A stretch of DNA of 64,000 nucleotides from an uncultured Alphaproteobacteria bacterium. GTDB taxonomy: Bacteria; Pseudomonadota; Alphaproteobacteria; RF32; CAG-239. The stretch lies in contig CALXTU010000001.1 in the NCBI GenBank assembly GCA_944391495.1, positions 59,981 to 123,980 of the forward strand, given 5' to 3'. Each line of letters starts with the position of its first letter. Position 1 is the first letter of the stretch. A model generated the notes under the pieces. The model had not been told where the DNA came from. It did not search any database and saw only the letters and a program-made list of their open reading frames with translations. The translations under genes were made by a program, and so were the position numbers. Shown here one piece after another: positions 1 through 64,000 of the stretch.

Positions 1-1
1 G

Positions 2-826
2 CCGAATGACATCAAGCTGGTGGCCAAATACATCAACGAGCAAAATGCCCGTTTGTCGCGTCAGGTGGCCATTTCGGTTAAGATTATGCAAGTTACGGTT
101 GATGACAGCGACAACTACGGACTTGACCTGAGAGCCACTTTTGATGACGGCGTCAGCTCTATCGGTATTACCGGAACTCAGGGAATTTCTGCCGAGGATA
201 TGACCTCGTCGCTGACCTGGGGTGTCATTAAAAACAATTGGACGGCCGATGCCATTATGCAGGCTATATCCCAGAAAAACCGTACGTCTCTGATTACCAG
301 CGGTACGGTTACAACCTTAAACAACAAGCCGGCGCCGATTCAGGTTACGCAGAAGCAAAACTATATCTCGGAGATGACCAAAACCAACAACGGTACCGAC
401 GGTACGAACTATGATATCTCGGTGACCACGGAGGAAATCGAAACCGGTTTTACCCTTGATGTTTTGCCGCGTATTCTGGAGCATGGCCGGATGCTGGTTA
501 TGTTCAATATGACGCTTTCGGATCTGTTGTCGCTGGAGCGCGTCAGCTTTGGTAACGAGGATGAAAACCAGTATATTCAAAACCCGATTGTCGAATCCCG
601 CGCTTTTACTCAGGAAGTCGCCATGACATCGGGAGAGTCGCTGATTTTAACCGGCTATGAGAGAGCCTCAACCGAGACCGACAAAACCGGAACCGGTTCG
701 GCGGATAATTCGCTGCTCGGAGGAACAGCTGCTGCCGAGAGAAGCCGGAATATTCTGGTTATTGTGTTGACGCCGGTTGTTTTGGAAACGCCGCTTTCGC
801 CGGAAACAAGAATGAGCATGAATTAA
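2..826 (+). CDS. Secretin (GspD/PilQ/PilN-R64 family), C-terminal part; gene starts upstream of the window
   Basis: Open frame with no stop back to nt 2. C-terminal hydrophobic/amphipathic block ...SRNILVIVLTPVVLE matches the conserved secretin C-terminal motif. First gene of a pilus/T2SS-like operon. Confidence 0.6.
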   Translation, partial: PNDIKLVAKYINEQNARLSRQVAISVKIMQVTVDDSDNYGLDLRATFDDGVSSIGITGTQGISAEDMTSSLTWGVIKNNWTADAIMQAISQKNRTSLITSGTVTTLNNKPAPIQVTQKQNYISEMTKTNNGTDGTNYDISVTTEEIETGFTLDVLPRILEHGRMLVMFNMTLSDLLSLERVSFGNEDENQYIQNPIVESRAFTQEVAMTSGESLILTGYERASTETDKTGTGSADNSLLGGTAAAERSRNILVIVLTPVVLETPLSPETRMSMN

Positions 827-849
827 CCACCTGACAGGAGCAAGCGGAA

Positions 850-2172
850 GTGCTGGAAGACGCAAAACTTTTAGATGAAGATTACGATGAAAGTTCCGGG
901 AAGCGGACATGGGGCACGTCGATAAACGTTGACGGCGTCAATTACGCGACCAGTCTTTTCTGGCAGCCGCTGCAAAATTCCGGCGATTATCTGCAGGAAG
1001 TCGAGGAAGCGTCAAATAGTATTCTTGAAGGTGCCGACCTGTTTTGTATTAAAGGCGGTAAGGCGCCGCAGTTCGGTATCTGCGTTTCGCACGAGGGTTA
1101 CAGAAGCGGTGAAACGGTGGCGGCGGTTGCGCTGGTAACGGCACTGTCCAACGTATCGTCTTTCGTGGCGGTGTTTAAAACGTCCGAGGGCTGGTGGTAT
1201 ACCTGCGTGCGCAACGATATTATCCTGTCTGACGGCGATATGCTGTTTTTGAATGAGGAAGAGGCCAAAAATCAGTTTATGTCGATGATGGCCGTTCCGG
1301 ACTGGGGAAAGAAAATTGCCCCCAAAGAATGGGGTATTGAAGAAACCGAAGAGCTCGATTTGGGCGAATTGATTGCCCGTGGTGCCAAGATTAAGCTGCA
1401 AAAGATAAAAGGGCTGCGCGGCTCCAAGCTGATTATGGTTGTCGTTATTTCGGCGGTTGTCGGATTGTGGCTGGTATCAAGCCTGATTGACAAACTGTTC
1501 CTCACTCCGGCAAAACGACCGGTGGTGGTTCCGGTGCGACCGAAAGTCATACAGCAGGTTGCGGTTAAAGAAGTTCCGAAACCGTGGGAAGAAATTAAAA
1601 ATCCGGTTCAGTTTATGCAAGAATGTTACGACGGCATTACCAAACTGGCAACAATTATGCCGCCGGGCTGGAAAATCGGCGTTATCAGCTGCTCGGGTTC
1701 GGCCGCGGCAACTTCGTGGACAAGAGAGGTCGGACCTTTGTCGTGGGCAGATGCAGCCATGAAAAACTCCGGACTGGAGCTTGCGGGATATTCGTTTGAT
1801 GCGAGCGGAAATTCGATGACGGCGTCGCTGCCGCTTAAGCCGGCCGAAACGCTGACGTCGCCGCCGGAAAAGAACATGACGGATCTGCGCAATGCCGTTA
1901 ATAACGAGTTTCAGTCCTTAGGACTGCCGATTTCGCTGGGCGAGGAAACGGTAAAATCTGCGGCACCGGCTCCGGCTGCCGCCAGGGGACCGCGGGCCGC
2001 ACCGGCCGCAGCCGAAGTGTTTAGGGCTTTAACGTTTAATTTTAATTCACCGCACAGTCCGCTGACCTGGATGCCTTTGTTAACAAAATATTCAGGTCTT
2101 GAAATTAGGATAATTACATATTCCCCAGACTCTGATGTTTGGCATTATGAGGGAGCTATCTATGTTTTATAA
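850..2172 (+). CDS. Bitopic inner-membrane assembly protein, GspL/BfpC/PilO(R64)-like
   Basis: GTG start. Single central TM (LIMVVVISAVVGLWLVSSL) with ~190-aa cytoplasmic N-domain and ~225-aa periplasmic C-domain, the GspL-type topology. Sits between secretin and ATPase genes. Confidence 0.4.
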   Translation: MLEDAKLLDEDYDESSGKRTWGTSINVDGVNYATSLFWQPLQNSGDYLQEVEEASNSILEGADLFCIKGGKAPQFGICVSHEGYRSGETVAAVALVTALSNVSSFVAVFKTSEGWWYTCVRNDIILSDGDMLFLNEEEAKNQFMSMMAVPDWGKKIAPKEWGIEETEELDLGELIARGAKIKLQKIKGLRGSKLIMVVVISAVVGLWLVSSLIDKLFLTPAKRPVVVPVRPKVIQQVAVKEVPKPWEEIKNPVQFMQECYDGITKLATIMPPGWKIGVISCSGSAAATSWTREVGPLSWADAAMKNSGLELAGYSFDASGNSMTASLPLKPAETLTSPPEKNMTDLRNAVNNEFQSLGLPISLGEETVKSAAPAPAAARGPRAAPAAAEVFRALTFNFNSPHSPLTWMPLLTKYSGLEIRIITYSPDSDVWHYEGAIYVL

Positions 2173-3505
2173 AATGAGAAATATTTTATTGGTAACATTG
2201 TCCTGTGTTCTGGCTTTCCCGGCGGGAGCGCTTAAAGCTCAGGGTTTGGTTTCTTTATCCGAAGAGGCCATGTTTGACGACGGGCTGGACACGGGAGACG
2301 AGCTTCCGGATCTGGGGCAGCCGGCCAAACCGACAGATGCCGACCACAGTAAGGCGCCGGCCGATGACACGGCTGAAATACCGCTGATTCAGCCTAAAGC
2401 AGCTCCGGCCCCGGTAACAGCGCCCAAACCGGCAGCAGCACCGGCAATTCCGACACCTCCGGCAACCACGGCGGCCTCCGGCGGTGATGCGGCAATAAAT
2501 TTGTTCGGCAATTCGGCGGAAGAAGAGGATTTTTCCAACAGCGACCTGTTTACCCAGATGTCCGACCTGGAAAAAAGAACGGCACTTTTGAATCTGGAAC
2601 TGCGTCGCGAGAAGCTGCAAAACGAGATTGAAGCGGTTAAAAACCAAAGACGGCAGGCTTTGCAGCAGGAAAAAGACAAAATTGAACAGCAGCGCCTTAA
2701 AAACATAGAGTTTGAAAAAGAGCAGGAGCAGAAAGTTTTGGTTGAACAGCAGAAACTGCGCGATTTGGACATTCAGTTTGAAACCCTGCGGCAGGAGAAA
2801 CTGCTCGGTTCTTATAAAAACTATATGCTGGAAGAAGTTCAGAAATGGATTGCCAACAACGGCCAGTTTTATAAACAGATTGACGAACTGCGGCAGTCCA
2901 AAAGAGACCTGACGGCAAATATGAAGGCTAAGATGAAAGCAGTGCAGGACGCCGCGCGGCAGGCACAGCAGGACTATACACTCAAGGTTAACGGCTATAC
3001 GAAAGAAATTAAAGACCTGAGGGCGCAGATTAATGTTTTGCGCAACCGTATTGCCTCCATGGAAAAAGAGCAGGAAGCCATGCTGCAGAATCCGTTTGCC
3101 AATGCAGAGCCTCAGGCTCAGAACGTTACGACAACGGTCAGCGACGATATATCCGCCGATGACAGCGTCACCAAAGAGCCGGTTGAGACCGATTTGTCCA
3201 AGCTTTATGCGGTGACGGAAATCCGCGGCCAGGGCGGCGAACTCATCGCCAAGCTGATTAACAAAAACGGTACGGCCTTTTATGTTAAAAGAGGAACGGC
3301 CCTGCAGACGGGACACGTCATTACCGACATTACCTCAACTTTTGTTGCGGCGGAAAAAGATGGCGAAAAGAAATATCTGTATTTCTCTGCCGGCGGAATT
3401 GTTCCGGTCGAAACGACAAAGTTTGAGCTTGATGCCGGGGCTGTTCCGGCGGCTGCCACTACCGAAAACAATACTTCGGGCGGACCGGTCGGCGGGAGTT
3501 TGTAG
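2162..3505 (+). CDS. PilP-like secretin-binding periplasmic protein with signal peptide, Pro/Ala-rich linker and long coiled-coil
   Basis: GAGGGAG RBS before ATG 2162. Signal peptide MRNILLVTLSCVLAFPAGALKA. Pro/Ala-rich low-complexity region, then about 200 aa of Q/E/K/R heptad-like coiled-coil. C-terminal block LYAVTEIRGQGGELIAKLINKNGTAFYVKRGTALQTGHVITDI matches the PilP/GspC HR-domain pattern. Confidence 0.45.
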   Translation: MFYKMRNILLVTLSCVLAFPAGALKAQGLVSLSEEAMFDDGLDTGDELPDLGQPAKPTDADHSKAPADDTAEIPLIQPKAAPAPVTAPKPAAAPAIPTPPATTAASGGDAAINLFGNSAEEEDFSNSDLFTQMSDLEKRTALLNLELRREKLQNEIEAVKNQRRQALQQEKDKIEQQRLKNIEFEKEQEQKVLVEQQKLRDLDIQFETLRQEKLLGSYKNYMLEEVQKWIANNGQFYKQIDELRQSKRDLTANMKAKMKAVQDAARQAQQDYTLKVNGYTKEIKDLRAQINVLRNRIASMEKEQEAMLQNPFANAEPQAQNVTTTVSDDISADDSVTKEPVETDLSKLYAVTEIRGQGGELIAKLINKNGTAFYVKRGTALQTGHVITDITSTFVAAEKDGEKKYLYFSAGGIVPVETTKFELDAGAVPAAATTENNTSGGPVGGSL

Positions 3506-3529
3506 CCTCAACCAGCACGGGATTTATCC

Positions 3530-5209
3530 ATGGCCGAAGAAGATACAGAAAATACTGACAACACTCCGGCAGCAGCATCATCCGGTCAAGATGCTGCTGC
3601 GGCGTCTTCCGGTCAACCGACAACGGCCGAAACAGGCGGCGGCTCCATTAATGAGATTTACTTTTCCAACGGCAACCGGTTGTTAACCCTGCCGGGATCT
3701 TCGCTGGCGGTGAACGACGACACCCGCCGTTTGCTGGCTTTGTTCTCGGACGGGCGTTTTCTGGTTGTCGAATCGCACAAATTTGACGGACGCGTCTTAA
3801 GTTTTGAGGTTTTGGCCCGCAAAAAGAAGATGGCCATTGCCAAACCGACCTATGTTTCGCAAAACGAGCTCAACGCCATTTATTCCATCGGTGAGCGCGC
3901 TCAGGCGGCGGAAGAGGTTTCGGCCGATGCCGAACTTGACCAGCTGCAAATGCAGAAAGACTTTGTCAACGTAGTTGCCCGCGCCGCCAGCAAAAAGGTG
4001 TCGGATATTCACGTGGTGGTGGCAGACAGCACGGTGATTATGTTCCGTGTCAACGGTATGATGCAGGTTGAAATGGAATATAACAAAGAATGGGGCGAAT
4101 CTTTTGTGCGCGCGGCTTTTGCTTCGGCCGATATTTCCGACTCAAACTATGCACAAAACGAATTCCAAGGCGCGCAAAAGCTGGGTTCCACACCGTTGCG
4201 CGGCTCCAAGGGCAAATTGATGCTGCCGCACAACGTGCTGGCTATCCGTCTGCAGTTTAACCCGATTGCGTTCGGTTCGCAATATCTGGTTATGCGTCTG
4301 TTGTACGCCGATGACAATCCGGACGGCTCCGGCGATCTGGCAAGCTTAGGTTTCGGCCAGTTTGAAGAAGATTTGTTTTACCGGCTGCGCGCGGTGCCGG
4401 TAGGGTTGAGCATTATTGCCGGCCCGACGGGATCGGGAAAATCAACCACGCTGCAGCGCAACATGATTAAGCTGTTGCAGGAAAAGAACTATGAGCTTAA
4501 CCTGCTGACGGTGGAAGACCCGCCGGAGTATCCTATTCCCGGCGCCCGGCAGATGCCGGTTACCAACGCCAACACCGAAGAAGAAAAAGCCGAGCAATTT
4601 ACCAAAGCCCTGTCGGCGGCGCTGCGATCCGACCCGGACGTTATTATGGTGGGCGAAATCCGCGCGCTGGCGGCGGCGCAGCTGACGTTTCAGGGCGCGC
4701 TTTCCGGCCACGGCATGTGGTCGACGCTGCACGCCAACTCGGCGCCGGCGATTATCAACCGTTTTCGTGATATGGGGGTTGAAACGTTTAAGCTTTTGGA
4801 CCCGGAATTAATCAAGGGGCTGATTTCGCAACGTTTGTTCCGCAAATTGTGCCCTCATTGCCGGATGTCGGTCAAAGAACGGCAGAATGATCCGTCTTTT
4901 CAGCGGCTGCGGACGGCGCTGGGGGATTTTGGCGTCGAGAATGCGTTTGTGCGCGGTCCGGGCTGCAAATTCTGCAACAATACCGGTATTAAAGGGCGTA
5001 TGTGCGTGCCGGAAATTATTTTGCCGGACGCCACGTTTCTTGAACTGATGATTAAAGGCGAAACCCGTAAGGCTATTGACTACTGGACATCTGATTTGAA
5101 CGGACGTACCTTAAAAGAAGCGGCGATGGAGCGTATGCTCAAAGGCTTGATTGACCTGGACGAAGTTGAACGCTGGTGCGGCCTTTTGGACCAGAGGCCG
5201 GCGTATTAG
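3530..5209 (+). CDS. Type II/IV secretion ATPase, GspE/PilB/BfpD/TcpT family
   Basis: Walker A GPTGSGKST, Asp box and His box. C-terminal tetracysteine CPHC...CKFC characteristic of GspE/PilB-type (not Tad/VirB11-type) ATPases. Confidence 0.9.
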   Translation: MAEEDTENTDNTPAAASSGQDAAAASSGQPTTAETGGGSINEIYFSNGNRLLTLPGSSLAVNDDTRRLLALFSDGRFLVVESHKFDGRVLSFEVLARKKKMAIAKPTYVSQNELNAIYSIGERAQAAEEVSADAELDQLQMQKDFVNVVARAASKKVSDIHVVVADSTVIMFRVNGMMQVEMEYNKEWGESFVRAAFASADISDSNYAQNEFQGAQKLGSTPLRGSKGKLMLPHNVLAIRLQFNPIAFGSQYLVMRLLYADDNPDGSGDLASLGFGQFEEDLFYRLRAVPVGLSIIAGPTGSGKSTTLQRNMIKLLQEKNYELNLLTVEDPPEYPIPGARQMPVTNANTEEEKAEQFTKALSAALRSDPDVIMVGEIRALAAAQLTFQGALSGHGMWSTLHANSAPAIINRFRDMGVETFKLLDPELIKGLISQRLFRKLCPHCRMSVKERQNDPSFQRLRTALGDFGVENAFVRGPGCKFCNNTGIKGRMCVPEIILPDATFLELMIKGETRKAIDYWTSDLNGRTLKEAAMERMLKGLIDLDEVERWCGLLDQRPAY

Positions 5210-5226
5210 GATAAGGATCGGAAATT

Positions 5227-6363
5227 ATGGCTGACGAAGAAGCTCTTAAGAGAAAACATCAATCAAAATCGCTGCAGGCAGCGATGAAAAAATTGAACAA
5301 GGCAGAAGAATATTATGCCCGGCTGATTATTCAGTTTTCAAACAAAACGCGGCTGAAGCTTTATCGCAAGATTGCCTCGCTGATGCGCAACCGCTTTTCG
5401 TTGATGGACGCTTTGGATATGCTGCACGACAGCGCATCAAACGGCGGCAAAAACCCCGGCGAACCGCTGGCGATTGCCATTGCCGCGTGGGGGCGCTCGC
5501 TCAACAACGGTAAAACTTTTTCCGAGGCGCTGAAAGGCTGGGCGCCGGACCGCGAACGTCTGATGCTTTCGGTGGGCGATGTCTCTGACCTGGAAGGCGC
5601 GTTGATGAACCTGATTAAAGTAACCGAAGGATCTACCAAAATGATCCGTCCGATTATCGGAGCGATTTCTTACCCGAGCTTTCTGATGATGATGGCGGTT
5701 TTGATTATTTACGCCATCGGCGTTTACATGGTGCCGCCGATGATGGACGCGGCGCCGAACGTCCGCTGGCGCGGGCTGGCTAAGAATCTGGTGGATTTGT
5801 CCGGCTGGATTAAAGACAACTGGCTGATTGCCTTTGCAGCGCTGCCGATTCTTATGGCTGTCATTTATTTTACCATCAGTATCTGGACCGGCAAAATCCG
5901 CGCTTTGTTTGACAATATTCCGCCATGGTCGCTGTATAAAAGCTTTGTCGGCATCAGCTGGCTGCTGGCGATGGCGGCGCTGATCAAGGGCGGCACGCCG
6001 GTTTCGACCGCGATGCGGGCGCTGCGCCGCGATGCAACCCGTTATCTTAAAGAGCGGATTGACAAAACACTGATCTTCATCAATAACGGTGACAATTTGG
6101 GACAGGCATTGGCCAAAACGGGCCTGAATTTTCCGGAAAAAGAGTTGATTGACGATTTGAAGATTTATTCCGAACTGGATAATTTTGAAGAGGCGCTGGA
6201 CAACCTGGCCAACGAATGGCTGGAAGAATCCGTCTATTCAATTGAGGAAAAAGCCGGCGTTTTAAACATGGTTGCCCTGCTGGCCATCGGCGGCGTTATT
6301 GCCTGGGCGGTTATGGGAACCTTTGATATGCAAGACCAAATTACCAGCAGCATGGGGAGTTAG
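5227..6363 (+). CDS. Inner-membrane platform protein, GspF/PilC/BfpE family
   Basis: 378 aa with two repeated cytoplasmic domains (LMDALDMLHDSASNGGKNP...GKTFSEAL pattern) and three hydrophobic TM segments. Immediately follows the ATPase. Confidence 0.7.
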   Translation: MADEEALKRKHQSKSLQAAMKKLNKAEEYYARLIIQFSNKTRLKLYRKIASLMRNRFSLMDALDMLHDSASNGGKNPGEPLAIAIAAWGRSLNNGKTFSEALKGWAPDRERLMLSVGDVSDLEGALMNLIKVTEGSTKMIRPIIGAISYPSFLMMMAVLIIYAIGVYMVPPMMDAAPNVRWRGLAKNLVDLSGWIKDNWLIAFAALPILMAVIYFTISIWTGKIRALFDNIPPWSLYKSFVGISWLLAMAALIKGGTPVSTAMRALRRDATRYLKERIDKTLIFINNGDNLGQALAKTGLNFPEKELIDDLKIYSELDNFEEALDNLANEWLEESVYSIEEKAGVLNMVALLAIGGVIAWAVMGTFDMQDQITSSMGS

Positions 6364-6365
6364 GC

Positions 6366-6971
6366 ATGGACATCAAACAAAAACTCAACCAGATAAAACA
6401 TAAGCTGCAGCACCTGCTCCGGCAACGCGGCCGGTTGATTGCCGCGGCGGCCGGCTCGGCAGCGGTTGTCGTGATTGTTGCGGTGCTGATTATCGGCGGA
6501 CAGCAGGATATCGGCGCGCAGGAAGCCGGACAGCAGATTATCAAACTGGCACAAAACATTCGCAACCGCTATCAAACCCGGCCGGATTTCTGGGGACTGA
6601 GCACGGCGGAGGTTATCCGGCAGAAGATGTATCCGTTGAGCATGACGGCGGAAGGCGGAAAGCTGACCGGATATTTCGGCAACCGGGTGCAGGTGGGCGC
6701 TGATGCCTCCGGCACGGCAGTGATGCCGACGGTGCGACGATTTGTGATTGCCTATAACGGCCTCAACCGCAAACAGTGCCTGGCGCTGGGGACATATAAA
6801 TTTACGCGGGATTTTTGGCTGGGCGTCAGCGGTATGACGATTGAAGCAGAGGGCGCGCAACGGCTGTTTGACTGGAGTTCTAAGGAGCTGGCGTTGCCGG
6901 CGGCCAAAGATATTGTCGGGAAAATTTGCCGAAGCCAAAAAAACAATATTATTTTTCACTTTGAACAATGA
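6366..6971 (+). CDS. Bitopic periplasmic assembly protein, GspM/PilN/PilO-like topology
   Basis: GGGGAG RBS. Short basic cytoplasmic N-terminus, one TM (AAAAGSAAVVVIVAVLIIGG), ~150-aa periplasmic domain. Translationally coupled to the platform gene. Not a pilin: no Glu at +5. Confidence 0.35.
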   Translation: MDIKQKLNQIKHKLQHLLRQRGRLIAAAAGSAAVVVIVAVLIIGGQQDIGAQEAGQQIIKLAQNIRNRYQTRPDFWGLSTAEVIRQKMYPLSMTAEGGKLTGYFGNRVQVGADASGTAVMPTVRRFVIAYNGLNRKQCLALGTYKFTRDFWLGVSGMTIEAEGAQRLFDWSSKELALPAAKDIVGKICRSQKNNIIFHFEQ

Positions 6972-7132
6972 TATTTACCATTAATTAAGGGATTAATTCT
7001 ATACTGAAACCAACATATGACTAAAGTCATAGGCATGATATTGTGGATTATGACTAATGGCAGAATTGCCGAAAGCGATTTTCTTTGATAAGATGAAAGC
7101 ATAATAACGGCAATTTTATGAGGAGAAAGACC

Positions 7133-7753
7133 ATGACTATTTTATCAAGAACTGAGCAAACAGGCCGTTCGATGGTGGAGATGCTGGGCGTGCTGGCGAT
7201 TATCGGCGTGTTATCCGTCGGCGGTATTTCGGGTTATTCAAAAGCGATGGCCAAATATAAACTGACCAAGGCTCAGGATCAGATTACGATGTTGCTGATG
7301 AACATTCGTACCGCTTATGCTACCAGTCCGAGTTATAGCGGGTTGACTACAGCTGCCGTAGCCGCTTACAACATCGCTCCGGGTGAAATGATTGTCGGGA
7401 CGGCCTCGATTGGTGATTCTGGCGCCACCGGCTCTGCAACTCTTAACGGCGCTTTCGGTGGTGCAGTAAATGTTGCGTCACTGGGAGCTCGTGATTCTTA
7501 CTTCTATATTCAGATGCGTGCGTTGGCACCGGAGGCCTGCCGTTCTTTGGCATCTTCTGACTGGGGTGCAGACGGTTTGGTTATGATGTCTGTCGGTGCG
7601 GATGCAGCGGTAGCTGTTGCAGATGATGACGTTGACCAAACTTGTACATCAGGCGGTGATAACTTCTGTGCGGGAGATCTGCCTTTGGGTTTAGCTACTG
7701 CAGCATCTCAATGTGATAATGCAATTAACCAGATTACTTGGGTTTACTACTAA
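7133..7753 (+). CDS. Type IV prepilin (type IVb-like size, 206 aa)
   Basis: AGGAGAAAG RBS sits directly before ATG 7133; the ORF-track start 7118 lies inside this RBS. Leader MTILSRTEQTG then cleavage-site consensus G|RSMVEML with Glu at +5 and hydrophobic alpha1-N (GVLAIIGVLSVGG). Four Cys in the C-terminal half are consistent with a D-region disulfide. Confidence 0.8.
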   Translation: MTILSRTEQTGRSMVEMLGVLAIIGVLSVGGISGYSKAMAKYKLTKAQDQITMLLMNIRTAYATSPSYSGLTTAAVAAYNIAPGEMIVGTASIGDSGATGSATLNGAFGGAVNVASLGARDSYFYIQMRALAPEACRSLASSDWGADGLVMMSVGADAAVAVADDDVDQTCTSGGDNFCAGDLPLGLATAASQCDNAINQITWVYY

Positions 7754-7857
7754 TAGTATGCAAGAAAGCTCCTCAAGACTTGCCGGTTTTATACCGGCAA
7801 GTCTTTTGTGTGTTTTTTGACTGTTATGCTTGACGGAGGTGACGGTTTTTAAAGCGT

Positions 7858-8016
7858 GTCATGTTGAGCGGGAGCGAAACATCTTAGAGATTCTTCGGGA
7901 CTTGCGTCCCTCAGAATGACGACTAAAATGTCATGTTGAGGAGCAAGGCGCCGAAACATCTTAGAGATTCTTCGCTAACGCTCAGAATGACAGGGAAGTG
8001 ACGCTCGGAATGACGG
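7858..8016. repeat. Family-A palindromic repeat, two tandem units plus a partial third
   Basis: Units 7858-7920 and 7930-7991 share gtcatgttgag...gaaacatcttagagattcttcg...tcagaatgac. Unit 1 carries the GC hairpin gggac-ttgc-gtccc. Related copies at 10382, 10777, 21887 and 37956. Confidence 0.85.
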
Positions 8017-8112
8017 TTTTAAAAGTGATGTTATTGCACCGATGCTTGACAGGGTGGCGCAAAATCAATTAATATGACCACCGTTTTAACAACCGCAGGA
8101 CAAATATTCATT

Positions 8113-8898
8113 ATGAAAATCGGCGTTTTTGATTCCGGCCTCGGCGGACTGGTTATTACAAGAGCTTTTGTTGAAGCCCTGCCGAAATATGACTATGTTT
8201 ATTACGGCGACACCGCCCGCCTGCCGTACGGCGAAAAAACCTCCGGACAAATACTTTCATACACCATTGAAGCCGTTAAGTTTTTGATTGCGCAAAACTG
8301 CGGTCTGATCATCATTGCCTGCAACACGGCCACATCAATAGCCCTGCGCTATCTGCAGCAACGGTTTATTCCGTCGTTTTCGCCGGATACCAAAGTTTTG
8401 GGCGTGGTTATTCCGACAGTTGAAGAAGCCGCGGCCGGCAATGCCGCCCGGGTTGGGGTTTTGGCAACCAATGCCACGGTTCGTTCGCACATCTACCAAA
8501 CCGAACTGCAAAAAATAAACCCGGCGGCCGAGGTCTTTGAAACCGCTGCGCCGGCACTGGTTCCGGCCATTGAGGCCAATGATTTTGCTGCCGCCGAAAA
8601 AGCCGCCGCCGAATATGTTCGCGCCTTTGATAATATTGATTCGCTTATTCTCGGCTGTACCCATTATCCGCTGCTCAAAACGACATTCCGCCGGCTGGTT
8701 TCGGAAAAAACACGGGTTGTGTCACAAGACGAATTGATGGGCGCCAAACTACGCAATTATCTTGAACGCCATATCGAAATAGACATCACTTTAAGCCGCG
8801 ACGGCAGCCTCAAAGCCATTGTCAGCCGGCTGAACGACCATTATAACGAAGTTGCCGGACGGTTGTTTCCGGGGATTGTTCTGGAGGAAAAAAACTGA
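8113..8898 (+). CDS. murI: Glutamate racemase
   Basis: MKIGVFDSGLGGL, IACNTA and GCTHYP motifs. ATG 8113 preferred over ORF-track start 8074 because MurI proteins begin just before IGVFDSG. Confidence 0.9.
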   Translation: MKIGVFDSGLGGLVITRAFVEALPKYDYVYYGDTARLPYGEKTSGQILSYTIEAVKFLIAQNCGLIIIACNTATSIALRYLQQRFIPSFSPDTKVLGVVIPTVEEAAAGNAARVGVLATNATVRSHIYQTELQKINPAAEVFETAAPALVPAIEANDFAAAEKAAAEYVRAFDNIDSLILGCTHYPLLKTTFRRLVSEKTRVVSQDELMGAKLRNYLERHIEIDITLSRDGSLKAIVSRLNDHYNEVAGRLFPGIVLEEKN

Positions 8899-9494
8899 TG
8901 CGTAAAGACTTTTATCTTTTCCGCCACGGTGAAACCGCCTATAACCACGAGGGGCGCTGGCAGGGACGAAGTGTTGATTTACCGCTTGATGCGACCGGGC
9001 TGGCACAGGCAGAAATGCTGGCGAAAAACCTGGCCGGAAAAAGACTGGAAGTTATTTATTCATCGCCGCTGGCGCGCGCCCGTCAGACTGCACAGGCCGT
9101 TGCCGCGGCCGCCGACGTTGAGGTGCGGATTCTGCCGGAGCTGACCGAAGGTGATTTAGGTGTTTGCGAGGGAATGTTCAAAACGGATATTGCCGCACAA
9201 TATCCGGAGCTTTGGCACAAATGGTATGACGAAACCACCGCCACGGACACCCGCTGGCCGGGCGGCGAAAGCAAGCTTGAAATGCAGCAGCGAATGTTCC
9301 GCGGATTTGAAAAAATGCTCTCTGCGCCGGAAAATATTATCGGCGCGGCCTCGCACAGCGGCTCAATGCGGTATTTTTTGCTGGCATTCGGTTACGGGCC
9401 GCATAAAATTCCCAATACTGCCGTGTTTCATCTGGTATATGACGGTTCCTGGCACTTGTCCGAAATATTCGGCAACACAGACAAAAGGAGATAA
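8898..9494 (+). CDS. Histidine phosphatase family protein (phosphoglycerate mutase-like)
   Basis: N-terminal LFRHGETAYN (RHG catalytic motif). GGAGGA RBS. ATGA overlap with the murI stop. Confidence 0.75.
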   Translation: MRKDFYLFRHGETAYNHEGRWQGRSVDLPLDATGLAQAEMLAKNLAGKRLEVIYSSPLARARQTAQAVAAAADVEVRILPELTEGDLGVCEGMFKTDIAAQYPELWHKWYDETTATDTRWPGGESKLEMQQRMFRGFEKMLSAPENIIGAASHSGSMRYFLLAFGYGPHKIPNTAVFHLVYDGSWHLSEIFGNTDKRR

Positions 9495-9497
9495 AAC

Positions 9498-10349
9498 ATG
9501 ACAACGGCATTAATTCTTGAGGGCGGCGCCAAACGCGGCATTTATACGGCCGGCGTGCTTGATGTCCTGCTGGAAAATGGTTTGACGGCGGACGCGGTAT
9601 TCGGTGTCTCAGCCGGAGCAATTCACGGCTGTTCTTTTGTGGCCGGGCAACAGGGGCGCTCTATCCGCTATAACCTCAAATACGGTAATGATCCCCGTTT
9701 TATGAGCCTTAAAAGCTGGCTCAAAACCGGCAATGTGGTTGATGTTGAGTTTTGTTATCACGAGCTGCCGGATAAGCTTGATCCGTTTGATCATGAGGCC
9801 TTTGAAAACGCAGCGGCAAAATTTTATACCGTTTGTTCCAATGTTGAAACCGGACAGGCCGAATATATCCTTTGTCCAAGCCTCAGAGGCGATAAAATCA
9901 ATTATCTGCGTGCCTCGGCCTCGTTGCCGTTTTTATCCAAAATCGTTGAAACCGGCGGCAAAAAACTGCTGGACGGCGGTATTTGTGACAGTATTCCGCT
10001 TAAAGCGGCGCAAAATATGGATTACGGCCGCAATCTCGTTATTTTGACGCGGCCGGAGGGATACCGTAAAAAACCGGCGTACAACGGCTGGCTGGCGCGT
10101 CTGGTTTACCGGAAATATCCGGCTTTTGCCGCTGCGATTGCCCGCCGTCATATTATGTATAATCAAGAGCTTGATTATATCGCCGAACAGGAAAAGCTTG
10201 GCCGGACACTGGTTTTGCGGCCGTCGCGGCTGATTAAAATCGGCAAGATGGAAGCTGATTTGGGAATCGTGCGGCAGATGTATGAACTCGGGCGGCAGGA
10301 TGCCCTTGCCCGGCTGGCCGAGATTAAAGACTTTTTGCAAAAAGATTAG
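9498..10349 (+). CDS. Patatin-like phospholipase
   Basis: Oxyanion GGAKRG motif and GxSxG (GVSAGA) nucleophile elbow typical of the patatin domain. AAGGAG RBS. Confidence 0.8.
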   Translation: MTTALILEGGAKRGIYTAGVLDVLLENGLTADAVFGVSAGAIHGCSFVAGQQGRSIRYNLKYGNDPRFMSLKSWLKTGNVVDVEFCYHELPDKLDPFDHEAFENAAAKFYTVCSNVETGQAEYILCPSLRGDKINYLRASASLPFLSKIVETGGKKLLDGGICDSIPLKAAQNMDYGRNLVILTRPEGYRKKPAYNGWLARLVYRKYPAFAAAIARRHIMYNQELDYIAEQEKLGRTLVLRPSRLIKIGKMEADLGIVRQMYELGRQDALARLAEIKDFLQKD

Positions 10350-10381
10350 AAATAAATGGTTTTCCGTTATTTTGTGTGTCG

Positions 10382-10424
10382 GGCTTAGATTCTTCGGGGC
10401 TATGCCCCTCAGAATGACAGAAAA
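10382..10424. repeat. 43-bp direct repeat (family-A hairpin unit), upstream copy flanking the GIY-YIG gene
   Basis: ggcttagattcttcggggctatgcccctcagaatgacagaaaa. Near-identical copy at 10777-10818. Contains the gggg-ctat-cccc hairpin. A further degenerate unit (gtcatcctgagc...) follows to ~10480. Confidence 0.85.
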
Positions 10425-10494
10425 CGGTATCAGGAATAACGTAATCATATAGTCATCCTGAGCTTTAGCGAAGGATCTAAAGAGATAAAATGCC

Positions 10495-10782
10495 ATGAAA
10501 AATATGTATGTTTATATTATGTCAAATAAACCAAATGGTACTTTATATATAGGTGTTACCAATAATCTTATCCGGCGTGTTTATGAGCATAAAAATTCTT
10601 TAGTTCCCGGTTTTACTTCAAAATACAAATTATATAGTCTTGTCTATTTTGAATGTTTTGATGATGAAGAAACAGCTATTAAAAGAGAAAAAACTTTAAA
10701 AGGGTGGCTACGAAAGAAAAAAATAGAATTAATTATTCGTACTAATCCATCGTGGAGTGATTTATCCGGTTCACTGGTTTAG
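10495..10782 (+). CDS. GIY-YIG nuclease family protein (UPF0213-like), 95 aa
   Basis: YVYIMSN...GTLYIGVTNNLIRRVYEHK is the GIY-YIG signature. Strongly AT-rich relative to its surroundings. The stop codon lies inside the downstream direct repeat. Confidence 0.8.
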   Translation: MKNMYVYIMSNKPNGTLYIGVTNNLIRRVYEHKNSLVPGFTSKYKLYSLVYFECFDDEETAIKREKTLKGWLRKKKIELIIRTNPSWSDLSGSLV

Positions 10783-10818
10783 ATTCTTCGGGGCTATGCC
10801 CCTCAGAATGACAGAAAA
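10777..10818. repeat. Direct repeat, downstream copy flanking the GIY-YIG gene
   Basis: ggtttagattcttcggggctatgcccctcagaatgacagaaaa, one mismatch versus 10382-10424. Followed by a partial unit ctcagaatgac at 10828-10838. Confidence 0.85.
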
Positions 10819-10851
10819 AAAGAATACTCAGAATGACGATAAGAAAAAATA

Positions 10852-10910
10852 GCAGGTTCGAGAACTTGTCGCTGCCGACAATTAAAAAAACAGCCCTCTT
10901 CGAGGACTGT
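10852..10910. repeat. 59-bp direct repeat carrying two hairpins (ttgtcg-ctgc-cgacaa and an A-tract/T-tract terminator-like stem), copy 1
   Basis: gcaggttcgagaacttgtcgctgccgacaattaaaaaaacagccctcttcgaggactgt. Second copy at 11030-11089 with three substitutions. Confidence 0.8.
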
Positions 10911-11029
10911 ACCCGTTGTAAGGGCTTACGCCCGGCAGGACTGACCTCGCTTAAGCTCGGCCGCTGCGCCGTCGCTGTTGCGGCGATACCCCCGTATCGC
11001 CTGCGCCGGCTGGTCAAACCTGCTCTCTC

Positions 11030-11095
11030 GCAGGTTCGAGAACTTGTCGCTGCTGACAATTAAAAAAACAGCCCTCTCTGAGGACTGTTTTTTTA
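11030..11095. repeat. 59-bp direct repeat copy 2 including an intrinsic-terminator hairpin (acagccctc-tc-tgaggactgt + T7)
   Basis: Identical architecture to 10852-10910. The T-run at 11089-11095 abuts the 3' end of tRNA-Val on the opposite strand, so it can terminate in both directions. Confidence 0.7.
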
Positions 11096-11097
11096 AT

Positions 11098-11174
11098 TGG
11101 TGGGAGTGGCAGGACTCGAACCTGCGACCTCTACGATGTCAACGTAACGCTCTAACCACCTGAGCTACACACCC
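11098..11174 (-). tRNA. tRNA-Val (anticodon GAC)
   Basis: The reverse complement folds as a cloverleaf: acceptor GGGTGTG/CACTCCC (one T-T mismatch), D-arm GCTC...GAGC, anticodon stem TTACG/CGTAG with loop TTGACAT, T-arm GCAGG-TTCGAGT-CCTGC, encoded CCA. Confidence 0.85.
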
Positions 11175-11373
11175 GTATTATGAAAATCTTAATAATTCTG
11201 TCGCAGGCGAACCTGCTCTTGCTCCTAAGCTTCGGCGCTTTACGCCTTCGCTAACTCGCTGCGGTCACTCGGTTTGTAACGTTTATTTCGCGGCGCTGAC
11301 GCTTGCTTATAAACTAACAAACTCTCGCCTTTCGTTGAAAACCGCTCCACCGGAGCTGTTTTCCGCCTCAAGC

Positions 11374-11494
11374 CTCTACGATGTCAACGTAACGCGACTG
11401 GCCACCTGAGCTACACACCCGTATTATGAAAATCTTAATAATTCTGTCGCAGGCGAACCTGCTCTTGCTCCTAAGCTCCGGCGTTTTACGCCTT
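11374..11494 (-). pseudogene. Duplicated tRNA-Val 5' half (anticodon stem to 5' end, D-arm altered) plus ~75 bp of upstream/promoter sequence
   Basis: About 121 bp, near-identical to 11129-11249: ctctacgatgtcaacgtaacgc...cctgagctacacacccgtattatgaaaatcttaataattctgtcgcaggcgaacctgctcttgctcctaagct. The D-loop tctaa is replaced by gactgg. Confidence 0.8.
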
Positions 11495-11665
11495 CGACGT
11501 CAAACCTAATGTTTACATCAGTTTAACGCGGAACAAGGTATTCAATAATATATCTTTGTCTTAAATGCAAGTCTTTTTTTGCGCTATTAGCGAATATTTA
11601 ATTTTTGCCGCTTTATAATAAAAAATACTCTTTTCTGCGGTTGTGTTATTAAGGAGCAAATCTGC

Positions 11666-12550
11666 ATGGACGCTAAAATCCTGGATTTTAAAGTTGATTA
11701 CGACAAGCTGAAAATCTTTGACGAATTTAATGTCAAAGAACCTAAATTTCCGATGGTATTGTCATCACCGCACGCCGGGCGGCTGTTTCCGCAGGAATTT
11801 TTAGCCAACAGCGTGTTAACGGAACATGAGCTCCGAATCTCGGAAGACTGCTTTGTCACCGAACTGGTCCGGCCGGCGTCCGATGAGGGAATCCCTCTCC
11901 TCAGCCTTAATCTGCCCCGGACTTTTGTCGACGTCAACCGCGACAAAATCGAACTTGACGATACAATGTTTTTCAATGCCCCGAAAACAACCGACATCAA
12001 CTCACGCCGCTGTCGGGTCGGACTTGGCGTTTTGCATCGTGTCGTTTACCAGAACAAAAATATTTATGACGGTCTGCTGAATTATGATGAGGCCAAAGAA
12101 CGCCTCAAAAATGTTTATGATCCTTATCACAAACGCCTGAAACAGCTTGTGGACAAGTGCGTGCGCAAATTCGGCTTTTGTCTGCTGCTGGACTGCCATT
12201 CAATGCCATCCATCATCTGCAATATCATGAACGAAACCAAACCGCTGGATTTTTGCGTTTGTAATCTGTTTGACGAGAGCTGCCCGCACGAAATGTCGCA
12301 AACATTGTTCGACGGCATGGAAAAAGGCGGATTCCGCGGTGAATTTAACCGTCCGTATGCCGGCGCTTTTATAACTTTTAACTATTGTCAGCCCCGCAAA
12401 AATATCTACACCTTGCAAATTGAGGTTAACCGGGGACTTTATATGGACGAGCAATCTTATCAAAAAAAGCCAAATTTTCAGGATATTAGCCGTCATATCA
12501 GTCAGGCTGTGATCGAATTAGGTCATTTTTTGCTGGATTTTAAAAATTAA
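11666..12550 (+). CDS. N-formylglutamate amidohydrolase (FGase) family protein
   Basis: SSPHAG, DVNRD and LLLDCHSMPS motifs, the conserved metal-binding residues of the FGase family. Confidence 0.7.
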   Translation: MDAKILDFKVDYDKLKIFDEFNVKEPKFPMVLSSPHAGRLFPQEFLANSVLTEHELRISEDCFVTELVRPASDEGIPLLSLNLPRTFVDVNRDKIELDDTMFFNAPKTTDINSRRCRVGLGVLHRVVYQNKNIYDGLLNYDEAKERLKNVYDPYHKRLKQLVDKCVRKFGFCLLLDCHSMPSIICNIMNETKPLDFCVCNLFDESCPHEMSQTLFDGMEKGGFRGEFNRPYAGAFITFNYCQPRKNIYTLQIEVNRGLYMDEQSYQKKPNFQDISRHISQAVIELGHFLLDFKN

Positions 12551-12763
12551 TTATGTTATATACCCCTCTTGTGTGTTAACAATTCGTTAATATATAAATC
12601 GGCGAATTGTTTATTTTCCGGCTTTTTATAACCGGAAAAATGGCTAACTTAACCTTAAGTTTTTAAGTGTTTCTGACAAGAAAAATTAAAGCCGTTAAGC
12701 AGATTGAAATTGGCATATTTGTTGCATAAGGGATATTTGTGGCGAACTTAAGGGAACAGAGGG

Positions 12764-13504
12764 ATGCGACTTTTCGTATCAAAATTTTTGATGTTTTTGT
12801 TATTCTTGCTGATGCTGGTTCAGCCGGTTGAGGCTTCCGAATATCCGCGCTATGTCGATGATACGGAAGTTTGTACGGTGGCCGCACAGCAGTTTGAAAA
12901 AAAATACCAAATCAAAAAGCACCTTCTTTCTACCATTACCAATGTCGAATCCGGCCGCTGGAATCAGGCGCGCCAGAGAAATACGGCTTGGCCGTGGACG
13001 GTTAATGCCCAAGGAAAAGGCCGCTTTTTTGATACCAAACAAGAAGCCATTGCCGCCGTTAAACGCCTGCAGGCCAAGGGGGTAAAAAGCATTGATGTCG
13101 GTTGTATGCAGATTAATCTGGCTTATCATCCGGACGCTTTTGAAAACCTGGAAGAGGCTTTTAACCCGTATAAAAATATGGAATACGGCGCCAAGTTTTT
13201 GAAAAAGCTTTATGCCAAAAAAGGCAATGACTGGAACAAAGCCGCGACGGCTTATCACTCAAGCCTGCCGCGCAAGGCCAAGAAATATGCCCAGAGGCTG
13301 TCAAAGGCTTATCAGGGAATCGTTCAGGCCAGTCTGGAAAGAAAAAATGACAGAAAACCCGCCGCCGAAATTAAAAAGCTTGAAAAAAGCAAATTTTTGG
13401 CCGAAAATACCAGCCAGATTGAAGCAAAGGCCGCTGCGGCTGCCAATGCCTGGCGTGAGGCCAAACTGGCGGAATATCATCTGAGAAAGGCCAGACAACT
13501 CTAA
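12764..13504 (+). CDS. Lytic transglycosylase (SLT domain; VirB1/IagB/PilT-R64-like specialised type) with signal peptide and Lys/Ala-rich C-terminal tail
   Basis: Signal peptide. Catalytic TNVESGRWN...AWPWTVNAQG...IDVGCMQINLAYH matches the ES / GLMQ(I)N motifs of secretion-associated lytic transglycosylases. Confidence 0.75.
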   Translation: MRLFVSKFLMFLLFLLMLVQPVEASEYPRYVDDTEVCTVAAQQFEKKYQIKKHLLSTITNVESGRWNQARQRNTAWPWTVNAQGKGRFFDTKQEAIAAVKRLQAKGVKSIDVGCMQINLAYHPDAFENLEEAFNPYKNMEYGAKFLKKLYAKKGNDWNKAATAYHSSLPRKAKKYAQRLSKAYQGIVQASLERKNDRKPAAEIKKLEKSKFLAENTSQIEAKAAAAANAWREAKLAEYHLRKARQL

Positions 13505-13520
13505 TCTTTCGGGTTTTTAA

Positions 13521-15044
13521 ATGAAAAGCTCCTTAAAGGACACAGGTTTATATTGGCGGCCGCTCGGCGGTAACAATATTGACCAGATCAGCGGACATTG
13601 CTACCAATATACCTGTGTCTGGACAAGGGGCGGACAAAACAAATACTCCTCTTTATTGGTTGATCTGGGAAAATTTGATAATCATCAGGCTCTGGGTATT
13701 CAAAATTCCATCGCTGCGGTACCGGATATCCGCGAAGTGCTGCAAGACAAAGAGCTTAATCTCAAAGCGCTGCTTTTGACGCACTCACACCCTGATCATC
13801 TGAACGGCATTATCCATTATATCCGCGCCGGCTACAAACTGCCGCCCCTCTACGGCGGGAGGTATACCAAAATGGTGCTGGAAGATTTATATCTGCGGTA
13901 TCAAATCGGCAGAACCAAACAGCCGGATTTTGTGGTTGTCAAAAACGGCGACAAGTTTAAATGCGGACGGCTGGAGGTTGAGGTTATCAGCGCGTCGCAC
14001 ACCTGTTTTGACAGCTTCGGCTATATCATCAGCGACGGCAAAACAACTGTTTATCACAGCGGCGATATGAAAACCGACCAAACAACTTATTTTCGCCGGC
14101 CGACTGATTTGAAACGTCTGCGGCAGTTAGCCGGAAAAATTAATTTCGTGGTGGCCGATTTTTGCGGAATCGATAACGACGGAACGGCCTGGCGCGAAGC
14201 CGATGTCTTAAAGGCTTTGGTCAAAATCATTCGCAAATCGCGCAAAAACAAAATTATTCTCCCGGTGTATCCGACCCATGTCGAAATGTATGTCATTGCC
14301 TTTCTGGCCGCATTAAAACTCAGAAAAAACGTTGTTTTTCAAGGAAATGAAGATTTTTACGCCTATCTGGACATTCTGGAACGTTATGGTATTGATTTTG
14401 CCAAAATGGCCAACGGGAAAATCCGCGTTTTTAAGACGATGCCCGAAGATCCGGCCGAACTGCAGGGAAAGTTTGTCGTTATCGGTGCGTTTAACGACCT
14501 GAACGAAACGCTTTTAGCCAAACCGCGGGAAATTTTTGCCCTGATTACCGCACGAACTTATTTTAATCCGCTCAAAGGGCAGCTCAACGCTCATGATATT
14601 CCGTTTATCACGCTGAAGGACTATCCTGTCTTACAAGGTGCCGGCCACGGTTTTTTGCAAGACTGGGAAATTATCCGCGATATTCTGCCGCAGGCGGTGT
14701 TTATTCCCATGCATTGCCCGCATTTTGTTGCCGAAAGTTTCCGGCCGCTGGCCGAATTCCTCGGTTTTAACATAATCAAACCGATACCGGAAAATAATTA
14801 TTTGTTTAAACTTTGTGGTAACCAATATCAGTTATTATCAAAATCACCGGCCGTGTGGATGGTCGCCGGTGAGGACGGCTGCTTAACCGAGGTCTGGCAG
14901 CGTGCCACCTCCGGCACCGGCTTTCTTAAAAGAACATTCAGCCGGCGGCGAACCGTGCAAAAATTTAAAATGATGTTATGCCAACGGAGAAAAACAAATG
15001 CAGGCAACAAAATACCGCAAACAATACAACATCCGCTCATATGA
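13521..15044 (+). CDS. RNase J-like metallo-beta-lactamase / beta-CASP ribonuclease
   Basis: LLLTHSHPDHLNGI (HxHxDH) motif near the N-terminus, a beta-CASP-like middle and a PMHCPHF motif-C-like region. The extreme C-terminus overlaps the next gene and may be read-through. Confidence 0.65.
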   Translation: MKSSLKDTGLYWRPLGGNNIDQISGHCYQYTCVWTRGGQNKYSSLLVDLGKFDNHQALGIQNSIAAVPDIREVLQDKELNLKALLLTHSHPDHLNGIIHYIRAGYKLPPLYGGRYTKMVLEDLYLRYQIGRTKQPDFVVVKNGDKFKCGRLEVEVISASHTCFDSFGYIISDGKTTVYHSGDMKTDQTTYFRRPTDLKRLRQLAGKINFVVADFCGIDNDGTAWREADVLKALVKIIRKSRKNKIILPVYPTHVEMYVIAFLAALKLRKNVVFQGNEDFYAYLDILERYGIDFAKMANGKIRVFKTMPEDPAELQGKFVVIGAFNDLNETLLAKPREIFALITARTYFNPLKGQLNAHDIPFITLKDYPVLQGAGHGFLQDWEIIRDILPQAVFIPMHCPHFVAESFRPLAEFLGFNIIKPIPENNYLFKLCGNQYQLLSKSPAVWMVAGEDGCLTEVWQRATSGTGFLKRTFSRRRTVQKFKMMLCQRRKTNAGNKIPQTIQHPLI

Positions 15045-15735
15045 ATGTGACCGCAATAATAATCTGCGTATCTTAACCCTGATGAATATTTTTCAGGATA
15101 TGGCCGACAATGATGCCGCCAGGCTCAATTTCGGACTAGCCTTTTGTATTGCTAACGGCATGACCTGGGTCGGCAGCAATTATGCGCTGGAAATCGACCG
15201 GCTGCCGAAAATACACGAAAATATAACCATTGAGACATGGCCGTCGGCCAAAAACAAACTTTCGGCTTACCGCGATTTTGAAGTTTTCGGTGAAGACGGA
15301 AAGCCGATTATCCGCGCCTCCAGCCAGTGGGTTATGCTTAATCTGGAAAAAAGGCGGCCGGTTTCGGTCATTGATGCCCTGCCGCAGTATCAGCCGCTAG
15401 AAGAGCGTGCCGTGGCAACGGATTTTCCAAAAATCGGCGAAATTACCGACGGCGACAGCCAATTTAAATTCCGGGTGAGGTTTGACGATATTGATCTTAA
15501 CAAGCATATCAACAATGCCGTATATATTCTGTGGGTGACCGAGGCGGTTGAGCCGGAGTTCCGACTGGCGCATAATCCGGCGAGAATCGACATCAACTTT
15601 CGCAAAGAAGGTTATATGGGCGAAAAAATCATGGTCATTACCCGCATGGAAGATTTGAAATCTTACCACAGTATCCGCACCTATGATTCGGACAACGAAC
15701 GCGAGTTGGCCCGGGCCGTTATTGAATGGAAATGA
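14998..15735 (+). CDS. Acyl-ACP thioesterase (hot-dog fold)
   Basis: Two hot-dog repeats with typical acyl-ACP thioesterase patterns: YECDRNN...MTWVGSNYALEIDRLP and the catalytic-region DIDLNKHINNAVY. Confidence 0.7.
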   Translation: MQATKYRKQYNIRSYECDRNNNLRILTLMNIFQDMADNDAARLNFGLAFCIANGMTWVGSNYALEIDRLPKIHENITIETWPSAKNKLSAYRDFEVFGEDGKPIIRASSQWVMLNLEKRRPVSVIDALPQYQPLEERAVATDFPKIGEITDGDSQFKFRVRFDDIDLNKHINNAVYILWVTEAVEPEFRLAHNPARIDINFRKEGYMGEKIMVITRMEDLKSYHSIRTYDSDNERELARAVIEWK

Positions 15736-15747
15736 TTTTATGATATA

Positions 15748-15784
15748 TAAAAAGCCATTTCTGCCGGCACCGGCAGAAATGGCT
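15748..15784. terminator. Bidirectional intrinsic terminator between convergent genes
   Basis: Perfect palindrome gccatttctgccgg-cac-cggcagaaatggc flanked by an A-run and a T-run. Confidence 0.8.
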
Positions 15785-15793
15785 TTGTTGCAA

Positions 15794-16171
15794 CTACTTC
15801 CGGTAAACATCGGCCCGTTTCAAAAGGTATTCAAGCCTTTTGTAATCAGACCGTCCCGGGGACATAACGCGGAAATAATACCGTAATTCGTCAACATCTT
15901 CTTTAGAGGCATATTGCATCCAAAGTTCGACATTCTCATAGATAATATCAATTTTTTCGTGCACCGTCAGATTCTGCATCCGAACAGTCATATCGCGATA
16001 AAAATTGTAATCTCTTACGGCAAAATATATTCCCGTGAGGCAGCCGGCCGCAATACATAGACCGATTACCCCCACAAACAAAACGCCGCCGGCAAAGCCG
16101 ACAACACCGGCGAAAAGCGCTATGATGACAATCGCCACGCCCCATAAAACCTGTTGCTTTAGTCTTTTCAT
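15794..16171 (-). CDS. Small membrane protein (two TM helices), hypothetical
   Basis: ATG at 16171 (MKRLKQQ) chosen over the TTG at 16234. Two long hydrophobic helices (VLWGVAIVIIALFAGVVGFAGGVLFVGVIGLCIAAGCLTGIYF). Confidence 0.4.
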   Translation of the reverse strand: MKRLKQQVLWGVAIVIIALFAGVVGFAGGVLFVGVIGLCIAAGCLTGIYFAVRDYNFYRDMTVRMQNLTVHEKIDIIYENVELWMQYASKEDVDELRYYFRVMSPGRSDYKRLEYLLKRADVYRK

Positions 16172-16293
16172 AACAATAATTTTAAAATGATACCTTTGTA
16201 CCTTTTTTGTAACATTATCGGAGCCGTTTAGCAAGAAAAATACTGGATTTTTGGTAAAATGCCTCTAAAATGAGCACAAGAGGTGTTATGCTT

Positions 16294-17019
16294 ATGCAAA
16301 CTTATGATGAAAATTATCTGCTGAACAAGCGTGTGAAAATTTATCAGCCTTTTGAGGGATACCGGGCATCGACCGATGCCGTATGGGTTGCCGCGGCGGT
16401 CAGCCGGGTTAAAAAAGGCGATAATATTTTAGACGCCGGCACGGGGACGGGAGCCATAGCCCTTTGCCTGGCACAGCGTTTTAAGAACTGCGGCATATCA
16501 ATTACCGGAATCGAAAAACAGCCTCTTTTGGCGCAGGCAGCTGCCTTAAGCGCCAAGGCCAACGGTTTTGATTTTGTACAAATCATCAATGCCGATATCT
16601 TTCATGCCGGGCTCAAACCTTGTTCGTTTGCCCATGTCATCACCAACCCGCCTTATGCCGAAGACGATATGCCCTCCCCGAACAACAGTAAGGCCATGGC
16701 TCATAATTTTCAGGACGGAGGTCTGAAGGAATGGCTTGATTTCTGTATCAAGATGCTGCGGCCGCAGGGACATTTTTATATTATCAACCGCGCCGAGGCC
16801 CTGGAAAACATTATTGCCTGCCTGCACGGGAGACTGGGAAAAATAGAGGTGCTGCCGCTGTGCTCCAAGCCCGGACAGCCTGCCAAACGCGTCATTATAC
16901 GGGCGCAGAAAGATTCCAAAGCACCGCTGGTGCTGCATCCGGCAATTTTGATTCATCAGCCGGACGGCTCACATTCGGCAGCGGCCGAGGCGGTTTTGCG
17001 CGACGGTTTGTCAATTTAA
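16294..17019 (+). CDS. tRNA1(Val) (adenine37-N6)-methyltransferase, TrmN6/YfiC-like (N6-adenine MTase with NPPY motif)
   Basis: SAM-binding LDAGTGTGAI and catalytic NPPY. Start ATG 16294 preferred because AGAGGTG lies at RBS distance; 16270 and 16288 are alternatives. Confidence 0.7.
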   Translation: MQTYDENYLLNKRVKIYQPFEGYRASTDAVWVAAAVSRVKKGDNILDAGTGTGAIALCLAQRFKNCGISITGIEKQPLLAQAAALSAKANGFDFVQIINADIFHAGLKPCSFAHVITNPPYAEDDMPSPNNSKAMAHNFQDGGLKEWLDFCIKMLRPQGHFYIINRAEALENIIACLHGRLGKIEVLPLCSKPGQPAKRVIIRAQKDSKAPLVLHPAILIHQPDGSHSAAAEAVLRDGLSI

Positions 17020-17118
17020 ATATTGACATATCAGTCTTTTGGCTTTATAAAGCGGGGTGTCCGAGGACTCCGGATTTTCCGGAGCTTTAAATAACGATAA
17101 TTAACCGGAGAAAATAAA

Positions 17119-17253
17119 ATGAAACGCACATATCAACCTTCAAAGCTGGTAAGAGCCCGTCGTCACGGTTTTCGCGCACGGATGGCAACTGCGGGCGGAC
17201 GCAAAGTTCTGGCCGCACGCCGCGCTCATAACCGCAAAAAGATTTCGGCGTAA
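17119..17253 (+). CDS. rpmH: 50S ribosomal protein L34
   Basis: Encodes [44 protein letters not shown] (44 aa), too short for the ORF track. GGAG RBS. Directly precedes rnpA. Confidence 0.95.
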
Positions 17254-17264
17254 TTTTTGTTAAG

Positions 17265-17651
17265 ATGAAAGTTTTTATCTTAAAAAAGCGCAAAGACTTT
17301 GTTAAAGCCGCCCAGGAATTTAAAGTTGTTGTCAACGGTTTGGTTCTGCAGGCGGCTTTAAATTTGTCCGAAAAGGCAAAGGACTGCTGTTTTGTCGGCT
17401 ATACCGCCACCAAAAAGCTGGGAAAGGCGCATATTCGCAACCGCACCAAACGCCGGCTGCGGGCAGCGGTGGCAATGGTTTTTCCCTCTTTGGCAAAGGC
17501 CGGTGTTAATTACGTTGTTATCGGCCGCCACAATACAACCGAGCTGGAATTTGCTTATCTTACCCGGCGGCTGCGTGACGCTATTAACGAAATAAACGCC
17601 CAAATTGAAGCCCGGCAACAGTCCCCTTCCGAAGCAGAAGAAAAGTTATGA
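17265..17651 (+). CDS. rnpA: Ribonuclease P protein component
   Basis: Basic 128-aa protein immediately after rpmH. Conserved RnpA RNR-like region (NRTKRRLR). Confidence 0.85.
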
Positions 17652-17881
17652 TAAAAAAGCTCATGATCGGAATGATAAGGTTTTATCAACGTTGTCTGTC
17701 CCCTCTGCTGCCCAATGTCTGCCGTTATCGTCCGACCTGTTCGGAATATTTTATTGAGGCGCTGATGACGCACGGCGTGATTAAAGGAAGCTGGCTGGGC
17801 ATTAAAAGAATCCTGCGTTGTCACCCCTGGGGCGGAAGCGGTTATGACCCGGTGCCACCGGGAAAACAAAAAAACGAATAA
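17648..17881 (+). CDS. yidD: Membrane protein insertion efficiency factor YidD
   Basis: [10 protein letters not shown]...[13 protein letters not shown] conserved YidD motifs. Overlaps the rnpA stop. Confidence 0.9.
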
Positions 17882-17963
17882 CCCGGGATATTCGCTTGCT
17901 TAAAGGCGTTATTTATACTACATATTGAAACAATACGGTTTGTTTTGAGGAGTTTGAACAAAT

Positions 17964-19649
17964 ATGAGAGATGAAACCAAAGGCCTGTATCTGGCGATTT
18001 TGCTTTCGGCTGTCGCTATTCTGCTGATTAACTGGATATGGCCGAGCAACAGGCAAATTGCCGCGACGCCGGCTGCGGTCGAGGAACAACAGCCAGCCCC
18101 GCAGGTTGAAAACGAGGATACAACCGATTTATACAAACCGGCCGAGCGTGAAATCGTTGCCGTTGAAGAAGCCTTGAAAGCCGATAAGCGCGTTGATATT
18201 GCCAATGCCAAAGTGGTTGGTTCTCTCCGGCTCAAAGGCGCCAGATTTGATAATCTGTACCTGACCAATTACAAACAAACCCTGGAAGAAAACAGTGCCG
18301 ATGTCGAACTTTTGATGCCGGGCTCGACGTTGTCGCCTTATTATGCCGAATTCGGCTGGCTGAGCAACAATCCTTCGATCAAGCTCCCCGGCAGCCAAAC
18401 CGTCTGGAAGGCCGTCGGCGGCAAACTGACACCGGAATCGCCCCTGACTTTGGAATGGAACAACGGACAGGGACTGAAATTTGTGCGCAAGATTTCGCTG
18501 GATAAAAATTATATGTTCAATATTGAACAGATTGTCGAAAACACAACCGGAAAAAGCATCACCCTTTATCCTTACGGGCTTATCAACCGGGTTTATGCGC
18601 CGCAGGAAAGCGCCTCCAGCATTGTTCACGAAGGGCTTATCGGCGTTATCGACACCAACCTGAAAGAATTTAAGCCTAAGGATTTGGACGTCGGCGATAA
18701 AGAGGAATTTGAAACAGCCGGCGGCTGGCTCGGTTTTGGCGACAGATATTGGTTTTCGGCCATTGTGTTGAACAACAATGCACAAAACAAAGCGCGGTTT
18801 GCCAGAACGGCCGAAGACACCTATCAGGCCGATTATGTCGGCGCACCGGTGGTTGTTGCCGGCGGCAGTGTCGGCACCAGCAGCATCAGATTTTTTGCCG
18901 GTGCCAAAGAGATTAAACTTTTGGATTATTACACCAAAAATGCCGGTATTGAAAAATTTGATCTGGCGGTTGATTTCGGCTGGTATTATTTTTTGACCAA
19001 GCCTTTCTTTTACATTCTGGACTTTTTATACCGTTTTATCGGCAACATGGGCTGGGCAATTTTGTTGTTCGCGGCGCTTTTACGGCTGGTGATGTTTCCC
19101 ATTGCCAACAAGTCGTACGAAAGTATGTCCAAAATGAAGAAAGTTCAGCCGAAAATCATGGCGCTGCAGGAAACTTATAAAAACGACAAAATGCGCCTGC
19201 AGCAGGAGATGATGAATTTGTATAAAAAAGAAAAGATTAATCCGGCGTCGGGTTGCCTGCCGCTGCTGATACAAATTCCGGTATTTTTCTCGTTGTACAA
19301 GGTTTTGAACATTGCCATTGAAATCCGCCATGCCCCGTTTGTCGGCTGGATTAAAGATCTTTCGGCGCCGGATCCGATGACGCTTTCGGCAATGACGGGA
19401 ATCCCTATTCCGAGCCTGCTTGACCTCGGCGTGTGGCCGATATTGATGGGTATTACAATGTATATACAGCAAAAGCTGTCGCCCAAACCGGCTAACAAGG
19501 ATCAGGCAAGAATGTTTGCGCTGATGCCGGTCATCTTTACCTTTATGCTAGGGCATTTTGCCTCCGGACTGGTGATTTACTGGACGCTGAGCAATGTTTT
19601 GTCCATTATTCAGCAGCGCGTTATCATGAAAAAGGTCGGGGTTGATTAA
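17964..19649 (+). CDS. yidC: Membrane protein insertase YidC
   Basis: 561 aa: N-terminal TM, large periplasmic domain, C-terminal five-TM core. rpmH-rnpA-yidD-yidC synteny. Confidence 0.9.
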
Positions 19650-20293
19650 TGGCTTTTGCGGCAAAAGATTTTACCCCTGAACAACTTGCCGCTGCCGAGG
19701 CTCTGTTTAAACGCGGCACGACGTTTGTGCTGGGAGTTGCCAAGGCAGAACAGCTACCGGCGGCCGACCGGCCGGAGATTGCTTTTGCCGGACGTTCCAA
19801 TGTCGGGAAGTCAAGCCTGATTAATGCGGTAACAGGACAAAAGGGCCTGGCCAAAACATCTAACACACCGGGACGTACCCAGCAGCTTAATTTTTTTGAT
19901 CTGGCCGGATTACTTTATCTGGTTGACCTGCCGGGATACGGCTACGCGCAGGCGCCGGAAGCCCAGGTTAAGCAATGGCAGAAGGTAATTTTTGCTTATT
20001 TGCAGGGGCGTCCGAATCTGAAAAGGGTATTTTTGCTTATCGACTCGCGTCACGGTATTAAAAAAATTGACCGCGAGATTATGGAAATGCTGGACAAAGC
20101 CGCGGTAACTTATCAGATTGTCTTAACCAAGACGGATAAAATCAGCTCGGCGGCTCTTATGCAAATTCTGGCCGAAACCGAAGCGGAAACCGCCAAACAC
20201 GCGGCGGCTTATGTACGGGTTTTGACAACGAGTTCCGAAAAAAAGGCCGGTATTGATGCCTTGCGCGCCGAGATAGCCGCACTGACTGAATAA
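19649..20293 (+). CDS. engB: Ribosome biogenesis GTP-binding protein YihA/EngB
   Basis: G1 motif [10 protein letters not shown]3 DLPGYG, G4 TKTD. ATGA overlap with the yidC stop. Confidence 0.9.
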
Positions 20294-20315
20294 ATCTTTT
20301 AGCTTGAAAAAAAAG

Positions 20316-20343
20316 CCCGCAAACTATCATTTGCGGGCTTTAA
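20316..20343. terminator. Bidirectional intrinsic terminator
   Basis: agcccgcaaa-ctatca-tttgcgggct hairpin flanked by A8 and a T-rich run, between convergent engB and the lipoprotein gene. Confidence 0.8.
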
Positions 20344-20357
20344 TTAATTTTGTTTTC

Positions 20358-21452
20358 TCAGCGGACGAAAACCATAACGGCCGGCGAACTGACTTTGGCG
20401 TCGGTTTTGGCCGAGATATTGACACGGTCGGCGCTTACACCCAGCTCAATAATATCCTGAAAGATTTGCGAGGCATATTTCTGGGCATTGTTGCCGCGCG
20501 GCGAATTGACCGCAACAACATCAAAAATAACATCCGGTTTTTTGGCCACGGCATTGGCAACCGCCTGTTTTAAACCTTCCTGATATTTGACATCGGGAGA
20601 GCTGAATTTGACTGCCAACAAAGGTTTACCGCCGGCAAGCGCCGGAGCGGCTTTGGCATTCGGCCGGGGAAGTCCTTCAACAGACATCGGCGAACGGCTC
20701 AAAGGCACGTTATTGACGCCGAAACTGCCGACGCGAATGGCATCGCTCAATTTGGCAATGTTGTTACTTGCCGTTTCGATATACTGCTGCTGGCGGGTGA
20801 TATCGCTGTTGACTTCGCCCAGCAGAGAATGCATCAAAATCGAGGTTTGACCGGCTTCGTTTTCCAAAACGCGCAACTGGCGGTGATCCTCGTCAACCGC
20901 ACCGGATATGCTGTATGCCGAACGAATAGCATCAACCAGATAATCGGTGTTGGCGGTATCGGCGGCAATTTTGGCCGACAACTGATCCAAAGCGGCCGAG
21001 TTGGTGCTCATGGTCTGAATGTTGTTTTGGGCAATTGAGAGCATCTCAAACATCTGCGGGTTGCCCGGCGTGGTACCGACCTGCAGTTTGGCCTCAATCA
21101 TGCCGATGGTTTTATGATATTGCAACGCATTGTTGACAACGGATTTTCTGATATTCTGCAATTGGGTGTTGTTTTCCCTGATGGACGACTGCAACTGGCT
21201 CAATTCGCTACGGAAAGTCATAACCTTCTGACCGACAAAAGTTCCGGTATTGCTGACTTCGGAAACATTAACGGGCTCAAAATTGGTGGTTCCCAAAGCA
21301 ATGCCGGCGGCCTGAGCGTTGTTTTCTTCAGAAGTCTGCGCGGCGGCATCATCTCCGAAAAGCGACGGGAAAATGGCATCAGACGAATAGGTGCATCCGC
21401 CCAGAGCGATTGCCGCGACCATTAAAGAAGATAATTTTGCTAATTTTGTCAT
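20358..21452 (-). CDS. Putative lipoprotein with coiled-coil region
   Basis: Lipobox LGGC signal peptide (MTKLAKLSSLMVAAIALGGC). Central Q/N/L-rich heptad-like segment. No recognisable catalytic motif. Confidence 0.5.
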   Translation of the reverse strand: MTKLAKLSSLMVAAIALGGCTYSSDAIFPSLFGDDAAAQTSEENNAQAAGIALGTTNFEPVNVSEVSNTGTFVGQKVMTFRSELSQLQSSIRENNTQLQNIRKSVVNNALQYHKTIGMIEAKLQVGTTPGNPQMFEMLSIAQNNIQTMSTNSAALDQLSAKIAADTANTDYLVDAIRSAYSISGAVDEDHRQLRVLENEAGQTSILMHSLLGEVNSDITRQQQYIETASNNIAKLSDAIRVGSFGVNNVPLSRSPMSVEGLPRPNAKAAPALAGGKPLLAVKFSSPDVKYQEGLKQAVANAVAKKPDVIFDVVAVNSPRGNNAQKYASQIFQDIIELGVSADRVNISAKTDAKVSSPAVMVFVR

Positions 21453-21673
21453 CGAAAAAGCACCCTAATAAAAAAATAACATTCTTTTTTGTTTTTACAC
21501 TATCTGCCGGTTTTGTAAAGAAATTTTTTACAAAAAGACAGGTTTTAAAATTCAGTCTGCCTTAAAGATAGTCCATTTTATTAAATTATTGGTAAAGAAA
21601 TAAATTTTTTTAGCAAAAAAATCGCTTGCTTTTTTGATTATGATGATGTAATAACTGTTTCTGTCATAAAGAT

Positions 21674-21750
21674 GCGCCCGTAGCTCAATTGGATAGAGCA
21701 TCTGACTACGGATCAGAAGGTTGTGAGTTCGAATCCCGCCGGGCGCGCCA
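21674..21750 (+). tRNA. tRNA-Arg (anticodon ACG)
   Basis: Acceptor GCGCCCG/CGGGCGC, D-arm GCTC-AATTGGAT-AGAGC, anticodon stem TCTGA/TCAGA with loop CTACGGA, T-arm GTGAG-TTCGAAT-CCCGC (one A-C mismatch), CCA encoded. Confidence 0.8.
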
Positions 21751-21754
21751 TTAA

Positions 21755-21785
21755 AAACTCCCTGTCACAGGGAGTTTTTTATTGC
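21755..21785 (+). terminator. Intrinsic terminator after tRNA-Arg
   Basis: ctccctgt-cac-agggag followed by T6. Confidence 0.8.
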
Positions 21786-21886
21786 CCGAATTAAAAATTT
21801 TCTCACTTTTTGTCGCGTTGTATAAAAATTTGAAGCCCCCTTATCATCGGGAGGAATGCCTCCCGATGAGCGATGACGATACCTTG

Positions 21887-21948
21887 TCATGTTGAGCGAA
21901 AGCGAAACATCTGAGAGATTCTTCGGGACTATCGTCCCTCAGAATGAC
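21887..21948. repeat. Family-A palindromic repeat unit (plus partial unit to ~21975)
   Basis: gtcatgttgagcgaaagcgaaacatctgagagattcttcggg-actat-cgtccctcagaatgac. Preceded by a second hairpin catcgggagg-aatg-cctcccgatg (21848-21871). Confidence 0.85.
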
Positions 21949-21974
21949 AAGGATGGAATGCGCAGAATGACAGA

Positions 21975-22003
21975 AAAAGCCTCCGTTAAAAAGGAGGCTT
22001 TTT
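21975..22003. terminator. Intrinsic terminator hairpin downstream of the 22022-22936 gene
   Basis: aaaagcctcc-gttaaaa-aggaggctttttt. Confidence 0.7.
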
Positions 22004-22021
22004 TGTGAACTTTTCCGGCTT

Positions 22022-22936
22022 TTAAACACTCAGCAGGGTTGAAAACAACTGACTGGTTTTGTCTTGTTTGCTTTTAATCGAAGACAAATTGGTGTAAGCA
22101 TCAGACAGCATTGTTGCGGTTGCCTCATATTTCTGCGCCTGTATCTGCGCAGCATAAGCCGATGAAATGTATTCGGCCGACGACGTGCTTGATGTCAGCG
22201 ATATGGTTTGGTTTTCCGAATCTGTCGATTTATTTTCGGTTACCAAATAGTCGTTACGATATTTATCGCCCTGACGAATTTGCATAACATAGGGCGTGCT
22301 GGCGCTCGGCGTTTCTTCCTCCGAGCTGACCTCGATATAGTAATAACCTTTTTTGGCCTTATAATCGCCGGACAAAATCGCTTTCATATTGGCATATTCA
22401 TCGGAACTTTTATCTGCTGTCGAATCACCAACAGTTACGGTGCGATTACCCTGCTTCATATAAACCTTAATGGTCATACCGGGCGCAATATCGTCAAGCA
22501 ATCCTTTTTTGGCCTCTTCACGGGCAGCCTTTTGTTTCTCGACTTCGGCGCGGGCAATTTCCAGCGGCGTTTTCGGCGTGGTGTCAATAACCTCTTCCTC
22601 GGTTTTGATGCCCATCGCCTCCAACTCAGCCTTAATTTCTTCCAGACGGGTTTCGTACTTGGATAAATCCAAGACATCGCCGTCATCGGTCGAATCGCCG
22701 GTGCGCAGGTTGATAAACAGCTTGCCGTTTGACTGAACCTGAACCATGTACATATCTTTATTGTCATACTGGTCCAGTGTCGCAATAACGGAAATACGCG
22801 AATCGTTTAAGCGCGACCAGCCGAGATCACGGGCATTGGCAAAGCTTTCGTCAACATTGTTGACGTCGGTAACCGATTTGTCCCAGCCGGCGATATTGCT
22901 GCTTTCCGTTGAGCTGCCTACACTCGAAATAGCCAT
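22022..22936 (-). CDS. Hypothetical acidic Ser/Thr-rich protein (304 aa), no signal peptide; candidate secreted or surface protein
   Basis: No recognisable enzymatic motif. Ser/Thr-rich N- and C-termini with an acidic central coiled-coil-like region. Flanked by tRNA-Arg and a family-A repeat. Own AT-rich promoter region 22937-23015. Confidence 0.45.
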   Translation of the reverse strand: MAISSVGSSTESSNIAGWDKSVTDVNNVDESFANARDLGWSRLNDSRISVIATLDQYDNKDMYMVQVQSNGKLFINLRTGDSTDDGDVLDLSKYETRLEEIKAELEAMGIKTEEEVIDTTPKTPLEIARAEVEKQKAAREEAKKGLLDDIAPGMTIKVYMKQGNRTVTVGDSTADKSSDEYANMKAILSGDYKAKKGYYYIEVSSEEETPSASTPYVMQIRQGDKYRNDYLVTENKSTDSENQTISLTSSTSSAEYISSAYAAQIQAQKYEATATMLSDAYTNLSSIKSKQDKTSQLFSTLLSV

Positions 22937-23015
22937 GGCAATTCTCCCTGATAAAAAATTACCTTATATTTTATAATAGCATGAATTTTCTAAACAAACA
23001 ATTAAATTGTTCGTT

Positions 23016-24164
23016 TTACGCAGCAAACAGATCTTTGATTTTGTCAAAAAAGCTTTTGGCCTCCGGCTGGCAGGAATCTTCTTTGCCGATGCTGCGAAAC
23101 TCCTCCAGAAGCTCTTTCTGGCGCGCCGAAAGGTTAACCGGGGTTTCAACCCGCAGTTTGACAAACAAATCACCGCGGCGTTCGGTGCGGACAACCGGCA
23201 TCCCCTGTCCCTTAACCTTAACAACCTGATCCGTTTGGGCGCCGGGGGCAATGGTCAGCTCAATCTTGTTGCCGTTGATGGCCGGGATTTCTATCTTGCC
23301 GCCCAAGGCCGCACAGCACATTGAAATCGGTATGCGGGTGTATAAACTGGCGCCGTCACGCTCATAAAGCTTATGTCCTTTAACATTGACAAAAACATAT
23401 AAATCACCGTTCTCGCCGCCGCGGATACCGGCCTCTCCGGCGCCCTCAACACGCATACGGGTGCCGTCTTCAATACCGGCAGGAATTTTGACCTTAATGA
23501 CTTTGTTTTTATTGATAAACCCCTTGCCTTTGCAATCCGGGCAGGCATCTTTAACCAAACGCCCCGTTCCCTTGCACTGCGGGCAGCTTTGTTCAACCAC
23601 AAAAAAGCCCTGTTGCAGACGCACCTTGCCTGAACCGCCGCAATGCGGGCAGACGGGAGCCTCGCTACCGTCTTTAGTGCCGTGACCATGGCAGGTTGCA
23701 CAAGTTTCGGTTGACGGGAAACTGATTTCTTTTTCTAACCCTGAAAAAGCCTCTTCAAGCGTTATGCTCAGGTTATAGCGGACATCCTGGCCGCGCTGAG
23801 CGTAGCTTTGTTTGCGACCGCGACCGCCGCCCATAAATTCGGAAAAGACATCGGCAAAAATATCGGCAAAGCCGCCGGCCGCACCGCCAAAATCAAAATT
23901 AAACCCGCCAAACGGATTGCCGCCGCCCATGCCGCCGTTTTGAAACGCCGCATGGCCGTAGCGATCATATGCGGCACGTTTTTGATCATCTTTCAAAACC
24001 TCATAAGCCTCGTTTATCTCTTTGAAGCGGGCTTCGGCCTCTTTATTGCCGGGATTGCGGTCGGGATGATACTGCATTGCCAGACGGCGAAACGATTTTT
24101 TAATTTCATCACCGGTAGCGGTTTTGGAAACTTCCAATATTTCGTAATAGTCTTTTTCTGTCAT
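23016..24164 (-). CDS. dnaJ: Chaperone DnaJ (type I: J domain, G/F region, four CxxCxGxG zinc-finger repeats)
   Basis: J domain YYEILEV...[29 protein letters not shown] and CPDCKGKG repeats. Confidence 0.95.
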
Positions 24165-24390
24165 AACCCGTCAACGCCTTTTTATATTTTTGCTTGCTCT
24201 TTATTTAGGGATATTCACCGGAAAATGCAAGCTATTTCGGCAAGTTTTTGAATTAAAAGCATAAAGTATATATTAATAAATTTTTGCTAAGATTGTTTTA
24301 ATGGAAATTTTGACAAAAATTATTGTTTTTTCTGTCAATAATATGATACAGTAATAATATGAATGCAGGTTCATACAGGAGTTTATTGCC

Positions 24391-27300
24391 ATGACTAATA
24401 CATCTAACTGGCCAAGAGAAGTCATTGATATTGAACAATTAAAAACCGTTTTCGACGATAACAATATTAATATAACTGATGAATTGGACATTGTTTTGCG
24501 GCAAAGGGCTCATGTCGATTTACCTTACGGCAAACGCTACCAGCATGTAAGATTTGCCACAATTCTGGGCGCTGTTTATGTTCCTGACAGTATTTATAAA
24601 GAAAAAGAACGCGAAAAACACTTAAAAAAGCTCCGCCGCTATTATGACCAAAATGCGACAAAATCTTATATTAAACTGGAAACGGCCGAATTTTACTGTA
24701 ATTTTCTGGATCAAATCAAAGACAGCATTGAACAGCGGCACCCCGGAGTCAAATTACCCTTGATATCTATTGATAAGCCTTTGGAAAAGCAAGAACATTT
24801 CCATGGATCTGGCTCAAAAAAAGAGAAAAAGACCAAAACCCTTAATGATAAAATCGTTAAAATAGACCGTTATCAGGTTATTAATCCTTCGTGTTTACAA
24901 AAACTATCAGCTGATGAACTGTCCAAGCTGCTTGACGAGGTTTTTCAGAAGCGTAGTGCAGATCTCACCTCTACTGCCGATAAAGATAAACTGCTTAATC
25001 TTATATCCAATATTAAATATGCCTTTGCTTATGCACAAAATGACGGCAAAAGTTTAGAACAAAATTCCCATTTAAATCAGGCGCGACGGCTATATAACTA
25101 CCGAGCCGGACAAAACCTCACTCCGCAAACCCAAAAGCTTTATGTTACTTATATGGAAGCGGTTGAGGAAAGACTGAGAAACGAGCACCCTGATTATCAG
25201 GTTGTTTATGATGAAATTCCGTTGCTTTATGAAAACAACCAACCAGAACCCAGACCAGGACCAGGACCAGGACCAGGACCAGGACCAGGACCAGGACCGG
25301 GACCGGAACCGGGGCCTGAGCCTAAGCCGAGACCGGGGCCTGAGCCGAATAAAAAAACTCTGGACGGCTATACCTCGGACGAATGGACCCAGCTGTTGGA
25401 TTCGGCGGTAAAAACGGCTGTTGTTGAAGAAGAAAATCTGACTGAAGGAATTGCCGTTACTTCACTTAAAGAAGTTTTGGGCAAAAAATTTCCCGACAAT
25501 TTTGATACAATGTCTTTGGACGAGATAGAAAGCGAGGTTTTGGCCAAACTCAATCCGGCACAAATAGCACAGTTTAATATTAAAGTTACCGAAAAGGCAC
25601 AAACACTGGCTGAATGCCTGCCGCCGCACTTTTTGACCTTTACGGCCAAACAAACCGATGCGGCTCTGGGCAAAAACGGTATTGACGATGACCTCAAACA
25701 GACGCTAACCGGGCAGCAGGAAATTTTGCGCAGTGCCATAAAAGATATTATTACGCAATATCATACCGGTGTTGTTATTGATGCCGATAATGCGGCGGGT
25801 GTTTATGACGGTCTGAAAGAGATGCTCGCCTATGCCAAGGCTCATAATCTCGGTGAAGCGGAAAAAATCAGCGGTATTTTGGCCAAACTGGAAGAAAGCA
25901 TTAAAGAATATGATGCCAACAACGGTTTGGACAAAGTTACCGAGAACAATCTCGAGGCTGTCAACAAAGCTTATGACACGACGAAAACAGATGTTGACGG
26001 TATCCTTGCAAAAAGCGACTGGGAAACGCAGTTTACAAATATTCTGGATGATGATACTAAAGAAATATTTAAGCAAATCACTTTTCCGGAAACAACAGAC
26101 GAAAACGGAAACAAAACTCCGGCTGAAGAGAACAAAAAGCTTTTTGTCGAATTGATTTTGAACAAAGCCGCCCAACAGACCGCCTGCTCATCGCATGATA
26201 AATCCGGCAATGATTTAAAAAGTGTTTTAAACGAACAAATCAAAGAAACTGCCGTTGCCGAAATCTTTACATTAATGGCTGCGGAAGAGGCTGTTAAAAT
26301 TAACGGAGACCCTAATCTCCGCGCTGAATTGACGGTATCGCCCGGCGATAATATTGCGGCAAAGAAACAAAAACTCGCGGCTTATATATCAAACAAGCCG
26401 GCGGCCACCGCTGTCAGCAAAGATGCTCTTGCCGGTTATTTTGCCGCTGCGGTCAATCGTCAGTCGCTATTTGCCAACCGCCTGGCAACCAAGCTGAATA
26501 ACCGCGGTGCCGGCGTGCTCAAAAAAATGTGGCAACCTTTCCAAAAGCTTGATAAAACCTGTATCAACAGATTTGGCCTGCTTTATACCGTTCCTCGCGG
26601 CATTTTCAAAAATTCACTGCAAAATCTGCCTTGGAGCGCATTAAACGCAGTTGCCAGAGTTGCCGCTTTTTCACAAGTCGGCACCCCGTGGGGAATGGCC
26701 TGTGTTGCCGGATATGCCGCTTATAGCCTGGGAACAACGGCAATCCGCATGATCAGACAATATAAAAAGATCAAAAAACAAGATAAGAGTATGACTCCCG
26801 GAAAATATCTTAAAAACAACTGGTCCGCCATGGCTTTGTCGGTGGTCGGAACGGCGGTATCGGTTATTCCGGGGCTGAGTACCGGCAGCGAATTTTTTAA
26901 AGGCGGACTGGAATGGATGAGAAATACCGGCATGCTTGAACGAACCGGTTTTCTGGGAATGACAAAAGCCAGTGCCGGCCTTATCGGTGCCGGGATGTTG
27001 GATTCGACCATCCGGGGCGCGAAAGCTCATCATGCAGCCGGTAAAGGATGGTTTAAATCTATTGGGGCAGCATTAGGATCTTCGGTTCTTTCCAGTGCGG
27101 CAGGTATTGGTGTGGGCATGGGCTGTGCGACCGGTGCCAACGAATTATTAAATTCCGGCATGAATTTGTTTGGAGATGTCAAAACACAAAATATTCCTAC
27201 CGAATCTTATGAACCTGACAATCCGGATCATTCCAAAGAACAAATTTCTCCCGGAGAATATGATCCTGCTAATCCGAGCCATAGCAAAGAGGCTATACCG

Positions 27301-28332
27301 ACAGACAAACTGGGTATCGGAACAGCCGAAGATTTAACCAAATTGTCCCCTGATGAACTGGCGGCCAGAGGTTTGGTCAGAGAGGATGCCTCGGCTAATG
27401 AACCCGGTGCCTTTTTGACCAGGGAAGAAGTCAGGGCTTATACGACTCATGATTACAGCCAGGAGGAACATAATTTTGCCGAAATGCGCAATTCAGATCC
27501 CCGCTTCAGCGAATTCCTCGAGAGATATCATGTTGCATCTGACTTGCAGGATCCCGCTAATCCGGACAGCGTTTCCGCAACAGCTACGGATAAGATGGCT
27601 CAGGCCATTGACGCCATTGCCGACAAGCATCCTGAAATGCAAAGTGATATGGGTAACGGCAAGTTGCAGAATAATACACAAATGCTTATGTATAAATTGA
27701 CGCAAATGGCTTATCTGGCACCCAATACCGATGCCATGACAACCGACGGAATCCCGGTCGGCGAACAATTCGGCTATCAAAACGAAGATGGTTCGTATAC
27801 GACCTATATGGATTTGATTAAAGAGGCTGTCAATGACGGAAAATTCAGCAACCCTGAAAAAGCCTATGAGGTTTTGATGAAGATTGAAGACCATGTCGGC
27901 GGACAATTGGATAACAGTGTAAACGATATGGGTAAAGTCGATATGTTCGGCAACCAGATTGAAACAGGCAGAAACGTTAATTCCTATCAGGAAAACGATG
28001 CCGGTTATACGAAGCATGAACACCCTGGACAACAGGCCGAATATGAGAAGATTTCCCGGTTTGAAAAGACTACGGAAACAACTTATATGCCTTATAATCC
28101 GTCAATTGATCTTTATAAACAGGTTACCGAGGGAAAAGAGGTGCTGGCCCGTGTTATGGGTAATCACGGCAGATACGAAGAAGGACAGCTTAAACCTGAT
28201 GTTGTCAAAAAAATGCCGGGCATTTCGCAAAATGCCGAAAACAGCAATAATTCCGGCACAACGAATTCTAGAAAAGGTAACATATTTACCAGAATTTTCC
28301 GCCGCGGCGGTAATGGTAACGGAAGACAATAA
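24391..28332 (+). CDS. Giant hypothetical protein (1313 aa) with Pro-Gly repeat linker and central multi-helix hydrophobic domain; effector-like candidate
   Basis: AT-rich ORF inserted between dnaK and dnaJ, opposite in orientation to both. In-frame PGPGPG repeat from the (ccagga)7 microsatellite. About 170 aa of Gly/Ala-rich hydrophobic helices around residues 730-900. Duplicated 13-aa motif YEPDNPDHSKEQI / YDPANPSHSKEAI. No signal peptide. Confidence 0.6.
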   Translation: MTNTSNWPREVIDIEQLKTVFDDNNINITDELDIVLRQRAHVDLPYGKRYQHVRFATILGAVYVPDSIYKEKEREKHLKKLRRYYDQNATKSYIKLETAEFYCNFLDQIKDSIEQRHPGVKLPLISIDKPLEKQEHFHGSGSKKEKKTKTLNDKIVKIDRYQVINPSCLQKLSADELSKLLDEVFQKRSADLTSTADKDKLLNLISNIKYAFAYAQNDGKSLEQNSHLNQARRLYNYRAGQNLTPQTQKLYVTYMEAVEERLRNEHPDYQVVYDEIPLLYENNQPEPRPGPGPGPGPGPGPGPGPEPGPEPKPRPGPEPNKKTLDGYTSDEWTQLLDSAVKTAVVEEENLTEGIAVTSLKEVLGKKFPDNFDTMSLDEIESEVLAKLNPAQIAQFNIKVTEKAQTLAECLPPHFLTFTAKQTDAALGKNGIDDDLKQTLTGQQEILRSAIKDIITQYHTGVVIDADNAAGVYDGLKEMLAYAKAHNLGEAEKISGILAKLEESIKEYDANNGLDKVTENNLEAVNKAYDTTKTDVDGILAKSDWETQFTNILDDDTKEIFKQITFPETTDENGNKTPAEENKKLFVELILNKAAQQTACSSHDKSGNDLKSVLNEQIKETAVAEIFTLMAAEEAVKINGDPNLRAELTVSPGDNIAAKKQKLAAYISNKPAATAVSKDALAGYFAAAVNRQSLFANRLATKLNNRGAGVLKKMWQPFQKLDKTCINRFGLLYTVPRGIFKNSLQNLPWSALNAVARVAAFSQVGTPWGMACVAGYAAYSLGTTAIRMIRQYKKIKKQDKSMTPGKYLKNNWSAMALSVVGTAVSVIPGLSTGSEFFKGGLEWMRNTGMLERTGFLGMTKASAGLIGAGMLDSTIRGAKAHHAAGKGWFKSIGAALGSSVLSSAAGIGVGMGCATGANELLNSGMNLFGDVKTQNIPTESYEPDNPDHSKEQISPGEYDPANPSHSKEAIPTDKLGIGTAEDLTKLSPDELAARGLVREDASANEPGAFLTREEVRAYTTHDYSQEEHNFAEMRNSDPRFSEFLERYHVASDLQDPANPDSVSATATDKMAQAIDAIADKHPEMQSDMGNGKLQNNTQMLMYKLTQMAYLAPNTDAMTTDGIPVGEQFGYQNEDGSYTTYMDLIKEAVNDGKFSNPEKAYEVLMKIEDHVGGQLDNSVNDMGKVDMFGNQIETGRNVNSYQENDAGYTKHEHPGQQAEYEKISRFEKTTETTYMPYNPSIDLYKQVTEGKEVLARVMGNHGRYEEGQLKPDVVKKMPGISQNAENSNNSGTTNSRKGNIFTRIFRRGGNGNGRQ
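25255..25296 (+). repeat. Perfect hexanucleotide microsatellite (ccagga)x7, in frame, within the giant ORF; degenerate ccggga/ccggaa/ccgggg units extend to ~25350
   Basis: Read directly: ccaggaccaggaccaggaccaggaccaggaccaggaccagga. Confidence 0.95.
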
Positions 28333-28356
28333 AAAAACAAACAATATTAGTACAAT

Positions 28357-28396
28357 CAAAGCGTCCCTTGTCTTTTCAAACAAGGGACGCTTTTTA
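28357..28396. terminator. Bidirectional intrinsic terminator between the convergent giant ORF and dnaK
   Basis: Perfect 12-bp stem agcgtcccttgt / acaagggacgct with loop cttttcaa. A-run upstream, T5 downstream. Confidence 0.85.
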
Positions 28397-28425
28397 ATAT
28401 CAAGACTTAGCGCTTTGATAAGTCT

Positions 28426-30339
28426 TTATTTGACTTCTTCAAAATCGGCATCAACAACCTTGTCGTCTTTTGGCTGTTCGGCCGAAGCGCCGGTATCGGC
28501 ACCCTGGGTGGCTCCCTGAGCCTGCGACTGAGCCGCCTGAGCCTTATACATGGCCTCGCCGAGTTTCATTGAAGCCTGCATCAGACTTTCGGTCTTTTCT
28601 TTGATTACCGACAGATCATCTGCTTCCAGTGCCGTCTTTAAAGCATTGATTTCTTTTTCAATCGCCTCTTTTTCGGCCGGGGAAACTTTGTCGCCGTTTT
28701 CTTTCAGCGTTTTTTCGGTCGAGTGAACCAAAGCTTCCGCCTGGTTTTTGGCCTCAACGATTTCTTTCTTTTTCTTATCGGCTTCGGCATTGGCCTCGGC
28801 GTCTTTAACCATCTTCTCAATATCGGCATCGGACAGACCACCGCTGGCCTGAATACGAATCGCCTGCTCTTTGTTGGTGGCTTTATCTTTAGCCGAAACG
28901 TTAACAATACCGTTGGCGTCAATATCAAAGGTTACTTCAATCTGCGGCATACCGCGCGGTGCCGGCGGAATACCAACCAGATCAAACTGGCCCAGAAGTT
29001 TGTTATCAGCCGCCATTTCACGTTCACCCTGGAAGACGCGAATCGTAACCGCCGTCTGGCCGTCTTCGGCGGTTGAGAATACCTGCGATTTGCGTGTCGG
29101 AATGGTGGTATTGCGGTCAATCAAGCGCGTGAAGACGCCGCCCAAAGTTTCAATACCCAAAGACAAAGGCGTAACATCAAGCAGCAGAACGTCTTTGACA
29201 TCGCCCATCAAAACGCCGCCCTGAATGGCCGCGCCGACAGCAACAACTTCATCCGGGTTAACGCCTTTATGCGGCTCTTTGCCGAAGATCTCTTTAACTT
29301 TTTCCTGAACCTTGGGCATACGAGTCATACCGCCGACCAGAATAACCTCGCTGATATCCGACGGGCTGACTCCGGCATCGGCCATGGCCTTTTTGCAAGG
29401 CTCAACCGTTTTTTCAATCAAATCCTCAACCAAAGATTCCAGTTTGGCGCGGGTTAATTTGATGTTTAAGTGTTTCGGCCCCGTGGCATCCGCCGTAATA
29501 AACGGCAGGTTAACTTCGGTCTGCGTGGTTGAAGACAACTCGATTTTGGCCTTTTCGGCGGCTTCTTTCAAACGCTGCAGAGCCAGACGGTCATTCTTCA
29601 AATCGATGCCGCTTTCTTTCTTAAATTCTTCCGACAGGTAGTTGACCAAACGCTGGTCGAAGTCTTCGCCGCCGAGGAAAGTATCGCCGTTGGTCGATTT
29701 AACCTCAAAGACGCCGTCGCCGATTTCCAAAATCGAAATATCAAACGTACCGCCGCCCAAGTCATAAACCGCGATGGTACCGTTGGTCTTTTTATCCAAG
29801 CCGTAAGCCAAAGCAGCAGCCGTCGGTTCGTTGATGATACGCAGGACTTCCAGGCCGGCAATTTTACCGGCGTCTTTAGTCGCCTGACGCTGCGAATCGT
29901 TAAAGTATGCCGGAACGGTAATAACGGCTTTTTCAATTTTTTCGCCAAGATAGCTTTCGGCATATTCTTTAATCTTCTGCAAAACAATCGCCGAAATCTG
30001 CGACGGAGCATATTTCTGACCTTTTACCTCTACCCAGGCATCGCCGTTGTCGCCTTCAATAATTTTGAACGGAACCAAAGCCTTGTCTTTGGCTACTTCA
30101 GGCGAATCGTAACGACGGCCGATCAAACGTTTGATAGCAAACAGGGTGTTTTCCGGATTGGTTACCGCCTGGCGTTTGGCCGGAAAACCGACCAGACGTT
30201 CGGTATCGGTAAACGCAACCATTGACGGCGTGGTACGCGCGCCTTCGGAGTTTTCCAAAACCTTGGCCTCTCCGCCTTCCATAACGGCAAAGCAGGAGTT
30301 GGTCGTACCCAAGTCAATACCTATAACTTTATTGCTCAT
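28426..30339 (-). CDS. dnaK: Chaperone DnaK (Hsp70)
   Basis: [18 protein letters not shown] and [11 protein letters not shown] signatures. 637 aa with acidic C-terminus. Confidence 0.97.
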
Positions 30340-30453
30340 AATCTTTTCCTTCTTTCTAAAGTTCGATTTTTATCTGTCTAGTTGCTTATATAGGAATCAG
30401 ATTTTGGCTGTGCAAGAGTTGAAATTATTTTTTTTGCAAAAGAATTTTACCGT

Positions 30454-31023
30454 CTAAAAATTCAGCTCAAGTTCTTCAAGCACACATTCAAAGCTTTCTT
30501 TATCCGGCGAGCAGGCATAGGCGCCGACATCGGCAATATCCGATATCTTGGGCAGATGCAACATTCTTATCTGGCGGAAATCTGCGCCATCGATTGATGA
30601 CATAGCCACAAAATCTTTGCCGCGACGGCGCAGGCGCAGCCAGATTTCACGGCAATCTTCCGGCAGATTGCCGACCGACCAGTCGGAAGACCCCTGATTG
30701 GCACTGACAACGCCAATCTGCGGGGTTATAAAATTGGGGGAAAGGAGGCCTGCTTTTATCCAGTTCTGAGCATCAGAGCGAAACATCAGACCACATTGCG
30801 CCGAATTTTTGACCAGCGGAAAAGACCATTTGACCGTCAGAACAAAATCGCCGGATATTTTTTTGGCAAATAAATGGCCGTCGTCTTTTTGAAAACGACA
30901 ATCAACATTCTGCCAGAAATCTGTCCGCGGGCGGGTTTCAATCAGCATACCTTCTTCAACAAAACGGACATTTTGCGGATCATTGTACCAATCGAAATCT
31001 TTAATGTTTTCAAGAATCATCAA
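30454..31023 (-). CDS. Hypothetical protein (DUF1349-like beta-sandwich?), co-operonic with the CbpA-like J-protein
   Basis: 189 aa, no signal peptide or TM. Stop overlaps the upstream J-protein gene (ATGA). Family assignment is a recollection-based guess. Confidence 0.3.
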
Positions 31024-31949
31024 AAAGTCCTGACTGTTTCATCCGGCATATGCGAAAGCGCCTGTTCAAGCTCGGAGCTGGCGGTTTTCGGCATAACCAC
31101 TTTCAAGGTCATAATCTGATCACCGCCTTTAACTCCTTTGCCTTTAAGGCGCAGTTTTTCTCCGGTTGTCGCATAGGGCGGAATATTGACGGCTACCTTA
31201 CCGGTGATGGTCGGCACGGTAACCTTGGCACCCAAAACAGCCTCTTTAAGAGTTATCGGCAGCTCCAGCAAAATGTTTTTGTCTTCCAGCTCAAAATAGG
31301 GGTGCCGGTCAACATTTAAGGTAATCAGCACATCCCCTGGCGACCCGCCGTTCGGGCTGGGTTCGCCCAGGCCTTTAAGCCGCAGCGTCTGGCCGTTTGA
31401 AGTGCCGGACGGAATTTTGACATTGATATTTTTACCGTTGATATTAACGGTTTTTTCTTCACCGCGAACCGCCGACAAAAAGTCTATCCGCATGGTATAG
31501 TTAATATCCGCCCCTTTGCGCGGCCGACGCGAGGTATTGCCGAAACCGCCTCTGAACGGACCGTTGCCACCGGAAAACTGAGAAAAAATATCATCGCCGA
31601 AAATTGACGAGAAATCAAAAGATGCTCCGCCGGCACCGAAAGGATTGCCGCCGGACGAATAGGTTTGATATCCGCCGGTGTCAAATCCGCCGCTGCCGAA
31701 ACCTCCGGCACCGAATCCGGTCGGTTTACCGTCGGCATCTATTTCGTTGTTGTCATATTTTTTGCGTTTTTCCTTATCGCCCAAAATATCATAAGCGCAG
31801 GAAATTTCTTTGAATTTTTCGGCGGCGTTTTTGTCGTCTTTGTTCAAATCCGGGTGATATTTACGAGCCAGCTTGCGGTAGGCGGATTTTATTTCGCTGT
31901 CCGAGGCCGTCTTATTCACACCCAATATCTGATATAAATCTTTGTTCAT
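31020..31949 (-). CDS. J-domain protein, CbpA-like (DnaJ paralogue lacking the zinc finger)
   Basis: J domain [32 protein letters not shown]. Gly/Phe-rich region, two C-terminal beta domains, no CxxCxGxG repeats. Confidence 0.8.
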
Positions 31950-32020
31950 TGCCTGATAAATCCGTAAAAAATAAATTTGTCTTTTTATTTAATATAGGCA
32001 AAGCAAAAGGGCATTGCAAG

Positions 32021-32329
32021 TCAATAAACCGACGGCTCTTCGCAGACAAACGTTGCCCGGCGGCGATGATCCGGATGCAGGGTAATGTCATATAAAGACG
32101 CCTGCCGTCCGCCGCGGTTGGCGCAATAAATGGCAGCCACCGGCGCGATCTCGTCTACCCGGATATCGGCATACTCATAGACAACATGATGCGAGCTTTT
32201 ATCCACGACAATGACATGATCGGCAATATAATTATAATCCGGTTCGACATAGACGCCGTCAGAATCGGAAAATAAAAAAGAACAGGCGGACAGGGCGCAG
32301 GAAAGAATTAAACAGAAAAATTTTTTCAT
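32021..32329 (-). CDS. Small putative lipoprotein (102 aa)
   Basis: MKKFFCLILSCALSACS lipoprotein-type signal peptide. Confidence 0.45.
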   Translation of the reverse strand: MKKFFCLILSCALSACSFLFSDSDGVYVEPDYNYIADHVIVVDKSSHHVVYEYADIRVDEIAPVAAIYCANRGGRQASLYDITLHPDHRRRATFVCEEPSVY

Positions 32330-32487
32330 GACTGAACCTCCCTGGTTTTGGACGACTTGGCAACCGGCTTTTCTTTAGGCACGGAAAGCGGCGAAAGACC
32401 TTCAACCGCACTGCCTTTGGCCGTAATAACTTTGGCGCGCATTTTGTTGATATTGTCCCGCAGTTTTTTTATCGTTGTTTCGTCCAT
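32326..32487 (-). CDS. Small hydrophilic ORF (53 aa), translationally coupled (ATGA) to the downstream lipoprotein gene
   Basis: MDETTIKKLRDNINKMRAKVITAKGSAVEGLSPLSVPKEKPVAKSSKTREVQS. Below the ORF-track size cutoff. Weak RBS. Confidence 0.25.
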   Translation of the reverse strand: MDETTIKKLRDNINKMRAKVITAKGSAVEGLSPLSVPKEKPVAKSSKTREVQS

Positions 32488-32534
32488 CGGTATTGTCCTT
32501 TATCTGCCCTATTTTAGCGGACAGGCGTTAAATT

Positions 32535-32837
32535 TTAATTAAGCTCGTTGTAAACATCTTTGCCGGCCTGAAGCAGGATTCTGTACACCCGGTTGTTGGT
32601 CGAATTTTTGTTGCGACGATTGGACAGTTTGCCGAGCATTTTCATCAGATCTTCGTTAAACCTTTTGTTCTGCCGCAGAGATTCAATATCACGATAATTT
32701 TCTTCGTCATTTATTTTGAAGTCAACCACCGCTTTGAGCGTTGCCATATACTTGGCCTCGTTTTGCGCCGAATACTGGGCGGCGGCCGGCGAAACCGACA
32801 ATAACATTCCCAAAAGCACTGCATAAAGTATTTTCAT
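32535..32837 (-). CDS. Small secreted/periplasmic protein (100 aa)
   Basis: Signal peptide MKILYAVLLGMLLSVSPAAA followed by a charged helical region. Confidence 0.45.
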   Translation of the reverse strand: MKILYAVLLGMLLSVSPAAAQYSAQNEAKYMATLKAVVDFKINDEENYRDIESLRQNKRFNEDLMKMLGKLSNRRNKNSTNNRVYRILLQAGKDVYNELN

Positions 32838-32944
32838 TTGTCAACCAGCCCTTATTAATGATTTGTTTTCCTTTATATAATACCATAATCGTATACTACA
32901 AATATCCGAATCGAATGACCACGATTTTTTGAAAGTTATCAAAT

Positions 32945-33925
32945 ATGAAAAAGACTCTCTGGATTTTGCTTGACGACCGCCGCGGCAGTGTCGGTCAGGC
33001 CAAAGGCGTCGCTCTGGCGCTGGGTGACGCGATGAACATTATTGAAAAACAGATTGTTTATACCCGCCTCGGCAGTCTGCCGAACTGGCTGCGCGGCAAA
33101 ACACTTCTGGGTATAGACGGGGCAAAGTCGGACAGCCTGGAGGCGCCTTACCCGGATATGGTTATGTCCACCTCCCGGCGGACGGTTCCGGCGGCGCGCT
33201 ATATCCGTAAAAAATCGGGCAACCGGACTAAGATTATCCAACTGATGTATCCGGGCGGCGGAACGGGTATTAAAGAGATGGTGTTGGTGGCGGTGCCGGC
33301 TCATGAAAAGCCCGCCAAGCAAAAAGGCGACAATATTTTGGTCGTTACCGGCGCGCCAACCCGTATTTTTGACAATATTCTGGCGGAAGAACGCCAGAAA
33401 TGGATGCCCGTATTTGCCGACCTGCCGCGGCCGTGGACGGCGGTTATCATCGGCGGCGGCATCAAGGGTAAACCCTGGCCGCTTGAAAACGCCGACGATC
33501 TGGCCGTCGAGCTAAAGAAACTCCATGACAAAACCGGCGGCAGTTTTTTGATAACATCATCACGACGCACCGGTGCCGCGGCCGAAAAAATCATTATGGA
33601 AAAACTCAAGGGAATCCCCATGTATACTTATATGTGGGGCGAAAAGAAAGAAAACCCGATTATGGGCTTTTATGCCTGTCCGGAGCGGATTGTCGTTACG
33701 GCAGATTCCGTTTCAATGTGCTCGGAAGCCTGCGGTTGTCATGTTCCGGTGTTGTTGTTTCAAGGGAAAAACTGGCTGTCCGACAAACATCTCCGTTTTG
33801 CCCGTTCACTGATTGAGCAGGGCTATGCCCGGGATATTCATGCTGCGGACGCTCTTGAATTTATGCCGCAGCAGGCGTTGAATTCCGCTGCGCAGATTGC
33901 CGCCGAAATTTTAAAAATCAGCTAG
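32945..33925 (+). CDS. ELM1/DUF1022-family protein (predicted nucleotide-sugar or glycosyltransferase-like fold)
   Basis: N-terminal MKKTLWILLDDRRGSVGQAKGVALALG pattern resembles that family. Assignment from memory of family features, not a search. Confidence 0.35.
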   Translation: MKKTLWILLDDRRGSVGQAKGVALALGDAMNIIEKQIVYTRLGSLPNWLRGKTLLGIDGAKSDSLEAPYPDMVMSTSRRTVPAARYIRKKSGNRTKIIQLMYPGGGTGIKEMVLVAVPAHEKPAKQKGDNILVVTGAPTRIFDNILAEERQKWMPVFADLPRPWTAVIIGGGIKGKPWPLENADDLAVELKKLHDKTGGSFLITSSRRTGAAAEKIIMEKLKGIPMYTYMWGEKKENPIMGFYACPERIVVTADSVSMCSEACGCHVPVLLFQGKNWLSDKHLRFARSLIEQGYARDIHAADALEFMPQQALNSAAQIAAEILKIS

Positions 33926-34675
33926 GCCGAAAGCGCTTCCTTCAAAGAAGTTTTCTTCTTCCTTTTTTTCCTCAAGCGGATTTTCTTTGCGCTCGGCAAC
34001 AAGCTTTTGGAACATACGGCCGAAATAGGTGCTTTTGCGCCAAATAAACTGCGTTTTTATCTCCGGATCGGCGAAAGTATTGATATCACGATCCCACAGG
34101 CGCTCGACAAACGGGTGATACAAACGATTATACATCCTGACGACGTACCGCAGCGGATGATAATATAACGGGTTGTGCCAGTCGACAAACACGGCTTTGC
34201 CACCGGGTTTTACCATTTTAAGCGCATTGTTGATTATCTTGCTTTTGGTTGCCGAAGGAACTTCCGAAAGCAGCATGAAACATAAGACGACATCATAGCT
34301 GTCTTTCAGCTTCAGTTTGGCCGCATCCTGGCAGAAAATTTTCATTCCCGGATAGACTTTCCAGTATTTTTCGGTCACACGCTCAACCTGCAGCGGATTG
34401 ATGTCAACAATATCATATTGTCCGTAGGCGCCGATGGCCATCGCCATTTCGTCCATCTCCGAGCCGAAAACAATTCCCAGCTGCAAGACGCTTTGGTTCA
34501 TCTTTATTTCCCGCACTGCCGCATTTACCAGCCGCCGATATTGAAAAAACAACTTACGGGAACAGGTAAACGCATTATCCTGCCCGGCGCATTTTTCCGC
34601 GTCATTGTAAATATCGCCGTAAATAAGATTAAGATATGCCGGCAGATTGGGTTTTACACCTTTAGCGGTATTCAT
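33911..34675 (-). CDS. Class I SAM-dependent methyltransferase
   Basis: Motif I-like VLQLGIVFGSEM, post-I acidic DIVDINP, MVKPGGKAVFVDW. Methyltransferase type 11/12 pattern. Confidence 0.6.
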   Translation of the reverse strand: MNTAKGVKPNLPAYLNLIYGDIYNDAEKCAGQDNAFTCSRKLFFQYRRLVNAAVREIKMNQSVLQLGIVFGSEMDEMAMAIGAYGQYDIVDINPLQVERVTEKYWKVYPGMKIFCQDAAKLKLKDSYDVVLCFMLLSEVPSATKSKIINNALKMVKPGGKAVFVDWHNPLYYHPLRYVVRMYNRLYHPFVERLWDRDINTFADPEIKTQFIWRKSTYFGRMFQKLVAERKENPLEEKKEEENFFEGSAFGLADF

Positions 34676-35009
34676 TTTTCCTCTCTTGTAAAATTTCTAT
34701 TACTTTCAAAATACTTTTTTGATAGCAATCCCGGCTTTCGGATATCAACGCCGACAATTTTGAAAGACGATTATTAAGCATATCGTCTTCTATTTTGGTG
34801 CAGATGCGGGAAAATTCTTCCATACCGAAGACCAGACTGCTGGAACGCCAGCAGTGAAAAACCCGGCATTTTTCCTTATCGGAAATCTTGTCCAGATTAT
34901 CCCAGGATTTTGATGATTCCGCAAGGTAGTCTTTCAACAACCCCTGCATTTTGCTTTTGCCGAAAATATCCAAATACTCGTCCAATTGTTTTTGATTGAT
35001 TTTAGTCAT
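34662..35009 (-). CDS. Putative Hpt (histidine phosphotransfer) domain protein
   Basis: 115-aa helical protein with FHCWRSSSLVFG resembling the Hpt HxxKGSS motif. Overlaps the response-regulator gene. Confidence 0.35.
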   Translation of the reverse strand: MTKINQKQLDEYLDIFGKSKMQGLLKDYLAESSKSWDNLDKISDKEKCRVFHCWRSSSLVFGMEEFSRICTKIEDDMLNNRLSKLSALISESRDCYQKSILKVIEILQERKNEYR

Positions 35010-35676
35010 TTTTTTTCAATAATCCCAAATGATTTGCCGCGGCTACCGCCCCGGTCCGGTTATATACGTTAAGAACTTTCAGAATTGCGGTGACATGAAG
35101 TTTGACCGTTCCTTCGCTCAGGCCAAGTTCATAAGCAATCTGCTTGTTTGACTTGCCCTCGGCTATCAGACGCAACACCTCTATTTGCCGCGGTGTCAGA
35201 ATTTTTACTTTCTCCGCCAGATTTTGCTCTTCAGAAACATTTTCAAGCTGTTTCAGCATATTGAACTCATCCTGCGACGTTCCCTGCAACAACTCCGCCG
35301 GAATATATACTCCGCCCGAAAGAACCAGATTGACGGCAGAAAGAATAACCGCATTGCTCGATGTCTTCGGAATATAGCCCGCGGCTCCGAGTTCTATGGT
35401 TTTTTGCACAATCTCACGGTCAAATACGGCCGACAAAATAATCACCGGCGTATCGGGAAGCTGCTCATGAATTCTTTGCAGCGCCTCCAACCAGCGGGCG
35501 CCGGGCATCGCCAGATCCGTCAACACCAGATTAAAATCTTTTTGCTTTTCTATTATGGCAAAAATCTCGTCATAATTTCTGGCTTTGACAAATTCCGCCT
35601 GCGGGTTGAAGTCAGACAAAACCATTTCCAACCCTTTTAAGAACAGCTCGTGATCATCAGCTATAAGTATTTTCAT
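35002..35676 (-). CDS. Response regulator, NarL/FixJ family (receiver + LuxR-type HTH)
   Basis: Receiver with ADDH...LVLTDLAMPG (phospho-acceptor Asp). C-terminal EGKSNKQIAYELGLSEGTVKLHV LuxR HTH. Confidence 0.85.
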   Translation of the reverse strand: MKILIADDHELFLKGLEMVLSDFNPQAEFVKARNYDEIFAIIEKQKDFNLVLTDLAMPGARWLEALQRIHEQLPDTPVIILSAVFDREIVQKTIELGAAGYIPKTSSNAVILSAVNLVLSGGVYIPAELLQGTSQDEFNMLKQLENVSEEQNLAEKVKILTPRQIEVLRLIAEGKSNKQIAYELGLSEGTVKLHVTAILKVLNVYNRTGAVAAANHLGLLKKND

Positions 35677-36425
35677 TACTTTTCTCCGTCACGCCGCCAA
35701 TCGCCGGCAACCGCCTGCCATACGGCCAGCCCTGCGGCCGCAGCCGTTTCCGCCCGCAGAATACGCGGTCCGAGGCTGATGTTTTTTACCCATGGATGCC
35801 GGTTCAGCGCCGCAGCCTCATCATCACTGAAACCGCCTTCGGGGCCCACCAATAATGCCGCCGGACGACCGGCAGCCTCGCCAAACGCCGTTAAAGCCTC
35901 TGTTCCGGTACGCCGCTCATCCATAAAAAACAACAAACGACCGGGCTCCCATGACTGCAGCAAACTACCCAAATCAACCGGCTGCGCGATTTCCGGAACA
36001 CTTAAACGACCGCATTGCTCCGCCGCTTCTACCGCCTGAGCGGCAAAACGTTCGGTTTTTACCTTATCAGCATTAGTCCGCGCGGTCAACACCGGAATTA
36101 TTTTAACAACACCGAGTTCTACCGCTTTTTCAATAACAAAATCCGTTTTGTCCTTTTTCAGCGGCGCAAACAGCAACCATAAATTATTGTCTCTTTCGGG
36201 AAGACGCTTCCGGCTACCTACCTCAACAAGCGTTTTCTTTTTGTCGGCCGCGGCAATGCGGCAGTCAAACTCACCGTCGACGGGGTTAAAACAGCTTATA
36301 ACACTGCCGGTCCGGCAACGCATAACATTGCACAGATAATGAGACGTTTTGTCCGGAAGCTCTATCAAGCTTCCGGGCTCAAGCTTTTGTTTCACATATA
36401 ATCTGATTGCGCGGTTGTCCTTCAT
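35676..36425 (-). CDS. rsmE: 16S rRNA (uracil1498-N3)-methyltransferase RsmE
   Basis: C-terminal LLVGPEGGFSDDE...LGPRILRAETA motif of the RsmE SPOUT family. Confidence 0.8.
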   Translation of the reverse strand: MKDNRAIRLYVKQKLEPGSLIELPDKTSHYLCNVMRCRTGSVISCFNPVDGEFDCRIAAADKKKTLVEVGSRKRLPERDNNLWLLFAPLKKDKTDFVIEKAVELGVVKIIPVLTARTNADKVKTERFAAQAVEAAEQCGRLSVPEIAQPVDLGSLLQSWEPGRLLFFMDERRTGTEALTAFGEAAGRPAALLVGPEGGFSDDEAAALNRHPWVKNISLGPRILRAETAAAAGLAVWQAVAGDWRRDGEK

Positions 36426-36901
36426 TAATTGACCTTAACATAAACCGCTTTATTTTCGACAATTTTTCCCGAAGAAGACTGCTTATCAAAATAAATGGCG
36501 CTTTCGCCGACGCTGTCAGCCGAAAACTTAACCTGACGCACATCTCCTTTTGCCGTATTGCCTGTCAGCAGTACATTATCGGAATCATAATTGACTTTCC
36601 AAGACATGTCTGCGGTTTCCGGCAACAGTATAATAAGCTCCTGACCGGGAGTCAGCGTCGCATTTTTTGATATGCCGCTGCGTAAATCAATCTCCTGCGC
36701 CGCCGGAATTGTCAACGGTTCTTTATCGGCATCATCGGTTATGATTGCCATATCACGCCCGGAGGTTACTCCGGTATTGGACGAAGCGTTGACAACATTA
36801 CGATACGATAAAGCATCCGACGCCGATTGTTTGACCAAAGCTTCGGCCTCAGCAGAAAAACCCGTCAACAGCAACGCAACAGTTATCAAATATTTAACCA
36901 T
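36425..36901 (-). CDS. Periplasmic hypothetical protein with signal peptide
   Basis: GAGGAAAAG RBS before ATG 36901 (MVKYLITVALLLTGFSAEA). Beta-rich, Thr/Ser-rich. No motif recognised. Confidence 0.45.
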   Translation of the reverse strand: MVKYLITVALLLTGFSAEAEALVKQSASDALSYRNVVNASSNTGVTSGRDMAIITDDADKEPLTIPAAQEIDLRSGISKNATLTPGQELIILLPETADMSWKVNYDSDNVLLTGNTAKGDVRQVKFSADSVGESAIYFDKQSSSGKIVENKAVYVKVN

Positions 36902-37027
36902 GTTCTTTTCCTCGCTAAAAATATGCACATCTGGCAACATTTATCCTTTCTTTCTTTATTATATCGTTTATCTTAGCTTTAATAAAGTGAATATTTCGTT
37001 ACAAAAGCAAAATTTTAGGATTTTTTT

Positions 37028-37690
37028 ATGATTATCACCATCGACGGTCCGGCCGCGGCCGGAAAAGGGACTTTGGCGCAGCGTCTGGCAGAAAAATATC
37101 GCCTGGCTTATTTTGATACCGGAATGATTTATCGAGCCGTCGGGCTGGAGCTTTTGAACTCCGGACAATCACCGGACGATGCCGCGGCGGCAACAGAGGC
37201 AGCCGCCGAATTGACGTTTGCCAAAATGCTCCGATTATCCCGGCAACCGGAATTTCGTTCGGCAGCCGGCGGTCAGGCGGCCTCAAAAGTGGCCGCATTG
37301 CCGGAAGTGCGGAAAATTTTGCTTAAAATGCAACAGGATTTTGCGCTTAACCCAAAATCGCCGGAGGGCGAAAACATGGACGGCGTGGTTTATGACGGCC
37401 GCGATACCGGAACCGTTGTCTGCCCCGGTGCCGACATTAAATTCTTTATCACGGCTTCGCCCGAAGTTCGCGCCATGCGGCGGCATAAAGAATATCTGCA
37501 AAAGGGTATGGCTTCGGATTATAATGATGTTTTGGCTCAGACCAAAGAACGCGACCAAAGAGATTCCTCCCGCGCGTCGGCGCCTTTAAAACCGGCGGAA
37601 GACGCCGTGATTATTGATACTTCAGATATGGATATTGCCGAAGTTTTTGCCGAGGCCTGCCGGATTATTGATGCCAAATGCTTCAATTAA
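37028..37690 (+). CDS. cmk: Cytidylate kinase
   Basis: IITIDGPAAAGKGT P-loop and the typical CMP-kinase signature. Precedes rpsA as in many bacteria. Confidence 0.9.
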   Translation: MIITIDGPAAAGKGTLAQRLAEKYRLAYFDTGMIYRAVGLELLNSGQSPDDAAAATEAAAELTFAKMLRLSRQPEFRSAAGGQAASKVAALPEVRKILLKMQQDFALNPKSPEGENMDGVVYDGRDTGTVVCPGADIKFFITASPEVRAMRRHKEYLQKGMASDYNDVLAQTKERDQRDSSRASAPLKPAEDAVIIDTSDMDIAEVFAEACRIIDAKCFN

Positions 37691-37955
37691 TCAAGAACCC
37701 CTGTCGGCAAAACAGAGGGTTGTTTTTTTTGTAACAACAAAACCGCCTTTTGTTAAAATAAGGCGGGGAGTTCGAAACTGTAGAAGAAACAGTCTGTCTT
37801 ATTCCTCATGCAGGCATGCTTATATCGACAGCTCCCCAAAAGGAGAGTTTTCTCTCCTAAGGAGTTTCGACACTCCACCGGGACAACCCGCCCGGCAAAG
37901 GTAAGATTAATCAAAATGACGCAAACAAGCAAGGGGAAAATGTTTTATCATTATT

Positions 37956-38016
37956 GTCATTCTGAGGGACGAACGTCCCGAAGAATCTCTTAGATGTTTC
38001 GCTCCGCTCAACATGA
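37956..38016. repeat. Family-A palindromic repeat unit, inverted orientation (plus partial unit to ~38057)
   Basis: gtcattctgaggg-acgaa-cgtcccgaagaatctcttagatgtttcgctccgctcaacatgac is the reverse complement of the 7858 and 21887 units. Confidence 0.85.
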
Positions 38017-38235
38017 CAAGATGGATGCTTCGTCGCTATGCTCCTCAATATGACGAGGAAACGTCTCTGTTCTGCGGAAAATATCATCTGCGATATCATT
38101 TTTTGCTTGAAAAATAAATATTTGTATGTATAAATGTCTTCACTTAGCCTGTCGGGGTGCGCCGGCCGGTTTCGTATGTGGTTCGCACAAGTCCGCCGAT
38201 ATTTTTCGGGCCTGGCATTTTTGAAATAATATTTT

Positions 38236-39918
38236 ATGATTAACACAGATTTTAAAATTCCCGAAACCAACGAAAATTTTGAAGCCCTGTTGAACGAACA
38301 GCTCGGCGATAACGGTATTACCGGTTCGGTGGTTAAAGGTACCATTATCCGTCTTACCCCCGATTACGCCGTTGTTGACGTCGGCCTGAAATCCGAAGGC
38401 CGTATTCCGCTGCGTGAATTCGGACAAAATCCGGAGCTCAAAGAGGGCGATACGGTTGAAGTTTATGTCGACCGTTATGAAGACAAAGACGGCAACATTG
38501 TTTTGTCACGCGAAAAAGCCCGCCGCGAAGAGGCCTGGAAAGATTTGGAAAAATCGCTTAATGCCGGCGAACGCGTCAACGGCGTTATTTTCGGCCGCGT
38601 CAAGGGCGGCTTCACCGTTGATTTGAACGGTGCCATCGCCTTCCTGCCCGGCTCGCAGATTGATATTCGTCCGATCCGCGACATTACGCCGCTGATGGGC
38701 GTTGTTCAGCCGTTCCAGATTTTGAAAATGGACAAGGTTCGCGGCAATATCGTCGTTTCGCGCCGCGTCGTTCTGGAGGAAACCAGAGCCGAAGCCCGCG
38801 CCGAACTGATCCATGACCTTAAAGAAGGCGCCGTTTTGGAAGGTATTGTCAAAAACATTACCGATTACGGTGCATTTATTGATTTGGGCGGTGTTGACGG
38901 TCTGTTGCACGTTACCGATATTTCGTGGCGCCGCATCAATCATCCGGCAGAAGTTTTGTCCGTCGGTCAGACCGTTAAAGTTCAGGTTATCAAATTCAAC
39001 GAAGACACCCAGCGCATCAGCCTGGGCATGAAACAGCTTGAATCTGACCCCTGGGCCAATGTTGAGGGCAAATACAAAGTCGGCGAAATTTACAAAGGCA
39101 AAGTAACCAACATTACCGATTACGGTGCATTTGTAGAGCTTGAAGACGGTATTGAAGGTTTGGTTCACGTTTCTGAAATGAGCTGGACACGCAAAAACGT
39201 TCATCCGGGTAAAATCGTTTCAACATCTCAGGAAGTTGACGTTAAAGTTCTGGAAGTTGATGTTGATAAAAGACGTATCTCACTCGGCATTAAACAATGC
39301 ACGCCGAATCCGTGGGCTGCTTATATTGAAGAGCATCCGGTCGGATCCGTCATTGAAGGCAAGATTAAAAACATTACCGAATTCGGTTTGTTTGTCGGTC
39401 TTTCCGATGAAATCGACGGTATGATTCACCTGTCTGACATCTCTTGGAACAAATCCGGTGAAGAAGCTGTTAAAGATTACAGCAAAGGCCAGGAAATCCA
39501 GGCTAAGATTATTGATGTTGACGTTGAGAAAGAGCGTATTTCGCTCGGTATCAAACAGCTGACCGAAGACAGCGTTGCCGCCGCTTTGGACGGCCTGAAA
39601 AAAGGCGATGTCGTCAAAGCTAAAGTAACCGCCGTTGATGACAAAGGAATCAGCGTTGAGGTTAACGGTTTGTCTGCCTACATCAAAAAGGGCGATTTGT
39701 CCAAGGACAAAGCCCAGCAGCAGCCGGAAAACTTCAAAGAAGGTGACGAAGTTGAAGCCAAGATTACTTCGGTTGACAGAAAGAACTCAAAAATCGGTCT
39801 GTCAATCAAAGCTCTGGAAATCGACGAAGAGAAGAAAGCCCTGGAAGAATATGCTTCTTCTACCGGCAATTCGGCCCTTGGCGATGCCCTTGGCGAAGCT
39901 TTGAAGAAAAACGCTTAA
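38236..39918 (+). CDS. rpsA: 30S ribosomal protein S1
   Basis: Six S1 domains: repeated GxVxGxVxxITDYGAF(V/I)DLGGVDGL(L/V)H(V/I)S blocks. Confidence 0.95.
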   Translation: MINTDFKIPETNENFEALLNEQLGDNGITGSVVKGTIIRLTPDYAVVDVGLKSEGRIPLREFGQNPELKEGDTVEVYVDRYEDKDGNIVLSREKARREEAWKDLEKSLNAGERVNGVIFGRVKGGFTVDLNGAIAFLPGSQIDIRPIRDITPLMGVVQPFQILKMDKVRGNIVVSRRVVLEETRAEARAELIHDLKEGAVLEGIVKNITDYGAFIDLGGVDGLLHVTDISWRRINHPAEVLSVGQTVKVQVIKFNEDTQRISLGMKQLESDPWANVEGKYKVGEIYKGKVTNITDYGAFVELEDGIEGLVHVSEMSWTRKNVHPGKIVSTSQEVDVKVLEVDVDKRRISLGIKQCTPNPWAAYIEEHPVGSVIEGKIKNITEFGLFVGLSDEIDGMIHLSDISWNKSGEEAVKDYSKGQEIQAKIIDVDVEKERISLGIKQLTEDSVAAALDGLKKGDVVKAKVTAVDDKGISVEVNGLSAYIKKGDLSKDKAQQQPENFKEGDEVEAKITSVDRKNSKIGLSIKALEIDEEKKALEEYASSTGNSALGDALGEALKKNA

Positions 39919-39925
39919 AAATCCG

Positions 39926-39958
39926 GCGTTTTAATCCATAAAGGCGTTCCCGAACAGG
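39926..39958 (+). terminator. Intrinsic terminator after rpsA
   Basis: aaggcgttccc-gaaca-gggacgcctt followed by T7. Confidence 0.85.
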
Positions 39959-40028
39959 GACGCCTTTTTTTCGTGATTTTTGACAAAATTTATGTTATTC
40001 TGACAATAAGAAATCTTGCGGGAGAAAT

Positions 40029-40643
40029 TTGATGGCCGAAAAGAAAACCGATATCAACGAAAAACCTGATGACGAGACCTCTCTGGAAAAAGAGATTGAG
40101 CGGCTGGATAAAGATGATCCCGAATATGCCGCCAAAAGAGATAGACTGACCGAAAAGCTGACGCAGTTTCGCCAGGAGCTCAGCAAGACACATAAAAAAA
40201 TCAAGAAACAGCGAATCGAAAATCAGGCCGCCCTTAATTTATTACAGCGGCAGGCAGAGGCCGACCCGCAGAACAAAGATTTGCAACTGCTGCTGAAAAA
40301 AACACAGGAAGACAGAAATTTTTTAATTCTGGCATCGGCGGAGATTGTCAGCGTTAAGGGGAATCTGGAAACGGAGATGAAACGCCTGCAAGGCAGCAAA
40401 GATTTTAATGTACCGCTGGATATCAAAGCCGTAACCGGTGCCAGGGTGAAACCTCTGCCGAGCGAGCGGCAAAACCGCCGCCGTGAACAGACCCGGGAAG
40501 CGGTTAAAAGTGTGCAGAATAATGTTCAAAAACGACGGGAAAAAGACATTCCTCTGGGACGCAAAATTCAAATGCTGCGGCGGACAATGCCCGGACGCTC
40601 GGCCTCCGTCGTTTCCGGAGGCCGCAACCGGGAAAGAATTTAG
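40029..40643 (+). CDS. Hypothetical coiled-coil protein with basic Arg-rich C-terminus
   Basis: 204 aa, highly charged, heptad-like. No motif recognised. Confidence 0.35.
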   Translation: MMAEKKTDINEKPDDETSLEKEIERLDKDDPEYAAKRDRLTEKLTQFRQELSKTHKKIKKQRIENQAALNLLQRQAEADPQNKDLQLLLKKTQEDRNFLILASAEIVSVKGNLETEMKRLQGSKDFNVPLDIKAVTGARVKPLPSERQNRRREQTREAVKSVQNNVQKRREKDIPLGRKIQMLRRTMPGRSASVVSGGRNRERI

Positions 40644-40646
40644 TAT

Positions 40647-42137
40647 TTATTTTCTGGTATCTATTTCGTAACCATTGTTGCCATCAACAAACGAATTGGC
40701 AAAAGCAAAATCATGAGTGCTGACCGAGTGAATTCGGTATAAAGCCTCGCCCGGCTCAACTTTGTCACCCACCTTTTTGAGCAAATCAAGTCCGGCGCCG
40801 GGATATTGCGACGCTCCGGCCAAAACGCCGATTTTGTTTATCCGCTGGTTGTCAATGCTTTCAACCACGCCAGCCTTGGCCGACACGATATCGCGCGTTA
40901 AATGCCCGAGCTGCGCCTGAGGCGCTTTGCCTTGCGCGTAAATCATACGGTTGATGGCTTCAAGTGCGCGGCCGGAGGTTAAAATCTCTTTGGCGACATG
41001 ATATCCCTGTCCGCCCCGCAGCCGCGGATCAAACTCCAAAATACGGCCGGCCAGGAACAATGATTTTTCAAGCAAATCCTGCGGCGCATCTTCTTTGTTG
41101 CGCAAAACTTTCATCACGTCACGCGCTTCCAAAACCGCACCGACGCCGTTACCTATCGGCTCACTGCCGTCGGTAATAACCGCATCAATTTCCAACGATA
41201 GCATATCGCCGACATATTCCACCAGTTTGCGAATCCGCATTGCCTCGGAGGTTGATTTGATACGCGACGACGGTCCGACCGGAATATCCAAAACCAGGTG
41301 CGTGACCCCGGCCGCCAGTTTGATTGACAGAATCGACGCCACAATATGCTGTTGCTGCGTCAGGCCGAGAGCCCTTTCCACCGAAGACACTATCTTGCCG
41401 GCTTTGGCAATGGGCAGCGAATTATAGTCGACTATTGCTCCGCGGTTGTCTTTAATCAGCTGTTTTAATTTGGCCTCAGAAGCATCAACATTAGCCAGAA
41501 CGGCAAAAGTATCCGCCACGCCGGCGCAAGATGTCAATGAACGGGCGGCCGTTTTCGGCATCGGCAAGCCATATGCCGCGACAATCGCCGTGATGATAAT
41601 ATCGGTTTTGTTACCGGGAACACCGCCCAGGCAATGGTGGTCAACCACAATGTTCTCATTATCCCATTTAATGACCTCATCGCCGATCAACGCCTCGGTC
41701 AGCGACAAAACCTCGGTGGCAGTCATAAACGAACCGGAGGCAACCAAAAACGAGGCAATATCCATATTGGAATAACGTCGGGCAACAATATCTTTGATAA
41801 CGGCATTATATTCGCTTGACGATAAAATATTGCCGGCAATTTTACGCTGCAAAACCCCGGCCGAAGGCGGAAGCCCGGCCATGCTCAGAGTGACATTAGC
41901 ACCCTCGGGCAAATTCAGCCGGGAAAAAGCTTCGGTATTCAAACCCAGCTCATTCGGGGCAACGATTGACGCATCGTCAACGACCTCCAAAAAAGCAAAG
42001 ACCGGTGCCGCGCCGCCGTGAACCTCTATTTTGGTAATGTTTTTGATGTCGTCAACTTTGTAGGTATCGCAGTCTTTATGAAGATAGGCAACGTTTTCGT
42101 TAAAGGACGATATGGCAATATGTTTCAGCGACAGCAT
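40647..42137 (-). CDS. Thymidine phosphorylase family protein (long ~500-aa AMP/thymidine phosphorylase-like form)
   Basis: DHHCLGGVPGNKTD...TAARSLTSCAGVADT aligns with the DKHSTGGVGDK...SGRGLGHTGGTLDK core of glycosyltransferase family 3 phosphorylases. Not FolC: no GTNGKGS. Confidence 0.55.
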   Translation of the reverse strand: MLSLKHIAISSFNENVAYLHKDCDTYKVDDIKNITKIEVHGGAAPVFAFLEVVDDASIVAPNELGLNTEAFSRLNLPEGANVTLSMAGLPPSAGVLQRKIAGNILSSSEYNAVIKDIVARRYSNMDIASFLVASGSFMTATEVLSLTEALIGDEVIKWDNENIVVDHHCLGGVPGNKTDIIITAIVAAYGLPMPKTAARSLTSCAGVADTFAVLANVDASEAKLKQLIKDNRGAIVDYNSLPIAKAGKIVSSVERALGLTQQQHIVASILSIKLAAGVTHLVLDIPVGPSSRIKSTSEAMRIRKLVEYVGDMLSLEIDAVITDGSEPIGNGVGAVLEARDVMKVLRNKEDAPQDLLEKSLFLAGRILEFDPRLRGGQGYHVAKEILTSGRALEAINRMIYAQGKAPQAQLGHLTRDIVSAKAGVVESIDNQRINKIGVLAGASQYPGAGLDLLKKVGDKVEPGEALYRIHSVSTHDFAFANSFVDGNNGYEIDTRK

Positions 42138-42163
42138 CGGACACCTGCGATAAAAGTTCGGGG

Positions 42164-43012
42164 TTAATTCTTATTCAGCAAAAGTTTGAGCACCTTGATC
42201 AGTTTGTTGCGCATTTCCAGCCGGTTGACCACAATATCAACCATACCGTGGTCTCGCAGATATTCCGCTTTTTGGAAACCGTCCGGCAGGGTTTCGCGGA
42301 TAGTCTGTTCAATAACCCGGGCGCCGGCAAAGCCAATAATACTCCCCTGCTCGGCAATATGAACATCGCCCAGCATGGCAAAAGACGCCGAAACACCACC
42401 GGTCGTCGGGTCGGTCAAAACCGAAATATACGGCAGCCCTTTTTCTTTCAACAGATTGACGGCAGCCGTTGTGCGCGCCATTTGCATCAGGGATAAAATG
42501 CCTTCTTGCATACGCGCTCCGCCGGAGGCCGAAATGATAATCAGCGGTGCGTTGGTTTTCATTGCAAATTCAGCGGCTTTGACAATGCCCTCGCCGACAG
42601 CCGTTCCCATGGAACCGCCCATAAACGAAAAATCCAGCGCGGCAATCACCGTTTTGATACCGCCAAGTTCGCCGCTGGCCGCCAGAATCGCGTCATTATT
42701 CTTGGTTAAGCGGCGATAAGCGCGCAAACGATCGGTATATTTTTTGGAATCCTTAAAATTAAGCGGATCATCTTGAAGCTTAGGCAACGTAAGCAATTTA
42801 TAGCGTCCGTTATCAAACAGCATTTCAAGCCGCCGGGCAATCGGAAGCCGGAGATGATGTCCGCAAAAAGAACAGATATGCCAGTCTTTTTCCAGCTCTT
42901 TGTTAAAGAGCATCTGCCCGCATTCCGGACATTTGGTCCACAAATTATCCGCAATTTCTTTGGCGGTCGTTTTTTTTATTTTCGGGCGGACAAAGTCGGC
43001 AATCCAATTCAT
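42164..43012 (-). CDS. accD: Acetyl-CoA carboxylase carboxyltransferase subunit beta
   Basis: N-terminal CPECGQMLFNKELEKDWHICSFCGHHLRL zinc ribbon plus carboxyltransferase domain. Confidence 0.95.
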   Translation of the reverse strand: MNWIADFVRPKIKKTTAKEIADNLWTKCPECGQMLFNKELEKDWHICSFCGHHLRLPIARRLEMLFDNGRYKLLTLPKLQDDPLNFKDSKKYTDRLRAYRRLTKNNDAILAASGELGGIKTVIAALDFSFMGGSMGTAVGEGIVKAAEFAMKTNAPLIIISASGGARMQEGILSLMQMARTTAAVNLLKEKGLPYISVLTDPTTGGVSASFAMLGDVHIAEQGSIIGFAGARVIEQTIRETLPDGFQKAEYLRDHGMVDIVVNRLEMRNKLIKVLKLLLNKN

Positions 43013-43416
43013 TCGCCTTTCTCCCCGCCGGCAGAGGCTTTGCCGACAAAAGCACTTTTAAAACGCTCGCTCCAGGCGGGTTTTTCCTCTTCGGGCAAAG
43101 AAGCTTTCAAATTTTCGATGCTGCCATGCAGGTCTTCTACCTCTTTGGTCAGTTTTTCCTGCTCTTTGGCCAGCTTTTTGTTTTGCTTTTTATGCGCCCG
43201 CAGCGCCTGACGCACCTTGGCATATGACATCCAGGTAAACAGCCAGCCGATGATATAGCCGAAAAGCAAAAGAAAAATTATGGCAACGCTCAGCGAAACG
43301 GTAATTTCAATACCGGTCGGCCACAGATTAAACACCGCCATGTCATTATTGACAAAAGCAAATACCAAAATGACCAAAGCCAGGGGTATGCCTATCAGTG
43401 CTTTGATAAATCCCAT
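43009..43416 (-). CDS. LapA/YciS-like inner-membrane protein (DUF1049)
   Basis: Two TM helices followed by a basic coiled-coil tail. Overlaps the accD start. Confidence 0.5.
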   Translation of the reverse strand: MGFIKALIGIPLALVILVFAFVNNDMAVFNLWPTGIEITVSLSVAIIFLLLFGYIIGWLFTWMSYAKVRQALRAHKKQNKKLAKEQEKLTKEVEDLHGSIENLKASLPEEEKPAWSERFKSAFVGKASAGGEKGE

Positions 43417-43467
43417 AAATGCCGCTCCTTGTTACAAAATATTATATAAGAGCCGGCTTGCCGACCC

Positions 43468-43749
43468 TTATTTTTTATTCAACGATTCAAATAATTGTTT
43501 ACCGGTTTTGAAGTGCGGAATCTTGCGCTCTTCAACCTTAACCTGCTCGCCAGTGCGCGGGTTTTTAGCCAGCCGCGGACTGCGCGTGCGAACCGAAAAG
43601 GCCCCAAAGCCGCGGAACTCGACGCGGTCGCCTTTGGCCAGAGCCTCAACAATCGTGTCAAAAACCACGGCGACAATCCGCTCAACGTCTTTTTGCAGAA
43701 GATGCGGATTTTTGGCGGCAATTTTCTCAATTAATTCTGATCTAGTCAT
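43468..43749 (-). CDS. ihfB: Integration host factor subunit beta (HU/IHF family)
   Basis: [26 protein letters not shown]...[25 protein letters not shown], classical IHF-beta sequence. Confidence 0.9.
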
Positions 43750-43848
43750 TTCTTATCCTTCTTTAATAAATTAAAACATAAAAACTTATTTATCAATATA
43801 CCATATTTGCAAAAAGCCAAGAATTCTTTTTGCATTTATCCAAAAGAT

Positions 43849-44979
43849 TTACTCGTTTGCGGCTTGGTGAATCAGCGCCGGACGTTCCTCTTCGCCCAAC
43901 TCCACAGCCTCGATTTTTTGAATCCGGCGGGTAATTTTGCCCGATGAGGTTTTGATTTGCTCAATATCATCTCCGGCCTGCTTGAAGTGGCGGCTTAAGT
44001 TTTCCACCCGCTCGTCCAAACGGCTGATGTCATCTATCAAAACGCCGACTTCTTTTTGAATAACACCGGCCTGCTCGCGCATACGGGCATCTTTAAGAAT
44101 GGCGCGAACCGTATTCAGTGTCGCCATAAGCGTGGTCGGGGAAACAATCCAGACTTTGGCCTTGTATGAAGCCTCGACGGCGTCGATAAAATTGGCGTGC
44201 AGCTCGGCATAAATTGCCTCACTCGGCAAAAACATCAATGCAGATTCCGCCGTTTCTCCGGGGATAATATATTTTTCGGAAATATCTTTGACGTGTTTTA
44301 AGACAGAGGCCTTAAAAAAGCGTTCGGCCTCAAGTTTTTCACGGTCATTCTGCGCCCGGCGCAGTGCATAATAACTTTCCAGCGGGAACTTGGCGTCAAT
44401 AACGATGGCACCCGGCGGATTGGGCAGATTTAACAGACAGTCGGCCTTTTTACCGTTGCTCATCTGCGCCTGAAAGACATAGGCATTCGGCGGCAGAATC
44501 GACGAAACCAGATCATTAAGCTGAATCTCGCCGAAAGCACCGCGCGCCTGTTTGTTGGACAAAACCTCCTGCAAAGAAACGACCTGCTCCGACAAAGATG
44601 ATATTTTCTGCTGCGCCGCGTCAATCCGTGCCAGACGCTCCCGCAAAGCCGCCAGCGTTTCGTTCGTTTTGGCCGTGCTTTGCTGCAAACCGTCGCCGAC
44701 ACTTTTGGTTACGGCCAGAAGCTTTTCGTCCATCAGCTTAAGAACCGCCAGCTTTTGCTCGTTGAGAGCCGCAAAGAGTCTGCTCTGCTCCTGCATATTA
44801 GCCTCACCGAGCGAGGCCAGACGGCCGGCCAGTTCTCCCTGTGACTGGAGCAGAATCTCTTTGACATTATTCTTATCCCGGCGGAACAGCAGTAAAAACA
44901 AATGCCCCGCCGCCAGCAGCAACAGCACAAAGACAATCAGTCCGATGTTGTTTAAGATAAAATCATTCAGATTTTGCAA
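43849..44979 (-). CDS. rmuC: DNA recombination protein RmuC
   Basis: N-terminal TM, long coiled-coil, C-terminal RmuC nuclease-like domain. Overlaps accA by 17 nt. Confidence 0.7.
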   Translation of the reverse strand: MQNLNDFILNNIGLIVFVLLLLAAGHLFLLLFRRDKNNVKEILLQSQGELAGRLASLGEANMQEQSRLFAALNEQKLAVLKLMDEKLLAVTKSVGDGLQQSTAKTNETLAALRERLARIDAAQQKISSLSEQVVSLQEVLSNKQARGAFGEIQLNDLVSSILPPNAYVFQAQMSNGKKADCLLNLPNPPGAIVIDAKFPLESYYALRRAQNDREKLEAERFFKASVLKHVKDISEKYIIPGETAESALMFLPSEAIYAELHANFIDAVEASYKAKVWIVSPTTLMATLNTVRAILKDARMREQAGVIQKEVGVLIDDISRLDERVENLSRHFKQAGDDIEQIKTSSGKITRRIQKIEAVELGEEERPALIHQAANE

Positions 44980-45937
44980 GATGTCGCCCCATTTTCAAAA
45001 ATTTATCCGTGCGTTTTTTCTTCAGTTCATCACCGGTCTGAGTTTGCAATTCTTTCAGATGCCGGGCTATGACATCACCGACACGGCTGATTGTTTCGGC
45101 ATGATGCCGCTGGGCACCGCCGGCCGGTTCGGCAATAATCTCATCTATCACGCCCAGCCGACGCAAATCCTGAGCCGTCAGGCACAGAGCCTCCGTCGCT
45201 TCTTTGACCTTATCTGCCGAGCGCCACAAAATCGATGCACAACCTTCGGGCGAAATGACCGAATAAATTGCGTGTTCCAACATCAATACGCGATTGGCTG
45301 CGGCAACGGCTATTGCCCCGCCGGAGCCGCCCTCGCCGATAACGGTTGAGATGAAAGGAACTTTCAGATTCAGACAGCGTTCTATTCCGGAAGCTATTGC
45401 CTGCGCCTGACCACGTTCTTCAGCCTCAACCCCGGGAAAAGCTCCCGACGTGTCGACAAACGCCAAAACGGGCAGTTTAAATTTATCGGCAAGATCCATC
45501 AGGCGCTGCACTTTGCGGTATCCCTCCGGTTTGGCCATACCGAAATTGTATTTAACCCGGGTTTCAAGATCACTGCCTTTTTCCTGTCCGACAACAATGA
45601 CGGACTGACCACGAAAGCGCCCGATACCGCCGACCATAGCCGGATCATCGGCAAAAGCCCTGTCGCCGCACAACAATTCAAAATCTTCAATCAAGCCGTT
45701 TACATAATCCAGACAATGAGGTCTTGACGGATGCCTTGCCACCATGGTTTTCTGCCAGGGTGTCAGATGCGAATAAAGCTGACGGAACAGCCTTTCGAGT
45801 TTTTTCTGCAGGCGGGAAATCTCGGCATCAATATCCAAACCGTCGCTCAACTCAAGCTGCTTCAGCCGCTGAATTTTTTCTTCCACTTCGGCAATGTTTT
45901 TTTCAAAATCCAAAGCCGCAACAACAGTTTCTTCCAT
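44963..45937 (-). CDS. accA: Acetyl-CoA carboxylase carboxyltransferase subunit alpha
   Basis: Typical AccA sequence: N-terminal coiled-coil, FGMAKPEGYRK, VSVIIGEGGSGGA. Confidence 0.95.
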   Translation of the reverse strand: MEETVVAALDFEKNIAEVEEKIQRLKQLELSDGLDIDAEISRLQKKLERLFRQLYSHLTPWQKTMVARHPSRPHCLDYVNGLIEDFELLCGDRAFADDPAMVGGIGRFRGQSVIVVGQEKGSDLETRVKYNFGMAKPEGYRKVQRLMDLADKFKLPVLAFVDTSGAFPGVEAEERGQAQAIASGIERCLNLKVPFISTVIGEGGSGGAIAVAAANRVLMLEHAIYSVISPEGCASILWRSADKVKEATEALCLTAQDLRRLGVIDEIIAEPAGGAQRHHAETISRVGDVIARHLKELQTQTGDELKKKRTDKFLKMGRHLAKSE

Positions 45938-46121
45938 TGACGTTCTCTTTTAATTAAAAGCCAGACGACTTTTTCCTGTTTTTGTTTTATAGCATAGCTT
46001 TTTACAAATTGCCAAGCTATTTTTCTTTTTGTGTAAGACACGCTGTTTTTTGTTGGAAAAGCAAATATTTTCGGCTAGTATGTCTTTAGTGTTTTGGCAA
46101 AATGTTTTTCGGGAGCTCCAA

Positions 46122-47390
46122 ATGCTGACTTTGGTATTGTTTGGCATTATTTTTTCTTCAGCGGCATGGCTGATTTATGCATTTCGTCTTGTCGGCTCCG
46201 CCTTAAGCGGCATGGCTCTGGCCGATGCGGGTATTTTAAATGTTTTGCTCTATGTTTTGTTTATTTGTCTGCCGGTGTTTCTGTTGTGGGCGGTTTTCGG
46301 CTTTATCAGCCAGTATCTGTACGGACGAATGACGGCGCGACAGTTGTTCAAATTGTTTTCGCAAATGAAAAAAAATCAGGAATATTCCGATCTGCTGGCC
46401 CGGATTATGCTTGAAACCGAACAAAACATTAAAAATTCATTTATTTTGGGACGGTTTGATCTGCTGATTGCCGACATGAACGAACTTTTGAGCGAATTTT
46501 TGCAGCGCGAAAGACTGGCCTCGGCCGAACAGACGGAACATCTATGGACTAAGGTACAAAACGGCGGCAAATGGTCTTTCGGGAAGGTTTTGATTGAGAA
46601 TTACAACCGGCAGCCGGCGTTTCAGAGAAAAATTTTTGACGATGCCGGAAACGATCCGCTGCTGGCCGGAACCATTATGGAATTTTGCGCCCGTTACCAA
46701 ACATTGCTGAGCATCTTGGAAAAACACGACAAAGAACGCATCCTGCTCGGCATTATCGAAACCGGCGTATTCGGCAAAGTTTTTGCCATTTTGGCACCGG
46801 TTGCTGATGAAATACGCCGAACCAGAGAGGCCTTCCGTCCCGAAGCGCCAAAAGAACCGGCCACACCTAAAATCCGGGAGACTTTTCAGCCGGTGCCTGA
46901 AATTTCCAATGTTGTTCCGGCGGCGGAACCCTCTGCGCGTCATACCGGCCTGGGGGAAAAAGTCGGTCAGATATTCGGAAGGCTTAAAAGCGGAAAAAAA
47001 GAACCACAGCAAAGCGGCGAGCCGCTAAAAGATGCTTTTTCGCTGGCGCTTGAACGCAGTTTCGGCGAGATGACGCCGGCCAAAGAAGAACCGGTTTTTG
47101 ATGCCCCGGCGCCGGAAAGCACAAAAACGGAAGAAGATTTTATTTTGGCGGAAACAGAAGCCGAAACTCAATCCGGCAAAACTTTTGTTGCCGAAACACC
47201 GGCAGAAACGAGTTTGACAAATTCTGCGGCTGCCAAAGAAAAGCCCTTTGATTTCGGAACGCAAAAAACTCTTGATTCCCTGAAAAAGGAGTGGCGGGAG
47301 CTTGATAATATTACAACTCGTAATGCCCAAAACGAGGATTTAGCATATCCGTTCGGCGGTTGGACCGATGCCGAAAATTATCAGAAATAG
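46122..47390 (+). CDS. Hypothetical membrane protein with N-terminal TM helices and acidic C-terminal half
   Basis: GGGAG RBS before ATG 46122 (MLTLVLFG). Two or three TM segments then a hydrophilic, acidic, Ala/Glu/Thr-rich tail. ORF-track start 46029 lacks an RBS. Confidence 0.4.
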   Translation: MLTLVLFGIIFSSAAWLIYAFRLVGSALSGMALADAGILNVLLYVLFICLPVFLLWAVFGFISQYLYGRMTARQLFKLFSQMKKNQEYSDLLARIMLETEQNIKNSFILGRFDLLIADMNELLSEFLQRERLASAEQTEHLWTKVQNGGKWSFGKVLIENYNRQPAFQRKIFDDAGNDPLLAGTIMEFCARYQTLLSILEKHDKERILLGIIETGVFGKVFAILAPVADEIRRTREAFRPEAPKEPATPKIRETFQPVPEISNVVPAAEPSARHTGLGEKVGQIFGRLKSGKKEPQQSGEPLKDAFSLALERSFGEMTPAKEEPVFDAPAPESTKTEEDFILAETEAETQSGKTFVAETPAETSLTNSAAAKEKPFDFGTQKTLDSLKKEWRELDNITTRNAQNEDLAYPFGGWTDAENYQK

Positions 47391-49173
47391 TTTGATTTTG
47401 CTGCTTTGCCTGACATTATCCGGTCAGGCGGCGGCAAAGGTCGTCATAACCGAGGCTTTGGCCTTATCCGGCAAGCCTAAATACGCCGAGAGATTTTCTT
47501 TTTTTGAATATGTCAATCCCAACGCCCCCAAAGGCGGAAAAATAACTTTGCCGGCATACGGACATTTTGACAGTTTTAATCCTTTTATCTTTAAAGGAAT
47601 TGCCTTCAGCGACGGTATAAATCTGACGCTAGAAAGCCTCGGATATACTCCGGTTGACGACCAGACCACCGCTTATCCGCTGTTGGCCAAAAAATTTGAA
47701 ATACCGGACGACCACTCGTTTATCGGCTTTATTTTAAATGAAAAGGCCAGATTTACGGACGGTTCCCCGGTAACGGCAGACGACGTTATTTTCAGCTTTA
47801 ATGCTTTGCTTGAAAAAGGGGCTCCGCTTTATAAAATATATTATCAAGATGTCGAACGGGTGGAAAAAATCGGCAATAATCATATCCGCTTTTATTTCCG
47901 CAAAGGCTCAACCAACCGGGAATTGCCGCTTATTTTGACACAATTCAAAATATTTTCCGCCAAAGACTTTGCCGATAAAGATTTTGCCGCGCCGAGCCTG
48001 ATTCCGCCCTTGGGCAGCGGCCCGTATACCATTGAGAAATTTGAAGTTAATAAATTCGTCGAACTCAAACGCAATCCTGATTATTGGGGAAGAGATCTTT
48101 CGGCGCGCAAGGGCTTTTTTAATTTTGACACCGTACGTTTTGAGTTTTATCAGGATACAACCGTAACGTTGCAGGCTTTGTTTGCCGGCAGTCTTGATGC
48201 CCGTGAGGAATATATAGCCAAAATCTGGGTCAGCGGCTATGACAATAAACAGGTTCGCACAGGCAACATCATTAAGGAGGCTATTCCGCACAATAACCCG
48301 GCGACCTTGCAGTTTTTCGGGTTTAATACCCGGCTGGAAAAATTTGCCGACCGGCGTGTACGCGAGGCTATCGGGCTGGCTTTTAACTTTGAATGGGCCA
48401 ACGAAAAACTTTTTTATAATCAGTACGCGAGACTTTACAGCCTGTTCAGCAATACTGAACTGGCGGCCTCCGGACTGCCGCGGGGCAAAGAAAAGCAAAT
48501 CCTGTCATCTTTCCGCGATGACTTGCCGCCGGATATTTTTGAACAGCCGTTTACACTGCCCGACAACGGAACGCCGCAAAAACAACGGCAAAATCTGCGT
48601 CGGGCCGTCAGCCTGCTACGTGAAGCTGGATATGATTTTGTTGACGGCAAAATGACCAACCTTAAAACGGGGCAGCCTTTGGAAATAGAAGTTCTGGGCA
48701 ATTCGGCAAACGGTTCGTCCTTTACCCGGGTGATGCTCCCCTTTATTGAGAATTTGCGTAAAATCGGCATTAAAATGACTTTTCGCAATCTGGAGGTCAA
48801 TATATTTAAAAACCGGTTGGATAATTTTGAATTTGAAATGGCCATTCTGGCTTATCAGCTGAGCAATCTTCCGGGAAACGAACAAAAAGAAATGTGGGGT
48901 TCGCAGTCGGCCGGCATTAAGGGCTCATTCAATCTGCTGGGGATTCAAAACCCGGTTGTCGACCATCTTATTGACGGGCTCATCAATGCAACCCGGGAAG
49001 AAGACTATTTGGCATATGTTCATGCGCTCGACCGGGTAATCATGCGGGAGCATTATTTTATTCCGCAATGGTTTTCACCGACACAACGCATTGCCTATAA
49101 TAAACGTCTAAAGCACCAAAAAACGACCGTGAAAACCGGTGTTGACATTCACAGCTGGTGGTTGGAGGAGTAA
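47368..49173 (+). CDS. ABC transporter substrate-binding protein, family 5 (YejA/oligopeptide-like)
   Basis: 601 aa, signal peptide. Size and pattern of cluster-C SBPs. Followed by a single YejB-like permease. Confidence 0.7.
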   Translation: MPKIIRNSLILLLCLTLSGQAAAKVVITEALALSGKPKYAERFSFFEYVNPNAPKGGKITLPAYGHFDSFNPFIFKGIAFSDGINLTLESLGYTPVDDQTTAYPLLAKKFEIPDDHSFIGFILNEKARFTDGSPVTADDVIFSFNALLEKGAPLYKIYYQDVERVEKIGNNHIRFYFRKGSTNRELPLILTQFKIFSAKDFADKDFAAPSLIPPLGSGPYTIEKFEVNKFVELKRNPDYWGRDLSARKGFFNFDTVRFEFYQDTTVTLQALFAGSLDAREEYIAKIWVSGYDNKQVRTGNIIKEAIPHNNPATLQFFGFNTRLEKFADRRVREAIGLAFNFEWANEKLFYNQYARLYSLFSNTELAASGLPRGKEKQILSSFRDDLPPDIFEQPFTLPDNGTPQKQRQNLRRAVSLLREAGYDFVDGKMTNLKTGQPLEIEVLGNSANGSSFTRVMLPFIENLRKIGIKMTFRNLEVNIFKNRLDNFEFEMAILAYQLSNLPGNEQKEMWGSQSAGIKGSFNLLGIQNPVVDHLIDGLINATREEDYLAYVHALDRVIMREHYFIPQWFSPTQRIAYNKRLKHQKTTVKTGVDIHSWWLEE

Positions 49174-49178
49174 AGCAG

Positions 49179-50261
49179 ATGCGAAATTACATTATCAAAA
49201 GACTGCTGCTGATACCGATTACCCTGCTCGGAATTTTGGCGCTTAATTTTGTTATTGTCCAGTTTGCACCGGGCGGACCGGTTGAATATGTGCTGGCAAA
49301 ATATCGCGGCATGAATACGGAGGCAACCGGGGCTATATCCGGCAGCGGCACCGCGGCCATGGAAAGCAGCGGCGGCGGAAAATATCAGGGGGCTTCGGGG
49401 GTTCCGGAAGAACTGGTTAAAGAACTCGAAAAACAATTCGGCTTCGACAAGCCTGCCTATATCCGCTTTGCCAAAATGGTTAAAGATTATGCGATGTTTG
49501 ATTTCGGCAAAAGTTTTTACCGTGACAAAACCGTCGGCAATCTTATTCTGGAAAGAATGCCGGTTTCGGTGTCGCTCGGATTGTGGTCTACGTTGATTAT
49601 TTATCTGATAGCTATTCCGCTCGGTATTCGCAAAGCCGTTTATGACGGATCAAAATTTGATATCGTTACGTCATTTGCCGTGGTTATCGGCTCGGCTATT
49701 CCGGTATTCTTATTTGCGGTTTTTCTGATTGTCTTTTTTGCCGGGGGAACTTACTTCAGCTGGTTTCCGCTGCACGGTCTGACATCGGATAACTGGAGCG
49801 AATTATCGCTTTTGGGAAAAATCGGAGATTATTTTCATCATATCATTTTGCCGGTTACGGCAATGGTCGTCGGCGGATTTGCCTCGTTAACCATGCTGAC
49901 GAAAAATTCTTTTCTTGACGAGATAAACAAGCCCTATGTCCTGACCGCCCGCGCCAAGGGCTTAAGCCAGCATCAGGTACTCTACGGGCATATTTTCCGC
50001 AATGCCATGCTGGTCGTCATTGCGGGATTTCCGTCGATGCTTATTAAAATGCTGTTTACCGGCTCACTGCTGATTGAAGTTATTTTCTCGCTCAACGGTA
50101 TCGGCCTGCTGGGATATGAGGCAATTATGACGCGCGATTATCCGGTTATTTTCGGTACAATGTATATTTTTGCGCTTATCGGCCTTGTTCTGAAATTAAT
50201 TTCCGACATTACATACTGCCTGATAGACCCGCGGATTAATTTTGAAGCAAGAACGGTCTAG
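49179..50261 (+). CDS. ABC transporter permease (YejB/DppB-like)
   Basis: GGAGGAG RBS before ATG 49179 (MRNYIIKRLLL). Six TM segments with the EAA-like loop (...LTARAKGLSQHQVLYGHIFRNA...). Confidence 0.8.
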   Translation: MRNYIIKRLLLIPITLLGILALNFVIVQFAPGGPVEYVLAKYRGMNTEATGAISGSGTAAMESSGGGKYQGASGVPEELVKELEKQFGFDKPAYIRFAKMVKDYAMFDFGKSFYRDKTVGNLILERMPVSVSLGLWSTLIIYLIAIPLGIRKAVYDGSKFDIVTSFAVVIGSAIPVFLFAVFLIVFFAGGTYFSWFPLHGLTSDNWSELSLLGKIGDYFHHIILPVTAMVVGGFASLTMLTKNSFLDEINKPYVLTARAKGLSQHQVLYGHIFRNAMLVVIAGFPSMLIKMLFTGSLLIEVIFSLNGIGLLGYEAIMTRDYPVIFGTMYIFALIGLVLKLISDITYCLIDPRINFEARTV

Positions 50262-51646
50262 TTTCTGGTATTGGAGCTGCCGCCAAGCAGTTTATGGATT
50301 GTTTCTTCCAACGAAGCCTCACGATTGCTTTCGATAATTTCGATGATTTCCAGCTCCTGTTTATCCAGACGACGGCTGATACCGAGAGAATCGTAATACT
50401 GTTTGGCGCTGTTATAGAGTTTTGCTGCCTGCAGGCTGTTGCCCTCGGCATACAGATGCTCCGATAAATGCTTGTTAGCATTGGCAATTTCGGCAATATC
50501 AATTTCACCGTCGGCAAAGTTAAGAACATTTTGATATGCCCAGGCGGCTTTAGACGATGAATTGGCCTTTTTATAGACATCACCTAAGCGGCTCCAGGCC
50601 GTAACATTGGCAGACTGCAGTTCTATGGCCAGTTCATATGCCGAGGTCGCCAGCATAATATCATTAATTTCTGACAAAGAACCAAAACAACACGCATAAG
50701 CCGAAACTTCGCTGTAAATTTTTTGGCGCTTTTCTTCCGAGGCGGAAGCGTTTGCCCGATCAATATTTTCATCCATTAGATTTTCTAACAAAGCCAACGC
50801 TAAAGACGGATCACCGTTGGCTAAATGATACAGCGCCTGTTCTTCATCGGGGAGTTCGGCATATTTTTCCAGTTGGCCGAATTTACCGGAAAGACAAACG
50901 CTTATAAAATATTTAACGCCGTCAATGGTTTTCAGAATTTCGTTTTCATCAGCCAGTCCCCGACTCTTGTAATTGAGCGTTTGGGCGATTTTCAGGTCAT
51001 CAACACCGCGGCCGAGCATATCCATGGCCAACCCCAGTAATTCTCCGAGTTCTTTACGACTTTGCTGATAAGATAATGTCGCCTGACTGATTTCTGCCGT
51101 TGCGGCCAATTCGGCCGGCGGTATTCTGCCCTTTTGCCAGTCCAGATCTATCCCAACTTTGTTTTTGCCGCGTTCCCGAGAACGTTCCTTATTCTGTTTT
51201 TCTTTTTTTTCGTTTTCTGCTTCTTTTTTAGCCTTTTTTTGTTCGTCTTTTTCTTTTTTGCTTTGCTCTTTTTTCTTCTGTTCTTCTTCAACGCGTTCTT
51301 TTTCCCGACGTTCGGCCAAGGCCAGATCAAGCTCTTTTTGCAGTTCGCGTTCAAGCTCCTGCTGCTCGTCATTGTTAAACAGATTGATCAGTTTATCATC
51401 TTCGGAAGCATTTTCGTCATCAATATTTTTTTGCGGATTATTGCTTCTTACAAAGAAAATGATATTGCGGACATAAATGATAATAATTAAAAACAGGAAC
51501 AAAATCAAAGCCAGCATCATTAAAATCAACGAGACGACTTTTATATTGCTCGCGCCGGCAAGATAAGCATCCACGGCCTGAGTCAAAAAATCAAACTTTA
51601 GCGATACCAAAGTTATAAAATCCATGGATACAAGTTGTTCTATCAT
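50258..51646 (-). CDS. Membrane-anchored protein with Lys/Glu-rich low-complexity region and TPR-like C-terminal domain
   Basis: N-terminal TM (VVSLILMMLALILFLFLIIIIYV). About 90 aa of EKKEK/KEQSKKEK charged repeats encoded by a purine-rich tract (51130-51330). Helical TPR-like repeats C-terminally. Confidence 0.5.
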   Translation of the reverse strand: MIEQLVSMDFITLVSLKFDFLTQAVDAYLAGASNIKVVSLILMMLALILFLFLIIIIYVRNIIFFVRSNNPQKNIDDENASEDDKLINLFNNDEQQELERELQKELDLALAERREKERVEEEQKKKEQSKKEKDEQKKAKKEAENEKKEKQNKERSRERGKNKVGIDLDWQKGRIPPAELAATAEISQATLSYQQSRKELGELLGLAMDMLGRGVDDLKIAQTLNYKSRGLADENEILKTIDGVKYFISVCLSGKFGQLEKYAELPDEEQALYHLANGDPSLALALLENLMDENIDRANASASEEKRQKIYSEVSAYACCFGSLSEINDIMLATSAYELAIELQSANVTAWSRLGDVYKKANSSSKAAWAYQNVLNFADGEIDIAEIANANKHLSEHLYAEGNSLQAAKLYNSAKQYYDSLGISRRLDKQELEIIEIIESNREASLEETIHKLLGGSSNTRN

Positions 51647-51699
51647 CCTTTCTCAACCATTTACAAAAACTTTTTTTATCTTATAATAGTCATTGTAAA

Positions 51700-52500
51700 G
51701 TGCAACTTACTACAAACAAATTAACAATGGGTTACCTAAGTCAAAAAAAACACCAGGCCCGGGAAAATATCATCTTTCTTACTGCGGCCGCCATTGTAAT
51801 TCTTTTAACCGCAGGCAGCTTTGCCAACCCGGGGTTTTGTTTCGGCTTTTTTAATCTGTTTCATCTTTTCTGCTTGTCCGGATTGTTGTTTTTATATGCC
51901 TTGTGGCGGCGGAAATATAAATTTATTTTGTTTTTTGCTTTGGCGTGGCTGATAAATTACACGACATTATCATCGGCGGTCAATATTTTTTTATCGGATG
52001 AGTTTAACGGCAAACGGCAACTAAAGCTTGAATTTGCACCCGGACAGGAGCTTGCAGCTCTTTTCAAACAAGAAGATATTGCGGCATCCGGTTCTTTGAT
52101 TATTGCCGGAAAATATACGGCCTCTTATGTCGTTGTCGGACGAGATGAACCGCTGACCATTATTCAGGTTGAGTTTGTTAAAATTCCGGATAATAAATAT
52201 CCTTTGATTTTTAAACATTTATCAGATTTTATTTTACGACAGGATACGCCGGTTATCGTGTTCGGTGAGTTCGGCATTCCGGCCTGGAACCGGTCATTTA
52301 AACAATTTCTGGATATTTCGGGTTTATCGGTCAAAAACAGACTGCTGTTTACGCAAAACTCTCCGTACAACATTTTCTCCGTTCCAGGGTTTTATGTTTT
52401 GGGTTTCAGAGAAATGGGGGTTAACGATATTTCTGTCGGCCAAAAGGACGGGAAACGTATTGTCCGCATTCTGGTATCTTTTAATCCAGAACAGCCCTGA
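51700..52500 (+). CDS. Hypothetical membrane protein
   Basis: Three or four N-terminal TM helices and a ~170-aa soluble C-domain. No motif recognised. Confidence 0.35.
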   Translation: MQLTTNKLTMGYLSQKKHQARENIIFLTAAAIVILLTAGSFANPGFCFGFFNLFHLFCLSGLLFLYALWRRKYKFILFFALAWLINYTTLSSAVNIFLSDEFNGKRQLKLEFAPGQELAALFKQEDIAASGSLIIAGKYTASYVVVGRDEPLTIIQVEFVKIPDNKYPLIFKHLSDFILRQDTPVIVFGEFGIPAWNRSFKQFLDISGLSVKNRLLFTQNSPYNIFSVPGFYVLGFREMGVNDISVGQKDGKRIVRILVSFNPEQP

Positions 52501-53896
52501 TACGCTCATACAATTCATTATCCGCATCTTTGGCATAAGCAAGCGCCGCCTCAAGATTTTTGCGGGCGGCAGAAATATTGCCGCATTGTTTCTCAGCCGC
52601 CGCCAGATTGGCATAATCAACCGCTATGCCGGCCGAACGATTGTCGGAGAGCTCATGTTTTAATGCCTGGTTGAAAATTGTCCTGGCCCGGCCGATTTTT
52701 CCCGTTTGCAGTAAAATCAACCCCAAAAGCGTGTAGGCGTCGGCAATGTGAAAACAACTTTGATGATACGGGACTTTGCGGATAATACCGCGCAAAATTG
52801 TTTCGGCCTCGTTAAAGTCCTGCTGCCGAAAATTCGCTTCGGCTGCCAGATATAAAGCCTCAAACCCGGCCGCGAAATTATGTTCGGAAAAATATTTGTC
52901 AGCGGCATCTGCAGCCTTTCGGGCGGCCGAGCGCCATTTTTCGCCGGCCAGTTCCGTCCGGGCCAAGACCTCCGCGGCCAAGGCCAGACCGCCGGAGGTT
53001 TTATGACCGGCGGCAGCCCTACGCGCCAGAGCTGCCGCTTCTCTGATTTTATTCTGCCGCAGCAAAATCATGGCTTTTTGACTGAGAATAAAATAACCGT
53101 TTTCAGAATCTTTGATGCGATTATAAATCTCTTCTGCCCGCAACATATAATCAAACGCTTCAGAAAGCCGATCCTGAGCAGACATCAAAAGCCCTAAGGT
53201 CCCCAAGGTTTCAGCCTCATACCGGTCGGCAGACAAAGCCCGAAACAGTTTGAGAGCCGACCGCAGCATTAATTCGGCCGTATCAAAAATTCCCGCCACC
53301 CGGTAAATCGTTCCCTGAAGAAAATAAACGGAAGCCTCCTCAAACAAAAATCGATGTTTTTGAAAAAAATTCAAAGCGGCGGCAGCCTCTACCGATGCGG
53401 TATGTAAGTCTCCTTCAAAAAGCGCCAATTTGGCGGTATTTAAAGACTGCAATGCCCGGCATTCTCCCTTCAGTTTAAAAGCTTTGGTTTTATACAGAGC
53501 AGCCCGGGCGGCCTCGTGGCGGTGATATTCCCAAAAAAAGCCGCATTGCATCAGATAATACAAAGCATCCCCTGCTGCCGACCGGTTTATTTTTCCGGAC
53601 ATCATCAGGCACAATTTGTCCCGCAGGCAGCCGTTATCCAGTTTTTGAGCCAAAATCTTAAAATTCCCCTTCACCGCTAAATCAAGGAGTTCTTTCCGGC
53701 GAGAACATTTTTGCCGTAATATAAAATCGGCTAGCTCATTAACGGCAGAAGTTGAAAAAAAAGCTGCACCCATTATCTTTTTGCCGATAATCTGCCGTAA
53801 AAAAAGCCGTTTCATCATCACAAAACGGCGCACCGTCAAAAATACGGCTGCTGCGAACAATCCGAATAACAAAAATAACACCAAATATTGCATCAA
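52481..53896 (-). CDS. TPR-repeat protein with N-terminal TM anchor
   Basis: N-terminal hydrophobic helix then at least eight 34-residue TPR-like repeats with the recurrent A..Y...A/G pattern. Confidence 0.6.
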   Translation of the reverse strand: MMQYLVLFLLFGLFAAAVFLTVRRFVMMKRLFLRQIIGKKIMGAAFFSTSAVNELADFILRQKCSRRKELLDLAVKGNFKILAQKLDNGCLRDKLCLMMSGKINRSAAGDALYYLMQCGFFWEYHRHEAARAALYKTKAFKLKGECRALQSLNTAKLALFEGDLHTASVEAAAALNFFQKHRFLFEEASVYFLQGTIYRVAGIFDTAELMLRSALKLFRALSADRYEAETLGTLGLLMSAQDRLSEAFDYMLRAEEIYNRIKDSENGYFILSQKAMILLRQNKIREAAALARRAAAGHKTSGGLALAAEVLARTELAGEKWRSAARKAADAADKYFSEHNFAAGFEALYLAAEANFRQQDFNEAETILRGIIRKVPYHQSCFHIADAYTLLGLILLQTGKIGRARTIFNQALKHELSDNRSAGIAVDYANLAAAEKQCGNISAARKNLEAALAYAKDADNELYERIRAVLD

Positions 53897-53985
53897 AAAC
53901 GTTTTCTTTACTCAAAATTAGGGTTTGCAGATATATTATTCATACAATAGCTTATCAAAATTTTAATGTATAGGGGTTTTTTACC

Positions 53986-56415
53986 ATGAGCATTACCAAA
54001 CTGCAGCCAGATCAATTATATACCCGGTGCGATCCGCAAAAATTCAAGTTTTCTTCCACCGCCGAGCTGGAAGAAAGGCTTTCGGCCTTAGGACAAGACA
54101 GGGCGTTGGCTGCCGTTGAAATCGGTATTAATATTCAGTCAAAGGGATATAACCTGTTTTGTCTCGGCCCCGAAGGAACCGGAAAAAGCTCCCTGGTCAA
54201 ACGCGTCTTGGCAAAAGAGGCAAAAAAGCGCCCCACGCCAGATGACTGGGCTTATGTTTATAATTTTGACGAGCCTTATAAACCACAGGCTATTTCTTTT
54301 CCGGCGGGAACGGCCTCTGATTTTGCCAAAGATATTGATAAGCTGATTGAAACTTTTGCCGCTGCCATTCCGGCGATTTTTGAAAGCGATGAATATAAAG
54401 CCGGTCTGAATATCATTCAGGAAAAATATAAGCAGTCCAAAGAAAAATATATCAAAATGCTGCAAAAAAAGGCCAAAGGCAAGAGTGTTTCCCTTTTGCA
54501 TATGCCGGTCGGACTGGTGGTTGCCCCGGTTAAAAACGGCGAAGTTTTAAGCCCGGAGGCCTTTGAAGAGCTGCCGGAAGAAGAAAAGAAACAGCTGATT
54601 GACGATTTGAACCAAATGCAGGTCGAAATCGAAAACTCGGCCAGAGATTTGCCGGCCTGGGAGGATAAGCAACGCGATGAAACCAACCGACTGCGCATCC
54701 GTTTCTTAAAAGAAGCGGTCAAAGGGCCGATTGACGAGCTGCACGCCAAGTACAAAGGCCACAAGCAAGCCAATGATTTCTTGAAACGTATTCAAAAATA
54801 TATTCTGGAAAACGTAGAGGAATTTCTGCCGTCGGCAGAGCCGGCCGCACCGGCCGAAGGTGAAGATCCGTTAAGCACTTTGCTCTCAAAAATCAAACAA
54901 CCGGAAGAAGACAAATATACCAAATTTAAGGTTAACGTTATTGTCAAAAACGAACCCGGCGCCGGCGCACCGATTATTCACCTCGACCACCCGACACAGG
55001 GAAATCTGGTCGGCAAAGTTGAGAGAATCCAACAATATGGTGCCCTTTTGACCGACTTTACCTTAATCAAGGCCGGTGCCCTGCATCAGGCCAACGGCGG
55101 TTTTTTGCTGATTGACGCCCGCAAGCTTTTGATGCAGCCCTTTGCCTGGGATTCACTCAAACGTGCCATTGCCTCAAAGCTCATCAAAATTGAGGCGCCG
55201 AGTGAAGAGACCTCGTTTACGACCATTTCTCTTGATCCGCAGCCGATACCGCTGCGCGTCAAAATCATTTTGACCGGCGATGCTGATCTTTATGAGCTTT
55301 TGAGCGAACGGGATCCTGATTTTTCCGATTATTTCAAGGTGGAAGCCGACTTTGGTATTCTGATGGACCGGACGGAAGAAAATGAAATCGAATATGCCAA
55401 GCTCATCGGCTCACTGTCAAAAAAGAAGCACTTGCGTTCTCTCAACCGGCAGGCCGTGGCCAAAGTTATCGAATATTCGTCGCGCCTGGCCGAAAGCTCG
55501 GAAAAACTGACGGCACATATTTCTTCCATCGGTGATCTTTTGCGTGAGGCCGACTATTGGGCGCGCAAATCAAAATCGACACATATCGGTAAAACCCATA
55601 TCGACCAGGCAATCAGCGCCCAGTTATATCGCGGCGGACGTATCAAAGACGCCATGCTTGAACAAATCGACAAAGGGACAATCCTTATTGACATCAAAGG
55701 CAAAAAGGTCGGGCAAATCAACGGACTGGTCGTTTACAATTTTTCGCGTAACAGTTTCGGTAAGCCGGCGCGGATTACCGCCCAGGTCAGAATCGGCAAG
55801 GGCGAGTTTGTTAATATTGAGCGCGAAGTGGAAATGAGCGGACCGATACACAGCAAAGGCGTTTTAATTTTGGAAAGTCTGCTGGCCAACCGTTTTGCCA
55901 AATACTGCCCGTTGTCTTTGACGGCTTCCATCGTATTTGAGCAGTCTTACGGCGGCGTGGACGGCGACAGCGCCTCCTCAACCGAATATTACTGCCTGTT
56001 GTCTGCCATTTCGGGAATCCCGATTAAACAAAATATTGCCGTTACCGGTTCGATCAACCAGTTTGGCGAAATTCAGCCGATCGGCGGCGTTAACGAAAAG
56101 ATTGAAGGCTTTTTCGACGTCTGCTCGCATCAGGGACTGACCGGGGATCAGGGTGTGATTATTCCGCGCACCAACGTAGCCGATTTGATGCTGCGGGAAG
56201 ACGTCATTCAGGCCGTTGAGGACGGAAAATTCAACATCTATGCCGTAGATACGGTTGACGACGGAATTGAAATTTTGACCGGGATGAGAGCCGGAATTGC
56301 CGATAAAAACGGCAATTATCCGAAGAAAAGCGTTAATTATGCCGTACAGCAGGGGCTCAATTACTTTTACAAATGTTATGCCCGTTATGCTAAGGAAACA
56401 CACGGCTGCCTTTAA
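53986..56415 (+). CDS. Lon-like ATP-dependent protease (AAA+ module plus S16 Lon protease domain; LonB/LonC/YcbZ-like, no N-terminal LAN domain)
   Basis: Walker A GPEGTGKSS. C-terminal Lon protease domain with Ser in GGVDGDSASS and downstream catalytic Lys region (GSINQFGEIQPIGGVNEKIEGF). Confidence 0.75.
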   Translation: MSITKLQPDQLYTRCDPQKFKFSSTAELEERLSALGQDRALAAVEIGINIQSKGYNLFCLGPEGTGKSSLVKRVLAKEAKKRPTPDDWAYVYNFDEPYKPQAISFPAGTASDFAKDIDKLIETFAAAIPAIFESDEYKAGLNIIQEKYKQSKEKYIKMLQKKAKGKSVSLLHMPVGLVVAPVKNGEVLSPEAFEELPEEEKKQLIDDLNQMQVEIENSARDLPAWEDKQRDETNRLRIRFLKEAVKGPIDELHAKYKGHKQANDFLKRIQKYILENVEEFLPSAEPAAPAEGEDPLSTLLSKIKQPEEDKYTKFKVNVIVKNEPGAGAPIIHLDHPTQGNLVGKVERIQQYGALLTDFTLIKAGALHQANGGFLLIDARKLLMQPFAWDSLKRAIASKLIKIEAPSEETSFTTISLDPQPIPLRVKIILTGDADLYELLSERDPDFSDYFKVEADFGILMDRTEENEIEYAKLIGSLSKKKHLRSLNRQAVAKVIEYSSRLAESSEKLTAHISSIGDLLREADYWARKSKSTHIGKTHIDQAISAQLYRGGRIKDAMLEQIDKGTILIDIKGKKVGQINGLVVYNFSRNSFGKPARITAQVRIGKGEFVNIEREVEMSGPIHSKGVLILESLLANRFAKYCPLSLTASIVFEQSYGGVDGDSASSTEYYCLLSAISGIPIKQNIAVTGSINQFGEIQPIGGVNEKIEGFFDVCSHQGLTGDQGVIIPRTNVADLMLREDVIQAVEDGKFNIYAVDTVDDGIEILTGMRAGIADKNGNYPKKSVNYAVQQGLNYFYKCYARYAKETHGCL

Positions 56416-56426
56416 TATCAAATTCC

Positions 56427-56462
56427 TGCCGGAGCCGCGTTCTTAAAAACACGGCTCCGGCT
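56427..56462. terminator. Bidirectional intrinsic terminator
   Basis: ccggagccgcg-ttcttaaaaa-cacggctccgg between the convergent Lon-like gene and the regulator gene. Confidence 0.75.
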
Positions 56463-56476
56463 TCTAGGGAGCATCG

Positions 56477-57091
56477 TTAAGTTTTAAGCTGATAACCGCC
56501 GTCGGAAGTCAGAATAAGCTGTGCCGAGACATCATCTTGCTCGACCTTTTGGCGCAAGCGGTAAATATGGGTTTCGACCGTGTGGGTATCTGCATCGGCG
56601 GCATAGCCCCAAACTTCCTGCATCAGATCATTTTTGCCGATAATACGGTCTTTGTTTTTGTACAGATATTTGATGACCGCCACTTCTTTTTCGGTCAGCT
56701 TGGTGGTTTCATTATTGCGACAATTCAGAATCTCTTTGCGTGCCGGATAAAGAATATACCGGTTAAATTCCAGATATCCGTCTGCCGAATTTTCAAAAAT
56801 ATTCATAGCCGCCTTAATACTGTCCAAAAACCGGCTCAGGCTCAACGGTTTGACCATTATCCGGTAAACGTTTTCGCCATCAAAATCATCTTCCGAAGTC
56901 AGAAAAATCAGCGGCGCTTTCAAATCCTTTTGCAGCAAATCTTCCAGCACATTTTTATTCTCATCAACCACGACGACATCGGCGGCAGCGGCATCGTCCG
57001 TCAGGCTGAACTCCGGGGCATGATGTTCTATCTGATCCAGAATATCGGTTTTGAAAACTTCGTTGTCGGACAAAAACAAAATATCAGGCAT
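56477..57091 (-). CDS. OmpR-family winged-helix transcriptional regulator with atypical receiver domain
   Basis: C-terminal trans_reg_C (LTEKEVAVIKYLYKNKDRIIGKNDLMQEVWG...THTVETHIYRLRQKV). The receiver keeps a candidate phospho-acceptor Asp (VVVVDENK) but its acidic pocket is degenerate (LSDNE). Confidence 0.7.
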   Translation of the reverse strand: MPDILFLSDNEVFKTDILDQIEHHAPEFSLTDDAAAADVVVVDENKNVLEDLLQKDLKAPLIFLTSEDDFDGENVYRIMVKPLSLSRFLDSIKAAMNIFENSADGYLEFNRYILYPARKEILNCRNNETTKLTEKEVAVIKYLYKNKDRIIGKNDLMQEVWGYAADADTHTVETHIYRLRQKVEQDDVSAQLILTSDGGYQLKT

Positions 57092-58167
57092 TAAAAATTA
57101 ACTCCCAATCCGGTTACCAGTGCATAACCGTGTTTGCTTTCATCGGCGGCGTCATAATCGACATAAGCCGCCGCAGCATAAACATCTATGTATTTATTAA
57201 ACTGATATTGATTGGAAAAGGCAACCATTTTGTTGCGGTTGTCCGAATGTTTTGCCTTACTGTCAAAATAAGTCAGCGCCGAAGCAAACGGGCCTATCTC
57301 GTAGCCGATGCCGATGTTCCAGGCATAACCTTCGCGGTAGCCGTCAAAATCAAGCGGCAGTTTTCTGTCCGGCGTTGATTTGTCTTCGCCGTCAATATAT
57401 GTTTTGCGGAAACCACCGCCGATGTTCCAGTTGCCGCGGCTTATATTGAGGGCGGCGGAATATTCTTTGTCATTGCTGTGATACTGGGCATAGCCGATTG
57501 AGGCCTTGCTGAAAAACCAGCCCCAGTCATGGTCAAAATAGGCGGCACCGACGAATCCGTCATCATGGGCATAGCCGGCGTGTTTATTAATCAGCCCCCG
57601 GCGGTTATAACTGTCCGGCATATAGGAAAAGCCGACGGCCGCCCCGTAAAATTCAGGTGAAATATAGCTTATTTTCGGGGTAACGCCGTCGGTATTCAAA
57701 TCCGTGGCCGTCAGTGTGGCAAATTTGGTTTCTTTTGAATTGCGCTTCCAGTTCGGATTGGCAATAAAATCAACGATATCGGTATTGGCGGCAAAAGCAC
57801 CGACGGACGGCGCGCCGTTGTGAAACAGAGAGGCAACGTTATAAACCTGCCCGACCATCACCTGTCCGTAATCTGAATCAACCACGCCGTAAACTTCTTC
57901 GCCCCAGCGGCCCTGATTATAGTCCTGCAGTTCGCGGTCTATACCGCCGTTTAACAACGCATACAAACCGGCCGACACCCCGTTGTCAAAATCATATCCG
58001 ATCATTGACGACAACCAGCCGCGGCCGATGCCGTGATGATGATCCTTAACATCGCTGTAACCGTAAAGTGCGCGCGCGTGCCCCTCAATCTCATAATTCC
58101 ATTCGCCGGCTCGGGCCGGACAAGCCGCCAGTACCACCAACGCCAAAAAACATAATTTGAACTTCAT
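57091..58167 (-). CDS. Outer-membrane beta-barrel protein (porin-like)
   Basis: Signal peptide MKFKLCFLALVVLAACPARA. Alternating amphipathic beta-strands rich in Y/G/N/D. C-terminal ...LVTGLGVNF with terminal Phe. Confidence 0.7.
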   Translation of the reverse strand: MKFKLCFLALVVLAACPARAGEWNYEIEGHARALYGYSDVKDHHHGIGRGWLSSMIGYDFDNGVSAGLYALLNGGIDRELQDYNQGRWGEEVYGVVDSDYGQVMVGQVYNVASLFHNGAPSVGAFAANTDIVDFIANPNWKRNSKETKFATLTATDLNTDGVTPKISYISPEFYGAAVGFSYMPDSYNRRGLINKHAGYAHDDGFVGAAYFDHDWGWFFSKASIGYAQYHSNDKEYSAALNISRGNWNIGGGFRKTYIDGEDKSTPDRKLPLDFDGYREGYAWNIGIGYEIGPFASALTYFDSKAKHSDNRNKMVAFSNQYQFNKYIDVYAAAAYVDYDAADESKHGYALVTGLGVNF

Positions 58168-58325
58168 TGTCTGTTCTTTTCCCCCAAAAAAATATGCTTC
58201 AGTTTAAGCTAAGATTAGCGTTAGTCAATATATTTGTCGGTTATGATTTTTTCAACAAATCGGCTTGGCAAACGGCAAAAGGCCTTTTATAATGGCTTAA
58301 AAACCAACTTCAAACGGAGCGGAAC

Positions 58326-58865
58326 ATGAGCGGTAAATTTAAATCCGGATTGGCGGTTATGCGGGCACAACCGCCGCATATCGGCCATATCAAACTTATC
58401 CGGCGGATGCTGGAAGAATGCGACAAAGCCGTTATCATGCTCGGCTCGGTACAGGAACAGGGAACGGACCGTAACCCTTATACTTATATTGCCCGCAAAC
58501 AAATGCTGCAAAAGATTTTTGCCGGCACACCCGAGGCGGAAAGAATTGTCATTTTGGGAATGTTTGACATTAACAACCCGACGCAATGGGCCGATTTTGT
58601 TCTGGATTTTCTGCATGAAGCTCTGCCGGAACTGCCGCGGCCGGAGGTTTATTATGCCGGCAGCGAATATGATGCACAGTGGTTTCGCGGTGTTTTTGAC
58701 AACATCAGAATTGAAAACCGGGTAGATTACAATTTTCCGTATGTTTCCGGATCAATGGTGCGCGATATGATTAAAATCGGCGATAAACGCTGGAAAAATT
58801 TTGTGCCGGAAGCCATTCATGATATGATTGAACAGCCGGCAACCTTAAAGAAAGGAATTATCTGA
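58326..58865 (+). CDS. Nicotinamide-nucleotide adenylyltransferase, NadM (archaeal-type) family
   Basis: GLAVMRAQPPHIGH (the RFQPFHxGH nucleotidyltransferase motif) and VQEQGTDRNPYTYIARKQM region, closely paralleling NadM sequences. Confidence 0.65.
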   Translation: MSGKFKSGLAVMRAQPPHIGHIKLIRRMLEECDKAVIMLGSVQEQGTDRNPYTYIARKQMLQKIFAGTPEAERIVILGMFDINNPTQWADFVLDFLHEALPELPRPEVYYAGSEYDAQWFRGVFDNIRIENRVDYNFPYVSGSMVRDMIKIGDKRWKNFVPEAIHDMIEQPATLKKGII

Positions 58866-59644
58866 TGCAGAAAATCTGGAACAATCTGGTTGACGGAATC
58901 CGCCGGTTTTGCCGGGAAAATAATTTCACTGACGCGGCCCTCGGACTTTCCGGCGGGCTTGATTCCGCCGTTACGGCGGTTGCCGCGGCCGAGGCTCTGG
59001 GCGGGGATCATATACATGCCCTGATGATGAAAACCCGCTACACCTCTGATCTGAGCCTGGATATTGCCGCCGAAATTGCCAAGCTGAACAGACTTGATTA
59101 TAAAACGGCCGATATCCAACCGGTGATTGACGCCCAGCAAAAATTCCTAAACGAACTTTTTGGCGAACGGCCGAAAAACATTGTTCTGGAAAACCTGCAG
59201 GCACGCGAACGCGGCAAAATTCTGATGGCTCTTTCCAATCAGTATAATTACCTGATTTTAGCCTGCGGCAATAAATCCGAACTGGCTATGGGGTATTGCA
59301 CGCTGTACGGCGATACCTGCGGCAGTCTGGCACCGATTGCCGGACTTTATAAATCGGAGATTTTTGAACTGGCCAAATGGCGCAACACTTTAGGAAGAGT
59401 TTTGCCGGAAAAGGTTATCAGCCGGGCGCCGAGTGCTGAGCTGGCAGCCGGGCAAAAAGACGAAGACAGTCTGCCGCCCTATGCGCTGCTGGATAAAATC
59501 CTGCGGCGGTATATCGACGAGCACCAGACGGCGGCGCAAATTATTGCCGAAGGGTTTGATGCGGTGACAGTCGAAACAGTTATCAAACGTTATCACGCGC
59601 AGGCTTTCAAACGGCTGCAGGTGCCGCCGGCATTAAAGCTTTAG
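58865..59644 (+). CDS. nadE: NH3-dependent NAD+ synthetase
   Basis: PP-loop LGLSGGLDSAV and typical NadE C-terminal region. ATGA overlap with the NadM stop. Confidence 0.85.
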   Translation: MQKIWNNLVDGIRRFCRENNFTDAALGLSGGLDSAVTAVAAAEALGGDHIHALMMKTRYTSDLSLDIAAEIAKLNRLDYKTADIQPVIDAQQKFLNELFGERPKNIVLENLQARERGKILMALSNQYNYLILACGNKSELAMGYCTLYGDTCGSLAPIAGLYKSEIFELAKWRNTLGRVLPEKVISRAPSAELAAGQKDEDSLPPYALLDKILRRYIDEHQTAAQIIAEGFDAVTVETVIKRYHAQAFKRLQVPPALKL

Positions 59645-59650
59645 AGATGC

Positions 59651-59684
59651 AAAAATCCCGGGCTTCAAAACCCGGGATTTTTTG
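59651..59684. terminator. Bidirectional intrinsic terminator between convergent nadE and gyrB
   Basis: atcccggg-cttcaaaa-cccgggat flanked by A5 and T6. Confidence 0.8.
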
Positions 59685-59688
59685 CGGA

Positions 59689-62247
<2,559 letters not shown>

Positions 62248-64000
62248 TTAATGAGCTTCGGTCCAGGTTTGGCCGACACCGGCTTCGGCTTTGAACGGCA
62301 CGGAAGAATCGACGATGTTTTCCATATAATAGGTCATAATTTCAACGACTTGGTCAACTTCATCGTCGGGAGCCTCAACCACAAGCTCGTCATGCACCTG
62401 TAAAAGCATTTCGGCCCGCAGCTTCTTTTCGGCCAGAACTTTTTCGATTTTATTCATCGCCAGTTTGATGATATCGGCAGCGCCGCCCTGAATCGGCGCA
62501 TTAATCGCCGCGCGCTCGGCGTTGGCGACAAACCGCTTATTGCTGTCGTTGATGCCTAAAACCGAGCACCGGCGACCGAAAGGCGTTTCAACATAGCCGT
62601 GTGCGTGGGCAAAGGCTATCGTCTTATCCATATAGGCGCGGATTTCCGGCATCTGGGCAAAATAGGCATCAATATAAGCTTTGGCTTCCGCGGTTGATAC
62701 ACCGATGCTTTTGGCCAGACCGAAAGCCGAAATGCCGTAAACAATGCCGAAATTAATTGCTTTGGCATGACGGCGCAGACCGGCGTCAACATTTTCCGGC
62801 GGCACGCCGAAAACATGAGAGGCGGTGGCGGTGTGAATATCAATGCCTTTGGCAAAAGCCTCCTTGAGCTTTTTAACATCGGCCACCTCGGCCAGCAGCC
62901 GCAATTCAACCTGTGAATAGTCGCAGGATATCAGTTTGCAGCCCGGTTTGGCAATAAAGCAGGAGCGGATTTTGCGGCCGTCTTCGCTGCGGACGGGAAT
63001 ATTTTGCAAATTCGGGTTGTTAGATGCCAGACGTCCGGTGTTGGCCACCGTCTGGGCATAGGTTGTATGCACGCGGCCTTCTTTATCCAACAATGCAAAC
63101 AGGGAATCGGTATAGGTTGACTTCAATTTACTGACTTCGCGCCAGTCCAGAATCCTCGCGGCAAGCTTCTCGCCTTCTTCGGCCAGAGCCTCCAAAACAT
63201 CGGCTCCGGTGGCCCAGGCGCCGGTCGGCGTTTTTTTGCCTTTCAAGCCTTTTTTGGTGAACAAAATTTCGCCGATCTGTTTGGGTGAACCGACATTAAA
63301 TTCTTCGCCGGCAAGCGCAAAAATCGCACTTTCAAGCTCTTTGATCCGGGCATCAAAATAGGCGCTTAAATTCTTAAGCTCACGCGCATTTACTTTTATG
63401 CCGCGGTTTTCCATGCTATAAAGCGTCTGCACCAGCGGACGGTCAAAGTTCTCGTAAATACTGAGCCGCTTTTCCGCCGCCAGACGTTCTTTGAGGACGT
63501 CATAGAGCCTCAGCCCGTAGTCGGCACGGCCGGCAAGATAGTTGGCGGCAACACTGCCGTCCAGAGCCGCAAAAGATATTTTGTTTTTGCCGGAGCCTAG
63601 CAGATTTTCAAGTGCCGGCAATTGTTCATCCAAAAACAGCGCCGCCAGCGTGTTCAGCTCGTGTCCGTGCTCGGAACTGTCCAGACAATAAGAAATAACC
63701 GCAACATCATCATAAGGCGCAAAAGATGTTTCACCGAAACGACGAGTTATAAAATGCATGGCATATTTCAAATCATGGCCGATTTTGAGAATCGATTTAT
63801 CGGCCAGCAGCGGATAAACATATCTGACAAAGGCCTCGTCGGAAACATTCTCGGTCGACGGTGCGGCCGTAAACAAATCCATATTTTCCGACCGGCCGGC
63901 ATTAGAAAGCGGGATATAGTAGGCCTCACCCGGTGCCGGCGAAAATGCAATGGCAACCAGGCGGTCAAACACCGGATTAACACCATCGGATACCACCGCC
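62248..64000 (-). CDS. polA: DNA polymerase I, C-terminal part (3'-5' exonuclease-like region plus polymerase domain); gene continues beyond the window end
   Basis: Polymerase motifs RRHAKAINFGIVYGIS (motif B region) and LLQVHDELVVE (motif C). C-terminal ...WTEAH. Confidence 0.9.
   Translation of the reverse strand, partial: AVVSDGVNPVFDRLVAIAFSPAPGEAYYIPLSNAGRSENMDLFTAAPSTENVSDEAFVRYVYPLLADKSILKIGHDLKYAMHFITRRFGETSFAPYDDVAVISYCLDSSEHGHELNTLAALFLDEQLPALENLLGSGKNKISFAALDGSVAANYLAGRADYGLRLYDVLKERLAAEKRLSIYENFDRPLVQTLYSMENRGIKVNARELKNLSAYFDARIKELESAIFALAGEEFNVGSPKQIGEILFTKKGLKGKKTPTGAWATGADVLEALAEEGEKLAARILDWREVSKLKSTYTDSLFALLDKEGRVHTTYAQTVANTGRLASNNPNLQNIPVRSEDGRKIRSCFIAKPGCKLISCDYSQVELRLLAEVADVKKLKEAFAKGIDIHTATASHVFGVPPENVDAGLRRHAKAINFGIVYGISAFGLAKSIGVSTAEAKAYIDAYFAQMPEIRAYMDKTIAFAHAHGYVETPFGRRCSVLGINDSNKRFVANAERAAINAPIQGGAADIIKLAMNKIEKVLAEKKLRAEMLLQVHDELVVEAPDDEVDQVVEIMTYYMENIVDSSVPFKAEAGVGQTWTEAH

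Follow-up and report, generated by a model that had tools for sequence, protein, structure and literature searches.

Gene Content and Boundaries of the Operon

The 64-kb stretch of DNA analyzed here as a whole (the window) opens with seven intact, co-oriented open reading frames (ORFs), which the ORF listing places on the plus strand at the positions given in a preliminary description. Most of their assignments are backed by Pfam and NCBIfam. The genes and the terminator that follows them are:

1..826, plus strand, C-terminal 274 codons of a PilN/BfpB-type secretin gene (PF00263, 1.4e-14; TIGR02520, 1.4e-55)
850..2172, plus strand, PilO2/BfpC-family bitopic protein, 440 aa (PF06864, PAP_PilO, 6.4e-18)
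2162..3505, plus strand, PilP/BfpU-like periplasmic protein, 447 aa (TIGR03021, pilP_fam, 4.4e-6, a score below the model cut-off)
3530..5209, plus strand, BfpD-like extension ATPase, 559 aa (T2SSE, PF00437, 5e-64)
5227..6363, plus strand, BfpE-like polytopic platform protein, 378 aa (T2SSF, PF00482, 5.8e-24, two matched repeats)
6366..6971, plus strand, pilin paralogue p201, 201 aa (PF08805, 7e-5; PF05307, 5e-4)
7133..7753, plus strand, major prepilin, 206 aa (PF08805, PilS family, 1.1e-8; TcpA, 1.8e-4)
7775..7815, plus strand, intrinsic terminator (perfect 13-bp stem, 5-nt loop, then a T-rich tail)

The genes are tightly packed or overlapping, and the strong terminator, which starts 22 nt past the pilin stop codon, closes the operon. 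The ORF lister starts the pilin ORF at 7118 and extends the 447-aa ORF to 2135. Pfam/NCBIfam searches matched Secretin, PAP_PilO, PilP, T2SSE, T2SSF and the PilS family, in support of the earlier proposal of a type IVb (T4b) pilus machine with the order secretin-PilO2/BfpC-PilP-ATPase-platform-pilin.

The window start cuts the secretin gene, which reads from position 2 and ends at 826. A matching contig (L001), which shows no differences from the window sequence over the 900 nt aligned, contains the full secretin gene and adds two genes 5′ of it, one for a TcpQ/BfpG-like lipoprotein and one for p587, a protein of 587 aa. The region therefore covers most of a nine-gene operon, with seven genes inside the window, and is not a seven-gene set "stripped to one copy of each class" as had been proposed. 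All nine ORFs are intact, each of family-median length. The Pfam lists for the window and its neighborhood show that housekeeping genes surround the operon; the recombinase upstream is the housekeeping XerD.

Components of the Secretin and Motor Complexes

The full secretin has 533 aa, with an N-terminal lipobox (L001:5696-7297), and matched TIGR02520 at 9e-83 and 278.5 bits, just below the equivalog cut-off of 287.65. The product of the gene upstream matched PF10671 (TcpQ) at 57 bits (cut-off 27) and carries an LLAGC lipobox; the N-termini of both proteins lie outside the window, and their lipoboxes were read on L001. A lipoprotein secretin of the PilN/BfpB/TcpC type with a TcpQ/BfpG-type partner is a T4b feature. 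The first operon gene encodes p587, whose C-terminal domain is OmpA-like in the predicted structure (pLDDT 76-88): all of the top 50 Foldseek matches were OmpA, Pal or MotB domains, with E-values down to 1.5e-5. Profile searches with this domain gave no match to any sequence model. OmpA-like domains have a beta-alpha-beta-alpha-beta-beta fold and a conserved Asp/Arg pair that binds diaminopimelate. One Asp and one Arg are invariant in the p587 family (D65 and R76 of alignment A3); the two are 11 residues apart versus the ~15 expected.

The 440-aa protein matched PF06864 at 65.2 bits (cut-off 26.7) over profile positions 5-419 of 419. A single transmembrane helix near residue 200 separates its cytoplasmic N-domain from its periplasmic C-domain. 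Replacement of PilM/N/O by such a PilO2/BfpC protein is another T4b feature. The protein had been called GspL/BfpC-like; PF06864 and the family HMM bear out the second half of this label, while no GspL homologue was found in the operon. Members of the PilO2/BfpC family have an actin-like fold, and their N-domain resembles that of GspL/EpsL (PMC3984277). The 447-aa protein starts with a signal peptide and a Pro/Ala-rich linker, continues with ~170 residues of coiled coil and ends in a PilP beta-domain. TIGR03021 was matched by each of the 21 homologues taken from other species (best 2.6e-10), the family HMM matched IncI1 PilP at 1.5e-4, and the gene has the same operon position as those of BfpU and PilP.

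The extension ATPase has the N-terminal domain and tetracysteine of the BfpD/TcpT/PilQ group, also a T4b feature. Its translation contains the Walker A motif GPTGSGKST and, as described earlier, the tetracysteine CPHC...CKFC. In a PDB search, its closest solved relative was BfpD (1.4e-92, 314 bits, residues 43-551), compared with 175 bits for PilF, 168 bits for GspE and at most 175 bits for PilB.

The Major Pilin and Its Membrane-Anchored Paralogue

The major prepilin matched PF08805 at 35.6 bits (cut-off 22). Its leader has 11 aa (MTILSRTEQTG), and the mature T4b-type pilin of 195 aa begins with RSMVEMLGVLAIIGVLS, where residue +1 is Arg and residue +5 is Glu; this N-terminus also matched pseudopilin models weakly. 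Two observations support the 11-residue leader noted previously on this T4b-sized pilin: a GAGGAG Shine-Dalgarno sequence lies 8 nt upstream of the ATG at 7133, and relatives have leaders of equal length. The pilin shares with T4b pilins its large mature size (~190-200 aa), the PilS/bundlin/TcpA fold and a non-Phe residue at +1. It lacks their long leader (~15-30 aa): at 11 aa here and ~10-13 aa in relatives, leader length falls between T4a and classical T4b pilins. Every species keeps Gly-1, Glu+5 and a hydrophobic mature N-terminus. Among the first 17 mature residues few positions vary, and these conservatively: nearly all species read RSM(V/I)EMLGVLAI(I/V)GVLS, and other substitutions are rare and isolated.

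The adjacent gene product p201 has a basic N-terminus, one transmembrane helix and a T4b pilin globular domain with two invariant Cys. It lacks the conserved Gly at -1 and Glu at +5, i.e., the prepilin cleavage motif. The N-termini of 79 p201 orthologues are variable and without a class III motif; of the best 97 matches among 1.84e9 representative proteins, 96 also lack this motif under the search pattern used. The p201 family HMM matched BfpA at 3e-12, and hhalign aligned p201 with the adjacent pilin at 96% probability (E 3.6e-9). Structure prediction, which the preliminary description had suggested, returned a T4b pilin fold (AF2, pLDDT 86), and all of the top five PDB matches in Foldseek were T4b pilins (PilS 3fhu, TcpA, CofA). 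Sequence and model together indicate that p201 is a paralogue of the neighboring pilin with an ordinary membrane anchor and a pilin fold. We rejected the earlier GspM/PilO-like assignment, since GspM gave no match and p201 has the fold of T4b pilins and is a paralogue of one.

FlaF and FlaG of the archaellum are filament-subunit-like proteins that retain an uncleaved N-terminal anchor and act as fixed machine parts, not as filament subunits. A parallel with p201 would be speculative and an analogy in function only; homology was undetectable, and the fold match between FlaG and the p201 model was insignificant (E 0.72). The only unusual parts of the operon are this membrane-anchored pilin copy and the putative cell-wall-binding accessory protein p587, for both of which fold and operon position suggest a possible role.

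Conservation Among Related Species

We compared the 80 best-matching related species genomes with contigs spanning the cluster. The nine-gene order is kept in all 80, and the hosts are uncultured gut and rumen Alphaproteobacteria (CAG:495/'Ca. Scatocola' and relatives). The earlier view that such systems are not a standard feature of these genomes is thus not supported, given the synteny throughout the sample, and the operon looks chromosomal and vertically inherited within this family. Identity declines from the ATPase (78-96%) to the globular part (27-66%) of the pilin, whose gene occurs in 1-4 tandem copies. This gradient points to purifying selection acting on the motor while the exposed subunit diversifies.

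A BfpF-like retraction ATPase gene, matching the BfpF type at 148 bits, lies 3′ of the pilin gene in 45 of 66 informative relatives. It is missing from the 64-kb window and the 6.5 kb upstream, and also from the nearest relatives; the extension ATPase is 89-96% identical to that of sister species likewise without BfpF. The cluster also has no dedicated A24 prepilin peptidase, a T4b feature that is not universal. In the window plus 6.5 kb upstream (~70 kb), and within 10 kb of the operon in the 80 species, none was found with an HMM made from BfpP, PilU, GspO and an A24 peptidase of an E. coli plasmid, and the Pfam lists for the window region contain no Peptidase_A24. PAPI-1, which uses PilD, and Tfp7 of B. 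pseudomallei, T4b clusters related to R64 that are chromosomal or on an ICE, similarly have no peptidase of their own (PMC3984277). A scan for the G-x4-E motif beside the operon found only the major pilin (1-4 copies) and no class III minor pilin. The preliminary description had found no peptidase, minor pilin or retraction ATPase in the window, and this holds. To our knowledge, known T4b systems depend on one or more class III minor pilins (e.g., TcpB, CofB or BfpI-K).

Relationship to Known Type IVb Pili

Sequence comparisons identify the system as a T4b pilus closest to the bundle-forming pilus (BFP) of enteropathogenic E. coli (EPEC) and to alphaproteobacterial megaplasmid clusters, with the IncI1 (R64-type) thin pilus and the type II secretion system (T2SS) clearly more distant. 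BFP and Bosea proteins outscored IncI1 and Gsp proteins for the secretin, platform, ATPase, PilO2 protein, TcpQ protein and pilin. Scores, in bits, were:

Secretin (phmmer): Bosea 218, BfpB 201, IncI1 PilN 154
ATPase: Bosea 339 (39% identical), E. coli plasmid 336, BfpD 314, GspE 158, IncI1 PilQ 148
Platform (phmmer): Bosea 249, BfpE 216, IncI1 PilR 116
PilO2/BfpC protein (family HMM): Bosea PilO2 134 (2e-41), BfpC 75 (1e-23)
TcpQ protein: BfpG 62, PilL 16
Pilin (family HMM): BfpA 89 (9e-28)

BFP (plasmid pMAR2, bfpA-G-B-C-U-D-E-F-P-H-I-J-K-L) is the best characterized match for six components. The core order G-B-C-U-D-E is identical, and a BfpF-like ATPase is found in relatives of the window species as well. 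The pilin gene is first in BFP but last in the window operon, which lacks the BfpP peptidase, the BfpH transglycosylase, the minor pilins BfpI/J/K and BfpL, and in turn has the OmpA-like first gene and the uncleavable pilin paralogue. Its PilP/BfpU homologue has ~450 aa versus 165 aa in BFP, and its pilin differs in the 11-aa leader and Arg at +1. Whereas BFP is plasmid-borne, the window operon is chromosomal and lineage-wide.

The highest-scoring annotated relatives are uncharacterized T4b clusters on megaplasmids of Bosea sp. RAC05 (pBSY19_1) and Methylorubrum extorquens AM1. The order TcpQ-secretin-PilO2-hypothetical protein-ATPase-platform is the same in the Bosea and E. coli plasmid clusters and the window operon. 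Unlike the latter, the Bosea cluster is plasmid-borne, encodes a PilV-type adhesin and has its platform gene directly followed by one for a retraction ATPase; HMM searches of it detected no p201 or p587 homologue. TCP and CFA-III of Vibrio cholerae and ETEC share the T4b pilin fold (TcpA, 1.8e-4) and the TcpQ-domain partner of a lipoprotein secretin, and TCP, like this species, has no retraction ATPase. Their operons encode one large class III minor pilin (TcpB/CofB), a secreted factor and their own peptidase, none of which is found in the window operon.

Proposed Mechanism and Alternative Readings

We consider it likely that the nine genes form a chromosomal assembly operon for a BFP-lineage T4b pilus, vertically inherited in gut and rumen Alphaproteobacteria. 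By homology with BFP, TCP and R64, the prepilin (11-aa leader, Gly-1, Glu+5) would enter the inner membrane and is predicted to be cleaved by an A24 peptidase encoded elsewhere in the genome. A hexameric BfpD-like ATPase, docked on the actin-like cytoplasmic domain of the PilO2/BfpC protein and the BfpE-like platform, would polymerize the pilin. The PilP/BfpU-like protein, with its unusually long coiled coil, would span the periplasm to the lipoprotein secretin, which would assemble together with the TcpQ/BfpG-like lipoprotein, and p587 may tether the complex to peptidoglycan via its OmpA-like domain. The uncleavable p201 would remain in the inner membrane as a pilin-shaped machine part, where it could either dock or prime the first pilin subunits or serve as a basal anchor. 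Because no BfpF-like ATPase gene lies nearby, the fiber in this species is probably static or capable of passive retraction only. By analogy with characterized relatives, its most likely function is adhesion or cell-cell aggregation in the gut.

We also considered a T2SS-like machine, in which the pilin builds a short pseudopilus that drives soluble cargo, for example the large unannotated proteins elsewhere in the window, out through the secretin. Export of a soluble factor is known for some T4b pili (e.g., TcpF by TCP, CofJ by CFA-III), the window species has no retraction ATPase, and large effector-like ORFs occur in the window. This effector-exporting pseudopilus, raised in the preliminary description, is nevertheless very improbable. 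The ATPase, platform and secretin are shared with the T2SS at superfamily level, but GspC, G, H, I, J, K, L and M of E. coli K-12 had no match among the operon proteins, the ATPase scores half as high against GspE as against BfpD, and the secretin is of the PilN/BfpB type. In none of the 80 species does the operon contain a cargo gene, and the 1313-aa window protein has no signal peptide and so would be unable to enter the periplasm for T2SS-type export. The hypervariable pilin and its 1-4 tandem copies suit an exposed fiber.

It appears very unlikely that the fiber serves in DNA uptake (competence), or as another receptor or uptake fiber, and not as an adhesin. DNA binding occurs among several classes of type IV pili, but uptake pili normally need retraction, for which the ATPase is missing here; the window Pfam lists contain no linked ComEA, ComEC or DprA-type genes; and the closest characterized relatives (BFP, TCP, CFA/III) are aggregation or colonization fibers.

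A conjugative thin pilus that stabilizes mating pairs for linked DNA transfer would agree with features shared with R64/ColIb-P9 (IncI1): the PilN-O-P-Q-R-S order, the lipoprotein secretin, the PilS-family pilin and PilP. A TcpQ-type protein is likewise used by Tfp7 (PMC3984277), and the nearest relatives have a VirB6/TrbL-like gene just upstream of the operon. We nonetheless regard this reading as highly improbable. IncI1 proteins reach about half the scores of BFP-type proteins, which displaces R64 as the nearest model proposed earlier, and IncI1 PilO and PilM were undetected among the operon proteins. The operon encodes no PilV shufflon adhesin, PilL (save the weak TcpQ-PilL match), PilT transglycosylase or PilU peptidase, and its neighborhood holds no PilV/shufflon, relaxase, Tra (I-type T4SS) or Dot-Icm genes. 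The recombinase upstream is XerD, the VirB6-like gene is a divergent orphan that in most species does not lie beside the operon, and the operon sits amid housekeeping genes and looks vertically inherited. Least credible of all is a decaying remnant heading to inactivation after loss of the BfpF-like ATPase and with no linked peptidase: the tenth gene of most relatives is indeed missing here and in the nearest relatives, but none of the nine ORFs is disrupted, their lengths match the family medians, the extension ATPase is closely conserved in sister species also without BfpF, and TCP functions without a retraction ATPase.

Layout and boundaries of the operon

The 5′ end of the window (1-7753) had been described in preliminary form as a seven-gene type IVb (T4b) pilus or type II secretion system (T2SS)-like machine. 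The cluster is real and well above chance, and the description needs correction in three respects: how far the cluster extends, what the 201-aa protein is and which known system is most closely related. The first 7.8 kb contain seven ORFs in one orientation that overlap or lie 2-25 nt apart, the sole wider spacing being a 161-nt gap ahead of the last gene.

Features of the operon within the window
2-826, +, secretin, C-terminal half, cut by the window start
850-2172, +, 440-aa protein, PilO2
2162-3505, +, 447-aa protein, PilP-like
3530-5209, +, ATPase, 559 aa
5227-6363, +, platform protein, 378 aa
6366-6971, +, p201, 201 aa
7133-7753, +, pilin, 206 aa
7775-7815, hairpin (perfect 13-bp stem) and T-rich tail after the pilin stop codon

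Of the two possible pilin starts, 7133 and 7118, we preferred the former, as it has a GAGGAG Shine-Dalgarno sequence 8 nt before it; gene callers also picked this start on other contigs. The next gene 3′ of the operon, murI, begins 320 nt past the pilin stop codon in the window and has its own promoter-like site (TTGACA-18-TAATAT).

Sequence upstream of the window was obtained from L001, a matched contig that is identical to the window across the 900 nt compared and whose position 6472 corresponds to window position 1. On this contig the full-length secretin has 533 aa and is preceded by two genes on the same strand, which encode a TcpQ-domain lipoprotein (245 aa; PF10671, 57 bits) and a 587-aa protein without a family match (p587). 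Because of these two additional genes, the operon comprises nine genes rather than seven, and the window truncates it inside the secretin gene.

Core components and nearest known system

The secretin matched PF00263 in Pfam, and its full-length form scored 278.5 bits (9e-83) against the PilN-type model TIGR02520, whose equivalog cut-off is 287.65. The earlier reading of the 440-aa product as a GspL/BfpC-like bitopic protein is borne out by a match to PAP_PilO/PilO2 (PF06864; 65 bits) covering the whole profile length. BfpC is a member of this family, whose cytoplasmic N-domain is actin-like and resembles EpsL (PMC3984277). In the 447-aa protein, a signal peptide is followed by a Pro/Ala-rich linker, then by a coiled coil of ~170 residues and finally by a C-terminal domain, which matched the PilP model TIGR03021 at 4e-6, below the cut-off. 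The same model was matched by all 21 PilP orthologues tested (best 2.6e-10), and the family HMM of the 447-aa protein also found IncI1 PilP; a search of the PDB with the C-terminal domain profile returned nothing meaningful. The ATPase belongs to the T2SSE family and carries a tetracysteine (CPHC...CKFC). Its best solved relative is BfpD (1.4e-92, 314 bits), with PilF, GspE and PilB at 140-175 bits. The platform protein has two T2SSF repeats, and the pilin matched the PilS and Bundlin families and, weakly, TcpA.

We then compared the components with reference proteins taken from annotated records of the bfp genes of EPEC pMAR2 (encoding the bundle-forming pilus, BFP), a Bosea megaplasmid, an E. 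coli plasmid, ColIb-P9 (IncI1; NC_002122, in place of R64, AP005147) and the K-12 gsp operon.

Scores of operon components against reference systems (bits; dash, no entry)
ATPase: Bosea 339; BfpD 314; IncI1 PilQ 148; GspE 158
Platform: Bosea 249; BfpE 216; IncI1 PilR 116; Gsp –
Secretin: Bosea 218; BfpB 201; IncI1 PilN 154; Gsp –
PilO2 (family HMM): Bosea 134; BfpC 75; IncI1 PilO not detected; Gsp –
TcpQ protein: Bosea 65; BfpG 62; IncI1 PilM not detected; Gsp –
Pilin (family HMM): Bosea –; BfpA 89; IncI1 PilS 40; Gsp –

The core gene order of BFP, bfpG-B-C-U-D-E, is that of the operon. Component scores and core gene order thus place the machine in the BFP branch of the T4b pili. The R64 thin pilus, to which the preliminary description had likened the cluster, has the same gene order but is a more distant relative than BFP, whose proteins outscore their IncI1 counterparts (e.g., BfpD 314 vs PilQ 148 bits); the T2SS is further away still.

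Distribution and conservation

Scanning one genome per species yielded 265 loci with an ATPase relative, from which we took the best 80 (78-96% ATPase identity). All 80 come from uncultured Alphaproteobacteria of human, deer, sheep, rabbit and chicken gut, including "Proteobacteria bacterium CAG:495" and "Candidatus Scatocola". The order p587, TcpQ, secretin, PilO2, PilP, ATPase, platform, p201, pilin is constant in every locus long enough, and the flanking genes vary by species.

Amino acid identity of operon products to those of the window's operon
ATPase, 78-96%
Platform, 71-91%
Secretin, 54-88%
PilO2, 48-79%
TcpQ protein, 50-77%
PilP, 32-62%
Pilin, 27-66%
p201, 22-62%
p587, 28-59%

In nearly all species, residues 1-17 of the mature pilin read RSM(V/I)EMLGVLAI(I/V)GVLS, and departures from this pattern are rare and confined to isolated positions; no species has lost Gly-1 or Glu+5, and the leader has 10-13 residues. 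This conservation is what one would expect of a functional surface fibre that is inherited vertically and whose exposed subunit diversifies, and does not fit a sporadic island. An origin as a genomic island or ICE was also rejected on other grounds: the recombinase upstream is XerD, a housekeeping enzyme and not an island integrase, no tRNA or integrase flanks the operon, GC content is only slightly raised, and synteny extends across species.

The number of tandem pilin genes ranges from one to four per species, and the window has a single one. Where tandem copies occur (L018, L019, L021, L025, L046, L050, L077 and other related loci; ~13.4-15.8 kb), their N-termini are near-identical and their globular domains divergent, which points to diversification in antigenicity or function. 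In most species the C-terminus of PilP is a conserved tail, ...G(I/V)P(G/S)LG..M..R (alignment A5); this tail is missing in the window's sub-lineage (2162-3505), the same sub-lineage in which a BfpF-like ATPase is absent. On one 1.08 Mb contig (L095; JBKXTK010000001.1) the operon appears as a series of many short ORFs, in which two pieces make up the ATPase and two the pilin, probably through assembly frameshift errors rather than real decay.

A membrane-anchored pilin paralogue

The 201-aa protein had been taken for a GspM/PilO-like component. Pfam, family HMM, AF2 with Foldseek, and hhalign ruled out that identity, and five lines of evidence concur on a pilin paralogue instead. p201 scored above the Pfam threshold for PilS and just short of that for Bundlin, and an HMM built from 79 p201 orthologues matched BfpA at 3e-12. 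Its AF2 model (pLDDT 86) has a helix (residues 3-68) followed by a beta-domain, and its five best Foldseek matches in the PDB are all T4b pilins (S. Typhi PilS, TcpA and CofA). Profile alignment with the neighboring pilin covered the entire globular domain (hhalign probability 96%, E 3.6e-9, 26% identity). The N-terminus comprises a basic segment of 20-30 residues and a transmembrane helix, both of which vary between species, and Gly-1 and Glu+5 are not conserved, unlike in a prepilin. Taken together, fold, profiles and N-terminus indicate that p201 looks like a duplicated pilin whose prepilin signal was replaced by an ordinary membrane anchor; it should therefore remain in the inner membrane.

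The p201 family is small and sharply bounded. When 1.84 billion representative proteins were searched exhaustively with the p201 profile, only 343 matched at E 1e-3 or better, and the family amounts to ~100 clusters at 50% identity in that set. Under the motif pattern used for the scan, 96 of the 97 best matches have no class III signal; the weaker ones are mostly true prepilins, including pilins of the window's own clade.

An OmpA-like first gene product

p587 has a hydrophobic N-terminal segment, then ~440 residues predicted to be disordered, and a C-terminal domain of ~90 residues that is strongly conserved. Sequence searches for p587, including one of the PDB with the C-terminal domain profile, gave no match, and none of its 470 database homologues, all of them alphaproteobacterial, has a name. 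Predicted fold alone, taken from full-length database homologues, gave an assignment. AF2 models of the C-terminal domain (pLDDT 76-88) have a beta-alpha-beta-alpha-beta-beta topology, and the top 50 of 50 Foldseek matches were peptidoglycan-binding domains of OmpA, Pal, MotB or OprF. From these models we infer that p587 may bind peptidoglycan.

Components missing from the operon

The preliminary description had stated that the window has no prepilin peptidase, minor pilins or retraction ATPase. We screened every ORF of the window and of the 80 loci with two custom-built A24 HMMs (--max), and no match fell below E 0.6. No A24 peptidase was detected in the 64-kb window, in the 6.5 kb that precede it or, for any of the 80 species, in the 10 kb around the operon. 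The strictly conserved cleavage motif of the pilin implies that a peptidase would be encoded elsewhere. Precedents for T4b clusters without their own peptidase are PAPI-1, which uses PilD, and B. pseudomallei Tfp7 (PMC3984277).

No minor pilin with a class III signal accompanies the operon. When the conserved pilin N-terminus was used as a protein query for a second pilin or minor-pilin locus, it returned short fragments only; the one traced (P0187) stems from a 1.08 Mb contig, where this operon is present in frameshifted form.

A BfpF-like retraction ATPase (323 aa; 148 bits vs BfpF) is present in 45 of the 66 relatives with enough downstream sequence, directly 3′ of the pilin genes in most carriers and several kb away or on the opposite strand in a few. 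It was not found in the window or its nearest relatives, and loss or relocation in the window's sub-lineage is the simplest reading. In one related locus (L022:14228-20280) the pilins are followed by the BfpF-like ATPase, a TlpA-like thioredoxin, a vWA protein, a PP2C-like protein, a Ser/Thr kinase and then murI; the whole BfpF-to-kinase block is absent from the window.

Proposed mechanism and significance

By homology, the ATPase, the platform and the PilO2 protein would form an inner-membrane motor, which PilP may connect to an outer-membrane complex of secretin and TcpQ protein; in BFP, BfpB and BfpG make up such a complex (PMC12531336). p587 might tether the assembly to the cell wall, and p201 could be a fixed pilin-shaped element that docks or primes the first pilins or anchors the fibre base. 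Since the retraction ATPase is missing, the fibre is probably static in this species. By analogy with BFP, TCP and CFA/III, it most likely lets the cells adhere or auto-aggregate in the gut; secretion, conjugation, DNA uptake and gene decay are alternatives, but each is without its defining components here.

A bolder idea, in our judgment rather unlikely, is that p201 and p587 define a distinct T4b sub-architecture, in which a pilin-shaped protein fixed in the inner membrane replaces class III minor pilins in nucleating or anchoring the fibre, comparable to the role of FlaF/FlaG in the archaellum. If so, the machine would need neither dedicated minor pilins nor, in this species, a retraction motor.

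The core of the system is ordinary and leaves the current understanding of type IV filaments standing. Its unusual features, which we regard as moderately interesting, are the anchored pilin paralogue, the OmpA-like accessory protein and the universal presence in an unstudied gut lineage. The operon extends the known range of the BFP lineage past enteric Gammaproteobacteria and plasmids. A literature search linking the CAG:495/"Candidatus Scatocola" clade with type IV pili found no relevant paper, and a strongly conserved BFP-like pilus offers a concrete hypothesis for attachment or aggregation of these uncultured organisms in human, ruminant, rabbit and chicken guts. The pilin, being hypervariable and in some species present in several copies, could be used to tell strains apart, and p201 could reveal how T4b pili are primed or anchored without canonical minor pilins.

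Neighboring sequence

Upstream of the operon and divergent from it, ~3.8-5.8 kb before window position 1, an orphan VirB6/TrbL-like membrane protein (670 aa; PF04610, 1.5e-6; L001:671-2683, minus strand) is encoded next to xerD; the gene occupies this position in the nearest relatives only. Downstream, an intergenic repeat (~75 nt; core, CGAAACATCTTAGAGATTCTTCG) is dispersed through the window, with two tandem copies between the pilin terminator and murI (7857-8005) and two elsewhere (21906-21925, +; 37979-37998, -), giving four matches vs 0.01 expected by chance. The operon-murI junction differs among strains, since in a related strain with identical YidC (L004:1-127) a Fic-domain gene lies directly 5′ of murI, where the window has the terminator and repeats.

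T4b operons usually include a lytic transglycosylase (BfpH; PilT of R64). An SLT-family enzyme (PF01464; 12764-13504, +) is encoded 5 kb downstream of the operon, beyond murI and genes for a histidine phosphatase, a patatin-like protein, a GIY-YIG protein, tRNA-Val and an FGase-family protein. Between dnaJ and dnaK, a 1313-aa protein (24391-28332, +) has neither a signal peptide nor a Pfam match and contains a (PG)n/PEPGPEPKP repeat and a central block rich in transmembrane segments. It looks effector-like and differs in length from strain to strain (1284 aa, and 1198 aa on another contig).

Follow-up and report, generated by a model that had tools for sequence, protein, structure and literature searches.

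GTC-tagged hairpin repeats around an ssnA homologue in an uncultured alphaproteobacterium: probable Ssn-related motifs with an interrupted stem

In a stretch of 64,000 nt from an uncultured alphaproteobacterium (contig CALXTU010000001.1, positions 59,981 to 123,980; hereafter, the window), a dispersed family of short palindromic repeats surrounds a small GIY-YIG gene. The repeats are very probably Ssn-related motifs (SRMs), i.e., oriented hairpins that the putative nuclease encoded at 10495–10782, a homologue of SsnA, would recognise in single-stranded DNA and on just one of the two strands. A system of this kind has been known since 2025, and the family is not a new kind of element. Its hairpins, however, belong to an interrupted-stem class that, together with the protein motif that goes with it, is described in neither of the two papers to which we relate it (PMC11893778, PMC3733652).

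The prototype, SsnA of Neisseria meningitidis, has 94 aa and consists of one GIY-YIG domain (Chenal et al., Nat Commun 2025; PMC11893778). Its target is NTS (CGTCATTCCCGCGMAVGCGGGAATCYRG), a hairpin repeat within which dRS3 lies; SsnA binds NTS as ssDNA only and on one strand, and cuts a few nt upstream. The three nt ahead of the palindrome matter for cutting and the C behind the palindrome for binding. SsnA lowers transformation by NTS-bearing DNA, and repeats resembling NTS, termed “Ssn-related motifs”, flank Ssn homologues across the bacteria (PMC11893778). Palindromic repeats with a CGTC tag, which include dRS3 and some Rickettsia palindromic elements, were described as a group of REPs by Di Nocera et al. 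(BMC Genomics 2013; PMC3733652). These CGTC-tagged REPs and the NTS/SRM repeats constitute the same superfamily.

The window family stands far above chance. The half-unit pattern GTCATNNTGAGN{4,20}CGAANNATCT has 11 matches in the window against 0.00 expected (100 shuffles), the 11-mer CTCAGAATGAC with at most one mismatch has 12 against 0.64 expected, and repeat finding recovers the family in both orientations. Two extra one-mismatch matches to the 11-mer, at 41884 and 44344, lie inside ORFs and correspond to chance level. Every family copy in the window is located between ORFs. An earlier note, made from the sequence alone, had delimited the family at five intergenic loci and remarked that the loops differ between copies; the five loci exist where it placed them, and both remarks hold.

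The repeated entity is a half unit of 26–33 nt that reads 5′-GTC, a first stem arm ATNNT, GA(G), a variable inner segment, (C)GA, the second arm ANNAT, and CT. All 11 half units have the GTC tag and, directly behind the stem, a C; including the preceding letter, the tag is TGTC in nine, CGTC in one and AGTC in one. Eight of the 11 pair up as four inverted doublets of 62–63 nt (Table 1). In all four, a half with the ATGTT/AACAT stem is joined to an inverted half with the ATTCT/AGAAT stem across a 3-nt gap, with the GTC tags outermost. The ~62-bp unit of the earlier note is composed of two different inverted half units, 3 nt apart. The inner segment is hypervariable, both among the copies in the window and across phyla. 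Short partial copies, made up of the tag and the first arm, occur 22–27 nt upstream of many intact sites.

Table 1. Repeats and the ssnA homologue in the window (positions are those of the window).
Feature	Position	Strand	Remarks
SRM doublet 1	7858–7920		Halves 7858–7884 (+), GTCATGTTGAG-CGGGAG-CGAAACATCT, and 7888–7920 (−), GTCATTCTGAG-GGACGCAAGTCC-CGAAGAATCT; 3-nt spacer, tags outward
SRM doublet 2	7930–7991		Halves 7930–7961 (+) and 7965–7991 (−); in tandem with doublet 1
Partial tag and first arm, GTCATTCCGAG	8004–8014	−	23 nt past doublet 2; counted as 0.5 unit in the earlier note
Solo half unit, ATTCT/AGAAT stem	10387–10418	−	Inside the 43-nt repeat 10382–10424
Left-end half unit of the ssnA cassette, GTCATCCTGAGCTTTAGCGAAGGATCT, ATCCT/AGGAT stem	10452–10478	+	16 nt ahead of the ATG
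ssnA homologue, 95-aa GIY-YIG, motif KGWLRKKK	10495–10782	+	Stop codon TAG (10780–10782) overlaps the right-end half unit
Right-end half unit of the ssnA cassette, ATTCT/AGAAT stem	10781–10812	−	Inverted relative to the left end
Partial tag and first arm	10827–10837	−	25 nt past the right-end half unit
SRM doublet 3	21886–21948		Halves 21886–21912 (+) and 21916–21948 (−); downstream of tRNA-Arg
Partial tag and first arm	21961–21971	−	23 nt past doublet 3
SRM doublet 4	37956–38017		Halves 37956–37988 (+) and 37992–38017 (−); between cmk and rpsA; orientation opposite to doublets 1–3
Decayed third half unit	38018–38057	−	Abuts doublet 4

The family extends beyond the window. An array of two doublets lies 3.5–3.6 kb upstream of the window start in the same species (contig L250, 5504–5630). 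In all, 15 intact half units were seen in ~73 kb of this species, and the sister species carries a four-doublet array on an unrelated contig (L034). A strict search for the 22-nt doublet junction across 185,579 species returned only 11 stretches, and the representative MAG of the sister species has the junction only three times, a scarcity that weighs against the SRM reading; the exact junction is also present in MAGs labelled Spirochaetales, Oscillatoriales, Clostridia and Chthonomonadaceae. Furthermore, the half-unit type GTCATTCTGAG...CGAAGAATCT (class 2, see below) occurs in at least 120 IMG/VR contigs. No Ssn gene was found beside the half units in the 80 viral loci checked, which is uninformative since the repeats far outnumber the genes. 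Literature searches with the repeat’s own sequence, or with COG2827, UPF0213 or YhbQ, gave nothing relevant.

Folded as ssDNA, each half unit forms a two-tier hairpin, in which an outer 5-bp stem is followed by a 2 × 2 GA/GA internal loop and an inner stem-loop of 6–12 nt. The predicted DNA hairpin energies (−2.8 to −7.3 kcal/mol) are modest, which speaks against the SRM reading. The outer stem is supported by covariation. In 100 distinct units, from loci chosen without any DNA pattern and by a search that did not demand pairing, it is wholly paired in 93; shuffling of the 3′ arms leaves, on average, 36 wholly paired (at most 49), and eight different outer-stem sequences occur among these 100 units.

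The 95-aa product of the gene at 10495–10782 matches the Pfam GIY-YIG domain over residues 4–76 (E = 6.5e-17) and contains no second domain. A tblastn search of the Neisseria gonorrhoeae chromosome gave 49.4% identity (E = 1e-20), and in a pairwise BLASTP with the 94-aa gonococcal SsnA orthologue, 42 of 85 residues are identical without a gap (E = 8e-31). The Ssn family (CDD model cd10448), made up of single-domain GIY-YIG proteins of about 94–100 aa, has been delimited by E < 1e-10 to Neisseria SsnA, and the window protein falls within that cut-off; Y6, Y17 and E64 are the residues mutated in the meningococcal protein (PMC11893778). All three are present in the 94-aa gonococcal ORF, which is located among nine exact matches to the NTS consensus. 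They correspond to Y7, Y18 and E65 of the window protein, which do not vary among 37 homologues and have the 11- and 47-residue spacing seen in Neisseria. The AF2 model (pLDDT 95.3) has the GIY-YIG fold, and its nearest solved structures are UPF0213 BH0048, Slx1 and UvrC-N; the PDB holds no Ssn structure. Searches of NCBIfam gave a single match, below threshold, to a group I intron endonuclease model. Membership of UPF0213/YhbQ was considered as well, but the match to 1ZG2 is weak (E = 1e-4), and for that reason we have not filed the gene there. From the homology, the catalytic residues and the NTS context of the gonococcal orthologue, we conclude that the gene is an ssnA homologue and that, in all likelihood, the repeats are its SRMs. 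The earlier note had listed the GIY-YIG gene among the neighbours of the repeats; neighbour it is, yet as the ssnA homologue bounded by them it is also the key gene.

One half unit is found at either end of the gene, with the tags pointing outward. The solo copy ahead of this cassette lies in a 43-nt repeat that is 98% identical to 10776–10818 at the 3′ end of ssnA. The same repeat–gene–repeat layout occurs around homologues of 61–69% identity in Melioribacter roseus and an Ignavibacteriaceae MAG, with lineage-specific stem sequences; a homologue from a Kiritimatiellia MAG, in the same range of identity, has a half unit at the right end only. We have also scanned metagenome contigs with an alignment of the family: 587 of 600 candidates were confirmed, and 77 of the loci kept could be assessed for flanking sites. 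A forward GTC–hairpin–C site is located within 150 nt upstream of the gene at 62 of these 77 loci, an inverted one within 110 nt downstream at 51, and sites on both sides at 42. Homologues 82–84% identical to the window protein follow a TrbL-like gene in one case and an autotransporter gene in another, each within dense repeat arrays.

The published SRM motif, HGTCWYN(0-2)YYVSBRHN(0-5)WNVSBRGN(0-2)RNCYNB, matches none of the 11 window copies. Its lone match in the window, at 35687, is away from all repeat loci and looks like chance. At the metagenomic Ssn loci, the motif recognises 31 of 71 class-1 sites and none of 27 class-2 sites (classes as defined below); the mismatch in the window counts against the SRM reading, though with limited weight, because the motif also misses 40 of the 71 class-1 sites. 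It is an operational search pattern rather than a functional definition, and strict in general.

Flanking sites of 81 metagenomic gene copies were assigned to classes. Class 1, with a continuous stem of at least 7 bp and the tail ATCC, is Neisseria-like and accompanies 45 gene copies. The interrupted stem seen in the window, with the tail ATCT, defines class 2 (17 gene copies), to which a form ATTGCGAG...CGAAGCAAT is related (class 2b, six gene copies); 13 copies have no classifiable site. Mixed classes at the two ends of one gene do not occur. The classes are separated best by alignment columns 75, 70 and 72 (window numbering). Position 75 is W at 46 of 46 class-1 loci and K or R at 25 of 25 class-2/2b loci; position 70 is mostly K or H in class 1 and mostly G or A in class 2/2b; and position 72 is N, K or S in class 1, L in class 2 and S in class 2b. 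The resulting motifs are KxWxRxWK for class 1 and KGWLRxKK for class 2, and the window protein, with KGWLRKKK, accompanies class-2 sites. In the AF2 model, the three positions lie at the junction of helices 58–70 and 73–83, just after the catalytic E65, with the invariant K69, R73 and K76 interspersed.

Hairpin class and protein motif also agree in five out of five informative cases among named records: Planktothrix agardhii (KGWLREKK) has class-2 sites, Spirosoma oryzicola (KGWRREKK) class-2-like sites, and Azospirillum lipoferum, Photobacterium and N. gonorrhoeae (all xxWK) class-1 sites. Since the class–motif counts ignore kinship, a role in specificity is put forward as a hypothesis and not as a demonstration: judging from the alignments, the residues at positions 70, 72 and 75 may set the class of hairpin that an Ssn protein reads.

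The organism comes from animal-gut metagenomes; MAG E19__bin150 is 98.5% identical over 342 nt, and MAG E04__bin174 represents the sister species (~80%). Amongst strains, the repeats turn over. Locus 1 (7858–8016) carries one or two doublets, some of them hybrid, and the gene upstream of it is strain-dependent, being a pilin allele, RloB or Fic. In two strains (L001 and L035), doublet 2 is present and doublet 1 absent, and homology breaks exactly at GTCAT at this locus. In two others (L004 and L008), there is an 84-nt tract upstream of ssnA, the first ~33 nt of which copy sequence 3′ of ssnA. At the tRNA-Arg locus, one strain contig (L243) has a second, mosaic doublet, with a left half like that at the cmk locus and a right half like that at locus 1. 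Doublet 4 shows no difference among the three strain contigs spanning it (L238–L240); the decayed half unit next to it is the most diverged stretch of the cmk–rpsA spacer, the remainder of which is nearly identical between strains. The type IVb pilus cluster (~11 kb) lies in a strain-variable setting with arrays on both sides: the two-doublet array upstream of the window and locus 1 bracket it.

No clean pair of empty and filled doublet sites was recovered among the strains; the variant alleles are mosaics. The exact window protein was found at one syntenic locus, between genes for patatin and formylglutamate amidohydrolase, in 10 out of 10 contigs among the matches listed (10 of 20 contigs). 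With mosaic doublets and a single syntenic locus for the gene, gene conversion between copies is a better account than copy-and-paste. The earlier note had wondered whether the repeats mark recombination hot-spots. This suggestion fits the strain comparisons, in which doublets differ in number and make-up and a repeat marks a break in homology, but these comparisons fall short of proof.

If the enzyme behaves as SsnA does in Neisseria, it would bind the hairpin in its folded form whenever that strand is exposed, as in incoming transforming or conjugative DNA and in intermediates of replication or repair. The nick would fall a few nt 5′ of the GTC tag, on which cutting would depend; binding would depend on the C after the palindrome. 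A doublet would then offer one site per strand, with the predicted cuts just outside the doublet, and arrays beside variable genes may break up or redirect recombination there. The strain data agree with such an effect on gene exchange, which, judging from Neisseria, would be exerted when incoming or repaired DNA recombines at the loci that the repeats flank. A role at the level of DNA also suits copies that lie outside transcription units and lack terminator features.

The features tested speak against three other readings. That the repeats act in RNA, as intrinsic terminators or mRNA-stabilising 3′ hairpins, is very unlikely: hairpins do form and several copies are downstream of genes (pilin, tRNA-Arg, ssnA), but no copy has a T run or a terminator score, and both orientations occur at equivalent positions. 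Moreover, at two loci the doublets lie beyond the terminators of their neighbours, since the pilin gene has its own at 7775–7805 and doublet 3 is situated between the terminator hairpins of two convergent units (identified by eye; the terminator scan listed none there). The repeats have no Rfam match, and Neisseria SsnA does not bind RNA (PMC11893778); the proposal of the earlier note that they serve as terminators or RNA-stability elements is, therefore, not upheld. At gathering thresholds, Rfam identified only two tRNAs in the window, and at permissive thresholds around locus 1, one weak match, on the pilin terminator. A hammerhead-like core (CUGA...GAAA...GUC) picked out by eye was dropped because the CUGANGA box is absent. 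The earlier note had also called the family REP/MITE-like. REP-like in kind it is, with a GTC (mostly TGTC) tag, a hairpin and tags-outside dimers as in the CGTC-tagged superfamily. Classical REPs or REPINs mobilised by a RAYT (a Y1 transposase of the IS200/IS605 type) are likewise palindromic and intergenic and form inverted doublets and arrays, as in REPINs and BIMEs. Such an origin is highly improbable here, given that the tag is GTC (TGTC/CGTC) and not GTAG, that the repeat-bounded gene specifies a GIY-YIG protein and not a Y1 transposase, and that CGTC-type repeats never flank RAYT genes (PMC3733652). As for the MITE half of the comparison, derivation from a DDE-type transposon with terminal inverted repeats would suit short, dispersed, strain-variable sequences with inverted termini (GTCAT...ATGAC). 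The longest direct repeat abutting the four doublets, the array or the cassette is, however, 0 nt, and the MITE reading is unsupported for want of a target-site duplication at any doublet or at either cassette end. No transposase with matching ends was found either, and an oriented hairpin site present in two inverted copies explains the termini; we consider this derivation barely credible.

A further possibility, which we think rather doubtful, is that the 361-bp ssnA cassette is an active, IS-like selfish element, from which the doublets derive as gene-less, REPIN-like forms that were copied between loci following Ssn nicking and recombination-dependent repair. The SRM reading allows for this; the two differ only on whether the repeats spread by the enzyme’s own action. 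A doublet is effectively two cassette ends joined by 3 nt, and one metagenomic cassette (L204) has an ATGTT-type left end and an ATTCT-type right end, as the window doublets do. At two loci, strains differ in whether a doublet is there, homologues of 82–84% identity sit in unrelated contexts within repeat arrays, and the identical 22-nt doublet junction turns up in MAGs labelled as several distant phyla; the IS-like NTS–ssnA–NTS layout has been remarked on before (PMC11893778). Against a selfish element stand the constancy of the gene’s location in the contigs listed, the absence of a clean empty/filled site, mosaics of half-unit types that point to gene conversion, and the lack of target-site duplications. 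Besides, the two predicted cuts are on opposite strands, and the enzyme would need ssDNA. We know of no strand-transfer chemistry for GIY-YIG enzymes. A broader proposal, which we advance tentatively and hold to be improbable as a whole, is that class 2 and KGWLRxKK together constitute a distinct Ssn specificity branch, in which positions 70, 72 and 75 decide the hairpin class that is read; that the doublets are REPIN-like cassette derivatives, spreading or being homogenised via Ssn nicking and recombinational repair; that the partial tag–arm copies are scars of this process; and that the whole is a GIY-YIG counterpart of RAYT/REPIN.

As probable SRMs, the window repeats share with the NTS/SsnA system a ~94-aa single-domain GIY-YIG protein (49% identical, catalytic residues conserved), oriented hairpins that have GTC as a 5′ tag and C directly behind the palindrome, the repeat–gene–repeat layout, and intergenic repeats clustered beside variable or surface-protein genes. 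They differ in architecture: NTS and the described SRMs have a continuous, GC-rich stem of 8–9 bp and the tail ATCC, whereas the window repeats have a 5-bp A/T-rich stem, a GA/GA loop, a variable inner hairpin and the tail ATCT. The published degenerate motif covers no window copy, the protein motif is KGWLRKKK instead of the KKWNRAWK of the Neisseria type, and most window copies form tight heterodimeric doublets with a 3-nt spacer, unlike the NTS/SRM forms described. The sites tested in the literature have the continuous stem (Neisseria and Wolbachia type), while the window class is known from sequence.

In the CGTC-tagged REPs, too, the (C/T)GTC tag is unpaired and the stem starts with A-T pairs; most dimers are of the “HH” kind (tags outside), heterodimers are frequent, and these repeats are prevalent in Alphaproteobacteria with no transposase gene attached (PMC3733652). 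RPE-4 and RPE-6 represent them in Rickettsia and dRS3 in Neisseria. The four CGTC families have unbroken stems of 8–9 bp, loops of 4–5 nt and a CCA-like tail, and the window family fits none of them; nor was a protein associated with those repeats (PMC3733652), whereas here the gene is identified. The REP/REPIN–RAYT systems resemble ours in the single-copy gene flanked by hairpins that its product recognises (or, in the window, presumably recognises) as ssDNA, in the dispersed gene-less inverted doublets and in the lack of target-site duplications. They differ in the GTAG tag and in an HUH/Y1 transposase with covalent strand transfer, as opposed to the putative hydrolytic GIY-YIG nuclease here; documented mobility is a feature of REPINs but not of SRMs, and that of the window repeats is conjectural. 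MITEs such as the Correia elements of Neisseria are also short, intergenic and strain-variable, with inverted termini, but they have target-site duplications and a DDE-transposon origin, neither of which is seen in the window repeats.

The value of the finding is mainly explanatory, in that a gene amongst the repeats accounts for a family that had been unexplained. Class 2 flanks about a quarter of the sampled Ssn genes and is missed by the published motif; censuses of SRM-bearing genomes are, therefore, probably underestimates. The covariation of hairpin class with protein motif provides a testable guess at the specificity determinants of Ssn enzymes, which are in development as ssDNA tools. 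The gain and loss of doublets, the mosaics and the homology breaks at repeats in natural strains support, from the field, the role in genome dynamics that has been proposed, and the array-bracketed type IVb pilus cluster mirrors the pattern around surface-protein genes in Neisseria.

Short partial copies of the GTC tag plus the first arm (5′ stem strand) of the half unit, 10–12 nt in length, lie 22–27 nt upstream of intact SRMs, the GTC-tagged hairpin half units that are the predicted sites of the resident Ssn nuclease. We counted 39 such copies upstream of SRMs versus seven in the downstream control window. At times, they occur in tandem runs of two to four (“stutters”), and they are common to both hairpin classes (i.e., the interrupted-stem class 2 of the window and the continuous-stem, Neisseria-like class 1) and to several phyla. 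We also observed that they are located on the same side of the SRM as the reported Ssn cut.

Selected sequence features in the window and in other DNA stretches compared (L numbers)
Feature	Location	Content
59-nt repeat	10852-10910 and 11030-11088	tRNA-Val terminator hairpin
95-nt repeat	11156-11250 and 11402-11496	tRNA-Val 5′ end and its upstream region
Truncated second tRNA-Val copy	near 11375-11420	
Partial tag-arm copies	window 8004-8014, 10827-10837, 21961-21971; also L245/L246, L025, L224, L235, L253	
Second hairpin family, further copies	L006 ~400-500; L248/L249, upstream of their ssnA homologue	
Type IVb pilus cluster		TcpQ, secretin, PilO-like, T2SSE, T2SSF, PilS-type pilin

Another hairpin repeat family directly adjoins SRM doublets (two inverted half units, 3 nt apart); its single copy in the window, at 21832-21880, is matched by several in other strains and species. 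The repeat consists of GAAGCCCCCTTA followed by a palindrome and G(C/A)G(G/A)TGAC, by which the opposite strand likewise starts with GTCA. This may be the other repeat family of the earlier note.

The tRNA-Val region adjoining the cassette of the GIY-YIG gene ssnA carries an internal duplication (window 10838-11560), in which two different segments are repeated. The longer of these includes the tRNA-Val 5′ end and, therefore, the region contains a truncated second copy of that tRNA gene. Amongst the strain contigs compared, ssnA and the gene that follows it are separated by between 358 and 884 nt, depending on the strain.

The left third of the window (1-7753, with 5504-16904 of L250, a stretch of the same species that runs beyond the left end) is occupied by the genes of a type IVb pilus cluster, which is flanked on either side by SRM doublet arrays. 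Just outside the left array, there are an integrase gene and a TrbL-like gene. The gene adjoining the right array varies with the strain: pilin alleles of 193–211 aa, RloB or Fic. Elsewhere in the window, a 12-nt tandem repeat (ACCAGG...; 25242-25319) within the 1313-aa ORF at 24391-28332 reads as a putative Pro-Gly run in the frame of that ORF, as read from the sequence.

Exact copies of the 22-nt doublet junction, GAAACATCTNAGAGATTCTTCG, are present in MAGs that bear the labels Spirochaetales, Oscillatoriales, Clostridia, Chthonomonadaceae and even Micrarchaeota (L027-L033 and L037; genome collection matches), several of which come from rumen or gut samples. The 8-kb stretch around the junction lacks an Ssn gene in each of L027-L033 and L037. 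The junction under such labels may reflect either horizontal spread or bin contamination. In the plasmid collection PLSDB, two 2.17-Mb N. gonorrhoeae chromosomes (NZ_CP119140.1 and NZ_CP119142.1) are listed as plasmids, which is a database labelling error.

Plasmid p1 of Planktothrix agardhii (L253; NZ_LR882964.1, 18447-19516) harbours an ssnA homologue with class-2 SRM arrays. It is neighboured by an MmeI-type restriction-modification gene on one side and the DISARM gene drmA on the other, within a defence island.

Follow-up and report, generated by a model that had tools for sequence, protein, structure and literature searches.

A probable Ssn-family nuclease gene with cognate hairpin repeats in an uncultured bacterium, and its apparent precise loss from a conspecific strain

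The small open reading frame described here is probably a member of the Ssn family, with the repeats around it as its cognate SRMs and with a 394-bp unit, containing the gene and one repeat, that has been precisely lost in one conspecific strain. This assignment follows from the single-domain GIY-YIG architecture of the protein, its catalytic residues, the GTC/C frame of the hairpins and the association between gene and hairpin in the best 80 homologous loci. The Ssn/SRM system has been described by Chenal et al. (Nat Commun 2025; PMC11893778), in whose account Ssn proteins are single-domain GIY-YIG nucleases of about 94 aa and cleave single-stranded DNA next to a flanking hairpin repeat. Judging from the sequence, the ssn cassette studied here belongs to this already known kind. 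The same paper left open the role of Ssn outside Neisseria and the present or past mobility of the NTS-ssn-NTS unit; it is the one relevant paper that our literature searches found, and they yielded no later work on Ssn mobility or structure. Throughout, the window denotes the whole 64-kb stretch of DNA that was analysed.

Results

The ssn-like gene and its protein

The ssn-like gene (10495..10782, + strand), recognised as an open reading frame with a Pfam match, would by homology encode a 95-aa single-domain GIY-YIG nuclease, in agreement with the original prediction. In the Pfam profile search, PF01541 (GIY-YIG) matches residues 4-76 of the protein at E 6.5e-17, and no second domain was found. 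The conserved catalytic-motif residues are Y7, Y18, R28, H32 and E65, of which Y7, Y18 and E65 are invariant in an alignment of 29 sequences. These three residues are offset by one from Y6, Y17 and E64 of the 94-aa SsnA of N. meningitidis (NMV_0044; CDD cd10448), which are essential in that enzyme (PMC11893778). The protein is thus like Ssn in its single GIY-YIG domain, in its length of about 94-95 aa and in carrying Tyr/Tyr/Glu at equivalent positions. Comparison of the gene with copies at other loci gives a dN/dS of approximately 0.08, on the strength of which the gene appears to be functional. Its stop codon, TAG at 10780-10782, lies inside the downstream repeat GGTTTAGATTC, as had been proposed.

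No ssn paralogue was retrieved within the window by tblastn with the 95-aa protein, and a promoter and terminator scan of 10250-11250 gave no promoter for the gene above shuffle expectation. The one terminator-like match in this interval is a copy of the tRNA-Val terminator (10890-10910, minus strand).

The label "UPF0213-type", which the original prediction had attached to the gene, proved too loose. The sole sequence match among solved structures is the UPF0213 protein BH0048 (1zg2), and it is weak (E 1e-4, 25.8 bits). The protein shares with UPF0213/YhbQ (CDD cd10456) a stand-alone GIY-YIG domain and a length near 100 aa, but the sequence relation is weak and points to a common superfamily without clearly placing the two in one family. 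We know of no flanking hairpin repeats reported for UPF0213 proteins.

Base composition

The gene is clearly more AT-rich than its neighbours, as originally noted: GC content is 0.285 in the gene, 0.514 across the three genes upstream of it and 0.478 over the entire window, and GC3 is 0.188 in the gene compared with 0.53 in murI, the patatin gene and the FGase gene. We rejected low GC as a sign of recent transfer, because all 80 of the 80 best-matching homologous loci are AT-rich, and the relatives that have diverged from the ssn gene at dS > 1 are equally so. The low GC characterises the Ssn family in its entirety and persists in anciently diverged copies, and is therefore no marker of recent arrival.

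Hairpin repeats of the ssn locus and of the window

Three full SRM hairpins surround the gene. The upstream 43-nt direct repeat (10382..10424, minus strand) is a reverse SRM whose core, 10388-10418, reads TGTCATTCTGAGGGGCATAGCCCCGAAGAATCTAAGCC on the minus strand; as single-stranded DNA it is predicted to fold at -7.3 kcal/mol, with outer and inner stems of 5 bp each, separated by a 2x2 internal loop, and a terminal loop of 3 nt. A spacer (10425..10451) separates it from the forward SRM hairpin GTCATCCTGAGCTTTAGCGAAGGATC (10452..10477, + strand), which lies 17 nt upstream of the ATG and is the inverted end of the SRM-ssn-SRM unit on its left side. The right inverted end is the downstream 43-nt direct repeat (10776..10818, minus strand; core 10782-10812), again a reverse SRM and the one that holds the stop codon. 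By itself, the forward SRM folds weakly (-2.8 kcal/mol, z = -0.4). Inverted-repeat arms at 10469-10481 and 10778-10790, 92% complementary, connect it to the downstream reverse SRM, and these two hairpins act as terminal inverted repeats around the ssn coding region. As in the Ssn system, the gene is accordingly flanked on both sides by oriented hairpins framed by GTC/ATC.

The two direct repeats are identical at 42 of 43 positions. Their near-identity had been correctly predicted, although the second copy begins at 10776, one base to the left of the predicted 10777. Two exact copies of their 36-nt core are present in the window, and none in any of 100 shuffles. Next to the full downstream copy lies a half SRM that consists of the head only (10827..10838; CGTCATTCTGAG on the minus strand). 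In two conspecific contigs, L004 and L008, the spacer contains 84 additional nt, which lengthen the direct repeat to about 66 nt, and this longer repeat includes the half SRM.

The predicted membership of these repeats in a larger family was confirmed. With a shuffle-calibrated structural detector (GTC, a 5-nt arm, an interval of 3-40 nt, the reverse complement of the arm and C, with at least 7 pairs), the window yields 11 full SRMs, two head-only copies and one degenerate copy, compared with 2.0 in shuffled sequence. Apart from the ssn locus, they lie in three gene-less clusters. The first, upstream of murI (7858..8014), comprises two forward-to-reverse pairs (7858-7883 + / 7889-7920 - and 7930-7960 + / 7966-7991 -) and a half SRM (8002-8014, -). 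A single forward-to-reverse pair downstream of tRNA-Arg makes up the second (21886..21948; 21886-21911 + / 21917-21948 -), and the entire pair folds at z = -3.8. The third (37956..38054) consists of one pair (37956-37987 + / 37993-38017 -) and a degenerate copy (38023-38054, -). Homology between conspecific strains breaks within the murI cluster, and SRM clusters are located at the borders of strain-variable regions and at inversion junctions. Such multicopy repeats in intergenic clusters are again a feature shared with Ssn systems.

All copies follow one architecture: GTC, a 5-bp outer stem (AT-NN-T / A-N'N'-AT), tandem G.A, a variable GC inner stem and ATC. In the subtype found here, GTCAT-NN-TGAG...CGAA-N'N'-ATC, a 2x2 GA/GA internal loop is conserved. 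The outer stem exists in three complementary versions (GT/AC, TC/GA and CC/GG), the inner stems vary by compensatory changes, and the predicted single-stranded folds form as expected. The frame GTC-[A...T]-C, with GTC 5' and C 3' of the palindrome, is present in 11 of the 11 full copies; in the published system, mutagenesis showed these flanking nucleotides to be critical for cleavage and binding (PMC11893778). The published degenerate pattern, HGTCWYN(0-2)YYVSBRHN(0-5)WNVSBRGN(0-2)RNCYNB, matches none of the window hairpins because of their TGAG...CGAA internal loop, and its one match in the window (35687-35714) is unrelated. No RNA family was found over the hairpins with Rfam (window at gathering thresholds, 10300-11700 by E-value), the only hits being two tRNAs and chance matches, and no terminator-type T-run follows the SRM hairpins.

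Homologous loci in other bacteria

The survey of homologous loci covered the best 80 matches to the 95-aa protein, which come from most bacterial phyla, from CPR bacteria to Proteobacteria. A hairpin lies within 150 nt of the gene in 68 of these 80 loci, and hairpin density is 6.07 per kb within this distance compared with 0.19 per kb beyond it, a 32-fold difference. Orientation is also largely preserved: the nearest hairpin within 150 nt upstream is a forward SRM in 48/80 loci, and the layout of a forward SRM upstream and a reverse SRM downstream (+,-) is found in 37/80 and in the ssn locus itself. The exact Neisseria NTS core GTCATTCCCGCGMAVGCGGGAATCY, as published, occurs in the expected orientation in 12 of the best 80, and the homologues with this canonical core are on average about 58% identical to the 95-aa protein, a proxy for its placement with Ssn. 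The GA/GA-loop subtype, which sets the present repeats apart from the published Ssn repeats and outside the published pattern, flanks 13/80. That pattern matches 23 and misses 57 of the same 80 loci; it is a narrow search tool and not a definition of the SRM.

These data bear on a conceivable explanation in which the gene is a housekeeping one of UPF0213/YhbQ type that happens to lie in a region of REP-like or terminator hairpins, gene and repeats being unrelated. BH0048 is, after all, the only match among solved structures, and other indels, unconnected with SRMs, are also concentrated in the intergenic region of ssn. However, that match is weak, the GTC...ATC hairpins are enriched beside the best 80 homologues across many phyla in a mostly fixed orientation, and the window hairpins have neither the T-run of a terminator nor an Rfam match. 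We consider this explanation extremely improbable. A link between the nuclease family and this kind of repeat is supported; the idea that the nuclease spreads the repeats stays at the level of the hypothesis already raised in PMC11893778.

Co-variation between protein and hairpin was too weak to be used: within the best 80 matches only, loci with TGAR...GAA hairpins are 58.9% identical to the protein compared with 56.4% for the others (Mann-Whitney p = 0.003). Of 77 homologous loci, 34 have direct repeats of at least 22 nt on either side of the gene, and we considered whether the boundaries of these repeats mark cut sites. This was rejected as general evidence, since the boundaries in these 34 other loci track the conserved SRM consensus. 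At the same spot in related species, a different ssn gene is present with a different hairpin type.

The empty allele

In the conspecific contig L109, exactly one repeat and no ssn ORF accompany the patatin gene, tRNA-Val and the FGase gene; the FGase protein is identical to that of the window. L109 lacks the 394-bp unit, and presence and absence are bounded exactly by the repeats. The single repeat retains the left flank and the variable base of the upstream copy (10382..10424) and includes the half SRM. The ssn gene and one repeat are therefore a discrete 394-bp unit bounded by direct repeats. Such a conspecific empty site for an ssn cassette is new, as none is reported in PMC11893778.

L109 differs from the cassette-carrying strains by 28-57 SNPs in 1737 nt, L004 being the closest. 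With these strain distances, the empty allele is most parsimoniously a precise loss rather than a pre-insertion state, and no insertion event of the cassette was observed among the strains compared. The comparison of orthologous loci thus supports the proposal of a repeat-linked cassette that is present or absent as a whole, but the proposed insertion into the repeat was not seen.

A presence/absence polymorphism at a defined site might also suggest a free-standing double-strand homing endonuclease of Seg / I-TevI type, which would cut duplex DNA at the empty SRM site and be copied in by double-strand-break repair. Membership in the GIY-YIG superfamily would fit, as would a weak match to TIGR01453, a model for group I intron endonucleases (E 5.5e-5), although the match score is 23.3 bits compared with a cut-off of 56.05 and the match covers residues 6-36 only. 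The GIY-YIG homing enzymes characterised so far are modular, with an N-terminal GIY-YIG domain and a C-terminal DNA-binding domain, whereas the 95-aa protein has no DNA-binding domain. Moreover, characterised Ssn homologues show no activity on double-stranded DNA, a target duplication of 43-66 nt is not produced by homing, and the cassette-bearing allele appears ancestral. Homing is therefore very unlikely.

Discussion

For the probable Ssn/SRM cassette, the characterised homologues suggest how the parts might work together. The published homologues bind and cut their hairpins as single-stranded DNA and have no activity on double-stranded DNA (PMC11893778). By analogy, the GTCAT strand would fold whenever the DNA becomes single-stranded, be it in replication or upon uptake by transformation or conjugation, and the Ssn protein would bind the hairpin together with the flanking GTC and C. 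A nick would then be placed a few nt 5' of GTCAT on that strand only, duplex DNA and RNA being spared. The gene between a forward and a reverse SRM represents the usual family layout, SRM-ssn-SRM, to which a second reverse SRM is added upstream. The two SRMs of the same orientation bracket the 394-bp unit, made up of the spacer, the forward SRM, the ORF and the reverse SRM, and the precise loss most likely arose by recombination between the two copies, leaving one. Nicking by Ssn may have triggered this loss, and the reverse reaction, integration at a resident SRM, may also be envisaged. Homologous recombination of the ordinary kind, in which the nuclease takes no part, can explain the empty allele as well.

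Whether the cassette is an autonomous and currently active IS-like element deserves consideration. The GIY-YIG protein would then be a transposase that acts on the SRM ends and uses single-stranded intermediates, in the manner of IS200/IS605 or REP/RAYT. SRM pairs without a gene would correspond to MITE-like derivatives of the element, and the 43-nt repeats would mark an insertion beside a resident SRM. The inverted hairpin ends around the gene recur in the gene-less pairs (7858-7991, 21886-21948 and 37956-38017), and the cassette is present or absent exactly between repeats. Genes 82-84% identical to ssn lie at unrelated loci that do not overlap with the window, beside an autotransporter gene and a TrbL gene, with nucleotide homology confined to the ORF and the hairpins. 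The protein remains 60-70% identical across phyla, and the homologous loci L071 and L073 contain tandem duplications of the cassette. In addition, the long repeat of L004 stops on its right side (GACGATAA|) at most 1 nt from the cut expected of N. meningitidis SsnA, about 3 nt 5' of CGTCAT, an offset that we infer from oligonucleotide lengths in PMC11893778.

Several observations speak against such activity. The exact 95-aa protein occurs at one locus only in all 20 contigs, and the closest relatives of the gene have dS > 1, so that there are no young copies and nothing points to recent transposition. The several near-identical copies at different sites by which an IS is recognised were not found, the window holding one copy. 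Strain distances favour loss over gain for the empty allele, and the repeat boundaries in other loci, which mostly follow the SRM consensus, are uninformative on the cut site. A short target-site duplication of the classical kind is absent, and the repeat on either side, 43-66 nt in length, is itself an SRM. To our knowledge, the GIY-YIG superfamily consists of hydrolytic nucleases, for which strand transfer is not known. An active IS-like element is thus unlikely.

Mobility of the cassette nevertheless is plausible. We raise as a tentative and rather doubtful proposal that SRM-ssn-SRM is a new mechanistic class of mobile element, in which a hydrolytic GIY-YIG nickase of single-stranded DNA and host repair or replication excise the unit and re-integrate it at a resident hairpin. 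The excised form would be single-stranded or circular with one hairpin, and gene-less SRM pairs and half-SRM "stutters" would be by-products. If this is true, the alleles of the window and L109, together with the 66-nt repeat of L004, would be the first natural excision/integration footprint for the Ssn family.

Comparison with other repeat-associated systems shows both similarities and differences. As in REP/BIME with RAYT (IS200/IS605-like Y1), short extragenic hairpins are paired or clustered and outnumber a single-copy gene, whose product presumably recognises them as folded single-stranded DNA, to judge from the homologues; however, RAYT is an HUH/Y1 enzyme with a covalent intermediate, whereas the present protein belongs to the hydrolytic GIY-YIG nucleases and has no known chemistry for strand transfer. 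The intergenic mosaic elements of Neisseria (dRS3/RS arrays) similarly combine hairpin arrays and short intervening units at strain-variable borders, represented here by 7858-8014, although repeat sequence subtype and host lineage differ. With integron cassettes (ORF + attC), the unit shares a small promoterless ORF followed by an imperfect hairpin site that would function as folded single-stranded DNA, and a loss that leaves one site, as for an excised circle carrying one site. Unlike integrons, the locus lacks an integrase, an attI site and a series of differing cassettes, and the analogy is one of form only.

The locus provides a well-delimited natural case of the probable Ssn/SRM system in an uncultured and probably alphaproteobacterial organism, with hairpin bounds of the same orientation, conspecific loss of exactly one unit and nearest related genes at unrelated loci. 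Since the published SRM pattern misses the widespread GA/GA-loop subtype, the share of Ssn genes with cognate repeats has probably been underestimated.

Gene, repeats and hairpins

The ssn-like gene (10495-10782, + strand) encodes a 95-aa protein in which residues 4-76 match the GIY-YIG domain (PF01541, E 6.5e-17), and the Pfam search returned no second domain in it. Near-identical direct repeats flank the gene as originally predicted (43 nt, 42/43 identical, 10382-10424 and 10776-10818), and the downstream copy does provide the TAG stop codon (10780-10782). The window contains the 36-nt core of the repeat exactly two times, and 100 shuffles never produced it. The order at the locus is reverse SRM (Ssn-related motif, an oriented hairpin repeat; 10388-10418, - strand), forward SRM (10452-10477, + strand), ORF, reverse SRM (10782-10812, - strand) and half SRM (10827-10838, - strand), which places the gene in the middle of a forward-to-reverse SRM pair. 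The direct repeats noted originally correspond to this pair's downstream member and to one extra SRM of the same orientation upstream.

These repeats belong to a larger family in the window. An unbiased search with the head pattern GTCATNN[TC]GA gave 19 matches, composed of 11 complete elements, two head-only copies (8002-8014 and 10827-10838), one degenerate copy (38023-38054) and five unrelated sequences; a structural detector also recovers the complete elements, against 2.0 expected in shuffles. On the GTCAT strand, an SRM has GTC followed by a 5-bp outer stem (AT-NN-T / A-N'N'-AT); inside this stem GA is conserved opposite GA, and the inner GC stem, whose sequence and length vary, carries a loop of 3-4 nt. 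ATC and a short tail (ATCTnnnA) follow. The complementary stem partner is present in 11/11 complete copies; the outer stem exists in GT/AC, TC/GA and CC/GG versions, and the inner stems vary by compensatory changes as well. As ssDNA, both direct-repeat copies fold as expected (-7.3 kcal/mol) and the short forward SRM folds weakly (-2.8 kcal/mol).

Four forward-to-reverse pairs of ~60-65 nt enclose no gene (7858-7920, 7930-7991, 21886-21948 and 37956-38017). Homology between conspecific strains breaks within the SRM cluster at 7858-8014, upstream of murI, beyond which the strains differ in RloB, PilS/bundlin or Fic genes; the cluster resembles those of NTS, the Neisseria version of the repeat, that border variable genes. 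Half SRMs (GTCAT and the left stem arm) recur about every 20 nt beside full hairpins in many unrelated genomes. Such stutters are found at 8002-8014 and 10827-10838, in the upstream spacer of the conspecific contigs L004 and L008, at the homologous loci L024, L025, L042, L070, L079 and L093, and in the related species L096; no mention of them was found in the parts of the Ssn paper (PMC11893778) that were consulted. Elsewhere in the window, a tandem 12-nt repeat (ACCAGGACCAGG..., 25242-25319) probably lies within coding sequence and, if translated, would give a short-period, collagen-like peptide of low complexity.

Probable membership in the Ssn/SRM system

The Ssn nuclease family has been described by Chenal et al. 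(Nat Commun 2025, PMC11893778). According to that paper, SsnA of N. meningitidis is a 94-aa single-domain GIY-YIG protein (CDD cd10448) that binds the hairpin repeat NTS (CGTCATTCCCGCGMAVGCGGGAATCYRG) as ssDNA only and on one strand only, cuts a few nucleotides upstream of it, and needs Y6, Y17 and E64. Cleavage is governed by three bases 5' of the palindrome and binding by a C 3' of it, and homologues of three further species each cut beside their own repeat. A related motif lies near 71% of homologues and on both sides of 42%. The authors liken NTS-ssnA-NTS to an insertion sequence, with mobility and domestication offered as hypothesis only. We found no later literature on the system.

Sequence comparison argues that the window gene is a member of this already described system. 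Its product shares the size and single-domain architecture of SsnA, with invariant Y7, Y18 and E65 in the alignment, one residue off the SsnA positions; the locus shares the oriented flanking hairpins, framed by GTC and C, and a hairpin present in many copies. In 12/80 homologues (~58% identical to the window protein), the gene is flanked by the exact NTS core, oriented as expected. Unlike these features, the published degenerate SRM search pattern matches no window hairpin because of the TGAG...CGAA internal loop. Since this pattern matches only 23/80 homologous loci, and the GA/GA hairpin subtype flanks 13/80 from several phyla, we take the mismatch to reflect the narrowness of the search pattern and not to exclude the locus from the family. 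The original label, a UPF0213-type GIY-YIG gene, was right as to the domain but imprecise as to UPF0213, the sole solved relative found by sequence being BH0048 (1zg2) at E 1e-4. The homing-endonuclease model TIGR01453 scored the protein far under its cut-off.

More than 3300 homologues were found at E < 1e-5, with 60-70% identity in Ignavibacteria, Alphaproteobacteria, Kiritimatiellia and others. The 80 top hits in reference genomes cover CPR/Patescibacteria, Chloroflexota, Planctomycetota, Bacteroidota, Cyanobacteria, Legionella, Francisella, Helicobacter and Bradyrhizobium. Nearly all of these loci have a GTCAT-stem-loop-stem-ATC hairpin 5-60 nt 5' of the start codon, and the reverse complement of that hairpin at the stop codon or just past it, with a stem sequence that varies between genomes. 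At least one hairpin lies within 150 nt of the gene in 68/80 loci, the forward-upstream and reverse-downstream layout is seen in 37/80, and there are 6.07 hairpins per kb near the gene vs 0.19 per kb beyond 500 nt. The predicted tie between nuclease and repeats is sound as an association, and already published, but spread of the repeats by the nuclease is speculative. Direct repeats of at least 22 nt flank the gene in 34/77 loci, two of them being tandem cassette duplications. In L071 and L073 (around 3001), from Flavivirga and Desulfobacterales genomes, the direct repeats (204 and 225 nt) take in the ORF start, which amounts to a tandem duplication of the cassette or of its 5' part.

Presence and absence among strains

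The exact window protein occurs on at least 20 metagenome contigs. Wherever context is visible it is murI, histidine phosphatase, patatin, GIY-YIG gene, tRNA-Val and FGase, and no other, with both repeats present. In L004 and L008, 84 extra nt follow the upstream repeat; since the first 28 equal the sequence 3' of the downstream repeat, the direct repeat there extends to ~66 nt. The window form seems to have arisen secondarily, by deletion between two AATGACAG motifs. The long repeat of L004 ends at GACGATAA, no more than 1 nt from the offset at which meningococcal SsnA would cut, as inferred from oligonucleotide lengths in PMC11893778; we give this little weight, because repeat boundaries elsewhere are uninformative.

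The conspecific contig L109, with an FGase protein identical to the window's, has an empty site: the patatin gene is followed by ...cgggCTTAGATTCTTCGGGGCTATGCCCCTCAGAATGACTGAAAAAAAGAATACTCAGAATGACGATAAGG... and then tRNA-Val, with exactly one repeat copy and neither ORF nor forward hairpin. The 394-bp unit (10425-10818 or, equivalently, 10382-10775) is thus a discrete indel with the repeats as its boundaries. In the patatin and FGase genes (1737 nt compared), 28-61 SNPs separate the strains; the closest to L109 are the cassette-bearing L004 (28 SNPs) and the window (34 SNPs), and cassette-bearing alleles are found in every lineage sampled. One precise loss therefore seems more parsimonious than several identical gains, a pattern that recombination between strains could blur.

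Two further segments are present or absent among conspecific contigs around tRNA-Val (11098-11174, - strand), both GC-rich and unrelated to SRMs. One of 178 nt (10852-11029) has at its boundaries a 59-nt direct repeat (10852-10910 / 11030-11088) duplicating the tRNA terminator, and one of 246 nt (~11199-11444) a 95-nt direct repeat (11156-11250 / 11402-11496) including the 5' part of tRNA-Val. The ~200 nt upstream of tRNA-Val (window 11200-11420; L096 5532-5864; L099 6925-7261) hold a duplicated tRNA-Val 5' half (~11371-11420), have no Rfam match, and show 89-92% conservation in related species, although patatin protein identity to those species is only 81-85%. These segments may be att-site remnants, since the L105 strain carries a phage-type integrase gene ~1.5 kb upstream of FGase, on the side of tRNA-Val, and two small ORFs separate the two genes.

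Related genes and base composition

Genes 84% and 82% identical to the window's have an autotransporter gene (L091) and a TrbL gene (L093, L094) as neighbours. Their nucleotide similarity to the window runs from ATG to stop, and the flanks hold more SRMs. With dS > 1 and dN/dS ~0.08, these copies are old and under purifying selection; no young copy was found, the nearest relatives at other loci all having dS > 1. The species with an 85% identical patatin protein has an SRM pair without a gene at the cassette position. The one at 81% (L099) has a different ssn gene, a 60-70% identical homologue on the other strand, surrounded by another hairpin type (GATTCTCGGGACAAGCCCGAGAATGAC). In both species (L096 3501-6885; L099 3501-7852) murI is inverted with respect to patatin and FGase, as is the histidine phosphatase gene in L099, and SRM arrays lie at the inversion junctions.

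The gene is indeed far more AT-rich than its neighbours (GC 0.285 vs 0.478 for the window; GC3 0.188 vs ~0.53 for the murI, patatin and FGase genes). Its GC is below that of the flanks in 80/80 homologous loci (mean difference -0.10) and tracks host GC (r = 0.92), the window gene lying 2.2 residual standard deviations under this trend. Even with dS > 1, the relatives at 82-84% identity and the ssn gene of L099 have GC3 of 0.27-0.32, where genes nearby have 0.45-0.59. Low GC thus persists as a trait of the family and is weak evidence of recent arrival.

Proposed mechanism and implications

Beyond the locus anatomy, family-wide gene-hairpin association, compensatory stem variation, conspecific empty allele and purifying selection established here, a mechanism can be proposed. 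PMC11893778 reports that homologues bind the hairpin as ssDNA only, strand-specifically, and nick a few nt 5' of GTCAT. By analogy, the window protein would do likewise on the window SRMs, and the conserved GA/GA (TC/TC on the other strand) would identify GTCAT as the strand that is recognised. Two SRMs of the same orientation would mediate the precise loss of the unit via recombination. More speculatively, nicking by the enzyme might promote this loss; the reverse reaction, integration at a resident SRM, might occur, and the reaction might make the gene-less pairs and half-SRM stutters.

The observation behind the original prediction is real and correctly described, and its nuclease-repeat link is right. 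The mobile-cassette reading is partly supported: comparison of the orthologous locus revealed a discrete, excisable, repeat-bounded unit, and related genes lie at other loci, but no insertion mediated by or targeted to the repeat was observed, young copies were not found, and the empty allele looks derived. To the published system, the locus makes two modest additions: a natural pair of filled and empty alleles, and a hairpin subtype that escapes the published search pattern.

Follow-up and report, generated by a model that had tools for sequence, protein, structure and literature searches.

The canonical proteobacterial dnaK-dnaJ operon is under sigma-32 control. The window, as we call the whole 64-kb stretch of DNA that was analyzed, matches it in the two genes, their order, and their orientation and has a sigma-32-type promoter upstream of dnaK. 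Unlike the canonical operon, it carries a 4.2-kb gene on the opposite strand amid the pair, a terminator after dnaK, and a second, independent sigma-32-type promoter for dnaJ. A different class of described systems concerns exposed proteins whose alleles are mosaic and horizontally exchanged, such as the slpA S-layer cassette of Clostridioides difficile, pspA/pspC of Streptococcus pneumoniae, and vacA of Helicobacter pylori.

ORF coordinates and NCBIfam matches confirmed that a big plus-strand ORF separates the two chaperone genes. The ORF encodes 1,313 aa plus stop (24391 to 28332, plus strand) and lies divergent to dnaJ (382 aa; 23016 to 24164, minus strand; NCBIfam molecular chaperone DnaJ, 8.5e-160), with dnaK on its other side (637 aa; 28426 to 30339, minus strand; NCBIfam DnaK, E = 0). 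Its family comprises 10 close clusters and 95 representative clusters, all from Alphaproteobacteria metagenome-assembled genomes. Given these homologues, a dN/dS of 0.16 against the relative L021, and a Shine-Dalgarno motif read from the sequence (AGGAG, 24377 to 24381, plus strand) 9 nt ahead of the ATG, the ORF is a genuine gene maintained by selection, and its orphan family is confined to uncultured Alphaproteobacteria.

All examined relatives, to a DnaJ identity as low as 64%, have the big ORF head-to-head with dnaJ. In an inner clade it is placed between dnaJ and dnaK; in some relatives dnaK has been relocated, yet the pairing with dnaJ is kept. A recent insertion of the whole gene was rejected, because relatives down to 35% protein identity carry it at the same locus. 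Thus, the gene is ancestral at the dnaJ locus, old and lineage specific, and what was once a dnaKJ unit has become three transcription units. The horizontal acquisition proposed in the sequence-only reading does not hold for the whole gene; it holds as allele replacement in the 3' three quarters. Remote family members do not adjoin dnaJ. The adjacency is most simply a historical linkage through a common 226-bp control region, although a linkage lasting over such deep divergence could alternatively mark a functional tie.

The higher AT content noted earlier was real but moderate. The GC3 of the big ORF was 42.5%, versus 53.6 ± 4.8% for the window genes (z = -2.3), while its GC content was 44.5%, versus 49.0 ± 3.1% for 50 window genes (z = -1.45), and its codon-usage distance was unremarkable (rank 31 of 50). 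The low GC3 would fit a recently acquired effector that entered the dnaK-dnaJ operon, is secreted (perhaps by a pilus/T2SS-like machine), and inserts into a target membrane. However, codon usage is ordinary, the most AT-rich part is the conserved, vertically inherited N-domain (37.7% GC) rather than the variable part, and a gene found in the same place in all of those relatives is not a recent insertion.

The spacer between dnaJ and the big ORF (24165 to 24390; 226 bp, about 34% GC) contains two conserved cis-elements, which bears out the AT-rich divergent upstream region described for the gene. One is a putative sigma-32-type promoter of dnaJ (CTTGcAt-N14-CCCtAaAT; 24203 to 24231, minus strand), identified by pattern match and conserved in 11 loci; it agrees with the published sigma-32 consensus CTTGAAA-[N11/16]-CCCCAT (PMC545781). 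Pattern matching also gave a putative sigma-32-type promoter of dnaK (CTTGcAc-N14-tCCtATAT; 30388 to 30416, minus strand). The pattern CTTG-N16-19-CYTANAT occurred three times in 64 kb against 0.71 expected, and all three sites lie upstream of minus-strand chaperone genes (dnaJ, dnaK, and a cbpA-like gene). Judging from these motifs, separate promoters of the sigma-32 type serve dnaK and dnaJ, and the conservation of the one at dnaJ indicates that the arrangement is old and stable. The other element is the palindrome TTGACA-N17-TGTCAA (24310 to 24338, plus strand), which lies 53 bp ahead of the start of the big ORF. It matched once in the window (0.00 expected) and exactly once per locus in 16 related loci, 50 to 80 bp upstream of the homologue start, and is a candidate operator and/or -35 element of the big ORF.

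At the other end, folding supported the proposal that a bidirectional intrinsic terminator (28358 to 28395, either strand) insulates the big ORF from the convergent dnaK. A 14-bp perfect stem at 28358 to 28393 is followed by a T-run (dG of -23 kcal/mol, z = -7.25; none of 200 shuffles was as good). Bordered by A's and T's, it would be able to act both ways, and the T-run facing dnaK is the weaker one (TTTGATTG). All related loci have a comparable A-run/hairpin/T-run between the big gene and dnaK, with a stem sequence particular to each allele class; the function of the terminator is conserved while the sequence changes.

The encoded protein is an orphan, modular, and all-helical. Pfam and NCBIfam returned only low-complexity Pro-rich matches, in keeping with the earlier view that no known domain is present, and the family had no PDB, PHROG, or PADLOC match. 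The absence of a signal peptide was likewise evident from the N-terminus itself (MTNTSNWPREVIDIEQLK), which is polar and acidic. N-domain type A (aa 1 to 282; 24391 to 25236, plus strand), which is conserved, is followed by the Pro-Gly/Pro-Glu linker (aa 283 to 325; 25237 to 25365, plus strand). The Pro-Gly repeat seen previously was recovered by TRF as a 6-bp tandem array, ACCAGG x 10.5 (25242 to 25304); the linker is 42% Pro and 23% Gly and varies in length among strains, that of P0001 being 10 aa shorter. Alignment, composition, and AF2 delimited an acidic helical region (aa 326 to 660, net charge -26; 25366 to 26370, plus strand), which starts at the family-wide YTSDEW motif and has conserved LPP, D464-N467-D470-Y472-G474, and Y507-D508. 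A basic Gly/Ala/Ser-rich block (aa 661 to 935, net charge +24; 26371 to 27195, plus strand), defined by hydropathy, dGapp, and conservation, includes the conserved residues N689, R697, K701, D721, and R727. The duplicated 13-aa motif reported earlier was found in translation and alignment (27208 to 27297, plus strand) as YEPDNPDHSKEQI at aa 940 to 952 and YDPANPSHSKEAI at aa 957 to 969; relatives have one copy, with the consensus DEYNPDDPSYSK. Finally, the C-terminal domain (aa 1011 to 1313; 27421 to 28329, plus strand) is by alignment one of at least two types and has an Arg-rich tail (KGNIFTRIFRRGGNGNGRQ); GFFxRIF-like tails also occur in P0005 and L012. Across the family, the N-terminus comes in three types and the C-domain in two, with optional extensions.

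The gene is a recombination mosaic whose N-domain and linker share the evolutionary history of the genome. Compared with the relatives L001 and L019, the window was 96 to 99% identical up to 25395 and 92 to 94% identical from 28425, but blastn of the segment in between (25396 to 28424, plus strand), that is, the rest of the ORF and the 3' spacer with the terminator, found no nucleotide similarity to either, with identical breakpoints in both and flanks at 92 to 99%. The flank proteins were 99 to 100% identical and the core modules 32 to 37%. The converse was seen between L019 and L007, which belong to two species: the flanks were 75 to 90% identical (about 82%), while 2.3 kb within the gene was 99 to 100% identical. 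Between L019 and L001, the flanks were 98 to 100% identical and an internal 1-kb block was 58 to 85% identical. The modules were also incongruent, as the window core was closest to that of L016 (DnaJ 74%) and the C-domain to that of L008 (57% aa, 68% nt), whose allele is otherwise different. Thus, the 3 kb past the Pro-Gly linker, terminator included, has been replaced, either as one block or in smaller blocks, with highly divergent alleles that travel both among strains and across species.

Inside the allele class of the window, dS was 0.02 to 0.045, versus 0.12 to 0.32 in the flanking genes, and dN/dS was about 0.2 (0.2 to 0.27 in the variable part, sub-region values resting on 3 to 8 substitutions each; 0.16 overall against L021). 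The allele classes are deep, alleles are younger than the backgrounds that carry them, and selection within a class is purifying; together, these features suggest diversifying or frequency-dependent selection. The population sample is very small (four genomes from the species-level group, carrying two allele classes), and balancing selection is accordingly a reading of this pattern.

These data bear on whether the product could be a housekeeping scaffold, cytoplasmic or peripheral to the inner membrane, with a functional tie to DnaK/DnaJ (a pole or envelope organizer, chaperone client, or membrane tether) and a weakly constrained variable region. The alphaproteobacterial polar scaffolds PodJ, SpmX, and PopZ typically have Pro-rich linkers and helical regions of low complexity, and the window protein shares with them its large size, lineage restriction, helical/low-complexity character, Pro-rich spacer, and lack of an enzymatic domain. 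The missing signal peptide, the single-copy core gene in housekeeping neighborhoods, its pairing with dnaJ even where dnaK has moved, and a basic amphipathic block that could bind the inner leaflet all agree with such a role. However, neither zero similarity between genomes otherwise 93 to 99% identical nor 99 to 100% identity between species whose flanks are about 82% identical is within the reach of weak constraint; allele import is needed, and the dN/dS within the class itself indicates constraint. Moreover, Pfam and NCBIfam revealed no J-domain or known chaperone-interaction domain, the remote family members lie away from dnaJ, no sequence similarity to the three scaffolds was detected, and cross-species allele replacement like that of the window gene is not known from them. 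We therefore regard a scaffold as unlikely.

A polymorphic toxin, pore-forming bacteriocin-like protein, or single-gene abortive-infection protein, with Gly-rich helices as pores and the variable C-terminus as a toxic or sensing module, is very improbable. Like CdiA, Rhs, LXG, and MafB, the protein combines a conserved N-terminal part with variable, shuffled C-terminal modules; its alleles are exchanged horizontally, and its Gly/Ala-rich helices have GxxxG-like spacing. Unlike these toxins, it has no immunity-type ORF downstream, where a 48- to 93-bp terminator spacer precedes dnaK, and no known trafficking or toxin domain in Pfam or NCBIfam, nor a PADLOC or PHROG match. The gene belongs to the core and has a fixed place at a conserved housekeeping locus rather than in a variable island, and its variable part amounts to three quarters of the protein, 1,000 aa of still-homologous alleles and not unrelated toxin tips.

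The hydrophobic block is present, as described, but it is strongly basic, weakly hydrophobic, and below classical membrane helices. Its four sub-threshold helices (aa 767 to 788, 809 to 834, 852 to 870, and 888 to 917; KD 1.0 to 1.6) had summed dGapp values of +4.3 to +5.8; true membrane proteins of the window gave -1.7 to +2.6, and soluble controls gave +5.5 to +7.7. Hydropathy and dGapp gave four weak segments with basic loops between them, which contradicts the suggested bilobed, strongly hydrophobic domain and counts against the recently acquired effector. With a cytoplasmic N-terminus, the loop between helices one and two (RQYKKIKKQDKSMTPGKYLK) would be periplasmic, in breach of the positive-inside rule. 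Since the AF2 model of the core was poor (pLDDT 43.7; the acidic region was best predicted, all helical), membrane association is proposed from composition alone; the helices could instead be buried in a soluble bundle.

T2SS substrates require an N-terminal Sec/Tat signal. The protein has none, and what is encoded nearby is a type IVb pilus cluster, so export by a pilus/T2SS-like machine, as suggested by the sequence-only reading, is unlikely. Besides this pilus, no protein-secretion system was found in the 64-kb window, which had no T1SS, T3SS, T4SS, or T6SS genes. Considering this together with its old position, we find a recently acquired effector quite unlikely, even though the protein lacks a signal peptide and known domain, its alleles move horizontally, and its hydrophobic segments and Arg-rich C-terminal tail resemble those of effectors. 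The account of transmembrane-domain effectors and translocators of T3SS/T4SS by Krampen et al. 2018 (PMC6110835) places the hydrophobicity of the effectors just under the inner-membrane targeting range; with this class of proteins the window protein shares the lack of a Sec signal, a helical character, clustered hydrophobic segments just below resident inner-membrane proteins, and a positively charged C-terminal tail. Unlike them, its gene has no T3SS/T4SS genes in the surrounding 64 kb and no adjacent chaperone gene; four weak segments with basic loops replace one or two transmembrane hairpins, and homology to any known effector is absent.

On balance, we consider it fairly probable that this mosaic ancestral gene encodes a protein that is exported or associated with the envelope, acts on membranes conditionally, and is under diversifying selection. 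The conserved N-terminal module and flexible Pro-rich spacer would carry a helical core, in which the acidic region precedes the basic Gly/Ala-rich block with its four weak helices. This block may attach to a membrane or enter it under certain conditions instead of forming a standard Sec/YidC-inserted inner-membrane domain, and the swappable C-terminal domain would be the source of specificity. The signature of diversifying selection suggests that the variable part probably contacts a non-housekeeping partner (phage, host factor, or competitor); with its last three quarters swapped, the product is likely to meet an antagonist or partner from outside. In comparison with slpA, pspA/pspC, and vacA, whose products have a signal peptide or known export and a surface location, the window protein has neither and no sequence or fold relationship to them, and its slot lies between two chaperone genes. 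Like them, however, the gene has deeply divergent allele classes in one fixed slot, sharp recombination breakpoints, identical segments across diverged backgrounds, and purifying selection within allele classes.

The large plus-strand ORF (24391-28332, 1313 aa) lies between dnaJ (23016-24164) and dnaK (28426-30339), both on the minus strand and both identified unambiguously by NCBIfam. The spacer between dnaJ and the ORF is 226 bp long with a GC content of about 34%, and AGGAG is found 9 nt ahead of the ATG. The DNA encoding the Pro-Gly linker (aa 283-325) is a 6-bp tandem array, ACCAGG repeated 10.5 times (25242-25304), and a 13-aa motif occurs twice in the protein (aa 940-952 and 957-969) and as a single copy in relatives. 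The ORF, the AT-rich spacer, the hairpin behind the gene, the Pro-Gly linker, and the duplicated motif were all present as described in the sequence-only reading. The AT-richness that it reported was seen in GC content (44.5% versus 49.0 +/- 3.1, z = -1.45) and GC3 (z = -2.3), but the shift was moderate and synonymous codon usage was ordinary (rank 31 of 50).

That reading took the gene for a horizontal acquisition. In a first search of 5.8 billion proteins, only 10 clusters were returned; all are metagenomic, and none has a Pfam domain. The contigs of these clusters were compared together with eight loci of species-representative genomes. Every locus keeping both flanks had a homologue between dnaJ and dnaK, encoded on the opposite strand, and this held down to a protein identity of 35%; the same site was occupied in all 20+ related loci. 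Since synteny in relatives was the outcome that the sequence-only reading itself had named as speaking against it, horizontal acquisition of the whole gene is refuted. A recently acquired genomic island was rejected as well, on the basis of the shared site, the small GC deviation, and the ordinary codon usage. Thus, the big gene is not an island inserted into an operon but an ancestral, selectively maintained orphan gene of its lineage.

An exhaustive profile search extended the family to 95 representative clusters, and the named members were all annotated "hypothetical protein [Alphaproteobacteria bacterium]." For the homologous proteins P0023, P0027, and P0031, whose genomes encode a DnaJ 64-74% identical, dnaK was not adjacent; the gene was still head-to-head with dnaJ, with a spacer of 185-235 bp. 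The most remote family members were located in other housekeeping contexts.

The chaperone genes do not form the canonical dnaKJ operon, in which the two genes lie side by side in one direction and share a transcript from a single heat-shock promoter. The dnaK-dnaJ gap is 4261 bp and includes a gene on the other strand, dnaK is followed by a strong terminator, and a separate, conserved sigma-32-type promoter is predicted before dnaJ. The pattern CTTG-N16-19-CYTANAT was matched three times in the 64-kb window, with 0.71 matches expected, each time on the minus strand and directly upstream of a chaperone gene: dnaJ (24231-24203), dnaK (30416-30388), and the cbpA-like J-protein gene beyond dnaK (32020-31992, CTTGCAA-N14-GCCTATAT). 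These three predicted sites, all with N14 spacing, fit the proteobacterial sigma-32 (RpoH) consensus CTTGAAA-[N11/16]-CCCCAT (PMC545781). The dnaJ-side site was kept in 11 of 11 aligned loci.

On the side of the big ORF, the palindrome TTGACA-N17-TGTCAA (24310-24338) was the sole match in the window (0.00 expected). Each of 16 loci had exactly one copy, in every case at a distance of 50-80 bp upstream of the start of the homologue. Between the stop codons of the big ORF and dnaK, a hairpin with a 14-bp perfect stem (28358-28393) is bordered by A's and, at its opposite end, by a T-run, and the stem followed by TTTTT corresponds to a Rho-independent terminator. Its folding energy was -23 kcal/mol (z = -7.25), and a fold this stable was not reached in any of 200 shuffles. 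The A-run, hairpin, and T-run were present in every locus, with a stem sequence that varied by allele class, that is, by the divergent version of the post-linker segment (25396-28424). No structured RNA in the locus was matched in Rfam. The separate promoter and palindrome elements, together with the terminator, argue that the big gene, dnaK, and dnaJ each form a unit of their own, with promoter and operator activities predicted from sequence. The dnaK/dnaJ locus is therefore rewired, and a stable, ancient three-unit rearrangement, with dnaJ under its own heat-shock-type promoter, replaces the story of an island in an operon.

The cbpA-like gene (31020-31949) overlaps a DUF1349 gene (30454-31023), and besides its chaperone genes, the window carries a LonB/LonC-like AAA protease gene (53986-56415). 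Beyond dnaJ, two lineage-specific minus-strand genes, orf304 (22022-22936) and orf364 (20358-21452), stay near dnaJ and the big gene in relatives. In the inner clade, orf304 is always downstream of dnaJ. The product of orf364 has a lipoprotein-type signal (LGGC), and the gene follows directly downstream of the big-gene homologue in locus L016 and directly downstream of dnaJ in L010 and L012. Remote family members (L024, 5001-10161; L025, 1714-7110) are head-to-head with a gene of the Na/Ca-exchanger family and are then followed by a conserved 315-327-aa protein with a signal peptide. This protein is unrelated to orf304, and the comparison did not support the idea that remote clades keep orf304 as a partner of the family. 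A REP-like palindrome of 33 bp, TCATTCTGAGGGACG..CGTCCCGAAGAATCTC, has three intergenic copies (7887-7919, 21915-21947, and 37957-37989) with 0-2 mismatches, where none would be expected by chance; it was also matched in related loci.

Horizontal mobility was found within the gene. The DNA of the window and that of L001, a related locus, were 97-99% identical over 14468-25395, similarity was undetectable over 25396-28424, and identity returned to 92% from 28425, at the dnaK stop codon, to 37724. Both breakpoints recurred when the window was compared with L019. In these same-background comparisons, the flanking proteins were 99-100% identical and the N-domain (aa 1-282) was 100% identical, whereas the helical and basic modules shared only 32-37%. 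L021 has the allele of the window, at about 95% identity throughout. L019 and L007 differed by 10-25% in dnaJ, dnaK, and the N-domain, with about 2.3 kb inside the gene 99-100% identical; L019 and L001 were 98-100% identical elsewhere, with an internal 1-kb block differing by up to 40%. The core of the window protein was nearest to that of L016 (49% in the basic block), although the DnaJ of L016 is only 74% identical, and its C-domain (aa 1011-1313) was nearest to that of L008 (57%).

In the comparison of the window with L021, dS was 0.02-0.045 in the post-linker modules and higher in the flanking genes (dnaJ, 0.12; dnaK, 0.17; orf304, 0.19; cbpA-like, 0.32), so the allele is younger than its background. 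The dN/dS of about 0.2 was based on small counts and nevertheless indicates purifying selection. Breakpoints are sharp, diverged backgrounds share an allele, and near-identical backgrounds differ in theirs; the gene is thus a mosaic with an allelic cassette. Allele replacement between strains and between species affects only the post-linker part, which makes up the 3' three quarters of the gene. In short, the variable part of an old lineage-specific gene acts as an allele that can be exchanged. The left breakpoint falls just past the repetitive linker DNA and the right one where dnaK ends in highly conserved sequence; both could plausibly serve as anchors for homologous recombination. We are highly confident in the evolutionary description as a whole, that is, an ancestral orphan gene, a rewired locus, and post-linker allele replacement.

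The proteins of the family are modular. Type A N-termini, as in the window protein, consist of a 280-aa domain and a Pro-Gly/Pro-Glu linker, type B of a charged stretch of about 50 aa, and type C of a 100-210-aa MADFTxEELEEI region with a Pro-Glu-Thr linker. The common core starts at the motif YTSDEW. In the window protein, the first part of the core (aa 326-660) is helical and acidic, with a net charge of -26, and the second part (aa 661-935) is basic and rich in Gly/Ala/Ser, with a net charge of +24. The C-domain comes in at least two alternative forms, and some members have C-terminal extensions or a GFFxRIF tail. The type B homologues of L008, L011, and L014 carry about 200 extra C-terminal aa, with KALPEHQEA repeats and a conserved block, YKVVHGIKPNESERIRYKSLVQNEWK, that are not in the window protein. 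Among the loci, only L012, of type C, has an additional 130-aa ORF (11093-11485) that separates the big-gene homologue from dnaK. In L009 (4331-8145), a frameshift or pseudogenization in that MAG, or else an assembly error, has broken the homologue into ORFs of 207 and 1044 aa.

The residues conserved across the family (LPP411-412, D464, N467, D470, Y472, G474, Y507, D508, N689, R697, K701, D721, and R727) are polar positions in helices. A cysteine protease with a D-x-x-C-x-x-R motif (DKTCxxR, aa 721-727) was considered and dropped because C724 is not conserved along with D721 and R727; no invariant His follows. The sequence-only claim of no known domain held: searches of Pfam, NCBIfam, and PDB sequences with the whole protein gave only Pro-rich low-complexity matches. 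Profiles of the core and N-domain gave nothing below E 0.06 against PDB sequences, PHROGs gave no meaningful match, and a Foldseek search of the N-domain against BFVD gave no match at E <= 0.001. The family, mostly 1000-2100 aa in length, is thus an orphan family without Pfam, PDB, phage, or defense relatives and is confined to uncultured Alphaproteobacteria. A polymorphic toxin or defense protein would have to be a core gene without an immunity gene and without a known domain. We rejected the toxin for want of a Pfam or NCBIfam domain and of any ORF from the stop codon to dnaK in the window or in most loci, and an anti-phage protein of the PADLOC families for want of a match at E <= 0.01 with the window protein and the homologues P0011 and P0012.

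The hydrophobic block was compared with other proteins of the window. On the dGapp scale, its four segments gave summed values of +4.3 to +5.8 (KD, 1.0-1.6), versus -1.7 to +2.6 for inner-membrane proteins of the same window (YidC, a T2SS-F protein, and an ABC permease) and +5.5 to +7.7 for soluble controls. The first inter-helix loop is strongly basic and would be periplasmic if the long N-terminal part were cytoplasmic, against the positive-inside rule. For these two reasons, the product was not called a classical polytopic inner-membrane protein. In character, the block resembles a helical segment that is peripheral or conditionally membrane-active, or else helices buried within a soluble bundle.

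A type IVb pilus cluster (20-7753) encodes a secretin, PilO, a 456-aa protein, a T2SS-E ATPase, a T2SS-F platform protein, and two PilS/bundlin-like pilins on the chromosome. This is the pilus/T2SS-like machine of which the protein had been suggested as a possible substrate; the protein lacks the N-terminal Sec/Tat signal of a T2SS substrate. As that reading had noted, there is no signal peptide: the first 30 residues are polar and acidic, without a hydrophobic core, and the first hydrophobic segment starts after residue 745. A bilobed hydrophobic domain, one of the options that it gave, was not recovered either; four weak segments with basic 15-25-aa loops were found instead of the two strong lobes of about 20 aa, with a short loop between them, of a T3SS translocator or Inc-type domain. 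No T3SS genes are present in the 64-kb window. With regard to a T4SS effector and its positively charged C-terminal signal, the last 22 residues contain six Arg/Lys and no acidic residue, and no T4SS genes were found within the 64 kb. Sub-threshold hydrophobicity is reported for T3SS/T4SS transmembrane effectors (PMC6110835), which keeps an effector-like reading alive; against it, the window has only the pilus cluster and otherwise housekeeping genes.

As a working model, we consider a protein that is exported or associated with the envelope. Its conserved N-terminal module and flexible spacer would carry a helical, membrane-active core that can be swapped, together with a domain that confers specificity. 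A membrane-active, externally facing function is possible, and we regard it as tentative. Considerably less probable is an unrecognized class of exported, membrane-inserting proteins in gut/rumen-type uncultured Alphaproteobacteria, complete with target-choosing modules and DnaJ/DnaK dependence. In such a class, sub-threshold helices would keep the protein out of the inner membrane of the producer, as in T3SS/T4SS transmembrane effectors, and the swappable core and C-terminal modules would set the target, which could be a phage, a host, or a competitor. On this view, the gene would have stayed divergently paired with dnaJ because DnaJ/DnaK is needed to keep a 1300-aa helical protein export-competent. 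A cytoplasmic scaffold or chaperone-linked protein would fit the linkage to dnaJ, but it does not fit the allele exchange.

Vertical inheritance of the N-domain and cross-species allele replacement of the remainder are combined here in one gene. Genes of such mixed inheritance usually mark the molecular interface of a bacterium with phages, host, or competitors. The big gene is therefore a moderately interesting lead in an uncultured lineage, as a concrete target for finding that interface and as a natural strain-typing locus. The allele exchange suggests a protein that meets an external antagonist or partner, for which such a pattern is typical. Comparable allele patterns are those of the S-layer cassette of C. 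difficile, pspA/pspC of pneumococcus, and the allele types of vacA.
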